DNA of 64,000 nucleotides from NCBI GenBank assembly GCA_039621445.1, contig CP154954.1, forward strand, positions 4,141,437-4,205,436, given 5' to 3'. A model generated the notes under the pieces. The model was not told the DNA's origin. It was given only the letters and a program-made list of their open reading frames with translations, and did no database searches. The position numbers and the translations under genes are program-made. The stretch is from Euglena gracilis. Its lineage: Eukaryota. Positions 1 to 64,000 of the stretch are shown piece after piece. Every line of letters starts with the position of its first letter. The stretch's first letter is position 1.

Positions 1-106
1 TCGCTGTCTTAGGCCGCCTAACTCGCACATGGCTTTGAAAATGATTGTAACTTTGCATTCATTTGGGTCTACCGCAAAAATAGAATCCTGCCCTGGAGGT
101 TACCTG

Positions 107-300
107 CCGGAGGCTCCAGGGAGGCTCCAGGGAGGCTCCGGGGAGGCTCCAGGGAGGCTCCATGGAGGCTCCAGGGAGGCTCCAGGGAGGCTCAGATAAC
201 CAGCCTCCAGGGAGGCTCCCTTTTAGGGAGCCTCCGGGAGGCTCCAGGGCGGCTCAGATAACCAGCCTCCAGGGAGCCTCCATAGAGGCTCCAGGGAGGT
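107..300 (+). repeat. 12-bp GGAGGCTCCAGG minisatellite (also ~2733-2926, ~5363-5556 and a shorter array at ~7198-7280)
   Basis: Repeated GGAGGCTCCAGG units with variants and some inverted GAGCCTCC units, read directly. Confidence 0.92.
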
Positions 301-481
301 TCGGGTAACCTGTTTTGTGCACAGGACGACAGTGGGACAGGTGGTGTGCCGTGATGCAATCTGTGGTGTTGTAGACTCAGAATGCATGAATCAGCAGTTG
401 CTCGCCGGGGATGTGGCAAGGATAATGGGATAATGCAGGCACAGCGAGGCACAAGAAGAAGAGATGTGAAACATCTGGACA

Positions 482-1260
482 ACATCTGCATCTTGGCTAG
501 CATTTGAATCTTGTCCGGTGTCTGCATCTTGTCAAATGTCAACATCTTGTCCCGTATTTGCATGTTGTGTGGTCTCTGCACCTTGTCCAGTATCTACACC
601 TTGTCCAGTACCTGCATCCATTGCATCTTGTCCAATATCTTCAACCATTGCATGTTGTCCAATATTGTCCTCTTTTGTCCAACATCTACAACTTGTCCAG
701 CATCTACATCTTGTCCAACATCTGCACCTCGTCCAGTATCTGTGTCCACTGCATCTTGTCTGGAATTTGCATCCTGTTCATCATCTGCAACCATTGCATC
801 TTGTCCAGCATCTGTATCTTGTCCAGCGTCTTCATTTTGTTCAGCATCTGCATCTTGTCCAGCATCTGCAACCACTGCATCTTTTCCAGCATCTGCATCT
901 TGTCCAGCATCTGCATCTTGTCCAGCGTCTGCATCTTGTCCAGCGCCTGCATCTTGTCCAGCATCTGCAACCACTGCATCTTGTCCAGCATCCGCATCTT
1001 GTCCATCATCTGCAACCACTGCATCTTTTCCAGCATCTGCATCTTGTCCAGCATCTGCATCTTGTCCAGCGTCTGCATCTTGTCCAGCGTCTGCATCTTG
1101 TCCAGCATCTGCAACCACTGCATCTTGTCCAGCGTCTGCATTTTGTCCAGCGTCTGCATCTTGTCCAGCATCTGCATCCACGGCATCTTGTCCAGTGTCT
1201 GCATCTTGTCCAGCATCTGCACCTTGTCCATATCTGCATCTTGCCTGATGCCTGCATCCA
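482..1260 (+). repeat. 18-bp minisatellite CATCTGCATCTTGTCCAG with 27-bp variants (copy 1)
   Basis: Directly visible. Unit lengths are multiples of 9 and lack stops, which explains the stacked ASASCP/DADAGQ/LHLVQH ORFs. Confidence 0.96.
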
Positions 1261-1720
1261 CTGGCTCACAACCGAGCCAAAATGACCACAAAAGCCCCAA
1301 AGAGCAACCAAACGACCTAAAATAGCTTCAAATAACCTTAAATAGCCCAAAAATGCCAACAATATCCACAAATTTTTTACAAAAATCCAAAAAAATACCC
1401 AAAATCACCAAAATGGCACAAAATGACCAAAAATGCCATAACATTGGTCATATTGACCCAAATTGGCCCAATATTTGCCCAAATCAATGCAAAATAGCCC
1501 AAATTAGCAAAAAAAAAACGTTTGCCAAAAAAGCAAAAATGGGTGTAATGGGAGGCTGGGACGCAACATAGAGCTTAATTGAAACCGAAAATGAATTTAT
1601 CCGGCCAGAATTGTACCTAAATTATTTGCCGTGCAAAAAAAGGGTCACGTGAAATCCAAAATGGTGTTCATTTGGCTGTGCCCGGGGGGAGGGGAGGCGG
1701 GGGGGAGGCGAAAAGGGGGC

Positions 1721-1751
<31 letters not shown>

Positions 1752-3107
1752 CTCCCCCCTCCCCCCCCACCCCCCTTCTGTTTGGGGTTTGCTTGGATTT
1801 GGGTGTCGGGCCAAAATATAGTTCGAAATGTTGCTGAAACTTGGGGGTTACTCACAAAATGGTTGATTACATTGGGTGGCTATTTTTTTTTCATGGGGCT
1901 TGCTGTGGTGTTTCCTGTCTTATTGATCTCGTCTAGCTGGCCCTGTCCACCTGCAGCCCCCTCCCTCCTGGCCAGACATTATTATTTTTAAGGCGCCATA
2001 AAAACCTAAAATGCCTTAAAAAGCGCCTGAAAATATGTTGCCAAAATACCTTTAAATTCTTGAAAATATCTGAAAATACCTGAAAAAGCGCAAAATCTCG
2101 CCAAAAACGAGCCAAATCTTGGAAGAAAAAATATTTCTGGCATCGCTGGAACATTACTGTCCTAAAACTCAAAAAAAAGTGTTTTTTACGTTTTGATTTT
2201 GGGGAACATTCAAAATCAAAAACATTGGTTCGATAACCCTTGGACCACCCTGGAAAACAACACCTTAAAATGCCATAAAAAGTCTTCAAAAAAAATGTCT
2301 TAAAATGCCTCAAAACTTCGAAAAAAAATACACAATAATAATAATACCTGCTCATGGCAAAGAGCAAAAGAAAGCGACGTGCGAACGGTTGTCTTGCACG
2401 GCTTTCCACACGGGGTCAGTCCAGGGGAGGGAAGGCCCGGCGCGCTGGAGGTGCAGTCAGCGCTGGCGGTGCAGACCGGAGGGGGGAGCGTATCGGCCAA
2501 TGGCAGAGGCACGACGGTGGAAGGAAGAGACTGCCAGGGTGGGCTGGCGGCACCAGCCCACAATAGGATGCAACAAACGAGCCGCAGTATCACCATTTTT
2601 ATTGGAAAATAATCAAACACAAGGTTTCGCTGTCTTAGGCCGCCTAACTCGCACATGGCTTTGAAAATGATTGTAACTTTGCATTCATTTGGGTCTACCG
2701 CAAAAATAGAATCCTGCCCTGGAGGTTACCTGCCGGAGGCTCCAGGGAGGCTCCAGGGAGGCTCCGGGGAGGCTCCAGGGAGGCTCCATGGAGGCTCCAG
2801 GGAGGCTCCAGGGAGGCTCAGATAACCAGCCTCCAGGGAGGCTCCCTTTTAGGGAGCCTCCGGGAGGCTCCAGGGCGGCTCAGATAACCAGCCTCCAGGG
2901 AGCCTCCATAGAGGCTCCAGGGAGGTTCGGGTAACCTGTTTTGTGCACAGGACGACAGTGGGACAGGTGGTGTGCCGTGATGCAATCTGTGGTGTTGTAG
3001 ACTCAGAATGCATGAATCAGCAGTTGCTCGCCGGGGATGTGGCAAGGATAATGGGATAATGCAGGCACAGCGAGGCACAAGAAGAAGAGATGTGAAACAT
3101 CTGGACA

Positions 3108-3886
3108 ACATCTGCATCTTGGCTAGCATTTGAATCTTGTCCGGTGTCTGCATCTTGTCAAATGTCAACATCTTGTCCCGTATTTGCATGTTGTGTGGTC
3201 TCTGCACCTTGTCCAGTATCTACACCTTGTCCAGTACCTGCATCCATTGCATCTTGTCCAATATCTTCAACCATTGCATGTTGTCCAATATTGTCCTCTT
3301 TTGTCCAACATCTACAACTTGTCCAGCATCTACATCTTGTCCAACATCTGCACCTCGTCCAGTATCTGTGTCCACTGCATCTTGTCTGGAATTTGCATCC
3401 TGTTCATCATCTGCAACCATTGCATCTTGTCCAGCATCTGTATCTTGTCCAGCGTCTTCATTTTGTTCAGCATCTGCATCTTGTCCAGCATCTGCAACCA
3501 CTGCATCTTTTCCAGCATCTGCATCTTGTCCAGCATCTGCATCTTGTCCAGCGTCTGCATCTTGTCCAGCGCCTGCATCTTGTCCAGCATCTGCAACCAC
3601 TGCATCTTGTCCAGCATCCGCATCTTGTCCATCATCTGCAACCACTGCATCTTTTCCAGCATCTGCATCTTGTCCAGCATCTGCATCTTGTCCAGCGTCT
3701 GCATCTTGTCCAGCGTCTGCATCTTGTCCAGCATCTGCAACCACTGCATCTTGTCCAGCGTCTGCAATTTGTCCAGCGTCTGCATCTTGTCCAGCATCTG
3801 CATCCACGGCATCTTGTCCAGTGTCTGCATCTTGTCCAGCATCTGCACCTTGTCCATATCTGCATCTTGCCTGATGCCTGCATCCA
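3108..3886 (+). repeat. 18/27-bp minisatellite (copy 2)
   Basis: Same array shifted by 2626. One visible substitution (ORF ...ASAFCP becomes ...ASAICP). Confidence 0.96.
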
Positions 3887-5316
3887 CTGGCTCACAACCG
3901 AGCCAAAATGACCACAAAAGCCCCAAAGAGCAACCAAACGACCTAAAATAGCTTCAAATAACCTTAAATAGCCCAAAAATGCCAACAATATCCACAAATT
4001 TTTTACAAAAATCCAAAAAAATACCCAAAATCACCAAAATGGCACAAAATGACCAAAAATGCCATAACATTGGTCATATTGACCCAAATTGGCCCAATAT
4101 TTGCCCAAATCAATGCAAAATAGCCCAAATTAGCAAAAAAAAAACGTTTGCCAAAAAAGCAAAAATGGGTGTAATGGGAGGCTGGGACGCAACATAGAGC
4201 TTAATTGAAACCGAAAATGAATTTATCCGGCCAGAATTGTACCTAAATTATTTGCCGTGCAAAAAAAGGGTCACGTGAAATCCAAAATGGTGTTCATTTG
4301 GCTGTGCCCGGGGGGGGGGGGGGGCGGGGGGGGGGGAAAAGGGGGCGGGGGGGGGGGGCGGGGGGAGGGGGCCACAGGCCCCCTCCCCCCGCCCCCCCAC
4401 CCCCCTTCTGTTTGGGGTTTGCTTGGATTTGGGTGTCGGGCCAAAATATAGTTCGAAATGTTGCTGAAACTTGGGGGTTACTCACAAAATGGTTGATTAC
4501 ATTGGGTGGCTATTTTTTTTTCATGGGGCTTGCTGTGGTGTTTCCTGTCTTATTGATCTCGTCTAGCTGGCCCTGTCCACCTGCAGCCCCCTCCCTCCTG
4601 GCCAGACATTATTATTTTTAAGGCGCCATAAAAACCTAAAATGCCTTAAAAAGCGCCTGAAAATATGTTGCCAAAATACCTTTAAATTCTTGAAAATATC
4701 TGAAAATACCTGAAAAAGCGCAAAATCTCGCCAAAAACGAGCCAAATCTTGGAAGAAAAAATATTTCTGGCATCGCTGGAACATTACTGTCCTAAAACTC
4801 AAAAAAAAGTGTTTTTTACGTTTTGATTTTGGGGAACATTCAAAATCAAAAACATTGGTTCGATAACCCTTGGACCACCCTGGAAAACAACACCTTAAAA
4901 TGCCATAAAAAGTCTTCAAAAAAAATGTCTTAAAATGCCTCAAAACTTCGAAAAAAAATACACAATAATAATAATACCTGCTCATGGCAAAGAGCAAAAG
5001 AAAGCGACGTGCGAACGGTTGTCTTGCACGGCTTTCCACACGGGGTCAGTCCAGGGGAGGGAAGGCCCGGCGCGCTGGAGGTGCAGTCAGCGCTGGCGGT
5101 GCAGACCTCGGGGGGCGCCGTATCAGCAAAAAAAAGAGGCACGACGGTGGAAGGAAGAGACTGCCAGGGTGGGCTGGCGGCACCAGCCCACAATAGGATG
5201 CAACAAACGAGCCGCAGTATCACCATTTTTATTGGAAAATAATCAAACACAAGGTTTCGCTGTCTTAGGCCGCCTAACTCGCACATGGCTTTGAAAATGA
5301 TTGTAACTTTGCATTC

Positions 5317-7311
5317 ATTTGGGTCTACCGCAAAAATAGAATCCTGCCCTGGAGGTTACCTGCCGGAGGCTCCAGGGAGGCTCCAGGGAGGCTCCGGGGA
5401 GGCTCCAGGGAGGCTCCATGGAGGCTCCAGGGAGGCTCCAGGGAGGCTCAGATAACCAGCCTCCAGGGAGGCTCCCTTTTAGGGAGCCTCCGGGAGGCTC
5501 CAGGGCGGCTCAGATAACCAGCCTCCAGGGAGCCTCCATAGAGGCTCCAGGGAGGTTCGGGTAACCTGTTTTGTGCACAGGACGACAGTGGGACAGGTGG
5601 TGTGCCGTGATGCAATCTGTGGTGTTGTAGACTCAGAATGCATGAATCAGCAGTTGCTCGCCGGGGATGTGGCAAGGATAATGGGATAATGCAGGCACAG
5701 CGAGGCACAAGAAGAAGAGATGTGAAACATCTGGACAACATCTGCATCTTGGCTAGCATTTGAATCTTGTCCGGTGTCTGCATCTTGTCAAATGTCAACA
5801 TCTTGTCCCGTATTTGCATGTTGTGTGGTCTCTGCACCTTGTCCAGTATCTACACCTTGTCCAGTACCTGCATCCATTGCATCTTGTCCAATATCTTCAA
5901 CCATTGCATGTTGTCCAATATTGTCCTCTTTTGTCCAACATCTACAACTTGTCCAGCATCTACATCTTGTCCAACATCTGCACCTCGTCCAGTATCTGTG
6001 TCCACTGCATCTTGTCTGGAATTTGCATCCTGTTCATCATCTGCAACCATTGCATCTTGTCCAGCATCTGTATCTTGTCCAGCGTCTTCATTTTGTTCAG
6101 CATCTGCATCTTGTCCAGCATCTGCAACCACTGCATCTTTTCCAGCATCTGCATCTTGTCCAGCATCTGCATCTTGTCCAGCGTCTGCATCTTGTCCAGC
6201 GTCTGCATCTTGTCCAGCATCTGCAACCACTGCATCTTGTCCAGCGTCTGCATTTTGTCCAGCGTCTGCATCTTGTCCAGCATCTGCATCCACGGCATCT
6301 TGTCCAGTGTCTGCATCTTGTCCAGCATCTGCACCTTGTCCATATCTGCATCTTGCCTGATGCCTGCATCCACTGGCTCACAACCGAGCCAAAATGACCA
6401 CAAAAGCCCCAAAGAGCAACCAAACGACCTAAAATAGCTTCAAATAACCTTAAATAGCCCAAAAATGCCAACAATATCCACAAATTTTTTACAAAAATCC
6501 AAAAAAAATACCCAAAATCACCAAAATGGCACAAAATGACCAAAAATGCCATAACATTGGTCATATTGACCCAAATTGGCCCAATATTTGCCCAAATCAA
6601 TGCAAAATAGCCCAAATTAGCAAAAAAAAAATGTTTGCCAAAAAAGCAAAAATGGGTGTAATGGGAGGCTGGGACGCAACATAGAGCTTAATTGAAACCG
6701 AAAATGAATTTATCCGGCCAGAATTGTACCTAAATTATTTGCCGTGCAAAAAAAGGGTCACGTGAAATCCAAAATGGTGTTCATTTGGCTGTGCCTGGGG
6801 GGGAGGGGGGCGGGGGGAGGCGAAAAGGGGGGGGGGGGGGCGGGGGGAGGGGGCCACAGGCCCCCCCCCCCCCACCCCCCCCCCACCCCCCGGACCTCCC
6901 CTCCCCCCCCCCCCCCTTCCCCTCTCTCCCCTACCCCACTCCCCCCTCCCCTGCTCCCCAATAACAACATCCTTTTGTGTGGACAAAATTTGGCGGACAA
7001 GGCGTAAATAGCAAACGGGTAAACGGTAAAAGCAAAATCACGCGGACATGGCGTCTTTGTGGCGAATGGATAAATGTTTCAACCAATTCTGCCATCGGCG
7101 GTCATGGTGTAAATAGCAAATGGGCAAACGTGAGTTGTGTGCGGATGCAGAGGGGTTGAGGGTCGAACATGGCCTATGTACAAAATAACTTACCTGCCGG
7201 AGGCTCCAGGGAGGCTCAGGGAGGCTCCAGGAAGGCTCAGGTAACCAGCCTCCCTGAAGCCTCCCTGTAGGCTCCAGGTAACCAAAAATGAGGATTTTCT
7301 GGGACCCAAAT
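5317..7311. mobile_element. ~2-kb non-autonomous TIR element carrying the minisatellites (left ends also at 61 and 2687)
   Basis: Left end ATTTGGGTC...AATCCT...GGTTACCTG..GGAGG. Right end is the approximate reverse complement (CAGGTAACC...AGGATT...GACCCAAAT). Flanks are CATTC and CATTT. It interrupts sequence that is near-contiguous at 48900-49000. Confidence 0.65.
5738..6372 (+). repeat. 18/27-bp minisatellite (copy 3, 144 bp shorter)
   Basis: Equivalent ORFs are 48 aa shorter (273 vs 225 aa; 245 vs 197 aa). Confidence 0.96.
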
Positions 7312-7378
7312 CATTTTGCAAAAAGTTATGTCTTCAAACACCGAGACCTCAGGTTCAGGGCAGTCCGCATTACCTCAC

Positions 7379-8550
7379 CCTCACCCTGGGCCAGCAACAA
7401 CCAGCTTCGGGGCTGCAAGATGAAGCAGGGCTCGACTTGCGCCACTTCAACACCTCAATGGTGGCAAGCTTGCCGCACGGCTTCCATGGAGCGACTCCAA
7501 AAGGAATGGGGAGAGACTTCTGCGGAAAAAAAAGCTTCCGTTTCTTTTCTCCGAAGCACACCGAGCTTTGGTCTGGATTCCACTCACCCCGGCGTTTGCG
7601 CCCCCCCCCTCCGGCGTGGGTAATGTGCCGATTCTGCGCACATGTCGTAGTTTTTGAACATGGTGAGGGGAGCTCCCCACCACCCCCAGGCGCTTGTCCC
7701 CGATTCTCTTCACACCAATAAAGCATTTCAGCGCAACTGCAGAAGCCTGGGCTCGAAGCAGGGGATAGCGTGGGAAGCTGTACAATTAGGTGTCAGCGGG
7801 GCGATTGGTTGATGGACGCAGGCTGAATCAGTCAAACTTGCTACTTTCAAATTCTGAAAACCAACCCCCTCTTTGTCCCAGAAATTCAGGAAGTCGTGCA
7901 CAAAAATATTGCAATACCCCCAAAATATCCCAAAAAACACGAAGCCCCTCAATGGAGTGCTCCAGAAGAAAGTTGAAAAAATTTCGGGTGGATACACCAT
8001 TTTCATCAGAGAACGTCCGTTTCCGAAAAAATGCACATTACTGAGGAAAATAGGAATACGCAGCAAATCTTGCATGGGTTACCCAGGTAAGCTTGACTTC
8101 CCCCCCCCCCGAAACTTGTAAATTCTGTAAAGTCCCACCCCCCTTGAGGGTCTTGAAATCCCACCAAAATACAAAGTTGCAGGAGCATAATAATGTTCAA
8201 TGAATGATGCAGCCATTGGGGACGCTACAGCACGTTGCATGGTTCCAAATGGGTTGGAAAGGGGCCAGCCTTGTGCCAATATTCCGATGCCTTGTCCTGT
8301 CACGCAGTGACAATTTATGACCCACCATCGTTGACCACTTTCCAATGAGGGAATGTGAAATGGTCTGGAATCCATAAAACGCAGGTTAATTTTTATTTCA
8401 TGTATTTCCCCCCCCCCCCAAGCTGATTAGACACCAAAATAAAATCTGGAGAGTCCGAATTGGGTAAATTCTTTGAGCGCGGGTGTCAGGGAATTTTCTA
8501 TGCTATGAAAGCTGACAAACTGGAAGGTTCGGCCCCCCCCTGTTCAGGGG
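7379..8550 (+). repeat. ~1.16-kb dispersed direct repeat, copy 1
   Basis: Highly similar to 12372-13531 (paired ORFs 7728/12722, 7790/12784). Diverged pieces at ~54410-54830 and ~55920-56215. Confidence 0.95.
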
Positions 8551-10655
8551 GGAGGTTGGATTCTCTCCTGGGGGCAAAAATGCACCTGGGGGAAAAAATG
8601 TGCAGGAAAATTTTGGGACTTGAAAACTTCGACATTTCATTTCCAAACACCACAAAATTTGGTGTCGCCCCGTCAGTTTCCACAGACAGTGTGGGGGGGG
8701 GACTGGAAACCCGAGGGGAGATTGGGAGACCTGAGGGGGAAGCCGATCCCACTTCACTTCACATCAAAAATAATTTGCCTGAGTTGGAAATGCAAAAGAA
8801 GCACTTCTGTCGATAGGAGTGGATGTTTGGGGGACAAAAACTTAAAACACGACGTGTAATGCATTTTGATGTGGAGAAAAATGCAACAAGTGTTCAACAA
8901 AAGATTCAGACAGTGGGGGACTCTTCAGCAGGTTGCATGGTTCCATGATGGGTTGGAATGGGGCCATGCCGAAAGCAGCATTGTGCCAAAACTTCCGATA
9001 AGTTGCCCCGTCAAGCAGTGACGGCACATGCCTGAACCTGGAAGGTTCGGACCCCCTGTTCATTGGGCAAGGGGGTTCATTACACATGGGGGGGGGTAAG
9101 CAACGCACAAACAGAGGGTCAAACAAAACAACAACAGTCAAACAAACGACAAAAGCAAAAGCCACGTTTTGAATACACTCTCACCAGTGGAGAGGGTTGG
9201 AGTGCAGTTCAGTTGACACTGCACAGACATCCACAAACAACGCACCCTCCGTGACCACAGGCAAAGGCATGGCACGGTGAAAGTGGCTGCAGTGCAACGA
9301 ATGAGGTGCGAAGGAAGGAAGCGTTCTCCTTCTATAACACATATAACAAGTAGGGTGGAACAAAATGTTTTCTGAAAACCTGGGTCAGAAGTGCAGGTGA
9401 AAAAGTCCAGGACCGGTGGAGTGAATTCAAATGCCAATATGAAAAGTCAGCATGATGGGACAATTTGCACACAACCATAAACACGTGCGCACATACACAC
9501 ACACACGCACACAATGGAAATGGGTTTTTGGTGAGTTCGTTTCTTGGCTGGTATTCTTTTAAGAAATATTCCAAAAATTGCAAAACGGTCATTTTTGGCA
9601 AATTTTGATTTTGGGGGGTCAAATAAAAATTTTCTTCAGTTTTGTATCAAAACCACCACCCACCTGCGGACCGCCCTCGTGGGAAATTTGGACTAGCTGC
9701 AGTCCCCCCCCCCCGGGTTGAACTGTGAAAACTCATGAAGAAGCGTGATCATTAGGAATTGGTTGCATTGTTCATCATCGTCCAGACCTCGACGTTTTCT
9801 CAACCCGCAACAACTTCCCATCCCTCCTGTTCAACGACCATGAATGTTCGTCTGTGACCAGGGAGGCGGTCGCAGAAACATTTATTTTTGTTTCTGACCG
9901 GGGGGGGGGGTCGACCAGGTTATGAAATTAGTAGGCAGGGTGGTTTGGACACCTCCAGAGGGGGGAGGTTGGATTCTCTCCTGGGGGCAAAAATGCTCCT
10001 GGGGGAAAAATGTGCGGGAAAATTTTGGGACTTGAAAAAGGCCCAAAAATCGCGTTTTCCTATATTTTTAGTCAAAACGTACACCAACATCCAGCAGGTG
10101 TGTTTAGAAACCTGCAATGGTTGTCTCATTAACCTGGGATATTGACTGAACGATTTGGTGAACGCAAATGTGCTCACCAACCGTTTGTGCAATGATGAAC
10201 AGTGGATGCGCCAGCCAAAAATGATGAGTTTGTACATTGTACAAATGGTTATGTGATTGTTACAAATGTATGCATATTCAGAGGTATTTGCAGAATTTAA
10301 ATACATATAAAGCACCAGCCTGCACGCCTAAATTTGAACAACAGCAATCGAAGCTGTGAAAAACCATTTCTTAGCCCCTGGAACAACAAATACACAACAT
10401 TTCCAGGTTTCATCCTGAAGAACTGAGTATAAAAATGCAGTTCTTCAGTCCTGAAATTGTGGAACACACTGGGTCAACGTTTCTGAACATTTGAATGGTT
10501 GACGTGTGCAATTGCACACACCAACCACCCACTTCTTGTTGTTGTCTTGTGTGGCTCTCCACAGGGGAGGAAAGGTCCTTTTGCCACCTGAGAGTGAGCA
10601 CCTCGCGGTGGCTGAGCGCGTGGAAGGCCCGGCACGCTGGAGGTGCAGTCAGGTA

Positions 10656-10960
10656 AAGCACCTACAGTTGACTCCAGAATTTTGCCATTTTCGGCCATTT
10701 TCGGCGATTTTTTCCTATAGGTGGGGGTAAAGTTACCTTTAAATCCCTGCATGCCAACAATGCATTTGATCAATCATGTAAACACATCCAAGCACGTTTG
10801 GTGCTCAGGGATTAAAAAGATTCAAAGAGTTTTTGTTACAATATGCAAATGCAAGGTTTTTGGGAATAGGCTTCTTTTTTCTGAGAGTAGATCAACTTCA
10901 ACCAGAATCCACCAAAGAAACTTTTTTTTTCATTTTCGGCCATTTTTACTGTAGGAGCTT
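10656..10960. mobile_element. ~305-bp MITE-like insertion
   Basis: Ends AAGCACCTACAGT and ACTGTAGGAGCTT (12/13 inverted). It splits GGTGCAGTCAG|CGCTGGCGGTGCAGACC, which is intact at ~2450, ~5080 and ~48695. No clean TSD. Confidence 0.75.
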
Positions 10961-12371
10961 GCTGGCGGTGCAGACCGGAGGGGGGAGCGTCCCGGCCAAG
11001 TGGCAGAGGCACAACGGCGGGAGGAAGAGACCGCCAGGGTGGGCCGGCAGCGCCGGCAAAGCATGGGACGCCAAAAGCGAACGGCTTAAACATTTTTATT
11101 TTAAAAAATGAAACACAACAAAGGTTTGCTGGCGCCCCGACAGTTTTCACAGATCCCGGTGGGGGGCATTGGAAACTTTGGAAAAGCCTTCAAAACTCAG
11201 GTCAGATTTGGGGTGCCTTGGAGTGCCCAGACAGGCACCCCCCCCCCGGGTGGGGTCGTCACCCGACAATACAGCCTGATCTTGGTGTCGAAAAGCAAAA
11301 TGCGAGGTGAAAACCTGGGGGAGCTCCGGTGCTCCCCCATCCTCAGCTTCCATGGTCCCTTTCTGGAAAATGGCATCCCCACGCGTGGGCAAACCAGCTG
11401 CCCATCCCACCCTGGGGATGGAGGCGACCGAGGCAGAATGCGGCACACGTGCGGTGGCGAGTGAGGGGACGGCGCCTCGGGGCACCGCACTAGACTGGGG
11501 GGCGTCTGACTGTGTGGGCCCCATGGCGGACGGAGGAGAAGGGAAGACAAGCAGACATGTCAGACCAACTCAGGTGGGAAACAAAAGATCCAAATGCAAA
11601 TGCAATCAAAAAACAGGCGGAGAGTGAGGGTGACGGGGGGGGGTGGGAGAGGGTGGGAGAGGTCCCAGGGCGAAGGTGGGCTGGGGGATCTGTTTTGGAT
11701 GCAAATAAATGAAATTTGGCATGTACAAAAAAGTCGGTGAAGAGCGGGTGTTTTGAGGGCGGGTGTTATTACCTTAACTTAGCTGAGAAAAAGACTCCAG
11801 CCAGCATCTTGGCAGCCGGACTTTGGGGTCCTCAAGAAAACACTTAATACTCACACACATTTTCATTTTCCCCGTCGGTTTGAAAGGCATCCATGGCGGC
11901 TCTGTTTGAATTACTGAGATTCTCTTTATATCGCTCTTTTGCTTGCAGTTATCTTTTGCATGGCCAGGCGGAAATGTTTGTTTCATATTCAGCTAACGAC
12001 AACCCGATAATTGGAACAAGAACAAAACAATCATTGCTGGAGTCATGGAAATTCGCCTGTGAAACCTCCTACCCGCGGCAGCTCATCAGCACATTTGATG
12101 GTTCAGGGAGGTCAAATTAAAGGCGGTCAGGGGCGATTCAGGCCAGAGTCCACCCTATGGCAGGCTGGGAAGGAGAGTCATTCAGCCAGTGGCACACTTC
12201 AGATTGCAAGAGGTGTGCCCCCCGAAGCAAACAATAACGTCAGCGGTATCGGTTACCATTTCAATGCTCAAATGCAGAGAGGTAGGTTGGTCATTGGGTG
12301 CGTAGGCGAGTGACTGCATTGTGCCAAAGAATCAGCAAAGCACCACCAAACGTTTTCTTGGGCCCAGGGGA

Positions 12372-13531
12372 CCTCACCCTGGGCCAGCAACAACCAGCTT
12401 CGGGGCTGCAAGATGAAGCAGGGCTCGACTTGCGCCACTTCAACACCTCAATGGTGGCAAGCTTGCCGCACGGTTTCCATGGAGCGACTCCCAAAAGGAA
12501 TGGGGAGAGACTTCTGCGGAAAAAAGGCTTCCGTTTCTTTTCTCTGAAGCACACCGCTTTGGTCTGGATTCCACTCACCCCGGCGCTTGCGCCCCCCCCC
12601 CCCCCCGGCGTGGGTAATGTGCCGATTCTGCGCACATGTCGTAGTTTTTGAACATGGTGAGGGGAGCTCCCCACCACCCCCAGGCGCTTACCCCCCATTC
12701 TCCTTACACCAATTTAGCATTTCAGCGCAACTGCAGAAGCCTGGGCTCGAAGCAGGGGATAGCGTGGGAAGCTGTACAATTAGGTGCCAGCGGGGCGATT
12801 GGTTGATGGACGCAGGCTGAATCAGTCAAACTTGCTACTTTCAAATTCTGAAAGCCAACCCCCTCTTTGTCCCAGAAATTCAGGAAGTCGTGCACAAAGA
12901 TATTGCAATACCCCCAAAATACCCCAAAAAACACGAAGCCCCTCAATGGAGTGCTCCAGAAGAAAGTTGAAAAAATTTCGGGTGGATACACCATTTTCAT
13001 CAGAGAACGTCCGTTTCCGAAAAAATGCACATTACTGAGGAAAATAGGAATACACAGCAAATCTTGCATGGGTCACCCAGGTAAGCTTGACTCCCCCCCC
13101 GAAACTTGTAAATTCTGTAAAATCCCACCCCCCTTGAGGGTCTTGAAATCCCACCAAAATACAAAGTTGCAGGAGCATAATAATGTTGGATGAATGATGC
13201 AGCCATTGGGGGACGCTACAGCACGTTGCATGGTTCCAAATCCAGCCCTGTGCCAATATTCCGATACCTTGTCCTGTCACGCAGTGACAATTTATGACCC
13301 ACCATCGTTGGTTGACCACTTTCCAATGAGGGAATGTGAAATGGTCTGGAATCCATAAAACACAGGTTAATTTTTATTTTATGTATTTCCCCCCCCCCCA
13401 AGCTGATTAGACACCAAAATGAAATCTGGAGAGTCCGAATTGGGTAAATTCTTTGGGCGCGGGTGTCTGGGCTTTTTCTATGCTATGAAAGCTGACAAAC
13501 TGGAAGGTTCGGACCCCCCCCTGTTCAGGGG
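12372..13531 (+). repeat. ~1.16-kb dispersed direct repeat, copy 2
   Basis: See 7379-8550. Confidence 0.95.
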
Positions 13532-15257
13532 TTCATAACGCATGGGGGGGGGGGGTAAGTGCCTCAAAACACAAACAGGGAGTCAAACAAGGGAAAAAAA
13601 AACAACAAATTTCACACTCTTGCAGTGCAGTTCAGTGGACACTGCACAGACAGCTGCAAACAAAGCACCTTCTGTCACCACAGGCAAAGACACGGCATCG
13701 TCAAAATGGTTGCAGTGCAACGAATGTGGTGCGAAGGAAAATATTGCCTTACTATAACATACAAACTAAGTAGGACGGAACAAAAAAATGATTATTGTAA
13801 AACTTGGTCAGATTGCAAAGGTTCAGGATCAGGGGCGGCGAATCGAGTGCCAATACCAAAGGAAAAAAAACAGCATGATGGGACGATTTGTAATGAAAAA
13901 TGAGGAACTGTAATAATTGGGTGGTCTGAAAAATCGCCACTGGAAAAGCTACCAACTGGACCCCTCTCTCCTGGGAGGTCCGAGGTGCGGGTCCCCCGAT
14001 CTCCCCCAACTGGCCCTCATGTCTTGCTGGGCTGTCTTTGGGCGCAGCACCGGAGGAAAATTTTTCGCTACTTTTGAAACCAGCCAAGGATGGGGGGTGG
14101 GGTCTGGCCACTCCCTCCCAACATCTGGGGGGTGGCACGCCACCCCCAGGAAGGTCTGGACCCTCCCACCACCTACTCAAAGCAGAAGGACTTCCCATCT
14201 ATCCCTGCTGGATCCACTAGCTAGCCATTTTGCAAGCCACCAGAAACCAAATTTGGCTTGGGCCCAGGGGGGTCCGCTTGCAGGTTGGTGGTGGTTTTGT
14301 TACAAGTGACCGGCTCGAAGCACCAGAATTTTTTTATTTGACCCCCCCAAAACTTGCTAAAATTGCCCGTTTTGCAATATTTGGAACTTTTTAATGGCAC
14401 TAGGCAAAGAACAAAATGACCATTTCCACCTGGGGAGCACAGTGGTGCCTGCTCCTGGGCATCCTCTCGACTAAAATCCCTGTTTTCACCTCCGCGTCTT
14501 GGGGCACCCCATCACATCTTGTTCACAGTTTCGGTTTTTAGGGGTTGTATCATGTCATTTTCATAAAAGATGTCTGAAAGATGTCAATGTGCGCAATTGT
14601 GCACATTAACAAAGAAAAAAATCTCAAGTACGAGAGTTTTTGGGGTAGATTTTCGGTCAAAAAAACCGATTTTCCTTCGAAATACATCAAGAAAAACAAA
14701 AGAAAATGTCCACAGTCCAGAAATGACGCCCTCGAATGCCCTATCCAATGTTTTACTGAACCCAAACTCTTCGTGCAGCCCAAATTACAGCCATTTTCCG
14801 GCCAATTTTGCCTGTTTCTGGGGCCATCTTGGGCTGTTTTCGGGGCCGAAATATCGAGGTTTCAAAAATATCTTGGAAATGAAGCAAAATCAAAGGAAAT
14901 ATCCGGAGACCTAAATTGAAGCCATTGGAACGCTTTATCTAATGATATTTTGACTTCCCCATAAATCCCCACCTAGCGCGAGATATGACCAATTTACGGC
15001 CCAAAACAGCGTGGCAGGGTTCCTTCGTTTTCGGCCATTTCGGGGCTTAAAAAAAAAGCAGCGAGCAGAAAAATTCTTTTTTGCCCAGAACCATGTTTAT
15101 TGGCCAAAAAGCTGTTTTCCAGGGGTAAATGAACGCTTTTCGACCCGCCAGCTTCCCAGCATCTTGGGTCATTTCCGGGTCAAAAAAGTCGAATAAAACT
15201 CCGGGTCCAAAATGTCGAAAAGAATCGAAAAAAAATTGCCCAAAACAATCTTTTTGG

Positions 15258-15456
15258 GCCTCCCGGACCCAGGCCACCCGGGCTGCCAGTCCGACCGCCG
15301 GGGTGCCAGCCGGGCCAAGCTGCCGGGGTGCCGTCCGGGCCGGGCCGGGCTGCCGGACGGGCCGGCCGCCGGGCTTCCAGGCCGGGAAAGCGGTGGGCTG
15401 CCAGGCCGGGCTACCGGCCGTGCCACCAGACCGGGCCGGGCCGCTGGGCCTGGCCA
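15258..15456. repeat. GC-rich CCGGG(C/T) low-complexity array
   Basis: Dense GCCGGGCC/CCGGGCT units, read directly. Confidence 0.75.
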
Positions 15457-16328
15457 CAAGCCTCAAACATTTGCTGCAGCAATGGCAACGTCAGGCACGT
15501 AAGGGGCACAGCACTGCACAAAACCTGGTTAATACCCCGGGGTCCACAGACAAGTGGGGAACCCGGAACGGCGAAAACTTCAACTTCGACACATTTGAAC
15601 CACGCCATGATTGAAAGAAAGGCGGGGGGCAACCTTAGGGGGTTGCCGCCCTAACTTTGTACGTTTAGAAATTTGGTGGGCCTGGGGATGAGGTGCCCTT
15701 CGGCTTAAGCGGCTCCCTGCTTGGAATGCGAGAGACACCTCGTCAAACAAAGTACGGAGTGAATAGATATGGGTCATGGGTCACGGGTGAGGAGATGGGG
15801 TGTTTACGTCAGGCGTGGGCACGGCAACAGCAACCAGGGCACGGGGTCTTAGGCGGAGACCGAATGACAGCGGCAAGCCTCGCATCGCTACTGAGAGGGG
15901 GTCAATAAGACGACAATCAGAGCATGGGGCACCATTTGTTGCGATCCATAATTATCCGTAATTGTTTGGAATTGCAACAATGACTGCGCCAACTGGGGAG
16001 ATCCACCCAGAAATTGCTGCAACCAATGAAAACAGAAAGATTGGTCGTAATATCACTTCAGAAATGCCAACAACAAGGAAAATGTCACTGAAAAATGACC
16101 GAGTCAGCCAGAATCAGCCAGAAAGTAATGGCAGAAGTAACAAAGCAGCCAAAGAAAAAAAAAGATGCACAAAAGACTAAACCACGTCAAAAAAAATAGC
16201 CAAATGGCTGAATGACAATCACAAAAATGGCTGTGAGCGGCCTTTTTTCCAGCCGGAGGCTGGACCCCCCCCCCCCCCGGGGTCCTTAAGAAATCACCTG
16301 TGTAGGAAACTGACTTTGGGGATGCCCA

Positions 16329-17630
16329 CCCGGCAGTGCCGGCACTGCGTGTGGCACTGCGTGTGGCACTGCGTGTGGCACTGCGTGACACTGTGTGGCA
16401 CTGCGTGACACTGCGTGGCACTGCGGGCCCTTAAAACTAGTTTTTTGCATCATTGGAATTTTAGGGCCATCAAGGGCAATTGTGGTTGTTTTGCGCAACT
16501 TTTTGCCTTTTTGGGCCAATTTGCCACATCTGGCTAGAAATGTCGAGCAATGACCATAGAAATGCCTACATAGCGCTACATCATTGAAGGTGCTTGCATA
16601 CGGGTTAAATGGCAGGGGGGAGGGGGCAAAAACTGCACACGGGCAGGTCAAAAACTGCACTGCAAAAAACTGCAAAAAAAAACTGCAAAAAACTGCACAT
16701 CAACAAAAAACAATAAACAAACTGAAATGGTGTGCATATGCAAAACAACGTAAATTGTAATCACATGAGAACGCCCCAATTCACCTGACTTTTGCACAGC
16801 TTTGGAGCTGATGACAATAGAAAGCAATCAATCAAGGTACACTGTGCATGGGTTTTCATGCACTGAAACACACGTCATGTGTTTGGTTTGGATGCTGGTT
16901 CACATAAAATGCACATACCCATATGCAGAAAGTTTCCATGCTTTTAATTCTTGCATGGGATGTTCAGTTTTGGAACTTTTGGTCCATCACCTGGTGAACT
17001 TCACCCATGTCACGATGCAAAAAAATCTACAAAACTAAAAAAAAATCTACAACAACCACCACAAACTTTGAATACTGTCTTTAGGGGATTGCCGAATGGT
17101 CTGGGTATTTCTTGCAAATAAGAATGACTTCTTTGAAGCATTTGGCTTGTGTGATATTTGGCCAAAATGCTTGGGACAAGGACCAATCTTCTACAGGAGC
17201 TCGTGCTCCTTTGCGTCTCCACGAATCTCGCAAACAGTTGGGGGCAAGACAACTGGTGGGATTACTGTACACAACACAACTCATGAAGAGATTTCTTGAG
17301 AGAGACTTTTCCTTGAGAAACACCCTTCAAACAATATATCCAGTGTAACAAGGCGCAGAGCACCAAAAAATGAGCACCTCAGGTTTCCTCAAAAATGAAA
17401 TATAAAAAAACTGCAAAAAACTGCACGTGTGCAGATTTTTTTCAAAAAAAAAGCTGCAAAAAACTGCAAAAAAAAACTGCAAAACACTGCAAAAAATCAC
17501 AAAATGTGAAAACTGCAAAAAAAACTGCAAAAAATGCACGGTGCATGTTTTGCCCCTCCCTGTAAACGGCCCACAGTGCCACGCAGTGCCACGCGGTGCC
17601 GTGCAGTGCCGCAGTGCCGGCACTGCGGGG
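16329..17630. mobile_element. Outer TIR element with subterminal GTGGCACTGC arrays
   Basis: Left CCCGGCAGTGCCGGCACTGCG plus a (GT)GGCACTGC array. Right end is the inverted array ending GCAGTGCCGGCACTGCGGGG. Flanked by CA (left) and TA (right). Confidence 0.8.
16613..17562. mobile_element. 950-bp nested element, CA...TG termini, 7-bp TSD
   Basis: Left CAGGGGGGAGGGGGCAAAA, right TTTTGCCCCTCCCTG. Flanks are TAAATGG (16606-16612) and TAAACGG (17563-17569). AAAACTGC arrays lie inside both ends. Confidence 0.78.
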
Positions 17631-19699
17631 TATATATGAAGCATATGTTACAGAATCAGAAGCCAGGCTCCTTGTCTTGTGGCTGAGGTTGAAGGTCAGC
17701 TATCACGAGGGGGGAGGTTCTACTACAACCTGGATGGGTTCGCAAAAGGGCTCCAAGGAAATGGTCCGCAGCGTGGTGTGCTCCTGCTCCATTTCACCGG
17801 TCTTCATTCTTGGAACATATATCAAATAAACACCGTGGTAAACGGAGTTATCTGGACTTCCATTCTTCTCCACTCTCCTCTGGACTGAAAATCCCTGGTA
17901 TTATAATTTCAGGGGGGACCTTTGTCCAATTATCAACTTTCAACATTCACAAATATCGCCTGTCGACTGTTCCTGTGTTCCATGAAAATACTTTTGTGTG
18001 CGAGGTATGCATATAAAAACGGTGAAATGAGGCGCTGGTTCGCTTGGGTTTATTCCAAATTAAAAACAGCGACAATCCGGGAAATTATTGCTTCAGGATG
18101 GCCTTTGTTTGGAAACGTGAGATGAACATTGCTGTGTGGCCCACCTCGTTCTGCAGCGTCTGGGCTGCTTGTGACAAAGGCTGACTGGCAACAACAGGGC
18201 AGGGCAAACGTTCCTCCCTCCCTCTCACCCAGCGGACTTCGCAATTACTCAGCTGCATCAGCATTCCACGGCGATGGACTGAATGGAAAAAAACGACCTG
18301 CTGCAGCAGCAAAGGCACAAATAAAGGTTCTGTTGACAGGCAACAGACAAGGATGGAAAATGGACGAAATCATTTTTTGTTCCTAACTCGGAACCAAATA
18401 ACAAGCAAACTATATATTGGGAGAATTGGGAGCTGTGAGTTGCAAAATGACATGCCCTAGGAATATTTGGTTGATTCGTGTCAGAGGATGACAAAAATGG
18501 AATACAAAATGTAATGCAATGTACATAACAACCAATATCTGCCTCTCCAGAATCGCTAATATCTGCTCTCTCTCTTGAATAAAAATCAGGGTTTTTCTTG
18601 AAAGACCGGGGGGGGGGTCCCGGTTCCCCCAGCCAGGGATACCAGCACAAGGATCCGCCCCCACCACTCTGGGGAGAGACAGGTCTGGGGACCCACTTTT
18701 GGGAGGTAATTTGGAGGGTAAAAAAAAGTCGGTGCCTCGTGCCAAAAATAGCCAAAACCCCGCCTCCAGCAGGGGACCCCAAGAGTCTTGTGGGTGCCCC
18801 CTAAGAGGTGGGGGGGAAGGGCGCACAGGAAGACTGGTGGGGATGGTCGGCCAAAAAGGGGGTCGACCCTCCACCCATCCAAGCCCGCAAAGCAAATTCC
18901 GATCTAAAAACCGGCAAGCCCACTGCCAGCCCCAGTAATATGGCCTGGCTGGGGGGTGGGGGGTCAACCACTCCGCACACCACCCATCACACATCACCCA
19001 TTGGGTTTTGAAGGTTCCCGAAATCCCTGGGTAGACACTCCAACCCTGCCCCTTCCTCTCATTCTTTGTGTTTCGCATTATTTGGGTGCCTACCTGTCTG
19101 TCTATCTCAGCAACATACTTGCAACACACTTGCTATGCTGGAGCAACCAGTTCCAATGGAACAACCCCAGATTCATCCGTATTATTTCAGAGAGATTTTT
19201 GATGTGTGTATGTGAGTTGCCCCTTCTAAATATCCTTCCAAAAAGAGTTGTGGTTTCTTCACATCTCGCTGAGGTTGTCCATTTTTCTGGTGTTCAAGTT
19301 CAATAAAAAAATATATAAAGAATCAGAATCAGAAATCAAAAAGAGAATGGGGTGAGTTGAGAAAGGGTGACGGAAAATGAAAACATCTGGAAAAGAGAAG
19401 CAGCACATATGAACTTGTAGCAGGAGGTGTAAACTAAAAAGAATGCGGCAAACATGGCCCGCACAGTGGCTATATGGCTGTGATGTGGGAGTGAGAACAT
19501 GGGAATGGCCGACAGTGGAATGGCCATTAAAGGCCAAAGACTAAAGGCCAAAGCCACATTGGACACAACAGCCCTTTCCAGCAGTGGGTGGGTGGCTGGG
19601 TGCCAAACTGACTTGAAATGCCACGACGACATATTTTTTACTGACTTGGGTGGTTGGGTGGTGTAATTCGCACATAGACTTCTTTTGGTTGGTGTGGGT

Positions 19700-19738
<39 letters not shown>

Positions 19739-19894
19739 TCTGGAATTTGATTTCTTCGACAGCATCCAAGACAGATCCAAGCGAATTCTCTTCTTTGGGG
19801 GCTGTCAATCCTGCTATGACCGATTTCTTGTTATTTTTCAAGCTTTTTTTATTTGTGGATGGCACAAAATCGCTGGCACGCACGGCAGGTTTGG

Positions 19895-20008
<114 letters not shown>

Positions 20009-20572
20009 CCCAACACCCGTCTTATCTCCTACCTCCAATCGTTTTCATGTCGGTTTGCATAAACCGTCAAAATGCTTTAAAAAAATAGACGGACGTTTGC
20101 AACTGTTCTTCGTCGCACATTGCACATTGTTCCCATTCACAAACCTAAAACAATTTGACCAGCTGAAAACAAAAAAAGGCAGCTTTTAACTTTTTATGAG
20201 GCAAAAAAAGATCTTCTCCAACAACTTCAGGTGAAGAGATGGATTGCGGTACACTGAACACGTGCATATTTGCATACGCCAACCATTTGTGGATTTGTGC
20301 AAAATGGTCAGTTTGTGCATTGGCACACACCGACTACCTGAATATTTTTGCCAAATGGTCGATGTTTGCATTTGCATACATCGACCACTTGTGTACTTTT
20401 TACTTGCAAAAACACACAAATGGTCGATGTGCCCAAATTTTAGCATACAATATTGCGGAGGTGTGTTTTTCATATCACAATCATAATATACTCCAGCTGC
20501 ACATCACATCGTCCAAATCATATGAAACCATCGTCATGAAACCTGTGTGCAGCACCTGACAACCTGCAATTA

Positions 20573-20897
20573 CCCCCCCTCCCCTAGTTGTATGACCGGG
20601 TTCCTGCAACCTGTGACCAGGGGGGGTGGTCATAACGCCCCCATAACCTGCAACCTGTGACCAGGGGGTGGTCGTAAATGAGATGGCGGCCATAGGTAAG
20701 GTGGTGTTAAATTTTTCGCAACCTGCAACCTGTGACCGGGGGGTGGTCGTAAATGAGGGGTGGCCAATTTTTGGGCAAAATTTTTCGTCCCGGCGCTTCA
20801 CGCCAGGACCAAAAATTTGGTCAAACCTCCGAAAAGGTGTCCTCTGACCGGGGGGGTGGTCATTGGACATAGGGGGGTCGTTGGACATAAGGGGGGG
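20573..20897. mobile_element. TA-flanked poly-C...poly-G MITE, apparently chimeric
   Basis: The left ~190 bp matches 29522-29744 (CCTGCAACCTGTGACC/GGTCGTAAAT repeats). The right end instead has TTGGACATA repeats, then poly-G and TA. Confidence 0.7.
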
Positions 20898-23437
20898 TAA
20901 AAAAAGAAACCAGTCAATAATACCCCCGGGCCCGGGGGGTCGGTCACTCTGGACCTAAATACTCTAATTACAAATTGATCACAATCAAAAAACCACCAAA
21001 ATTTTCCCGGGTCATTTCAATGTTTTTTTTTGCTGACCCCCCAAAGGGTTTGGGCCAAAAACAAATTACTCATCCATGGGGGGGGCTTGTGGACACAGGG
21101 CACATTCCCACTGAATTTTCCTGGTGCTTTTTTGGGGGGTTACACAAATTGCACAATGAGGTAGAAATGTTGCTCCAAAGCTGTTAATGTAAGGTGTACA
21201 ACCTCAAATTTGGGGGGAAATAATACATGGTTCAATCCTTTTTTGATTATGTCTCAATCAATTAGCTCAGGCAATATCTTTGGTGACAAAACTTTCTGAT
21301 AACAAAGAGTTTTTACTTCGTGTTCCATTCTCAGGCTGGGAGGAAGATGCTGGGAGGTGTCAGCATATGGCACGGGGTCCATTGACGCAGTCCCTGGATT
21401 CAATGTGATATTTTTTTTGCAAAATAATTTTCCAAGCGAACCTGAAAAAACACATTGAACACAATGACTTCAAATTCATTTTTGAGAAAAAAAATAAAAC
21501 AAAACTGCAAAAAGTCGCTAACCGCTTTGCAGAGGAATGGTGCACACAAAAAACTTTAGAAATGAAAAAAAAAAGAGTTTTTTTTCCTGTGCGTTGGGCT
21601 GGTGGGTGGGTGGGTGACAATAAAACCGCTTTACAAACATGGTTCACATTCTTTTGTCTGGTTTGCCAACGCTCCTCTGAAAAGAAAACGAAGGATTCTC
21701 TTCGCATTAAACCAGGGACCTTTGAAAGAATAGGGGTCATGAACGAAGGAATGGCTTGCAATTGGTTGAGGCGTGGCATGTGCACCAAGGGCATGGGTAG
21801 AAGGCGGAGACTGGCTATCACTGGCAAGCCGCTTCACTGTCCGTCCTGCTGAGTGGAATGGCACCGAACTTGCAAACGGACCAACTACAACTGCTCAAAC
21901 AAAGCGAATGAACGAGCAATGCCACTGGAGTAGTGTATGCAAGGATTTTCTTAAGCCGGATGGGCCCTGCCCTCGGGGGGGGTCCAGCCAGTCATCCAGC
22001 AGCCAGCCCTCCCCACAGGGGGCCCACCGACCACCCGGTGAAGCCAGGCGTACCAACATTTTTGAAAAAAGGGTGAAAAATAGCCCACAAAATCCCAAAA
22101 TGGCATTTTTTTTGCGGGTTTGGGGTTTTCGGCTGCAAATTTTAGTGAAAAAAAGCCAACCCAGTTGTATTTGGGCTGCTTTTGGGGTACCAGTTGCTGG
22201 GGCTGGACCCCATTGAATTTCCCCCTCCAGGGGGACAAACCAGCACCTCATTTCCCAGTTGTCCAGAGGACCCCAGGGGAAGGTCCGTAAATCCTGAAGC
22301 TATGACTGACAACCGCAGGCGAAATACATGCCCCAAAGACTAAATTTGTCTTACCAACCTTGCAGCAAAATGGACAGTGACAGCAGCTCAAGTCCTTCCC
22401 ACCGCCGGTAACAACAGCCACCCCCCCCTTCATATGACCAATGTGTTTTGCAGTCAACGACCAGGGGTTGGTTGAAGGACATGGGGGAGACCTGGGGGGG
22501 GGGATGAGGCGCAAGTATTGAATATACCTCTGTCAACGGAACACACAATAGAATTGAAACTATGAAAAACCAAACACACCCATCTCAGTGTGTTTTTTCC
22601 ACCCATCGTAGAAAATATAAAGATATTGAACAACATGACACAACGAGCAAACAATGGGTATGGGGCAGCAAGGAAAAAAAAACCTTTAATTTAGGGCTGC
22701 CTAAGAATACCTTTGAATTTCTAATGAAAATATGTGAAAATTTATGCGAGCACGCACACACACAGAGAGAGAGAGAGGGGGGGGAATTTTTCGAATAAGA
22801 GACACAATCATTGTGGGATAATCATTTAGTGAGGGTATATGTATTCTGCGTGGTACAGACTGTCCAAAACGAGCTCACAGGAATAGGGAGGGAGAGAGGG
22901 AGAGGGTCATGGGGTGAAGCCTCTTACCTTCCTGGTGAGTTCAAAGCTCCATAAATTGCCTTGCAAGTAACCCTTTGCAACATTTTGGGTGAAGGTGGTC
23001 GGGCTGATGGGTGAACCAAGACCCCAGCAGCGGCGACGGCGGCCATGGACAAAAACATGCCAAAGGCATGACCACCTTCATGACAAAAGAGAGTGTGTGC
23101 AGCCACCAACGCCCACTTCCGGGGCTGGACACTGGGGCAGTGGCCACCTTGCTCAGGGGAACGCAGGGACTGGCATGGGCGCGCACAGTTTCCCATGCCA
23201 GTCCAATGCCTGATCAAAGCAGTAATCAGCACCACCAGGCCCAGAGGGCACGGCTGCAGTTGGGGGCAGCGAGTCTGCATCAAAATGGCACGATGGACAG
23301 CACCTGGCCAGAGAGGCACCATCTGGCACACTGTACTGTGCTGGCCATCGGCACCCCAGCCCCACCCGCAACAAGCACCACCGCGGCAAGAGCAGCATCA
23401 TCGAAAGGCAGCAGCCCACATCACTGAAGACTGAAGG

Positions 23438-23745
23438 ATGTATATCCAATGCCATACAAAAGGGGAGCGGGTGGTGCACACCACCATCCACAACCGCGAG
23501 GAAGAGTACCCCGACCACATCGTCCGCTGCCCCCTGGCCACCGACGCCGAGCAGCTCCCACCGAGCAGCTGGGCGGGGTCATCATGGGCCGCCTGGACTT
23601 CGCCCGGATGGCCTGCAGCCACATGGGGTATTTTAAGCAGTCCGTGGCCAACGTCCTCCGTAATGCGATCTGGCGGCGGGGGTATTCACGCCGCCTTGTG
23701 CAGTCCTGTGTGGAGTCGCTTCCTCTTCCAGCGATGGAACGTCAC
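23438..23745 (+). pseudogene. Frameshifted Penelope-like reverse transcriptase C-terminal (thumb) fragment
   Basis: Joining ORFs 23438 and 23449 gives VHTTIHNREEEYPDHIVRCP...LGGVIMGRLDFARMACSHMGYFKQSVANVLRNAIWRRGYSRRLV. This resembles my recollection of the PLE pattern T.LYDKR..F...IV.FP...GV...L.R..R.CS....F.......L...GY. No YxDD seen. Confidence 0.6.
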
Positions 23746-25060
23746 CCACATTCGCGTTCTCCAAGGTACTCCAAGGCACGCCCCCAGCTCCATGGGCCAC
23801 AGCCCTCCCCGTGCCCTCTCCCGTGGAGCTTTCCTCGCTGTCTTCAGCCACCCGACATCCTTTCCTGGGGGCATCGACGACCTGCTGGTCGAAACGACAC
23901 CGCCGCCTTGCCCCACCGCCGCCTCCCATACCCGAGTCCTGGACACGGTGATCATTGTCCGAGAGTCACACGTGCGCCATCGCAAGCGGCGCAAATGGGA
24001 GTGCCCTAATCCGTCCACTGGCCGGGGGATGGAGAGGGGGGCGAGTGGTGAGGTGTGCCCAACCTGTAAGCAGCAATGGCTTGACCCGGGGGTGATGCTG
24101 CTAAGAATAAAGACCTCGGAGAGCCCGGGCGAGTCTCCATGCAACATCCAAAAAGAGGGGGACGCCCCAAGCATCAGAAGCAAAACGCTGGCCCACACCA
24201 TTTGGGCCAGCGTGTGACGGAATTTACACTGTGCATTGAACTGGGGGTGACACCGCCAAGGATCTCACCCTCGGTGAACCCAGGCGGGCCTGAGAACAGC
24301 ACGGGGGACGTCTCAAGCCATAGATCGAACCACACCGTGGCGGGGTTTATGCGATCTGATCTGTGAATCTGTGCATCAAATACGAGGGGTGGAAAGCAGG
24401 TTTGACGGACCATGAAAAAACCGGACGAGGAAGGGCCATCTGCGAGTCATGGGACCCAGACCTGCACAACAAAATCTGGGCCTCATGCGGCCCCCAGCAA
24501 CGAAGCATCATCCAAGAATGGCAAGAAGCCGCCGCAGCCCATAATGCTGAGCGCCGCACGGATCTCGAGCGCCACACACATGACTGGCACGAAAATGCCA
24601 GAATTGGGGAGGCTGACAACCCTGGTTCCAGGCACCACCACCATGCCCCCTCCCCCAAGGGCCTCAACCACTCACGCCACGCTCCCGGAACAAGACCAAA
24701 CCATATTCAGGCGGGCGGCAGGCAGCGTGGTGCCTGTGCCCCACCAACCCTGTCCGCAGAGCAGCAAGCGAAGTGGGACATACCATGGCCCCAAGCCCCT
24801 TGGCAACTGGAGCACACGGGCCGTTCCGCGGGTGTGGGGCACACTCGAGGGCCATGTGACTGCGGAGTTGCTCTCCAGGGTGCCCAAGGGGACGTGACTC
24901 ACCTGTGGGTGGCCCGGGGTCGCCATCCCTTGCGGTCCATGACTAGCCCACCCACAGAGCATGCCCAGAACCAAGGCAGTCACCAACCACTAGCCGGGCT
25001 TCGGTGGATTGAGAAGGATGGACCTGTCCGCTGTGTGCGGGACGGGGTGGGCATCCCCTT
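23746..25060 (+). pseudogene. Decayed GC-rich coding-like continuation with RIGEADNPG(S) motif
   Basis: Long same-strand ORFs 23438-24217 and 24363-25271. Motif at 24600-24629. Product unknown. Confidence 0.4.
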
Positions 25061-25335
25061 TACCTTTTTGAAAAATTCAGGAGGTGGAAATCCGCCTTTT
25101 GGAAACACGCGGAAAAAACATTTCTGCCTTCCCATTACGGGAATGCCGATCATTGGTTTTCAGAGAGCCAGCCAGCCCCGGCTGCGGGGGGGGGGTCTGT
25201 TAATACAAAGCAAGGGCAACCTCAGCCCAGTCCGGCGAAGGCAAAAATTGTTGGAGCGAACTGCCACATGAGCCAGGCGCTTGGCCCGCCTGCTCATTGC
25301 ATAGAAACTTGGCCTCCCAGCTTGTGATCTCGCCC

Positions 25336-25684
25336 CAAACTTTCATTTAGTGCGCCGTGGCGAAGTATGTCGTGGCACAAAAATTTTTTTTCCGAGGCGC
25401 ACGCGGCAAACAATTGAATTTTTGCCGCGGCACACCTGCGACACACCTGAAAAGCTGCCGCGGCACACCAACAACACACCCACGGCACACCAATGACGTT
25501 CCCGCGGCACATGCCTTCTTTTGTTATGGCACGGACAGGGGATAATTGGGATGGCTATGCCGTCGGTACATGCGGCGCACAGAATGCAACCTTCCGCGGC
25601 GCACGCGGTCACAAAATTTCTAATGCTGCGGCGCACGCGGAGCAGAAAAAAAGAATTTTACGCGGCGCACTAAATGAAAATTTG
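25336..25684. mobile_element. 349-bp MITE, ~24-bp TIR, CA...TG termini, 7-bp TSD
   Basis: CAAACTTTCATTTAGTGCGCCGTG vs CGCGGCGCACTAAATGAAAATTTG. Flanks are CTCGCCC and CTTGCCC. Internal GCGGC(G/A)CAC repeats. Confidence 0.88.
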
Positions 25685-25844
25685 CTTGCCCCCCCTCTTC
25701 AGGCTTTTAGGATTTTAGCCTGTTTTGTGCATGGCCTGCCGCAACTATTAACACGCAAACTTGGCAGTTGGTCTCCAGACTCAATTGGCAGCCCGGGCAA
25801 GACCTGCCTGGCGCCAAAATGAGCCCAAATCCAGAGATAGAGGA

Positions 25845-26580
<736 letters not shown>

Positions 26581-27139
26581 AGAGAGGTATGTGGGTAACC
26601 GCGGCCACCCCACAACGGGTGGAACAGGTCCCGGGGCTTCGTCCCACGGGCACCCAGACAGCCAGAGCCTGTGAGCCTTCCTGGGACGAGCTCAAGGGAC
26701 CTTCCCTGTGCTTAACCTCACTTTTTGTGGAAAAAAGAGGGGGGGGAGAGAGAGACACTCCCAGGGGACACTGCACCATTCACCACGTGATTGTCGCAGA
26801 AGCAAACTTGGTTGTCGCACGATTCAGTGGGGCAGCCCTCGTCAGAGGGTTCTGCTGTGAAATGGGGGGGCTCCTCAAGAAGCGGGGCTATCTGTGGCGT
26901 GTCATGCAGTTCGGCAATCGCATCTGTTTGGCACACACAATTGTTTGGCACACACATTTGGCACACACACGCATCTGTTTGGCACACACACACTGTCGTA
27001 ACAAGGCCTAAGACCTGATTGAGAGATTCTCAAAAAAAGAACTGGTCCTTGTCTAACATTTTCTCTCCAACTATTGGCATATGCTATCACAAACAATATT
27101 GTAAATACCCAATTGTTTTATCACGCATGTCATTTTAGA

Positions 27140-27501
27140 AAATTTATATTCAAAAAAAAAACATTCAAAAAAAAAAATACAAAAACAAAAAAAAAATTTC
27201 TTCAAAAAATCCAAAAAAAAACCCCTCCTCAAAAAAATCCCTTTCAAAATAAAACCCCTCGCCAAAAAAAAAAAAGAAAGCCAAAAAAAAAAATCCCCCC
27301 CCCCCCCCCCCCCCCCTGGCCCCCCCGCCCCCCCCCCCCAAAAAATAAACGCCCCCCCCCAACCCCCCCCCGGTCCGCGCTCCCGCCCCCCCCCCCCCTC
27401 CCCCCTCCCCCCACTAAAAAAAAAACCACACACCCCGCCCACCACGACTTGAAACGCTGGCCAAAAATTACACCAGAAACCCCCGACCGCTTCCACCTCC
27501 C

Positions 27502-27542
<41 letters not shown>

Positions 27543-27691
27543 CACACACAGACACACACACACACACACACACACACCATCACACACAACACACACACAC
27601 ACACACAAAACAGACACAGACACCTACACACACACACACAACACAACCGAACAAAACACACACAAACACACAAACACACAAAAACACACAC

Positions 27692-27740
<49 letters not shown>
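27140..27740. repeat. A/C-only low-complexity tract ending in degenerate (CA)n
   Basis: Runs of A and C with almost no G or T. May be poor consensus. A second CA-rich tract lies at ~28645-28842. Confidence 0.8.
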
Positions 27741-27741
<1 letters not shown>

Positions 27742-29147
27742 CAAACAACACACAAAAGAACACCCTCAGAGAGGGAAAAAGAGGGGGAAAGGGGGACGGA
27801 CACCCGGACGGGGGATGTGTGTCCTTTGTCCTTGAAGAGAATTTCCTGCTGGACAACTCTGGAATTTGTGTTTCATGATAAGGCGGAGTCGTGGCAATGC
27901 TGGGGATGCACGACCAAAAAAACGGGGGGTGAACCCCCCCCCCACCCCCCCCCCCGGGGGTGGGGGGGGGTGGCCTGTGGGGCCCGGGTGACCCACAAAA
28001 TTGGCCAAAAAATTGCGAAATGCCAAAAAAATAAACTTCTTCAATTTTTCGGCGCAAAAGGTGCCGAAAAGAAACCCAATAATAAAATGAGACCGACTTT
28101 GGCCGCCCAAATAATAAACCCCCTCCGCAGGTGTGAAACAAAGGGAAAGTGAGATCAGAAATGTTGCAAAAAGCAACAAAATGGATAAAGGTGGTGCACA
28201 AAAATGCCAAAAAAAAAGACCTTTTTCAAAAAAAGCCCCCAAGCCAAAAAAGTGAAATTTGGGCCACTTTTGACTTCGATTTGAATAAAGAAAATAATAA
28301 ATGGCTTGAGTGTACAAATAATAAACGGGGGGTTATTGATTGGGGGAGTTTATGTCCCACCCCCCTCCGGGAGGACCCCCTGGGGGGGGGGCGGCTCGGC
28401 CGGGCCCACCCCCCCCTTCCCCCCCAGGGGTCCACGACTAAAAAAAAACCCTGGGCACGACCACGGCAGTGGCACGGGTGGCACGGTCACGTCCGGGGTG
28501 AGCGTAGTAGGGCCGAATGGACCGCTGGCGGGGCTCGAGGGAGTGGGATGTGCTAGGCGAGGCCAGGGTTACACCAGAATAACAACCCCTTTGCCCCGAC
28601 TTCGGACGCCCAAACGATTTATGCTTGTCCACATACAGGTGTTCACGCACACTCACACGCTCACACACACACACACGCACACAAACACACACACACACAC
28701 ACAAACACACGCATGCACGCACGCACGCACACACACACGCACGCACGCACGCACACACACACACTTGCAAAACACACACAACACACACACACCACTCACA
28801 CCACACACTCCACACACACCACACACACCACACCACACACACAGCGATACAGAGAGCAGAGGGAGATCCTCATAAAAACTCTGCTACATTACAGGCGAAC
28901 CCTGCACTGCAGTGGAAAATATCAGGCAGGGAATGGAGCCCGGGGCTGACGGACATGAAAAGAGATTTCGGTGGGGATGTCGTTTTGTCCTTGAAGAGCC
29001 CTTGACTTTTTGGAACAATAAAATGGACGCGCTTTGACTCATGGGAATTCATGGAACGTTTTGCACTTTGTTGTAATCCATTTTTGCGTGGCGAAATGCT
29101 GTAAAAAAGATAAAGAAAAAACAAACAAACAACGAGGCACGGTGTTA

Positions 29148-29519
29148 AACCCCCCCAAATAATACCCCCCCCCAAATAATAACCCCCAAATACAACTTGG
29201 GGTCGACTTCGGCCGCCGAAATAAACCCCCCCCCTGGTTTCGGGCCGCAGGCCCGGATTTTTGACCTGAAATGTAGGAAAATCACAACTGACACAAATTA
29301 TGGAAAAAATGGATGGCTCATCTGACGTCCAAAAATGGAAATTTCACAAGAAAGTGCAAAAAATGACCCCCAAAGGGCGGTGCTACTTTGGGTTTTTCGG
29401 GACTTCGGAAATTTTTCGAAATTTTTTGGGAAAATAAACCCCCCCCCCCCAATATCGGGCCGGGACTTCGGGGGAAAAAATAATACCCCAGGGGGGGTAT
29501 TATTTGGGGGGGGGGGGTT
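29148..29519. mobile_element. 372-bp TA-flanked MITE (AAATAATACCCC motif)
   Basis: TA|AACCCCCCCAAATAATACCCCCC ... GGGGGGTATTATTTGGGGGGGGGGGGTT|TA. A related truncated piece lies at ~28075-28350. Confidence 0.88.
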
Positions 29520-29521
29520 TA

Positions 29522-29744
29522 CCCGCCCCCCCCCCCCTAGTCGTACGACCGGGTTCCTGCAACCTGTGACCAGGGGGGGGGTCGTAACACCCCCGTAACC
29601 TGCAACCTGTAACCGGGGGGTGGTCGTAAATAAGGGGGCGGCCGTAGGTAAAGTGGTGTTAATTTTTTCGTAATCTGCAACCTGTGACCGGGGTGTGGTT
29701 GTAAATGAGGGGTGGTCGTACGACAAGAGGGGGGGGGGGGCGGG
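29522..29744. mobile_element. 223-bp TA-flanked MITE (GGTCGTA motif)
   Basis: TA|CCCGCCCCCCCC..GTCGTACGACC ... GGTCGTACGAC..GGGGGGGGCGGG|TA. Its left TA is the right TA of the preceding MITE. Confidence 0.9.
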
Positions 29745-30006
29745 TAGAAACCACCCCAAAAAACGGGGGAGGTACTCAACGGTTTTTTCGTCGCAAAAGG
29801 GAGGTGGATCAGAAAGTTGCAAAAGTGCTCGATCACACATACCGGGATCAAACAAACTGGGGAAAACAAAAACAGGAGAGAGTTGGTACCTTTGAAACTA
29901 AGGGCCCTGTATGGCATGAAAGATCCAAAAAATGAAGGGAAATTAGGTCACAGACGGATTGGACTTCTTATCAGAAAAGAAGAATTATGAAGTCATAAAA
30001 TTTAAA

Positions 30007-30420
30007 GGTTGTTTTGGCTTGGAGGCTTGGAGTTCCAATGGTAGTAAAATGCACCTTAGCAATCTGCAAAAGCCCTGCCGACTTGGATGGCCAAATGGCG
30101 GTGATGGGATTGTAAGAGCTTCAGCAGCCCCAGGCAACTGTGCACATGTGGTCCCTTGCACGGCTCCTAATAGCTGGTTTCAAATTTGGTGCCCTAGCCA
30201 TGGCCACATAATTGGCCGGAGGTTGAGGAGGGTATGTCAAAACAAAACAACCATGATTTAAAAACACACAATGATGTTTGTGACATTCGCATCCCTTTTT
30301 TGGCCATCAGAGCTCTGGGAATTTTTGTCACACTTATATGCCATACTTTTTACACACAATACTTGAATATTCGATAATTCAATTGCTTTGAATTTTTGAT
30401 GTCTTCAGCCACATCGTACA
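30007..30420 (+). repeat. Backbone module P, copy 1 (copy 2 at ~39755-40185)
   Basis: Shared GTTTTGGCTTGGA, TGGCGGTGATGGGATTG.AAGAGCTTCAGCAGCCCCAGG and TTGGCCATCAGAGCTCTGG. Confidence 0.9.
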
Positions 30421-30527
30421 CCTGTACCCCATCCCAGGGAAATTCTAAAGCTGGACCCACCCCCCGGGATCCAGCGAGCCACCACCGTTTTTTAGACTTC
30501 TAATGCATAGCATACCCATGCTCTCCA

Positions 30528-32223
30528 TTGGAATGTCTGCACGTGCAGAAGCATTTGTCGGTGGTTTCGTCTGGCGTATCCGATTTCCATAACTTCGAGG
30601 GGATTGTGGCAGATGTGTCCGAGGAGTCTTCGTTGTTGTTGGGCCTCCGCCCATTCTCGTTGGTGGGGCTGCACCCTTTGTGCGTTTGGGACGTTACGAC
30701 CTGGACGTACAATTCATGATTGACCATCTGTTCTGGATTTCAGACGGATGTGACACAATCATGCAGAAATACTACGAAGAGCAACACCCCTGTGTGGTTG
30801 CTCCAGAAATACACCGACATATGGTCAAACTGTACAAGGAAAAAGCGCGAGGCTTTTTTTTCGACGGTACAATTTCCTGCTACGAAAGCCAGGATGGCAT
30901 TCACAAATTGCCGGGATTCTGGCAATTACTTTTCTGGCTCAGATTCCATTGCATGAACTTCGGCTCATTTGCAATCCCAGCCAGCAAAGGACACTACCTA
31001 CCACATCCAAATATATGTCTACAATACGGATGGGAATCAACCCTTGACGCACTGAAGACAATGTTCGACGATATCCGAGAAATCGGACCACAAAGCATGC
31101 TATGGGAAGTATTCCCACTTCCAAAGGATGTACAATTGGTGACACACAAAATGTTTTGATACAATTACCAAATTTTTTTGAACGAACACTACGGCCCCCA
31201 TTTCCAAGTGGTCGGAATCGACCTGACATATCCACAAAAATTTGTCGTTTGGGCGTCTGCGGAGTCTGGAACGCGGAGAGTACAGCGCACAAAATGCTGT
31301 AAGGGCCGAAGTGCCAGCTACAACGCCTGCTCAGGCACGACCACAAACACCATTACCAGACGCGGAACCTGACGCTCCTACAGAACTTACAATGGCCGAA
31401 GTGCCTGCAAACCCTACAAAGGCCGCAGCGCCTCTGACAGACACGGTTCCACCCACCTCCGCACGTGGGGAAAGTGGACGAGAAGCAACCGATGAAGATA
31501 TAATCGCACTACGCGACGAGACTGAACAAATACAACGTGAATTTCCATTCGGCATTTACAGCGGACCCAGACGACTTCATACTCATACCACCAGAAGTCG
31601 GGCAGGCAGCAGGACGCATCCTAGGAGGCGTCCGAAATGACTTACTTCGATAATCACAATGGTGAGATCGAGGTCTTCCTCCTCAACGTGAAGTCCCCGT
31701 GACACGGGACTTGGCGAACAACCCACACAAGAAGTTCCGGCTTCGACTGCAGAACTGGCAGCAGACGCGGCCAGCTCTACTCCTGTTGTACAACCCACTG
31801 TCCAAACACCCGAAGTGGTGACAACGACCGAATTGACTACGGTCGAAACAACGCCACCACACGACACAACACCCGTAGTGGTACACACACACACCTGAAC
31901 AGGTGGTACCGACGGCACCTGACGTACCACCTACCACTACACCAACAGCCAAACCTGCTCCAAAGTCCCCTGCAGAGCGCCCCTTTCCGCAACAGCGGAA
32001 AGAAAAAGGCAGTAAACCTAAGCCTAAACCGCAGCCTGCACACCCATGCAAACCTGCTGAACGACACAACGAGCCAAAACCACCTGCACCTGGGAGTGGT
32101 AACAAATCAGGAAAGCGGGCGAAGACCTCAGCTGCTACCACACCAGCGCCAACTTACACTGATGTGACCGGGAAAAACCGGGTCACATCTACCCTTCGAG
32201 GTAGAACTCGATACAACGTCTGA
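30528..32223 (+). pseudogene. Disrupted ORF of unknown family: globular N-terminal part plus Pro/Thr/Ala-rich and basic C-terminal part
   Basis: Chain of + ORFs (30528, 30680, 31178, 31242, 31903). 30680 and 31178 share a frame separated by one TGA at 31157-31159. Non-repetitive, protein-like translation. Confidence 0.6.
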
Positions 32224-32404
32224 CACATCGCAAGAGGAAAACATGCCCGTTGACGATAATGCCGCACTTTGGCAAAACAAATAAAAAAATATTGGCCCGG
32301 CCAATAGCCAAATAGGGGGGGGGTGAGGGTAGCGGTGTGGCTGAATTTTTCATTCAATTAAGCAGCTACATTGCCTTCGAAAGCTTTCTTCTCTTCAACA
32401 GCCA

Positions 32405-33506
32405 ATTCATCCCCAAGCCCAGTTTTAGTCACTTTGCCGTTTTGCCACGGTGAGCCATTTTTTTCCAACTTTCAAGGAATTTATCCATTTCAATTTGAAA
32501 ACAATTTCACCATTTTCCTTCACTATCCTTCGCAACTTGATCCGTCTGGGCAATCACACGCAATTCCAACCTTGGAGCTCTTGCGTTCCCACTCCATTAA
32601 CACTCTTTTACCACCAACAATGGCTTCCGGCACTGCCTTCATGGTTCACAAATCACATGCAAATTGCACCATCTCAATCAAATAACAACCAAAGCTCCAA
32701 ACAAAAGGGAGGTCTGCTGCCCAGCCGGGGAGGGGCAAATGTAGAAAGGCTGTGGAAAGGATGCTGGACCCCCCACGAATAGATTCGAATTGGTTCGGCT
32801 TAAAGACAACCCCTGCTTCAAGCACAAAACAAATATTCTCTCTGCATGACACTCAGATAAATTCAGTTTCGTTGGCCATACTTCCTTTTTTCTGGTTGCT
32901 GAAAGAAATTGGTTAGAATGGAAGTAGGCGAAGTCCCAAAACGCTGCCTTTTTTACATCATGATGCAATTTCCTCGTGACATCTTCTTGACACCGGACAA
33001 ATTGTCTGTGGAAATTGCATCGCCCTGTGGCTCTTCCTGATTACAATTGCCATTATTTTAACTTCATCAGTCTTCAGCAATACTCCATTCTGTTTCGAAT
33101 TCCAGCAGGCGCTCATTCCCTTCGCAAGATTCAAATTGCAGTACAAACAAGAGAGAAACCAGAGAATGAGGAGAGGGAGAGGGAACAGGGCAGAATGCTT
33201 TGCACTCACTTCCGATAACTTGGTCGACAAATTTCATTTTTCAAATGTCAAATTCAACTTTCATTCGGCGCTGGGGATGCTTCCGCAACGCGTGCATCAC
33301 ATGTTTCGCGGCATGCATCGCCTGTTCCGCGTGGAATGCATGGTGCTGCACCACGACGCCCCACCAGATCTGCAACCACCACAACAGGCAAAGCAATGGC
33401 TAAAAAGGTTCAAAATTGAGACATTGTCAAAATTGCAAATCAGCGGCCAAAAATGACCAACAACAGCATCAAAAATGGTTCAAATGGGAAACAACACCCA
33501 ATAAAA

Positions 33507-33574
<68 letters not shown>

Positions 33575-34520
33575 AAAGGGAAAAAAAAACAAAAAAAAAT
33601 GGCAACAAGTTGCCGAAGAGGAGGTTAAAAGCAGCCAAAGGTGGCCAAAGTGGGAAAAAAGTTTGAGCGATGTTGGAAATGAGTGAAACTTCCCACATGG
33701 TGCACACTGCGTCACGCGGTGCACGCGGTGCCACACGTGGTGCACGTGGTGTTGCGGCCCCCCCCCCCCCCCCCGGCTGGCCCTGGTCTCAACCCCACCT
33801 GAAAAATCCGCCATGGTTGGCCCCAGTCTGCCCTGGCTGGGCCGACTCGGCCAATGGTGCCTCCAAACAGCCAAACACTAACAATTACAACAACTAAACT
33901 TCAGGAATAAAACTTGCAGGGCAAAAAAAAGACAAGAAACTGGAAAAGGAATTGCTGATCGTTGGCCTGTTGCTGGAAATCACTCTCTGTTGGAAGCACT
34001 TGACGATGGCGTGTGGGAGACCTATGGAAAAATAAGGTCACCGAGCCCGAGTACTCCTTTTTCATATTTTCCCCCCAAATTGTGTACAACCCCATGCAAC
34101 CATAAAAAGCATACCCATCCAGGGAAGGTAGTTACCACCCCAACCTTCGGCTAAACGCAGCAATCAATCGCCTGCACGCCGCCTTAGCCGCTCTGGAGCC
34201 CGTCCACTCAACCCGCACATCGGCACCGCAGGGCAGCGACAGAGAGGAGAGCATTTTGTTGAGAGGAGGGATTCCCTGGGAAAAGGTGGGGGTGTTGGCA
34301 GATGGAACGTTGCAAATGCCGTCCAAGTCTGGGATTGTTCGTGTTCGTGTTGGCCACAACAGACCAAGGGGCAAACTAATTCAGGACAGCTATTAAGATT
34401 CCAATGGTCTTTAGGGTGCAAACGAGCCACCCAGATGAAAATACCAGTTGTTGTAAGCCAGCAACCCATGTGGGGGTTTAACCACAAAAAAGCAAGACTA
34501 ATGACGAAACAACTGAATTA
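32405..34520 (+). repeat. Backbone module N, copy 1 (copy 2 at ~44640-46430)
   Basis: Shared anchors include TTTTGCCACGGTGAGCCAT, CCCTGCTTCAAGCACAAAACAAAT and CCACTCAACCCGCACATCGGCACCGCAGGGCAGCGACAGAGAGGAGAGCATTTTGTTG. Confidence 0.93.
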
Positions 34521-34522
34521 GG

Positions 34523-35385
34523 GGAAAACACATTTTTTTTGAGTTCTGGTTGGAGAGATAATGTTCCAGCAATGCCAGACATTTTTTCTTCCAGAAGTTG
34601 GCTTGTTTTGGCGAGATTCTGATCTTTGATTCTTGATCGGTCAGAGAAAATTCCGCCAGTCCATTTTAAGGATTTTAAGGGATTTTAAAGTTTTTCTAGC
34701 CGCCTTAAAAATAACAATGCCTGGCCAGGAGGGTGGGACCTGGGGGTGGACAGGGCCAGCCTGACGGGAATGAATTAGACTGGAAACACCACAGCAAGGA
34801 CCGTGAAAAAACCACCCAATGTTAGCAACCCCTTTGTGAGTAACCTCTAAATTTCAGCAGCCCTTTGGACTATTTTGGCCAACACCTGAATGCAAGCAAA
34901 CCCCAAACAAAAGACATTCCGAGCCTGGTGCTGTGAAGAAAATATTCATGAAAATGGCATTGGAGAGCTTGAAAGAAACATTCACCCCAAATTCAAATCA
35001 CCTTCAGCCCCTTTTCAGAACATAAATATAGGTGACCAATTGCTTATTCGGGGGATTTAGCAATCGAAGCAGGTGTTTCCCAAGGGACAGACATACCTTG
35101 GCCCCCTTTTATTTCACACACTGTGTCATTGATTGCCCGTGTCAAGAACAAACCCAAAACCTTGCCGTGTTTTGAACAGGGGGGTTGTTTCCTGGTTTAG
35201 GGGGGGTATCTCTTCCCTGAACACCCTTCCCCGGGCGTTTCGCCCCCTCCTCGTTGCATGCAGGCTTGCCCCAAAAGTGGACCCTTGGCATTACTTGTTA
35301 TCTTGGACCTTTTAACAATTTGGGTTATTTTGCTCATGGCCCAACAAAATTCTTAGCATCCAAACTTAGCCCCTTGATATTCTTC
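34523..35385 (-). repeat. Inverted copy of backbone block ~47505-48380 (partly also 1776-2185)
   Basis: CAAGCAAACCCCAAACA, CCACCCAATGT and GTGGACAGGGCCAGC are reverse complements of motifs at 47990-48160 and 1778-1950. Confidence 0.9.
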
Positions 35386-38300
35386 CCCCAGCCTGCCCGT
35401 TGTCAATGCTCTGTCTGCTGTCTCCCCCTGCTGTTTCGGAAGGTGAGAGGGACGAAAATGTCAGCTCTTTTCCCTTCTGACCCAGACCTGCCCGGGAAAC
35501 TGTACTCTCCCCTCTGTCCCCGCTGTCCTGCCTTTATAGGGATTTCTCCTCCCTGTGTAGTCACTGACTTGTTGGGTGCTTCGGAAAGCAATTTTTGTGT
35601 TGTATCATATTTGCTTGGGTTTTCTTGTTTTATGTGTTCTGGCTTTTCAATTTTTTAAATTTTGTTCCTGGCATTGCGAAAATTTTTCATTAAATTTTCA
35701 GCTGTTTTTAAGTATTATTGCCTAAAATTTTTTTGACACCTGGGGGGGCCCGCAGCTCTTTGCAGCCCTGGACCCCCCCCCTCTCCCCATCAATGAGATT
35801 TATTTATTTCCCGCCGCCCGAAGGGCGGCTGGACGCTGACGGATTACGCGCTTTTAAGGGTCAACAGCCCTTGGACCAAAATAGCGTCTTAAAAAGGCTT
35901 AAAAAGCCTAAAAAGGTCTGAAAAAGGCCTTAAAATGCTTTAAAATTTCGGGGAAAAGGTGCATTAAAAATAATCATGCCTGCTCCTGGAAAAGAGCAGG
36001 AACAGAGAGCAAAAAGAGAGAGACTTGTGAACGGCTGTCTTGCATGGCTTTCCACACGGGGTCAGTCCAGGGGTGGAAAGGTCTCTTTGTCACCCGAGAG
36101 TGCGCGACTCGCAGGCTCGGCTGAGTGCGTGTGTGGATGGCCCGGCGCGCTGGCGGTGCGTCAGCGCTGGCGGTGCAGACCGGAGGGGGGAGCGTCCCAG
36201 CCAAGTGGCAGAGGCACAACGGTGGAAGGAAGAGACGGCCAGGGTGGGCCGGCAGCGGCGGTGGGGGACGGGACGAAACAAACGAGCCGCAGTTACACCA
36301 TCATTATTAGGTCAAAGTCAAACACAACAAAATTTTGCTGTCGCCTCGTACGTTTTCACGGATCCTCTTGGCCGTGGGGAGCTTGGAAACCCGAGGGGTG
36401 CTTGGAAACTCGCGGGGAAGACTGAGCAACTCGAGGGGGAATATAACCCCACTCCCTGGGTAGCCATCAAAAATATTTCGTCTGAGTTGGAAGTGCAAAA
36501 GAAAGCACTTCTGTCGATCAGAAGGACGGTCCCTAACTTAAAAAAAAAATATTTTGGCAATACACTTCAACCGAAAAATATGGCCTTTTTACATGCAGGC
36601 GTCACTCTCCGGAAAGTCCGCAATGGGAAGTGAGGATTCCCGCCTTTGATAAAATGACGAATCATGGAGGTCCCTGAAATCCCTGGTGTCCCTGCACATG
36701 TGGATACTCCTTTCTGATGGAGGAGGTCTCTGAAACTCCAAATGCCTCCACAATGGTGCGGGTACTTCCGTCATCTTCGTCTGGGTTTTCTCTTAGGCGG
36801 GTTGCCCCTACGGAGGAAAAACAATGCCCCAGAGTGATTACACCATGGTTGGGATCAGTCAGTGAAACGGTAAATGAACTAAATGGGGAGTTAATGAGTC
36901 CAGGGATTGTTGGTCAAAATCTGATCCCAAAAATGGCCGAAAATTCCAAATGTTCCGACTCTGACAATTTTTTCTCTCCAAAACGGCAGAAATTGAGGTT
37001 TTGAGAAGTTGAGGCCCCAAAAAATGTGTGGGCCGTGGCAGAGAAAAAGGAATTCAGTCCCCCCACTTTGACCTCCGGAGTTGTATTCTGGCCAAGGTCG
37101 AAAACTTGCAGAATTCTGGCAGATTCCTGGAATGTTGTTCTGAAAGAAAAAAAAAGGTGTCCAAAAAAACTAGGGCAGTGACTCATTCTATTTTGAAAAT
37201 ATTAAATTAGTCATTAAAACTCATTTTGTTTGAAATGTTCTAAAAAAGAAACACAATTTTCTCTTTCCCTTTCGAAAAAGATTGTTGTAAAAACGTTTGT
37301 ATTGATGTGGCATAAATACAATTAATAATATAATAATATTTTTTTCCGTTTCTACTTTCACGTTTCTAAAAAGGTCTCAGCTGAAAATTGGGCCCCAAAC
37401 AGGGTTCGCTATAAGGACAGGTGGGGGGGGGGTCCGGACCCCCCCTGCAGGCCATACACCACTAAAATCGGAAGGAAAAAAATCGGAGCAACACACAATG
37501 TTTGTCATTCTCCCAAACCAAATAACAGGAGTCGCGGAAAATTGCCTGTGAAGTGTCCCACGGGTAGCTCCCTCCAGCACATTTGATGGTTCAGCGAGGT
37601 CAAGCCAGCACACTGCTACCCCGCAAAGCGGTCAAGGTTGGGGGATGAAAGAAGGTCCGATATAACCTGGACTCAGTGGCACACTTCAGATTGCAAGAGG
37701 TGTGCCCCCCAAGGACACAATAACGTCCGCGGTATCGGCGTCTCTGGCCTATGGATGGTGAAACCCTGGGTGGAATTGCATCCCTGGACTGGGCGAGCCC
37801 TTTCCTGTTTTGAGATGTGTCACCGGGGGCTGGATTGTCACCCTCTGCCTCCGGTGAGGGGGTCCAAGGGACCCACTCACCCTACCCCCCCCCGGGGGAG
37901 GGGGTCCAAGACTAAAAAAACCCCTGCTTGGGACCCATCCGACATTGTGACAATTTAAAAAATGAAATCACTGTTGTGCAATGGATAATTCTAACACGTT
38001 AATCCAGACAAACAATTTGTTTTAAGAGTGGATGCGAGCCAGTATCAATTGATTGGGGAGGATAGGGCTCCTACTCCAGAAGACGCACGGGCCAAGCGTA
38101 CGGTGCCTGTCGCCTTCGTGAGTAGGAAGCCCACCATAATGCAACAACCCCCATTTTTTTTTGCAACAAGCCGGCCACCGAAGGCAGCCGGAAGGTTTTT
38201 TCGCATTGGGAAGAATTTTGTCTGTTGAATCTTGGACTCCCGGCCGCCATCAGCCTTGGAGATCCGGCAGTATTGGTCATCTTGGACCTCCCCCCTGTGG

Positions 38301-38428
38301 TGAGGCTCGCCGTTTGAAACTTCACTGGGGGGTCCTGGACACCTTCCCTCCCTCGCATAAACCAATGGTGAACTTCACCGGTGAAGCTTTTATCAAAATT
38401 TCCGACCAAACGGCATCAAAATACACAT

Positions 38429-39146
38429 ATGGCACAAAGTTGGGCCCCCTCACCCAGGGTGAGGGGGGGGGTGAGGGGGGTGAGGGGGGGGTGAGGGGGG
38501 GGTGGGGGGGGGTGAGGGGTGGGGTGAGGGGTGGGGTGAGGGGGGGGGGTGGGGGGGGGGGGGGGGGGGGGGGGGGGGGAGGGGTGAGTGTTGGGGGGTG
38601 AGAGTTGGGTGGGCGCGATTTGACCACAGAGCGTGATTTGGCCACAAAAAAAGACCGGTAGACAAGGATGAGGTTATTTTTTTTGCCGGGGGGGGTCCGG
38701 GGGGGGGGGAGCCCCCCCCCCGGGCAATCGAACAGTTTCATACGCCGCGCGATTTGACCACAGAGCGCGATTTGGTCCACAAAATGACCGGTAGACAAGG
38801 ATGAGGTTATTTTTTTTGCCGGGGGGGTCCGGGGGGGCGGGAGCCACCCCCCCCCCCCCCCCGGGCACTTGAACAATTGAATATGTTCCGCGATTTGCAC
38901 AGAAAATGATCGATCAGAAGAAATAACACCCATATTTCCGGGACTATGGTGGGTGAGGGGGGGGGGAGGGGGGGGGGGGGGGGGGGTGGGGGGCGGGGCG
39001 GGGGGGGGGGAGGGGTGAGGGGTGAGGGGTGGGTGAGGGGTGGGTGAGGGGTGGGTGACGGGTGGGTGAGGGGTGGGTGAGGGGTGGGTGAGGGTGAGGG
39101 GTCGGTGAGGGTGAGGGGTGGGTGAGGGGGCCCCACTTTGTGCCAT
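38429..39146. mobile_element. ~720-bp TIR element with GGGTGAG arrays and an internal ~133-bp duplication
   Basis: ATGGCACAAAGTTGGGCCCCCTCACC vs GGTGAGGGGGCCCCACTTTGTGCCAT. Duplicated GCGCGATTTGACCACAGAGCG... at ~38613 and ~38746. No clear TSD. Confidence 0.8.
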
Positions 39147-41081
39147 GACTCTCAAAATAGTCATTTTTAGAGGAAAAAGAACAAAATATGACAAAGCAAA
39201 AAAAAAAAACACCCAAACGCTCAAAATGGTGACATTCACCGCCCGGTACCCCCCCTTTCCACGGTGAATGTTCATCGCAGGGGGGGGGGTCCAGGATCCC
39301 CGTGCGCGCCAAAAACCCGTTGTTTCAACCTGGCATGCTGTTTCCACGTAAAGAAGAAAGCAGAGCCAGCGAAAAAATGTCTGCACCACAGAGTTCCCAC
39401 CCACTGCTTTGAAATAAATATTTGTTTTAGTTTTATATTTTGTGCTTATCCCACGAGCACGAGGAAGATCAAGTTTTGTTACTTTTTTGTCTTTTCACGT
39501 GGATGATCTCACAATGTTGTCGATTCTTCAACATTTTTGGTTGCCATGTATTTCTGTCCAGATTCTGTATAACACCCTCCCCAAAAACAATCACCTTGGT
39601 CATCACAGACTTGGGAAGGAAAACAGGTCCAGATAGCATTTCCTCCTGCCTGGAAAAACCATAGCGCGAAATTGGAATCCTTGAGATTTCGGTGAGTATT
39701 CTGAATATGATAATTATGAAATAGTTATAAAATTGGTATAAAACCCAACAAGGGTGTTTTGGCTTGGAAGCTTGGAGTTCAAATCTCATTAAATGCACCT
39801 ATATACATCGCACCAACTATCTGCAAAAGTTCTGCCGACCTGGACGGCCAACTGGCGGTGATGGGATTGCAAGAGCTTCAGCAGCCCCAGGCTACTGTGC
39901 ATGTGGTCTCTTACATGGCTCCTGATAGTTCTATTGTTCATTCTGAATCCAGCCAGCAAATAATTAAGGAGGGCTTGCCAACAAAAAACAATCATGCTTC
40001 AAAACCACACAATGATGCTTGTGACATTCTCGTTCATATTTTGGCCATCAGAGCTCTGGAAATTTGTCAGAGAATGAGAAAGTGCCATTCTCTCTCCTTT
40101 TTTAGGCACACATTATTTTGAATGTTCGATAATTGAATTACTTGATATTTAACGACTGTTGTGATTTCTTCAGCCGCGTCGTGCCCGGAATTTCTTAAGG
40201 TGGACCCCTACCCCCTGGGAGTACAGTTTTTCCAGCAAACACCTGCCAGTCGGATAGTGGACGCCCCCCAGGGGGGTGAGTGGGTATAACCTCGGCCGGC
40301 CAATGAAAACCAGCCTGTAACAAGAAAAAAAATTGATGAAAAGGATCCAAAATGGCCAAAAATGGTTGTTTCGGGGGTTTTCACCTCAATTTGAAGCGGT
40401 GTAAATTGCCCATGAAAATTTTGAGTGCATTCCAGAAACCGGTAAAATTGTTCTCAAAAACGGTCAAATTTTTTACCAACGGTCAAATTTAATTTAGGTA
40501 AATTGCACTGGACGAAGAAATTTTTTACACGTATACGACGATGGAGTCGATGAAGCGGAAAACCGCTTAAATGAATTTTAAAATATATTTTAATGTAAAA
40601 TCAGAAAGAAATACGTAACACTAAAAGATAGTAGTAAATATGTCTGTAAACATACATACGTCCCCAATAAACGCCTTAGAAACAGACAGATAGGTAATAA
40701 GTGGCTTTAACTAGTTTTGCTATGTATACTACTTACCAACAAATATAATGGCAAAAAAAAGCATAAACCACAACCTTCACGGATACTGCAACACATGATA
40801 TTGCTGAAAACAGAACAGGACCAACATTAAGAGAAACACATCATTGCAAATTGAAAAAGAGGAGAGACCATCCTTTGTCATCAACTCTCGCTGACACCGA
40901 CGTTGGCCACTGTGGTGTCGGGTATACCTGTTGGCTGCCGGAGCCGCATGCGGCGGAAGCAGGCACCCGGCAGCCCCGTGGCTCCCCGCCTTGCACTACC
41001 GTAGACAAAATGATCTTATAACAAATTTCCTGCAATTCAGTTGACAATTGACGACACAAATGACGGACTTGACATTCTCAG

Positions 41082-43454
41082 GGACGCGAGCTGTACAACA
41101 GGAGATGCTCCGGTCGCACCCGTACCAGCTGTTGCAGAAGCTGTGGAATATCCTGGTGTTCTCTAGCGTTGCTGCACCTGGGCCACGAGGTGTGACAGTG
41201 TACCTGGAGGGGGAGACCGGAGGACGAGGTGAAGGGCACCACCGCTCATCTGGTGCTGCAGAAGTGCCTCATGCTGCTGATGAACCTGGAACGACTGATG
41301 ACTGCCGGAAGGCCGCCCTCGGAATACCAGCGGACCATCTCCCTCGCCCTGCTGGTCTGGCAAGACTGGATGTGACGGCTGCTCGGCTGCCCGGCTGCGA
41401 GGTCATGCTGTCAAGGCTGTCCTCTGCCAGCGGAACCCGCACGTGACCAGCTTCGACGTTACGCTACAGCTGTTCCTGAACCTTGGTGCCTCCTCCAGAG
41501 CGGCTCATCACAGCCATGGTAGCCTTTGGCGGCAGTTGGTACAGGAGATGGCACGTTGTGTGCGTGGCTTGGTTGGAAGCCCCGGAGAACGTCCATTTCC
41601 AAAGAGGGACAGCACCACGTGCAGTGGCTGCTGGACCCGGAGAACTTCTCCACCTGGATGGCACCCGAACCTCTTCCAACACATATGACCACTGAGCAGC
41701 TGCTGTGGCATTATTTGCAGACCCTTGACCGAGGGCAGCGCCTCGCATCGGACGTGGAGGAGTGGCTCAAGAACAACGTTGGTTGTGTGGACCCAGATCT
41801 TCTGCAGGAAAGACAAAAGGCCATCTCCACCTTCTTGGCACACTGAAGAAGCACGGCTGAAGCAGGAGAAATTCCACCACTGCCTCCAGATGAAGCGGAA
41901 ATCTCTTGTATGACATGTGGGAAGCGGAGAAAACGAAACGAAACGGAAGCACGCTTCATCAACTTGGAAAATGGATATTTCATTCCAGAAAGAACTGACG
42001 TAACCCTGCAGCCGGCCAACTGGTTGTGGACCAGACCTGAGCAGGGGCAGGTCCGTCGGCCTTGCAAGGAGCACGTCAACGACGTCATCACCGAGCTGAA
42101 GAACAATCTCCCGCAGGAGCTGATGCTGACTGGGTGGCTGGAGAGAGGAGACCACCCTACCTCCCTGTGCCGTTGTCTGCTTTCCCGAGGTGATATTTCA
42201 CCTCACTCCAAATTATATGCAGAACTGATTCGGATTACTTTTATACTTCTTCATTCTTTTGCCATGTTTTTATATACTGCTTAAATAAAGGTGGGGGAAT
42301 GCAAATTTCTCTGTGGCATCTTTTTCACAGCTGCCGGGAAGTGGGTCATACTGAGTGGACAACACCATTTCCTGGCCGCGGCAGCCATCGCCGACGCCGC
42401 GATCACCGATACGCCCCTGTCCTTCACGGAGAGGTTCCGGTGCAAAATGGTGAAGGAAAACACCCACATCATGGAGTGCCAGCAGCTGGCCGGCAGGCTG
42501 CAGGGCATGGACGGAAACGTGATGGACATGACGCTGGCAGACTGGCAGACTCCCTGCAACCGGGAGGCCACTGAAATACATGGGGTGCCCTACAACTCAA
42601 TGAAGACGGAGCTGTTGAAGACCGTGTTCAGCAAGACAGGCTGTTGGGAGACGGTGGATAGCGTCCTGGTGTGCTTGGTTGTTGGCATCATAATAAAATA
42701 AATACCTGCAGAGGATGAGAAACATGTGTACATGGACAAAAATAATGTCCATTGTGTGAATGTGTTGATAGACATGAATATAATTTGAATTGTTTCCCCG
42801 CTTCAATTTTATTCTGATGTGGTTGTTTTCATCCTCTCAGGGGACCTGGGTGAAGGCCATGTTCCCGGTCACGCCCACGGAGGAGGAGCCCCCGCCCAAG
42901 CAGGACGGCCAGGGGGCAAAGGAGTACAAATCCAAGGAGACTAAAGAATCGCAGGAAAAGCCCAAGGAGAAGGAGTCCAAAGACAAGCCGCACAAAAAGC
43001 CCAAAGACATATTCAAGAAAGGCGCTCGGGGGTCCGCCTCCTTGTAGCCGGCCCGGCACTCCGAGTCGTCCCTGGAGCCGCTAGAGGGTGTGGCGCAGAA
43101 AGAGTGGTGCAATAATTTTTGACAAGGTTCATTGAGTCATTCATATATGCCTTCATCTTTATTTAATAATTATTCATATAATTATTTTGTACTATTGAAG
43201 AAGCGTGTTTCTGCTTTTTTACCAATATGCAAATTCCATCTATTTTAAAAAAGTCTTTCATTCAGGACTGAATGCTGTTTGGGCATTTTCCTTGCTTTTT
43301 TTTCCTTTACAGAATGAGGAGGACAAAAGCTTTTTCTGCAAAACTCTGGTTTCAGTCTGCTATTACTCTGTCGCCAGCTTGCACTGCCTCTCTGGTGTCG
43401 CGGAAGCGGTCCGCCCCGGAGAACATCCAGGAGATGATGGTTGACGAGGACTGA
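41082..43454 (+). pseudogene. Multi-exon pseudogene: unknown N-terminal domain, ParB/Srx-like domain, K/E-rich tail
   Basis: GC-rich exons are separated by AT-rich GT-AG introns at 42190-42330, 42669-42840 and probably ~43107-43312. The first two preserve frame (...LLSR-AAGKWVILSGQHHFLAA; ...VDSVL-GTWVKAMFP). In-frame TGA at 41844-41846, TAG at 43045-43047, and frameshifts in 41200-41620. Confidence 0.75.
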
Positions 43455-43571
43455 GTGGCCAATGCGGCTGCGGTGGCAGCAGGCGGCGGGTGCCGCCTGC
43501 GTGGGACAAGCGTCATCGCACTGTGACCCCAGACCCCGGATCAAAAACACCAGGCAACATCACACACAATA

Positions 43572-43807
43572 AACCCGACACCCTATTTATAACCCCCCCA
43601 TCCTATAATCCCCCCTACTTATAACCCCCCCCCTCAGGCCCAACCACTAAACCGTGACTTATAACCCCCCCGGAAGCCATGAGAAGGCAAAGAGAACCGC
43701 CAAGCTGAAACCCCCCCACTTATAACCCCCCCCCCTCGGGACAAACCACTAAACAGGATCCTGTAAATTATATAAGTTAAGGGGGTTATAAATGAGGGGG
43801 GGGGGGT
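43572..43807. mobile_element. TA-flanked MITE (TTATAACCCCC motif)
   Basis: Left ...ATTTATAACCCCC, right GGGGGTTATAAAT...poly-G TT|A. The motif is repeated about four times internally. Left terminus is degenerate. Confidence 0.75.
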
Positions 43808-46800
43808 TACCCGGACACCAAGCACACTCGTGTCGATTGTTTTGTTTCTGTGTCTCTTTGGCATGACTACGGACATCGAGGGTGCCTGGGGTGCATGGTC
43901 GGATATTCAGTGCCTAGACAAGAACATAAATACATACTTTGTTTTTGGGCTCTGCTTTAGGACGCGTAAAGACTGACTGTTGAATGTGGTTATGACACAG
44001 TTTTACTTCTCTGGGCTGTTTCAAATTTCAGTGATTGTAGTGTAATTTCCCATTCAGATGGTCAATGGTATTCTTCTTCTGATGCACACAGTTTGTCACT
44101 TTGTTCTGGTCAAAGACATTCTGTTGGGTTGAGGAAACAGAAAACCAGGTGTGAATCCACAATTTCCTCTTTTTTGAATTTTCCCTACCGATTTTGTTCA
44201 TTTTCATACAATTTGAAAAAAATGGGTCATTTCGAGTGTATTTTCGACTTTATAGGACTTTGTTACTGCAAGCCAAATATCCATTGAGATTGGACAAATT
44301 CGGGACCTCTTAAAGAAACTTCAAAAACTTTTTTTGGAAGCGGTTTTCGCATCCTCTGCCGTTTACAGAGAATCAGAAATTTTGGGCAATTTACGCCGCC
44401 TAAGTCAATAAACTGGCTCAAAAAAAAAACCCAAGCAGATGGCTTTGGGCTTTTTTGTCTCCATTCAGGTGCAGACCGGTCCCGACCGGCATCTGATTTG
44501 GACCCACCCCCCTGGACCCCCACCCTCCAGGGAGTCCAGCCAGCACTGTTTTTCCAGCTATTACAACAAACCCAACTGTCAAATTTTCATGAATAGAATT
44601 TCTGGAAAAAAATACTTGAAGGAAAGAAGATGCATCCAATTTATCCCCAGAGTTCAAATTTAGACCATTTTGCCACTTTGCCATTTTTGCCACGGTGAGC
44701 CATATTTTCCAACAACTTTCAAAGAATTTTGCAAATTGAAGTTGAAACCAAATTAACCCATCCTTCAAAACTTGCTCCATCCAAGCAATCTATCTTGGTG
44801 TTCTTGTGTTCCCACTCTATTACCAGTCTATTACCACCAAGAAATCGCTTCAACCAGCACTGTCTTGATGGTTTACAAATCACATGCAAATTATACCATC
44901 TCACCAAGGCTCCAGACAAAAAAAAGAGGTCTCCATCCCAGCCGGGGGAGCAGGTGGTGGCTGTAGAACGGGTGCTGGCTGGACCCTCCACAAATTGGTT
45001 CCCCTCCGGCTTAAGACTACCCCTGCTTCAAGCACAAAACAAATGCTTTTTCTACATGACCGTGAGACAAATTCAGTTTTGTTGGCCACATCTCCTTTTT
45101 TGGGGTTTCTGAATATCAGAATGGAAGAAAACAGAGACCCAAATAGCTGCATTTTTTTCCAATCATATTTTTATATTTGCATCCTCCTCAAAGCATCTTC
45201 TTGACACTTGACACATTTTCTGCTTCGCCCTGTGGAGGCTCTTCCTGATCAACAATGGCATTATTTTAACTTCATCGATATTCAGCGACACTTTACTCTG
45301 TTTCAAACACCAGCAGGCTTATTCCCTTCGCAAGGTTAACTTGCAGTGTCAACAAGAAATCAGAGAATGGGTGGGGAAGAGGGAACAGGGCAGAAAAGCC
45401 TCACACCCACTAACTACAAATAAGCTGAAATTCATCATATTTGGCGCTGGGGACACTTCCGCAACGCGTGCAACACGTGTTTCGCGCACCGCATGGTGCC
45501 GCAAATGCACCACGTGTGGCACTCCATGCCACCATACTGCAACCACCACAATAGGCCAAAAGAAATGGCTAAAAAAATGTTCAAATTTGAAAAATTGTGA
45601 AATTGCAAAACAGTGACCAAAAAAGTGACCAACAGTAGCATCATAAATGGTTTAAATGGGAAACAACACAAAAAAAAGCAAAAAAAACCCAAAATTTGGC
45701 AACAAACAGCCGAAGATGAAAAAGGAGTTTAAAAGCGGCCAAAGGTGGCCAAAATGAGTGAACCTTCCAACACTGTGCAGACGCTGTGACGTGGTGCACG
45801 CGGTGCCACACGAGGTGCGCGTGGTGTGGCAGCGTCCTCCCCCTGCCCTGGTCATAACCCCACCTACGGCGATCTGAAAGTCGGCCCTGGTTGGCTCCGA
45901 TTCTGCCGACTAGGCCAATGGTACCCCCAAACAGCTTCACCCCTACGACGACAACAATTAAACTTCAGGAACAAAATTTCAAGGGAAAAAAGACATGAAA
46001 CTGAAAAAAAAAATTGATTGTTGACCTGAGCATTTATTTCTGCAAATCACTCTCTGGTGGAAGCACTTGACAATGGCGTGCGGCAAACCCATGCAAAAAA
46101 AACGGCCGCCGAGTCTGCGTACTATTTTGCCATATATTACCAAATTGTATGCAATCCATGCAACCATAAAAAGCACACCCATCCGTGGAGGTTGCTACCA
46201 CCCCAACCTTTGGCTAAACACGGCAATCGCCTGCACGCCGCCCGAGCAGCTCTGGAGCCCTTCCACTCAACCCGCACATCGGCACCGCAGGGCAGCGACA
46301 GAGAGGAGAGCATTTTGTTGGGAGGATGGCTTGCCTGGGAAAACGTGGGGGCGGATGGAATGTTGCAAATGCTGTTGTAAGCCAGCAACCCAAAAAGCAA
46401 AGCTAATGGCAAAGCAACTGAATCAGGGCGATGATAAATGAACCCACGGGGGGGGGGTCCAGTTAAGAGGCAGGAAAATTTGGGCTGGCTGGAAAAAAGC
46501 TGCTGGCTGACGGTCCCAGGCTGGAGCTGAGCCTGGACAACTTTTTCCCGACCCATTTTCGCCGACTTCCGTACATCTAAAAGCCAAAATCTGTTAACGT
46601 TTCATTGATGAGGAGAAGGGGGTCCGGGGCTGGAAAAAAGCTTCAGGGAAAAGGCTGCTGGCTGGCTGGACCCTTCGGGGGGGTCAAAATTCAAGACCCT
46701 TCGGGGGGTTAAAAAAGCAACGTCCTGAACTGAATTATAATGAAAAACAACTACAAATGAATTGAAAATTGTCATATTACCAGAAACAGAATTCGAAAAA

Positions 46801-47985
46801 TGAAAAACCAGAATACACAAATCAAAAAACTGCTTTTGAAGCAACAACAATGCTCCCCTCAACTCCCCCGCGAGCAGCCCCCCCCCCCGTCCGAGCTATT
46901 TCCACAATGGGAAGGGAATAGCTCACTGTTTTAGCACTTTCATGAAGAAAATCTCAAAACAGTGTTCAAAATTGACCTTTTTTGGAAGGTTTCAAACATC
47001 ACTTTTTGGCAAATGTGCTTGGTATTGACCTTTTTTTTTTTTTGCGAAAATCCAAAAAAAGTTGCCAAAAATAACCCCTTTTTGGGCTTTCCCGCATCGG
47101 GGATGGGGAACATCAACACAACAAAAACATTTCTTTTTTCAAAATTGTTTCTTCAAAAAAAAAAAAAGGAATCAATAAACACCAAAAATGCTGCAACAAA
47201 AGAACACGTGATGCAGATTTGAAAAATGATGTTGTCGGTTTGCCCAATTGCATTCTTATGCAATTACTGCTGATGGAATTGGTCTAAAAAAATGTTTTAT
47301 GCAACTTCGTTTTCTCGCGTGCCCCAAAAAAAGTCGAAAATATGCATTTTTTTTAAATTATTACGATTTTTGATTCTGCAAAAAAATGGAAAACATCGCA
47401 GTGTAAAAATTTGCACTCCCTCTTGTCAAAATTGCAGTGTTAACATAACCTCCCCCCCCCCACCCGGCGCTTTGCCTGGGCACAAATGAAGGAGGGCCAG
47501 GGTCAATCTTAAGCGGCCAAATCTGTATTGTTAAGGATTTTGTTGGGCCTTGCGCAAAATAAGCCAGAATGTTAAAATACGGGTCCAAGGTGACAAGTTA
47601 TGGCCGTGGGTCCACTTTAGGGGGAGGCATGTAAGGAGGAGGGGGACAAAAAGCCTTGGGGGGTTCTTCAGGGGAAAGACACCTCACCTGAACCAACACG
47701 AAAACACCTCCCTGTTCAAAACACAGCAAGGTTTTGGGTGTTCCTGACAGGGGCAACCAATGACACGTTCTGTCTTAGAAAAGAATGCCTGTCCCTTGGA
47801 AAACACCTGCTGTGATTGCAAAATCTCCAAAAATATAAGCAGTTCTGTCACCTATATTTTGTTTCCGAAAAAAAGGCTTAGGGTGATTTAAATTTGGGGG
47901 TTGCCCAAGTTTAAAGAATGCTTCTTTCAGCCGTTCCAATGCAATTTTCATGAAAATGATCTTCATAGCATCAGGCCAGGGGTTG

Positions 47986-48925
47986 CTTCTGTTTGGGGTT
48001 TGCTTGGATTTGGGTGTCGGGCCAAAATATAGTTCGAAATGTTGCTGAAACTTGGGGGTTACTCACAAAATGGTTGATTACATTGGGTGGCTATTTTTTT
48101 TTCATGGGTCTTGCTGTGGTGTTTCATGTCTAATTGATCTCGTCTGGCTGGCCCTGTCCACCTCCAGCCTCCCCCCTCCCTATTTTTAAGGCGCTTATAA
48201 AAACCTAAAATGCCTTAAAAAGGTGCATGAAAATATGTTGCCAAAATGCCTCTAAATCCTTGAAAATGCGCAAAAATGGCAGGAGTATCTCGGACCAAAC
48301 AAATATCAAAGCGCAAAATCTCTCCAAAAACGAGCATCGCTGGAACATTGCTGTCCTAAACATCAAAAAAAAAGTGTTTTTTTGCCGTTTTGATTTTGGG
48401 GAACATTCAAAATTCAAAACGTTGGTTCGATAACCCTTGGACCACCCTGGAAAACAACGCCTTAAAAAGTCTTTACAAAATGCCTTAAAATATCTCAAAA
48501 TGTCGGGAAAAATGCACAAGAATAATAATACCTGCTCATGGCAAAGAGCAAAAGAAAGGGATGTGTGAACGGTTGTCTTGCATGGCTTTCCACACGGGGT
48601 CAGATTAGTCCAGAGGGTGGAAATATCTCATTACCACCGAAGATTGTGCGACTCGCGGTGGCTGAGCGCGTGTGGAAGGTCCGGCGCGCTGGAGGTGCAG
48701 TCAGCGCTGGCGGTGCAGACCGAAGGGGCAGGGTACCTGCCAAGTGGCATAGGCAAAACGGCGGGAGGAAGAGACTGCCAGGGTGGTCCGGCGGCGTCGG
48801 CGGAGAATGGTACACCAAAAGAGCCGCGGCATCACCATTTTTATTGGAAAAGATCAAACACAACAAAGTTTCGCTGGCTTAGGCCGCCTAACTCGCACTT
48901 GGCTTTGAAAATGACAGTAACTTTG
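47986..48925 (+). repeat. Diverged single copy of the right part of the 2.63-kb tandem unit (1776-2680)
   Basis: CTTCTGTTTGGGGTTTGCTTGGATTTGGGTGTCGGGCCAAAATATAGTTCG... is near-identical, then collinear. Further partial copies at ~35865-36340 and ~10550-11125. Confidence 0.93.
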
Positions 48926-49606
48926 TGCCGACACGCAAATTTACTTTGAAAAAAAGTTCTGTCTTCGAACACCGAGGCCTGAGTGTCAGGGCAGTCCGCA
49001 TTAATGTCTCCCTGCACCCCCAGGGCCTGGGTAAGAAAGCAACGACTTGGAACTCTACGGTCAATGGGCACAGCACACTGGGCTCCTGTGGCTGTTGCGC
49101 CGACGTTCAAATTCAAGCTCTCAGGGATCGCAACTCTGTGACACGTCGTTTTTCTAAACTTTTCACAACGTGTGCGTGGAGTTTACCCTCTGGATGACTC
49201 AGCAGGCAAGTCTTCATACACATGTCGCAGAGCCTAAAAAAGCAACCAAAAATGTTAAAATTCACCCAACCTGTGTAGCACCATCTGGGGAACACAGTCA
49301 AGGTTTCAAAAACGAGGGATTCACAACAGAAGTTTTGGCCCTTTTTTGGGGAAATTCATGTGTCCCAGCATGCGTTCAAACCCAGGGGGTTTGAACCTTT
49401 TGAAAAATGGTGCACAGGGTGGAAAACACCAACATGGGGCCCTGGTCACAACATCAGCTCACGGCACCGTGGATGATCTCCGTGGGACCAAAGAGTCAAA
49501 AGGGTGGGTTTCACCACCGGGGTTCAAAAAGATTGCAACACTGCAGACATTGCTCTAAAGCGAAATGAAACAATCAAAACCTTAAATGCGAGTTAGGCCG
49601 CCTAAG
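48878..49606. mobile_element. 729-bp non-autonomous DNA transposon, ~20-bp TIR, 3-bp TSD (TGG)
   Basis: TGG|CTTAGGCCGCCTAACTCGCA ... TGCGAGTTAGGCCGCCTAAG|TGG. Empty site TTTGCTGGCGCCCCGACAG at ~11125 (similar at ~36335). Confidence 0.9.
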
Positions 49607-49822
49607 TGGCGCGCCGTCAGTTTTCACTCCCCGTGGCCGTGGAGGGTACTTGGAAACCCGAGGGGGAGACTGGGCGATTCAAGGGGGAATCCGACCCCAC
49701 TCCCCGACTTCACATCAAAAATATTTCAGCTGAATTTGAAATGCAAAACAAGCACTTCTGTAAATTGGGGTGGAGATTTGGGGATGAGGAATTTACAAAA
49801 TGATCAACAAAACATTTCGCTG

Positions 49823-49983
49823 GGAGAAAAAAAAAGCTAGAAACGAGTTGTTTCAGTCAGGAAATTATACAGAAAATTGGTTCCAGACCGAACGTTTGGG
49901 CCACGGAGAAAAAAAAAGCTAGAAACGAGTTGCTTCAGTCAGGAAATAATACAGAAAATTGGTTCCAGACCGAACGTTTGGGC
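49823..49983 (+). repeat. 82-bp tandem duplication
   Basis: GGAGAAAAAAAAAGCTAGAAACGAGTTG...CCGAACGTTTGGGC at 49823 and 49905, with two visible substitutions. Confidence 0.95.
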
Positions 49984-50224
49984 TACCTAAAAGAAAGGTG
50001 CTGTTATCAAATCGTCAAGAAACTGAACATTTGTATTATTGGGAACATAAAGATTTGAAATTTTCGATTTCTGGTGAAAAAGGTCTCAGCTGAAAATCGG
50101 GTCACTTCATTTCTAAGTAACTCTTAAAGTCGACACACGTACGCACAACAAAACCTTGCAAAAAATAACAACCAACACAAAAAACGAATTCGAAGAACAG
50201 CGTCTTATAACCGCAAATGATATA

Positions 50225-50403
50225 CCTCCCCCCCCCAAGCCCAATGAACACTAAGGTGACAATCTAGCCGGTCCGAACGGGGGGTGTTCATTGGGCTTTG
50301 GGTATGGTTTCTGTGTAGATAAGGTATATGGTGACAATCTAGACGGCCCGGACACCCCCTGTTCATTGGGCAAGGGTGTTCATTAGGCATGGGGGGGGAG
50401 AGG
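50225..50403. mobile_element. 179-bp TA-flanked MITE (GTTCATT motif)
   Basis: TA|CCTCCCCCCCCCAAGCCCAATGAACAC ... GTGTTCATTAGGCATGGGGGGGGAGAGG|TA. Related right ends at ~9045-9098 and ~13505-13557. Confidence 0.88.
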
Positions 50404-53400
50404 TACCACAATAAACTGCCAACCATAAGCCTGGTGGGGAGGGGCGGTTCTGTGGTCCAATGGGGGAAAAAGGACAATGTGCACCTTCATTACCAAAGAA
50501 CCGACTGAATCTTTCTGTTGATTGTCAAAAAGAAAGTGCGAGGTGAAAACCCGGGGTTGAGAAGGGGAGATGAAATCCACGAGACTTACTGACGCTGGTC
50601 CTCAGCTTCCATGGTCCCTTTCTGGAAAATGGCGTCATCATGCCTGGGCAGCCAGTGGCACGTCCCACCCTGGGGATGGAGGTGAATGAGGTGGAATGCA
50701 CCACGCGTGTGGGGGCGAGTGATGGGACACTGGGGCACGCTGGGGCACGCACCAGACTGGCGCCAGGGGGCGTGCCACGGCGGCGATTTTGCGGAGGAGG
50801 AGGGGAGACACGCAGACAACCCCAACCAAACAAATTAAAACAAAATAGCACTAACTAAGCAAAACGGGCAGTACCTGGGAGCATGATCTACAACTTGGAG
50901 TTCTGGGCATACCCCCCCCCTCGCTTTCAGGAATTGTCCAGCACACTTGAAAAAGAAATGTGTGTGAAATGTGTCTGAGTTTTCTTGACCCCAAAGGGAC
51001 AGCTGGACCCCAAAGGGGAGTCCATCGGTCCGGCTGCAGAGGTGCTGGCTGGACCCCCCGCCCTTTTTCAGTGGAAAAGTTCACGGAAAAAGAATTGTAA
51101 TAAAAAACCAAACACCCACCCTCCAAACAACCCACTTTTGACCATATTTGGACCAAATTTCACCGATTTGCATCCGAAGAAGAAATCCCGCATCCCAACC
51201 CGGCCACGAAAACTCCCCCACCGTAACCCTCACTCTTGAGGGCATTTTATTTTTATTTATTTATTTTATTTATTTACTTATTTATTCAAAAAAAATTTGA
51301 TTTTTTTTTGATATTTCCCCCCTAAATTGGTCAGAAATGCCCCAAAGGTGTGGTATTTCGATTTATGTCATGTTTTTATGGTTACTATGATGCCTTCCTT
51401 ATTCTTATGTTTGCATATGTCTGTCATTTATTTAAGTCGTTTTCTTTAATTATTTGTTGTTATTCTTATTTTTTGTTCACTCTTTTTTGTCGTATTCCAG
51501 TTATTTTACTTCTTTTTTCATTGGCAATATATTGCACCAGCTACTCTGGAGCTCTTTTACTTTGCACGAGCATGAAAGAGCATAAAAAAAAAACAATGTT
51601 ACAAAAACAGCAAATATTCGAAAGTTAAAACCAGGTCACCCCACCCGAGCACTGCCCCTTAGACGGGGGCGGGTATGATACAGGGGTAAAGGTCGCACAC
51701 CCCACACGAATAGTGCCAGGGGGGACAAAATGCCATCTCTGTGGGAACTCCTTTGTGCTTCTGCTATGGCAAGCACCATGGTCGAAGGCACGTTTCTATG
51801 TTGTGGGGAGGTACACGACCACGTGGGTTTGAAAAGCTTCCATGACGGCTCTGTTTGAACTTCCGAGACTTTCTCAACATCGCTCTTTAGCTTGCAATTT
51901 TTTTCCATGCAGGGGGAAATGCCCGGTTCATACAGCACTAGCACTGACCACTTCCCGATTATTGGAACCGGAACAGAACAATCGTTGTCATTCTGCCAAA
52001 CAAACTAACTGGAATCGCGTAAATTTGCTGGCGAAACGTCCCATGGGCGGCTCCCTCCAGCACAGTGGTTCAGGAAGGTCAAGCCAGCACACCGCTGCCC
52101 GCAAAGCGGTCAGGGTTGGGGGGGAAGGAGGTCCGACATAGCCCGGAGGCAACCCCGTGGCAGGCTGGGAGGGAGAGTCATTCCACCAGTGGCACACTAA
52201 TGATTGCAAGAGGTGTGCCCCCCAAGCACACAACAATGGTATCGGTGCCCCTGGCATTTCAAGGCTGAAATGCTGAGAGGTATGGTTGGAAATTGCGTAG
52301 ATTGGTGGAATTGCATCCCTGGGGTCTGTGCATCACCAAACGGCTTCTTGAGCCCGAGGGGACCTTGTCCCCTGGTCGAGCTACAAGCACCTGCGGACGC
52401 CTCTTTGTGGGGCTGCGAGAAGAAGCTGTGGTGGACCGAAAAAAATATTTAGGCTCCACCGAAAATCTTTTTTAAAAAAGGCAAAAAAAGACCAAAAACA
52501 ACAACATTTTTAAATGCATTTATACATATCACCTCAAATGATTGGCTGAAAAATTCCAACCAACCCAACTGTATTTGGACTTTGTTGGTTTTACCAGCCA
52601 GGTCCATCTTTGAGATGCAGAAATACTTAGAATATGAAAAAAAAATTACACAAGCTGCATCTGGGAGTGGCACAGAGCAACCTCACTTATATTTTCACTT
52701 TTGAGCAGCAATATTTCATCAACTACTGACTTTTTGCAATTATTTGGCAGCCATAATATGTGCTGTGTCTTCTTCGTCTTTGTGGGCACACCCCATCTTC
52801 TGGCCTGTGGGACGGTTCCACTTTTCACTTTCAGGATTTGTACTAGTGGGGGTGGGGCACAAGGGTGTTGGGTAATTCGCCCGTGGATGCGCCAAACAAC
52901 TGCAACCACATTGCATGGCTTGCGAGTATGACGTTTTATCCTCCTCCCCTGCAGCATGTCCCAGGCAAATTTCCGACCATGATTGTACGTACCGACCGGG
53001 TGGGAGGAGGGGGGGTAGGGGTCTGGGGGGGACCCAGAAAATTTTCATTGAAGATGGACTTTTCCGGGCCCCGGTTCCTTCGGAGTCGGGGTCGCAGGGG
53101 GGTGTCTGCTATGGGACCGTTTCAGGGACGAGGACTTTTCAAATATTAGCAAATGGTTTTTGATTTTTCAAACGGGCTCAGAACAGGGATTTGCTGAAGC
53201 CGACAGGAACTCCATCCCCCAGGGTTGGGTCCAGTCAGCCAGCCACATTTTTCAAAATCTAGACCCCCCACCTATCGAAGTTGGCAAAAGGGGGCAGGAA
53301 ACAGCTAGCCAGCCAAATTTTGGGGTCAAAATATTTATTATAATTGGCGATTCTCGGCCACTTTTGTAGTTTCAATTTCTGGTACCAAATTCTGGTTCGG

Positions 53401-54984
53401 ATCGACCTCCGCTCGGGCCTAGTTCCAGTCGGGGGCTGAAGCTTTTGAACTTTTTGTCGTGTACAACCACATTGGTCCCCCAGGAGCGCTTCACTGTAAC
53501 CTGGATATGCAGTGGGCGCTCGCTGTCTATGCTCGCTGTCTATGCTGCTGTTGACATGTTGTCAGTGGCAACCCCCCACAGTGCTCCATTACAGGTCGTG
53601 GCGAAGAGTCCACCGAGGTGCGCAACAGTGCTCTGAGGCCGATGGAAGCCTCCGCCTGGGCTTTAAATGAACCGCCGGGGGGAAGTTTCAAGAGTTGGTG
53701 GGTGGGTGGGTTGGGGCCTCTGGAACCCCCTCCTCCCACGGTAACCCCCCATGGGTCAGAATTTGGCCCAGCCAAAGGACGGGGCGGAAGATTTAATTCA
53801 CCGGCTTCGGCTTATTTTGGCCGGAATCTGGGAGGGTAGTGGGTGGTTGACCACCCACTACCCTACTGGGAGGGGTCGTGGGTGGATGGGTTTTTGAAAA
53901 AGTGTGTGGATGGGTTTGGGCCGTCCCCCACCCCCCGGGGCTACTAAGAGAATCTATGCACAGAACCTCACTAATGAGTGTCATCAAAGCCAGTCACGCC
54001 CAGTCACGAACAGTCATGCACAGTTGTGCCCAGTCATTTCATAGGTAACTGTGAGAAGTGTGCCACTGGGGAAAAAACACAGACGCCGCAAAAATAAAAA
54101 TACAGCGGAGCACACGAGCCTCACAACTTCCTCTGGTTGGATGGGCCAACGTCAAAGGCGAGACCGAGAGAAAATATCATGGTGGTTCAGTGAACTCCTG
54201 TGTGTTTGATGAAAACCGTTTGAACGTTAACGAACCCTGACGTTTGAACGTAAACAAACGAACTGACAGGCATCCACAGCAAAGTAGTGGACCAACAGGC
54301 ACACAGGCAAGCACCCATAGCCAAGTCCAAAAGTTTGGGTATAGAAAAGCCAGCAAGAGCCAAAAGCAAAGGTAGCTATGGTCAACAGTCCATGGAGGCA
54401 ACTACTGAGCAGGATACCCTGCATTGCGCCACTTCCACACCTCAATGGTAGGAAGCTTGCCGCACGGCTTCCGGACAGCGACTCCCAAAGGAATGGGGAG
54501 AGACTTCTTCGGAATCAGAGTTTGCGGGGCTTCTGGTGAACTCTTTCTACTCCGAAGCATACCAAGCTTCGACTGTGATTCCACTTACCAAGTTCAAAAA
54601 CTACGACAAGTGCCAAAAATCCGCACCCTCGTGACCCAGAAGGTTAGACTTCAGGATTAACTCACCAATTCAGCATTTCCAAACACTGAAGAAGCCTGGG
54701 CCCGAAGCAGGGGAAAGCGTGGGAAGCTGTACAAATAGGTGTCGGCAGGCGCGATTGCTTTATTGAAGAAGGCTGGATCAGTCCAACTTCCAACTTTCAA
54801 CTTCTAAAAGCCAACCCCCTCCTTGTCCAGATATTGAGGAAATTGAACACAAAAATGTTGCACCCCACCAAATATAACCCCCCCAATGTGCCATTCAGGA
54901 GAAAACAGAAAACTTTTGGGTGGATATATGCATTTTGGAAATTATTGGGAAGAATAGAGATACACAACAAAATTTGTATACGTC

Positions 54985-55822
54985 ACCCAGTCAGTTTGGC
55001 ACCCACCCACCCACTGTCGGAAAGGGCTGTTGTGGCCAGTATGGCTTTGGGCTTTATATTCCAGTGGTTGGCCATTCCCATGTTTTCCCTCCAACGCATA
55101 TAGCCAACGTGCGGGCCATGTTTGCTACACTCTTTTCAAGTCACCCCTCCTGCTACAAGTTCACATTTGCTGCTTCTCTTTTCAAATCACTCGCGTAGTT
55201 CTTCACCATTTCTTATATCCTCCCATTCTCTTTCTGGTTTCTGTTTCTGATTCTTTCTTTTTATATTGTATTTTTTTTGCATTTGAATTATTTTAATGGC
55301 AGAAAAAAGAACAACCTCAGTGGGATGTGGGAAAAACTGCGACATTTTTTAAAAAAGAGCATTTGGAAGGTCCCTTACACATACTTCCATCAAAAATGAT
55401 TGCAGATGATTCTGGGCCTGTTCCATTGGAACTTGCTGTTCCAGATTAGTGGATGGTTGCAAACGTGTTATTTGGACAGACAGTCAGGCAGGCAGACAAA
55501 TAATGCGAGACAGAAAGAGTGAGAGGGAGGGGTGGGATAGGTGGGTCTGCCAGGGCTTTCGGGAATCCCCAAAACCCAATGGGGAATGGGCGGTGGGTGG
55601 GGTGGTCGATCCCCAGGGGGGGCTGCATGGGCAGGTGGGATGGTCGACCAGATGGGTGGTCGACACCCCACCCATCCAAGGCCACAGAGAAAATTCTGAC
55701 CTTAAAACCAGTATTATGGGAAGGCCTTGCAGGTATGTGGGGGGGCACAAGGCTCTTGGGGTCCCCTGCTGGAATGCGGGGTTTCGGCTGTTTTTGGCAC
55801 GAAACACCGACTTTTTTTTTAA
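54985..55822 (-). repeat. Inverted copy of ~18720-19615; related pieces at ~59960-60240 (+) and ~61075-61385 (-)
   Basis: GCGGGCCATGTTTGC, CCTGCTACAAGTTCA and TTTTTGGCACGA are reverse complements of motifs at 19450, 19410 and 18737. Confidence 0.88.
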
Positions 55823-58800
55823 ACGTTGGGAGGCTGGTTAGCTGCAGGTAAGATTCTCATTCAGATGGAACATCGCCATGCCCAATCACACTCAAGCAAA
55901 ATAGACTGCAAACAGTGGCCAACAAATGATGCAGCCGGTGGGGAACGCTTCAGGAGGTTGCCATGGTTCCAAACTGGGTTGGAAGGGAGCCATGCTGCGA
56001 AAGCTGCATCGTGCCAAATCTTCCGATATCTTGTCCCATCAAGCAGTGACAGTTCACACTTGACCCACCATTTTCCAAAGGGGAATGAAATTTTCTGGAA
56101 TCCGTAAAACACAGGCTGATTATCATTGTGCAAAAATATTACATGGACCTCTCCCAACAAGCCGAATGGTCACCAAATGAAAGGTAGAGATTCCGAATTG
56201 GGCAAATTCTTTGAGCGTGAGTGTATGGGTATTCACATGTTAACAAAGGCAAAATCGCAGTGCAACGAATGAGGTGGGAAAGAAATAAGCGTTCTCTGAC
56301 TATACTCCAATAAGCAGGGTGGAACAAAAATGAATTTTTAAAGCCTTGGTCAGACTGCAGGTGTACAGGTTCAGGACAAGTGCAGCCGAATCGAGTGCCA
56401 ATGGGAAAAACCAGCACAATGTGACAATTTGCAATGAAAAATCAAAACCTGTAATCAAAAACCAAACACACAGGCACGCACACAAACTTAAAAACACGCA
56501 CGCACACACGCATACACACACCTATTGCATTATCAGATCCGGTCTTCGCCTTGATCCCGGGGGGTTCCGAAAATCAGCCACTGGAAAAGCCACTAGCTGG
56601 ACCCCTCTCTCCTGGGAGGTCCGGGGTCCGGGTCCCTCAGGTCCTCCCAATTGGGAAACTCACCCCAACTGGCGGTTCGCCACGGTGGAAATGGGTTTTT
56701 TTCGGCTGGTTTTGTTCCAAAAAAATCCAAAATTGCAAAACACGCATTTTTTGGCAGGCTTTGGGGGTGAAATAAAAAAATTACGTTGATTCGCGCCGGT
56801 CACCAAGCTTTAGGGGGGCCAGGTTTGCATGGAAGGAGGGGGGTGCGGGGATTTCTTGTACATTTTTGACTACTTTCATCACTTTGGCCGTTTTTGATTG
56901 TTTGAGGTTTTTTTTTTGACCAGTTTGCAATTTCTGGCCACTGTTGGCAACTGTTGGCCAATTTACTGCAAGCTTGCACAATGCCAAGGTGCTTTGGAAA
57001 TTTCATGTCAAGTTTACAGTAAAATGTTACCTTTTCACAATTTTCATATTACATCATATTGAATTTTGAGGATTTTATTCTGATGTTTTCCATTTTTGGT
57101 TCGCAAAACAGCAAAAAAAATACACATATTTAGCCAACGAATCCAGAAAGATCGCATCGGACCAGCAGAAGGAGAGGTGGCTGCACAGAACGCTGCCCAC
57201 CCTCTTGAATTTCAACAAATCTTCATTTTCAGAAGGACTTCAACTAACATGATTTGTGAATTGACAAATCGATCACAGAAACACACATATCACCGAAGCA
57301 ACATTACGTCAAGCAGGAAAAGCTAGTTTTTTTTCGGGAAGTGTGTTTGTGCAGAGAGTGGTCCAGTGCTCCACTGGTGCGACTCTGACGATGGGGGGCT
57401 TGGGTAGGAATGCAGAGAACGGTCAGCAGCACAACAGGGACTAACGTGTTGTTCACACAAGACACCCGCCTGCGCTGGGACGGCAGCGGCGAGTGCATTT
57501 GACTGCCTGACGGGGCTTCCAAGGCAGGACACAGGTTTAAGCAGCCTGGGAGGCCCCCCCGCACGAGACGGTATATCGGTGCGGCACAAAAGAATGGGGA
57601 TAATAAAAGCTAACCCTATGGGGATATGGGGATAATAAAAGCTAGCAAAATAGCATGTGGCTAACACAAATCAGAGGAATAAAAAATAAACGAGGTGTTC
57701 CTTCAATTATTCTGCCCCAGTTAAGTTATCAGAAATTTATTCTGACATGAATTGCTAACGTATAATAATTTTGTTGTGTTCATTTGGGGGTATCCCGGAT
57801 GTGTGTGTATTTTGCTGCTGAGAAATACAACAAGATATACAGTATATGATATACTGCCCTGATGGTGGAAAGATTTAAACACGTCCCCAGAGAACTCTGA
57901 CAACAAACCAGCCAATCACCAGACAATCCCCCCAGTACCTGGGCAGAGAGGGAAGAAATGGCGCAAGGATTTCTTGATCATCACAGAAAGGCTTGAAAAT
58001 GCCAAAAGAAGAAAGAAAGAGGTTAAAAATGTCCAGAAATGATCCGATCAAAAAATAAATCTTATCAGAAATTGAGCATTGACTGAGGGTATTCTACAAT
58101 TTCACAAATATGACACATATTCAACATGGAATGAGGTATGCGTTCCGGTGGTCCCCCCCCCCCCGCCTGGGAGTTGGACACATTCAGACAGCTGCCATGT
58201 TAGAGTATTGCAGGCAGGAAGACCTAAGTAACGCCAAAGTAGCTGAAGCTAACTAGAATGGAAATTTGGAAACAGGGCGTCGCCTGAGGACCCCCCACAG
58301 GGGGTGCAACTGGAAAATTCGAGCTGGCTAGACAAAGGCTGTTGGGTCGAACTGGGATGAGGCTTAGGCGACGCCTTGCCCGGAATGCGAAGAGACACTT
58401 CGCCTAACAACGAGGGGAGTGAACAGATATGGAGATATGGGTCATGCGCGGATGGGGTGTTTTACACCTGGCGTGGACACGGCAATAGTGTGGGCACGGC
58501 AATAGCAACCAGGGCACGGTGTCTTAGGGGAGACTGAATGACAGCTGCAAGCCTCGCATCGCTGTTGAGAGGTGGTCATTAGCAGGATAATCAGAGCAAG
58601 AGGCACCATTCGTTGCTATCTGTAATTATACGTAATTGCAACAGTGCTGGTGCTGACTGGGGACACCTACCCAGTCTACAGCCAATGAGAGCAGAAAGAT
58701 TGATCGTAGTATTGCCTCAAAAAGCCCACAAGAAGTAAAATGTCACAGAAAAATGACTAAATCAGCCAGAAGCAGCCAGAAGCAGCCAGAAGCAGCAAAG

Positions 58801-61479
58801 CAGCATGAAAAAAAGGCACAAAAGGCTAAACCAAGTCAAAAAAAAATCCAAATGGCCACAAAACAGCTGAAAGCAGCCAAAAACAGCCAGAAATGGCCAA
58901 ATGTGGGCTAAAATGGGAAGCAGCCAAAATAGTCAGAAGCAGCCAAAAGTGACCAAATGCAACCAAAAGCAATCAGAAATGGCCAAATATGACAAAACAA
59001 GTGGGCTAAAGGAGGCCAAAATTGCCCAAACAGCAGCGAGAAGCAGTAGAAGTAGTAGAAGAAGCCGAATCCAATGCACCCGGATGCAGCATAATTGCCA
59101 AAAATGGCCTCAGCAACCAAGAAGTGGTCCGTGTTGCCAAAAATGGCTTCAACAATAAAAAAAAATGGCTTGCCCGTACCTATCCACAATTATTCATATT
59201 TGCGGGTTTTGGGCTTATCCGTAAATATTTGTAATCATCCGTAATGTTCTGTTTCGGCATTAGCACCAATCCCTGACACATACCACTGAAATTTTTTTGT
59301 AAAAAAATACAATGAAAGAGGCAAAAGTACTTTGGTCAAATATGGTCTGCGTTGCAATTCATTCATGTCCAGGAAACAACCACTTCAAATTAAATGTGGA
59401 TGAAGGTTAATATACTTTTGAATTATATATTACAGAATCAGAAGCCAGGCTCCTTGTTTTGTGGGCTAATAGTGGTGGGTAGGTTGAAAATCAGCTGTCA
59501 CGGGGGGAGGGGTATAACTTGGGTGGGTTCGCAAAATGGCTCCAAGAAACTGGTCCGCGGGGTGGCGTGCTGCTGCTCCATTGCACCCATGGGGTTCATT
59601 GCGCCTACCTTCATTATTGTAACGTATGTCATACAACCACCGGGGTAAACCGGAGCTATCTGGATTTCCATTCCTCTCAACTCTGAAAACGGACTTATAA
59701 TTTCGGGGGGGGGGGCATTTGCCCAGCTTTCAACATTCAAATTCATGGTGTAAAAATGCGCTGGTTCGCTTGGGTTTATTTCACAATCTGGGCATCGGCG
59801 CTTTTGGAAGGGCCTTCTTTGAAAACGTGACATGAAAAATGCCTGGCTTCTTGTGGCAAAAGCTGACAATTGCGGTTTTCCCCACATCATACTGAGGTTG
59901 CCATATTAAAATAACTCAATAAAAAGTAAAGCATGCAGAATAAAAGGATAAAAAATAAAGTAGCAGAATCAAAAATCAGAAAAAAATGCGAGGGGATAAG
60001 AAAGGATGATGGACAATGAGAATGACTGGAAAAGAGAAGCAACACATGTGAACTTGTAGCTCTGAAAAGAATGTGGCAAACATGGCCCGCACGTTGGCTA
60101 TATGGCTACCGAGCTGTGATGTGGAAAAGCGGTGGAGGGAAAACATGGGAATGGCCAACCGCTGGAATATAAAGGCCAAAGCCATATTGGCCACAGCAGC
60201 CCTTTCCAACAATGGGTGGGTGGATGCCAAACTGACTGGAAATTGGAGGCAAATTTGTATTATAATCAAATTTGACACAGCATGGTTGGTCGTCCGGAAA
60301 GGCTCAGAGGTCGATGTTAACGTTAAGAATTACAATAATAAAATTTAGTAGAAACTTGGAAACAGAAAATGGCTGTAGCTCAGTAGCTCAGTGGAAAGAG
60401 TCTGACATTTGAGAAACCCAGATTCGAGCGCCGGCAACCACCCATTTTTGGCCATTTTTTTATACATTCTAAACACATTACCATCAAAAAATGATGAATT
60501 CAAATAATAATGGCAACTGAAAAAATAAATGAGATATATTCTAGATTCAACAGTTGAACACAACTACCCAAAAAAGCCAAACCAATCACAAGAAAGCCAG
60601 ACCAATGAGGACAAACCTTATCTTCCATCTCTTAAATCACCAGTGCAGGGTGCAGGAGTGGGGGCTCAGGTAACCAAAAGTGAGGATTCCAAATTTTCTT
60701 CCCCCCCCGCCTCCAATTTGCATTTTATTTGGGGCGGAGGGAAAAAATGATGGGGTTTAGGGGGAGGTGAGGAGCGCGTGTCTGGGGTGTTTGTCAAGGC
60801 GTGTGCAGGCTGCAGGGGAAATGGTGTCCAGCGGGGGAAGGGTCTGTGTCCCAGGAAGGGTCCGGAGACCCCACCGAATTTGCCGTGGGGATGAGTCTCT
60901 ACCGACAGACCACATCACAGACCCACCACCACCACCGCCCCAACCACCGCCGCCGGTGGCTTCTTCGGGGGCGTTCAACCCTACCTGCCACACCCTCTCC
61001 CCAACAACCGGGTTCTTCAGGGGCCGGGCCCAGGTCCATGCGGAGACCCTCTGGTAAACCTCCTCCTGAATTCTTTTAGGAAGAGCACTTGGAAAGGCCC
61101 ATACACATGCTTCCATCAAAAATGATCCCGGATGATTCTGGGTCTAGGTCTGTTGCATTACAACTGGCTGCTCCAGCGTAGCGGGTGTGTTGCAAGTAAT
61201 GGGTGGGGTCGACCCCCAATCTGGTCGACCATCCCCAGCAGGTTCCCGTGTAGGCTTCCCCGCCCTTCCCCGCCCCCAGCCCTGGCAGACCCACCAACTA
61301 TCCCCATCTCTCTCGCTTTTTGTGTCTGGAATTCTTTATCTGCTGGGTTCTGGGGGGACCCACAAGGCTTTTGGGGTCTACTGTTGGCGTTTTCTCCGGC
61401 CGGGCAATCGCCATGGACAACTGCGTGGTTGCGAAATCCGCTGGGTGGGACAGAGGGAGAAAGGTTGCCCCACCCTGTG

Positions 61480-61822
61480 GAATAGAAGCCCCCGGGGGCT
61501 ACTATTCGGAAAGTTGGTAGAAAATCGGGGGGGGGGGGCTTCTATTTGGGGGGTCACTATTCGGAAAAATGGTTTGTGGGTCTACGTATCCTACCTTTCC
61601 AAACCATGTCAAATTTGCTGCAAATATACTCTTGTGGATGGATTGGATCAGAAAGTTTAAATTCACCCAATCCTCATTTAACCAATGGCTGAAGGAGCCA
61701 AAGCACTTGCCGTCTCAATTCACACACAACCCACGGGGAGCGGCCTACTATTCGGCGGTGGGGGGGGGCACTATTCGGAACGTTGGTCGAAAACCGAAGG
61801 GGGCGGCTTCTATTCGGGGGGC
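61480..61822. mobile_element. Degenerate MITE (CTATTCGG motif)
   Basis: GAATAGAAGCC at left, GGCTTCTATTCGGGGGG at right, with CTATT(C/T)GG repeated about six times. Termini uncertain. Confidence 0.6.
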
Positions 61823-63034
61823 ACTATTTTCTCCCTCACCTCCCCACTCCCCCCCACCGACGCGTGAGTGCCATTTTTTCAAGGGAGATGGCAAAAATAG
61901 GTGAATCTTTGGCCGTGCCCCCCCCGCCCCCCCCTCCCCCCTGCCCCCCCCCTGCCGTCCACTAACCCCCTCTTTCTGAAAATTTTTCATTCTTCGACGT
62001 TTTTTCCATGAAAAATGGTCTTAAAATGTGATTTTTTTTGGCTGTGCCTGGGGGGGGTCCTCGGTGGCTGCTGCTGCACCGGGGAGTTGTTGACAGCCTG
62101 GTGGCTGCCAGAACGCCATCGTCTGCAATCATGTAATGTGACTGCCGCGGCAAAGCGAAAATCCAGGAGCGGCAGGGGCTTTTGTGGATTGACCATCGAC
62201 GTGCTGACATCGCTGGTGGCCATGAGCCATGATGTGCTCTCGGTTAACCACTTACCCCCCCCCGAATATGGGGTGGAGGGGTGTTTCTGTCACAGCATGT
62301 AGCCTACCGAACAGGATGCACCACCTGAGACGGGAATTTCTGCACTCTGAAATAGTTTGTATGAATAATTCACAATGGTTGGCATGGAAATGTTTCTAAA
62401 ATTTGCGATTCTGTAAACTTCTGGTAACCTGGTTCTGGAATCGGTTTTCCATTTTCTCCACTGTGTTGTTTCAAATTAGATATTATATGTATCCAAAATA
62501 CCAACCTTTTCATTTTTATATAGACCGGAAGCATGTACGCCCCCCACAATTTTGACAACGCAGCCGTAGAGAACAAAGTACCAGGGGCAGCAACCCCCCC
62601 GGATCCCTTTACCCCCCCCCGCCCTCCCCCAAATAACAATCAAAATGCCACTTTCAGGCCTTTATTTGCGCAAAGAATTTCTTACGGTGAACAGGGATTT
62701 TTGGGGGGGGTTTACGCCCACACCCGCCCAACCTCCCCACAACCCGACCCCCACCACCCCCACTAAGGCAGTGGGGGCGCCAATTTTTTGCAATATATAT
62801 TAAAACAGGTCCCGCGAGTCGTGAAACAGGCAGATTTTTGTTTTCCAAGATGTGCCCACTTTTGTAGAAAAACGTTGTGAGCATTCGCACCGACAAAAGA
62901 AAGTTGCTTAACTGCGAGTTCCGCCTCCTAAGACCGACTCTGGGGGTGTTACTTCCACTCTTCCAACAACGAGTCTGTCATTTTTTGAAAAAAAAGAAAC
63001 TTGTCAGTCAGTCACCCCCCAAAAAAAACAAAAA

Positions 63035-64000
63035 AGGCCAAAATTTTCTGGGTCATTTTAATGATTTATTGTAATGATTTATTTTTTGCTGACCCTCCCC
63101 TCCAAAAACCAATTAAATTACTCACCCCTGGGGGAGGGCGCATGGACACAAGGCATCCCCACTGTTTCCTCCTGGTACTCTTTTGGGGGTATGCACTTTG
63201 CACAATAAGGGAGAAAGGTTGCCCCAAAGCTTTTTTTTCTCAGGTGTACAACCTCCAATTGCGTGGGAAATGATCCATTGTCAATTATCCATTGCTCAGG
63301 CAATGTCTTTGGTGACATAACTTTCGAATAACACAAGGTTTTTTTACTTTGCGTTCCATTCTCAGGCTGAGACGAAGGTGCTGGGATGTGTCGTCAGCAT
63401 ATGGCACGGGGTCCGTTGGCGCAGTCCCTGGGATCAACGTGACAAAATATTAGCAAATCGGTTTCTTAGCGAACCTCAAAATTATAAACTGAGTACATTG
63501 ACTTCAAACAAATTCATTTGAGAAAAAAAAATAAAGCGAAACTACGAAGAACGAACACTAAACAGCTGGCAAAGGAATGGTGTACGTAACGGCATAACAT
63601 TTATGACATACACATAAAGAACGAAATGCCCTGACGACCATGCAATAAAAGGAAACGTTAGAAACAAAAAAAGAGCTGGCCAAGCTTCTCTTGAGTGTGG
63701 GGGTGGTGGGTGGGTGGACCACAATAAAACATGTTTCTCATTATTTTGTCACATGCACTCAGCCATTACTGAACCCGGCGCTGATTCTCCAGCTGTTGCA
63801 GACTCAGGAGTAAACCAAAAAAAAAAGAAACTGCTGGTTGGGGGGATGCTGAAAGATGGCAAATACAACTTGAAAAACAGAAAAATCGGATTGTGGCACC
63901 AAGGCTCCTCTGAAAAGACATTGAAGAATTTTCTTGGCATCAAACCAGGGACAGTTGAACGAATAGGGGTCATGAACAAAAGAAAGGGTCGCGATTGGCA
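63035..64000 (+). repeat. Diverged copy of ~20995-21770
   Basis: Shared GTTCCATTCTCAGGCTG, GTCAGCATATGGCACGGGGTCC and GAATAGGGGTCATGAAC. Confidence 0.92.

What the first reader, a model, noticed from the sequence alone, without database searches (positions are those of the whole stretch)
30007..46430. Same backbone slot, two different gene cargoes
Seen: module P (~30007-30420; ~39755-40185) is followed by module N (~32405; ~44640) twice. Between them copy 1 holds a ~1.7-kb unknown pseudogene and copy 2 holds the unrelated ParB-like spliced pseudogene. These are two of only three coding remnants in 64 kb. A CTGGACCC..CCCC..GGGA motif follows P in both copies (~30451, ~40201) and recurs at ~44513. 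Inference: a variable cargo position in a large mobile or amplified element, or an insertion hotspot.
Basis: partly seen in the sequence, partly recalled or inferred. Interest (0 to 1): 0.75.

Follow-up and report, generated by a model that had tools for sequence, protein, structure and literature searches.

The report
Two transposons in old duplicated DNA
Two old copies of a duplicated non-coding stretch each hold a different, much more abundant gene-like insert at about the same place, most likely two independent jumping-gene insertions, which is ordinary in a repeat-rich genome and not a gene-swapping cassette.

Summary
The layout is real: P and N recur at 72-74% identity around two unrelated gene-like inserts. 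The cassette reading is not supported.
(1) P-N is only the start of a long colinear non-coding duplication. The window holds four partial copies, and 5 of 20 gaps between shared blocks hold at least 500 nt of unalignable DNA in both copies.
(2) In three DNA runs, cargo 1 is 246-299 times and the ParB-like exons 9-10 times deeper than their flanks, so both likely lie mostly outside P-N.
(3) Cargo 2 has its own ends: CAG...CTG inverted termini at 40269-44514 and a 9-nt duplication-like pair (7 of 9 identical). The third motif at 44513 is that right end plus the split target.
Cargo 1's ends and class are unresolved. The ParB label rests only on a motif and an Atlas lead. No whole genome was held, so the P-N census was not run. 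The scan noted ParB-like transposons elsewhere in this genome (31 notes). Ordinary; a weak landing-site preference is not excluded.

The parts
29835..30405 (+). Block P, copy C of the old non-coding duplicated unit
   Evidence: 73% to 39750-40143; extended by local alignment; own contig 30048-30415 at depth 185 in X1
30406..30491 (+). Segment with the TGGACCC..CCCC..GGGA motif (X), shared with copy D; its first 25 nt also resemble the reverse complement of 32315-32343
   Evidence: inverted match score 34.5, reached by 1.2% of random pairs
30492..32343 (+). Cargo 1: internally deleted copy of a very abundant element with a broken frame (about 30692-32275) and a Pro/Thr/Lys-rich part; class unresolved; left edge only placed to about 30380-30560
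   Evidence: bin depth 113,511-226,373 inside, against 371-764 in N1 (X1); ratio 246-299 in three runs; loose ends at 30690/30693 and 32275 show that other copies carry more sequence there
32399..34322 (+). Block N, copy C
   Evidence: 71.5-73.8% to 44633-46375; no coding signature
35903..37776 (+). Blocks Q, R, S of copy C, colinear with 48456-52283 in copy D
39587..40198 (+). Block P, copy D
   Evidence: bin 39798-40358 depth 686 in X1
40199..40237 (+). Motif X, first of two copies in D
40260..40268 (+). Left copy of a 9-nt target-duplication-like pair
   Evidence: 7 of 9 identical to 44515-44523; removing 9 nt gives the best motif score among 0-11 nt tested (47 against 41-43)
40269..44514 (+). 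Cargo 2: 4246-nt element with CAG...CTG inverted ends and no transposase found; likely a non-autonomous cut-and-paste transposon
   Evidence: 12 of 14 terminal bases complementary; gapped inverted match over about 375 nt, score reached by 0.5% of random pairs; inner 17-nt arms 40396-40412 / 44383-44399
41045..43460 (+). Broken, intron-containing gene of cargo 2; ParB/DUF3723-like part about 41961-42668 (a lead only)
   Evidence: frames and stops; GT..AG borders near 42190/42330, 42670/42841, 43103/43312; Atlas; no profile hit
43569..43807 (.). Small element with TTATAACCCCC repeats nested inside cargo 2
   Evidence: repeats; related contigs skip it, joints 43537/43568 to 43808
44515..44560 (+).
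44633..46375 (+). Block N, copy D
   Evidence: bin depth 985-1212 in X1

Best explanation
P and N are two neighbouring blocks of an old non-coding unit that is present as several diverged, colinear copies in this window, and the two cargoes are likely independent transposon copies that landed near the same short GC-rich motif after the duplication and then decayed. Shown: the colinear copies, the divergence, the depth contrast, cargo 2's inverted ends. Inferred: that the unit arose by local tandem duplication; that cargo 2 moved by cut-and-paste with a transposase supplied from elsewhere and split a GGACCCC motif while duplicating about 9 nt; that cargo 1 is a deleted derivative of a high-copy mobile family; that the insertions came after the duplication.
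For: Colinear same-strand chains: 7 blocks for 30005-37776 against 39750-52283, and 15 blocks for 10565-21765 against 48615-63998. Block identity is 72-89% in gap-free columns, and few indels are multiples of three (P 3 of 12; N 12 of 56). Younger tandem copies lie in the same window (2.6-kb unit at 97-98%; 1.2 kb at 95%). 5 of 20 gaps hold at least 500 nt of unalignable DNA in both copies. Depth: cargo 1 over N1 is 299, 294 and 246; ParB-like exon bins over flanks are 8.8, 9.1 and 9.9, in three runs of three studies. Cargo 2 has inverted ends and a 7-of-9 flanking pair. A smaller element is nested inside cargo 2. No transposase or recombinase profile matched any of 445 frames scanned.
Against: Summed contig depth is not a copy number, and only relatives of 85% identity or more were counted, so more diverged P-N copies are invisible. 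No empty P-N site was seen: none is among the 15 joints shown, and 356 were not shown. Cargo 1 has no target duplication, and its possible left inverted end lies in sequence that copy D shares, so its ends are unresolved. The 9-nt pair is C-rich and imperfect. Both inserts lie within roughly 100 nt of the same motif, which is closer than random landing predicts. The lowest cargo 2 bin is only 2.4-2.6 times its flanks. Pfam also missed both cargo genes, so the negative backbone scan is weak.
Confidence: 0.8

Rival explanations
1. Same as the best explanation, but the GGACCCC motif is a preferred landing site for several unrelated transposon families, so this interval is a true insertion hotspot.
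For: Cargo 2 splits one copy of the motif and cargo 1 abuts or includes the other. CTGGACCC is enriched, 18 against 5.9 expected.
Against: Only two cases. The motif is a common repeat in the window. Four other gaps differ in both copies as well. The two junctions are not the same base.
Confidence: 0.1
2. The P-N-Q-R-S unit is a dead giant mobile element with an exchangeable gene slot, like the cargo of fungal Starships or the accessory genes of red-algal Plavaka elements.
For: The unit is long (over 24 kb in copy D) and multi-copy. A further P-like copy exists elsewhere (joint 39800 to 30047, depth 174). Cargo 2's nearest named Atlas family, DUF3723 (0.91), is conserved Starship cargo (PMC9156397, passages).
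Against: No mobility gene was found (0 of 445 frames) and the backbone shows no coding signature. No unit ends were found. Copies lie side by side on one strand. Both cargoes far outnumber the backbone, and cargo 2 has its own ends.
Confidence: 0.06
3. One insert is ancestral to the duplication. Cargo 1 with ends at 30406 and 32343 was present first, and copy D lost most of it before cargo 2 landed in the remnant.
For: The imperfect inverted pair 30406 / 32343 has its left arm conserved in copy D near 40171.
Against: Cargo 1 has very many relatives at 85% identity or more, whereas the duplication copies are only 72-74% alike, which points to a younger insert. No trace of cargo 1 is found in copy D. 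There is no target duplication.
Confidence: 0.04

Closest known systems
Nested transposon insertions in old segmental or tandem duplications of repeat-rich eukaryote genomes (general knowledge, recalled; PMC12455990 passages describe the Euglena gracilis genome as over 50% repetitive, with local triplications near transposons)
   Same: Colinear diverged copies, copy-specific inserts of high-copy elements, elements inside elements, younger tandem copies nearby.
   Different: Nothing essential; two of the inserts keep gene remnants and lie beside the same short motif.
Mutator-like elements and Pack-MULEs (PMC3310237, passages: 9-11 bp target duplication, inverted repeats of 100-500 bp)
   Same: Cargo 2 has a weak inverted match over about 375 nt, a 9-nt flanking pair, a gene inside and no transposase.
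   Different: The match is decayed, no Mutator transposase was found, the gene looks like a transposon accessory gene and not a host fragment, and the CAG start also fits hAT-type ends (recalled).
PAG3 accessory gene of red-algal Plavaka, Mutator and Zisupton transposons (10.1101/2025.02.11.637652, passages)
   Same: A ParB-like gene carried by a cut-and-paste element; the paper reports such genes moving among transposon families.
   Different: Homology was not shown here. No oxygenase domain was found, and there is no array of inverted repeats (3 of 5 matches of one palindrome lie in cargo 2; 8 of 100 shuffles reach 5).
Starship giant elements of fungi (PMC9156397, passages)
   Same: Large element idea with variable cargo; DUF3723 is conserved Starship cargo and is the nearest named Atlas family of cargo 2.
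   Different: No DUF3435 captain, no bounded element, non-coding backbone, and the cargo is more abundant than its carrier.

Membership tests
Cassette or variable-cargo element | Cargo occurs mainly inside the carrier | tested here: not met
   cargo 1 is 246-299 times and ParB-like exons 9-10 times deeper than their flanks; the proxy counts relatives of 85% identity or more only
Cassette or variable-cargo element | Different cargoes share one junction and lack ends of their own | tested here: not met
   cargo 2 has its own ends at 40269 / 44514 inside a second motif copy; cargo 1 joins elsewhere
Cassette or variable-cargo element | Many loci with different cargoes in the same slot | not testable with these tools
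   no genome held; collection scans gave no relatives
Starship | DUF3435 tyrosine recombinase at the 5' end | tested here: not met
   no such Pfam hit in 445 frames; short or decayed frames could be missed
Starship | Element bounded by target duplications | not tested
   ends of the duplicated unit were not found in the window
Mutator-like element (cargo 2) | Long terminal inverted repeats, 100-500 bp | tested here: inconclusive
   12 of 14 terminal bases; weak gapped match over about 375 nt, 0.5% of random pairs
Mutator-like element (cargo 2) | 9-11 bp target duplication | tested here: inconclusive
   7 of 9 identical, C-rich
Mutator-like element (cargo 2) | Autonomous partner with a Mutator transposase | not testable with these tools
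   none in the window; no genome held
hAT-type element (cargo 2 or cargo 1) | 8-bp target duplication beside short CAG...CTG ends (recalled) | tested here: not met
   cargo 2: 4 of 8 mismatches; cargo 1: no duplication beside 30406 / 32343
ParB/Srx family (cargo 2 gene) | Profile or structure match to ParB_N | tested here: inconclusive
   no Pfam, NCBIfam or PDB hit; Atlas lead 0.90-0.91; single-sequence model unusable, pLDDT 40.7
Old tandem or segmental duplication (backbone) | Colinear same-strand blocks of similar divergence | tested here: met
   7 and 15 blocks in order; 72-89% identity in gap-free columns

The most novel reading that the evidence does not exclude
The P-N-Q-R-S unit is a dead giant non-coding mobile element whose GGACCCC motif is a dedicated landing pad that repeatedly takes up different gene-carrying transposons, among them a ParB/DUF3723-like one: a cassette-like uptake site in a eukaryote.
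Probability: 0.06. Interest if true: 0.65.

Novelty: already known. Interest (0 to 1): 0.14.

Why it matters
As read here it matters little: it is a worked example of how nested insertions in old duplicates imitate a cassette. Two side points have some use. Cargo 1 belongs to a very abundant family whose protein found no relative in any search made here. Cargo 2 adds a transposase-less member to the ParB-like transposons that the scan has noted in this genome. If the landing-pad reading held, it would be a site-directed gene uptake route in a eukaryote and worth much more.

Tried and rejected
Whole-genome P-N census: no genome held.

Collection scans: P, N and cargo patterns gave 0 matches or chance matches limited to 18-28 nt. 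Protein-based locus scans of viral contigs found no relative.

Protein searches: none at E 0.01 or better for cargo 2 or cargo 1. The representative search gave 2 repetitive chance hits. The Atlas gave no usable hit for cargo 1 or for cargo 2's upstream frame (0.75). Single-sequence folds were unusable (pLDDT 40.7 and 33.3), so no fold search was run.

Backbone as decayed exons: rejected. Indels are mostly not multiples of three, stops are common, and low pN/pS values come from picking the best of six frames. Backbone as a small-RNA cluster: Rfam gave only two sub-threshold matches, both on the nested element.

A private palindrome array in cargo 2: not significant. The pattern was built from the motif copies themselves and is circular.

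Expression: no RNA holder listed. In the one RNA run laid, 1484 of 1536 reads fit only partly, so nothing is concluded.

Sequence look-ups in the scan's notes gave nothing. Paper search for DUF3723 with ParB: 0 papers. Supplements were not read; those of the bioRxiv red-alga paper could bear on PAG3 homology.
Full report
1. Observation. Self-comparison finds P at 30005-30388 / 39750-40143 (73.4%) and N at 32424-34322 / 44668-46375 (71.5-73.8%). Local alignment extends P to about 29835-30486 / 39587-40243 and places the start of N at 32399 / 44633. The intervals are 2035 and 4524 nt long and share no more than a 32-nt local match. Profiles of P and N find no third copy in the window, and neither cargo has a second copy there. 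The layout is therefore real. Two details fail: there is a fourth coding scrap (RNase H-like, 37998-38138, E 0.013), and the ParB label reached no profile or structure hit.

2. P-N is the front of a longer duplicated unit. The match continues past N through blocks Q, R and S: 7 same-strand blocks in order for 30005-37776 against 39750-52283. A second stretch, 10565-21765, matches 48615-63998 in 15 ordered blocks, and 1775-9514 holds further pieces. Part of the N-Q interval is inverted between copies (709 nt). Identity in gap-free columns is 72-89% over 13 block pairs. Indels are mostly not multiples of three (P 3 of 12, N 12 of 56, Q 1 of 12), and stops are common. Of 604 stop-to-stop frames of 60 aa or more, 446 passed my filter (beyond base 6900, not low-complexity) and 445 were scanned. 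None matched a transposase, recombinase or any family at its curated cut-off; this is weak, since Pfam also missed both cargo genes. Rfam found nothing above threshold in 29500-46600. Younger tandem copies lie in the same window (2.6-kb unit at 97-98%, 1.2 kb at 95%), which makes local duplication the likely origin (inference). Of the 20 gaps between consecutive blocks, 5 hold at least 500 nt in both copies with no alignable stretch of 100 nt: P-N (2035/4524), R-S (980/2216), Ud-V (1706/1724), V-W (1428/562) and X-Y (1435/2858). The slot is thus one of several.

3. Abundance. No genome was held, so contigs of three DNA runs from three studies and one RNA run were laid on 29700-46500 at 85% likeness. 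In X1, contigs with 0-2 differences from the window have depth 35-185. Bins wholly in cargo 1 have 226,373 and 113,511; N1 has 371 and 764; the P2 bin has 686; cargo 2 has 2,469-61,318; N2 has 1,212 and 985. The ratios agree across runs: cargo 1 over N1 is 299, 294 and 246; ParB-like exon bins over flanks are 8.8, 9.1 and 9.9; the lowest cargo 2 bin is 2.4-2.6 times the flanks. The tool warns that summed depth is no copy number, and diverged backbones below 85% are not counted. Still, a contrast of this size means that most close relatives of each cargo likely lack close P-N flanks. One joint (39800 to 30047, depth 174) shows a further P-like copy elsewhere. No P-to-N joint is among the 15 shown; 356 were not shown, so an empty site is neither seen nor excluded.

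4. Cargo 2. It runs from 40269 to 44514 with CAG...CTG ends, 12 of 14 terminal bases complementary. A gapped inverted match covers about 375 nt with a score reached by 0.5% of random pairs, and includes 17-nt arms at 40396 / 44383. The flanks 40260-40268 and 44515-44523 agree at 7 of 9 bases. Removing 9 nt gives the best match to the other motif copies among 0-11 nt tested (47 against 41-43 for one, 42 against 39-40 for the other). Inside lies a broken gene with GT..AG gaps. Its nearest named Atlas clusters are DUF3723 (0.91) and one with 19% ParB_N (0.90), a lead only. Related contigs skip 43569-43807, a small nested element.

5. Cargo 1. The high-depth block starts between about 30380 and 30560 by bin arithmetic and still has depth 299,323 at 32314. 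Loose ends at 30690/30693 (19 and 21 contigs in X1) and at 32275 (18 contigs) show that other copies carry more sequence at both points; read by hand, the 30 letters after 32275 continue the frame without a stop. The window copy is thus likely an internally deleted derivative. An imperfect inverted pair lies at 30406 / 32343 (1.2% of random pairs), but no target duplication flanks it and its left arm is shared with copy D. Ends and class stay open. No protein relative was found. A Gag-like look of the Pro/Thr-rich part is recalled and untested.

6. Mechanism. Most likely (0.8): a non-coding stretch was duplicated locally long ago; its copies drifted to 72-74% identity; each then took up different mobile elements at many points. 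Cargo 2 landed in a GGACCCC motif by cut-and-paste with an enzyme from elsewhere, cargo 1 landed beside the matching motif of the other copy, and both decayed. Shown: colinearity, divergence, depth contrast, cargo 2's ends. Inferred: order of events and mode of movement. Against: proxy depth, no empty site seen, unresolved cargo 1 ends, and both inserts within roughly 100 nt of one motif. Rivals: a real landing-site preference (0.1), a dead giant element with an exchangeable slot (0.06), cargo 1 ancestral to the duplication (0.04).

7. Known systems. Cargo 2 works like a non-autonomous element with long inverted ends; the Mutator features of 100-500 bp ends and a 9-11 bp duplication (PMC3310237, passages) are met only inconclusively. 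ParB-like accessory genes on transposons are described as PAG3 in red algae (10.1101/2025.02.11.637652, passages); homology was not shown here. DUF3723 is conserved cargo of fungal Starships, which need a DUF3435 captain (PMC9156397, passages); none was found. A Euglena-type host comes from the scan's unchecked notes and was not tested; PMC12455990 (passages) describes that genome as highly repetitive. Other papers in searches were seen as listings only. I make no claim that this locus is absent from print.

8. Verdict. The pattern is real, and the cassette reading is not supported. It is ordinary nested insertion in old duplicated DNA. Interest 0.14; novelty already known. The boldest reading left open, a landing pad in a dead giant element, has probability 0.06.

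Noticed in passing
window 1-6900: Young tandem amplification of a 2.63-kb unit (97-98% identity) that holds an 18-nt-type repeat array and a piece of block Q.
   Followed up: no
window 7379-8550 and 12372-13531: 1.2-kb direct duplication at 94.8% identity, younger than the main unit.
   Followed up: no
window 34673-35381 and 47505-48220: About 709 nt of the unit are inverted in copy C relative to copy D.
   Followed up: partly
window 18976-19613, 54987-55604, 59872-60243: A further block occurs in both orientations in copy D, with exact 14-nt inverted arms at 54988 / 60238.
   Followed up: no
window 37998-38138: Retrotransposon RNase H-like scrap (Pfam RT_RNaseH_2, E 0.013, below cut-off) at very high depth, about 104,000 at 38086 in X1.
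   Followed up: partly
window 37410-37450: Short G-run/C-run inverted motif with the highest depth seen, about 1.8 million at 37422 in X1; likely the end of a very abundant miniature element.
   Followed up: no
window 46453-46500: Edge of another abundant element: many contigs have loose ends here and the bin depth is 60,349 in X1.
   Followed up: no
window 40920-41480: This bin of cargo 2 is about eight times deeper than the next one (61,318 against 7,472), so part of it is shared with a more abundant family.
   Followed up: no
window 32290-32306: Near-perfect 17-nt palindrome at the right end of cargo 1; a similar GGCCGGCCAAT core lies near the left end of cargo 2 at about 40295.
   Followed up: partly
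   Followed up: partly
window 1973-2350 and 4603-4980: 378-nt CAG...CTG element with 12 of 14 complementary ends and an 8-nt flanking pair with one mismatch, inside the young tandem unit.
   Followed up: no
window 20573-20763 and 29526-29715: 190-nt repeat at 90% identity just upstream of P in copy C.
   Followed up: no
window 38613-38854: 133-nt tandem pair between two long G-rich arrays.
   Followed up: no
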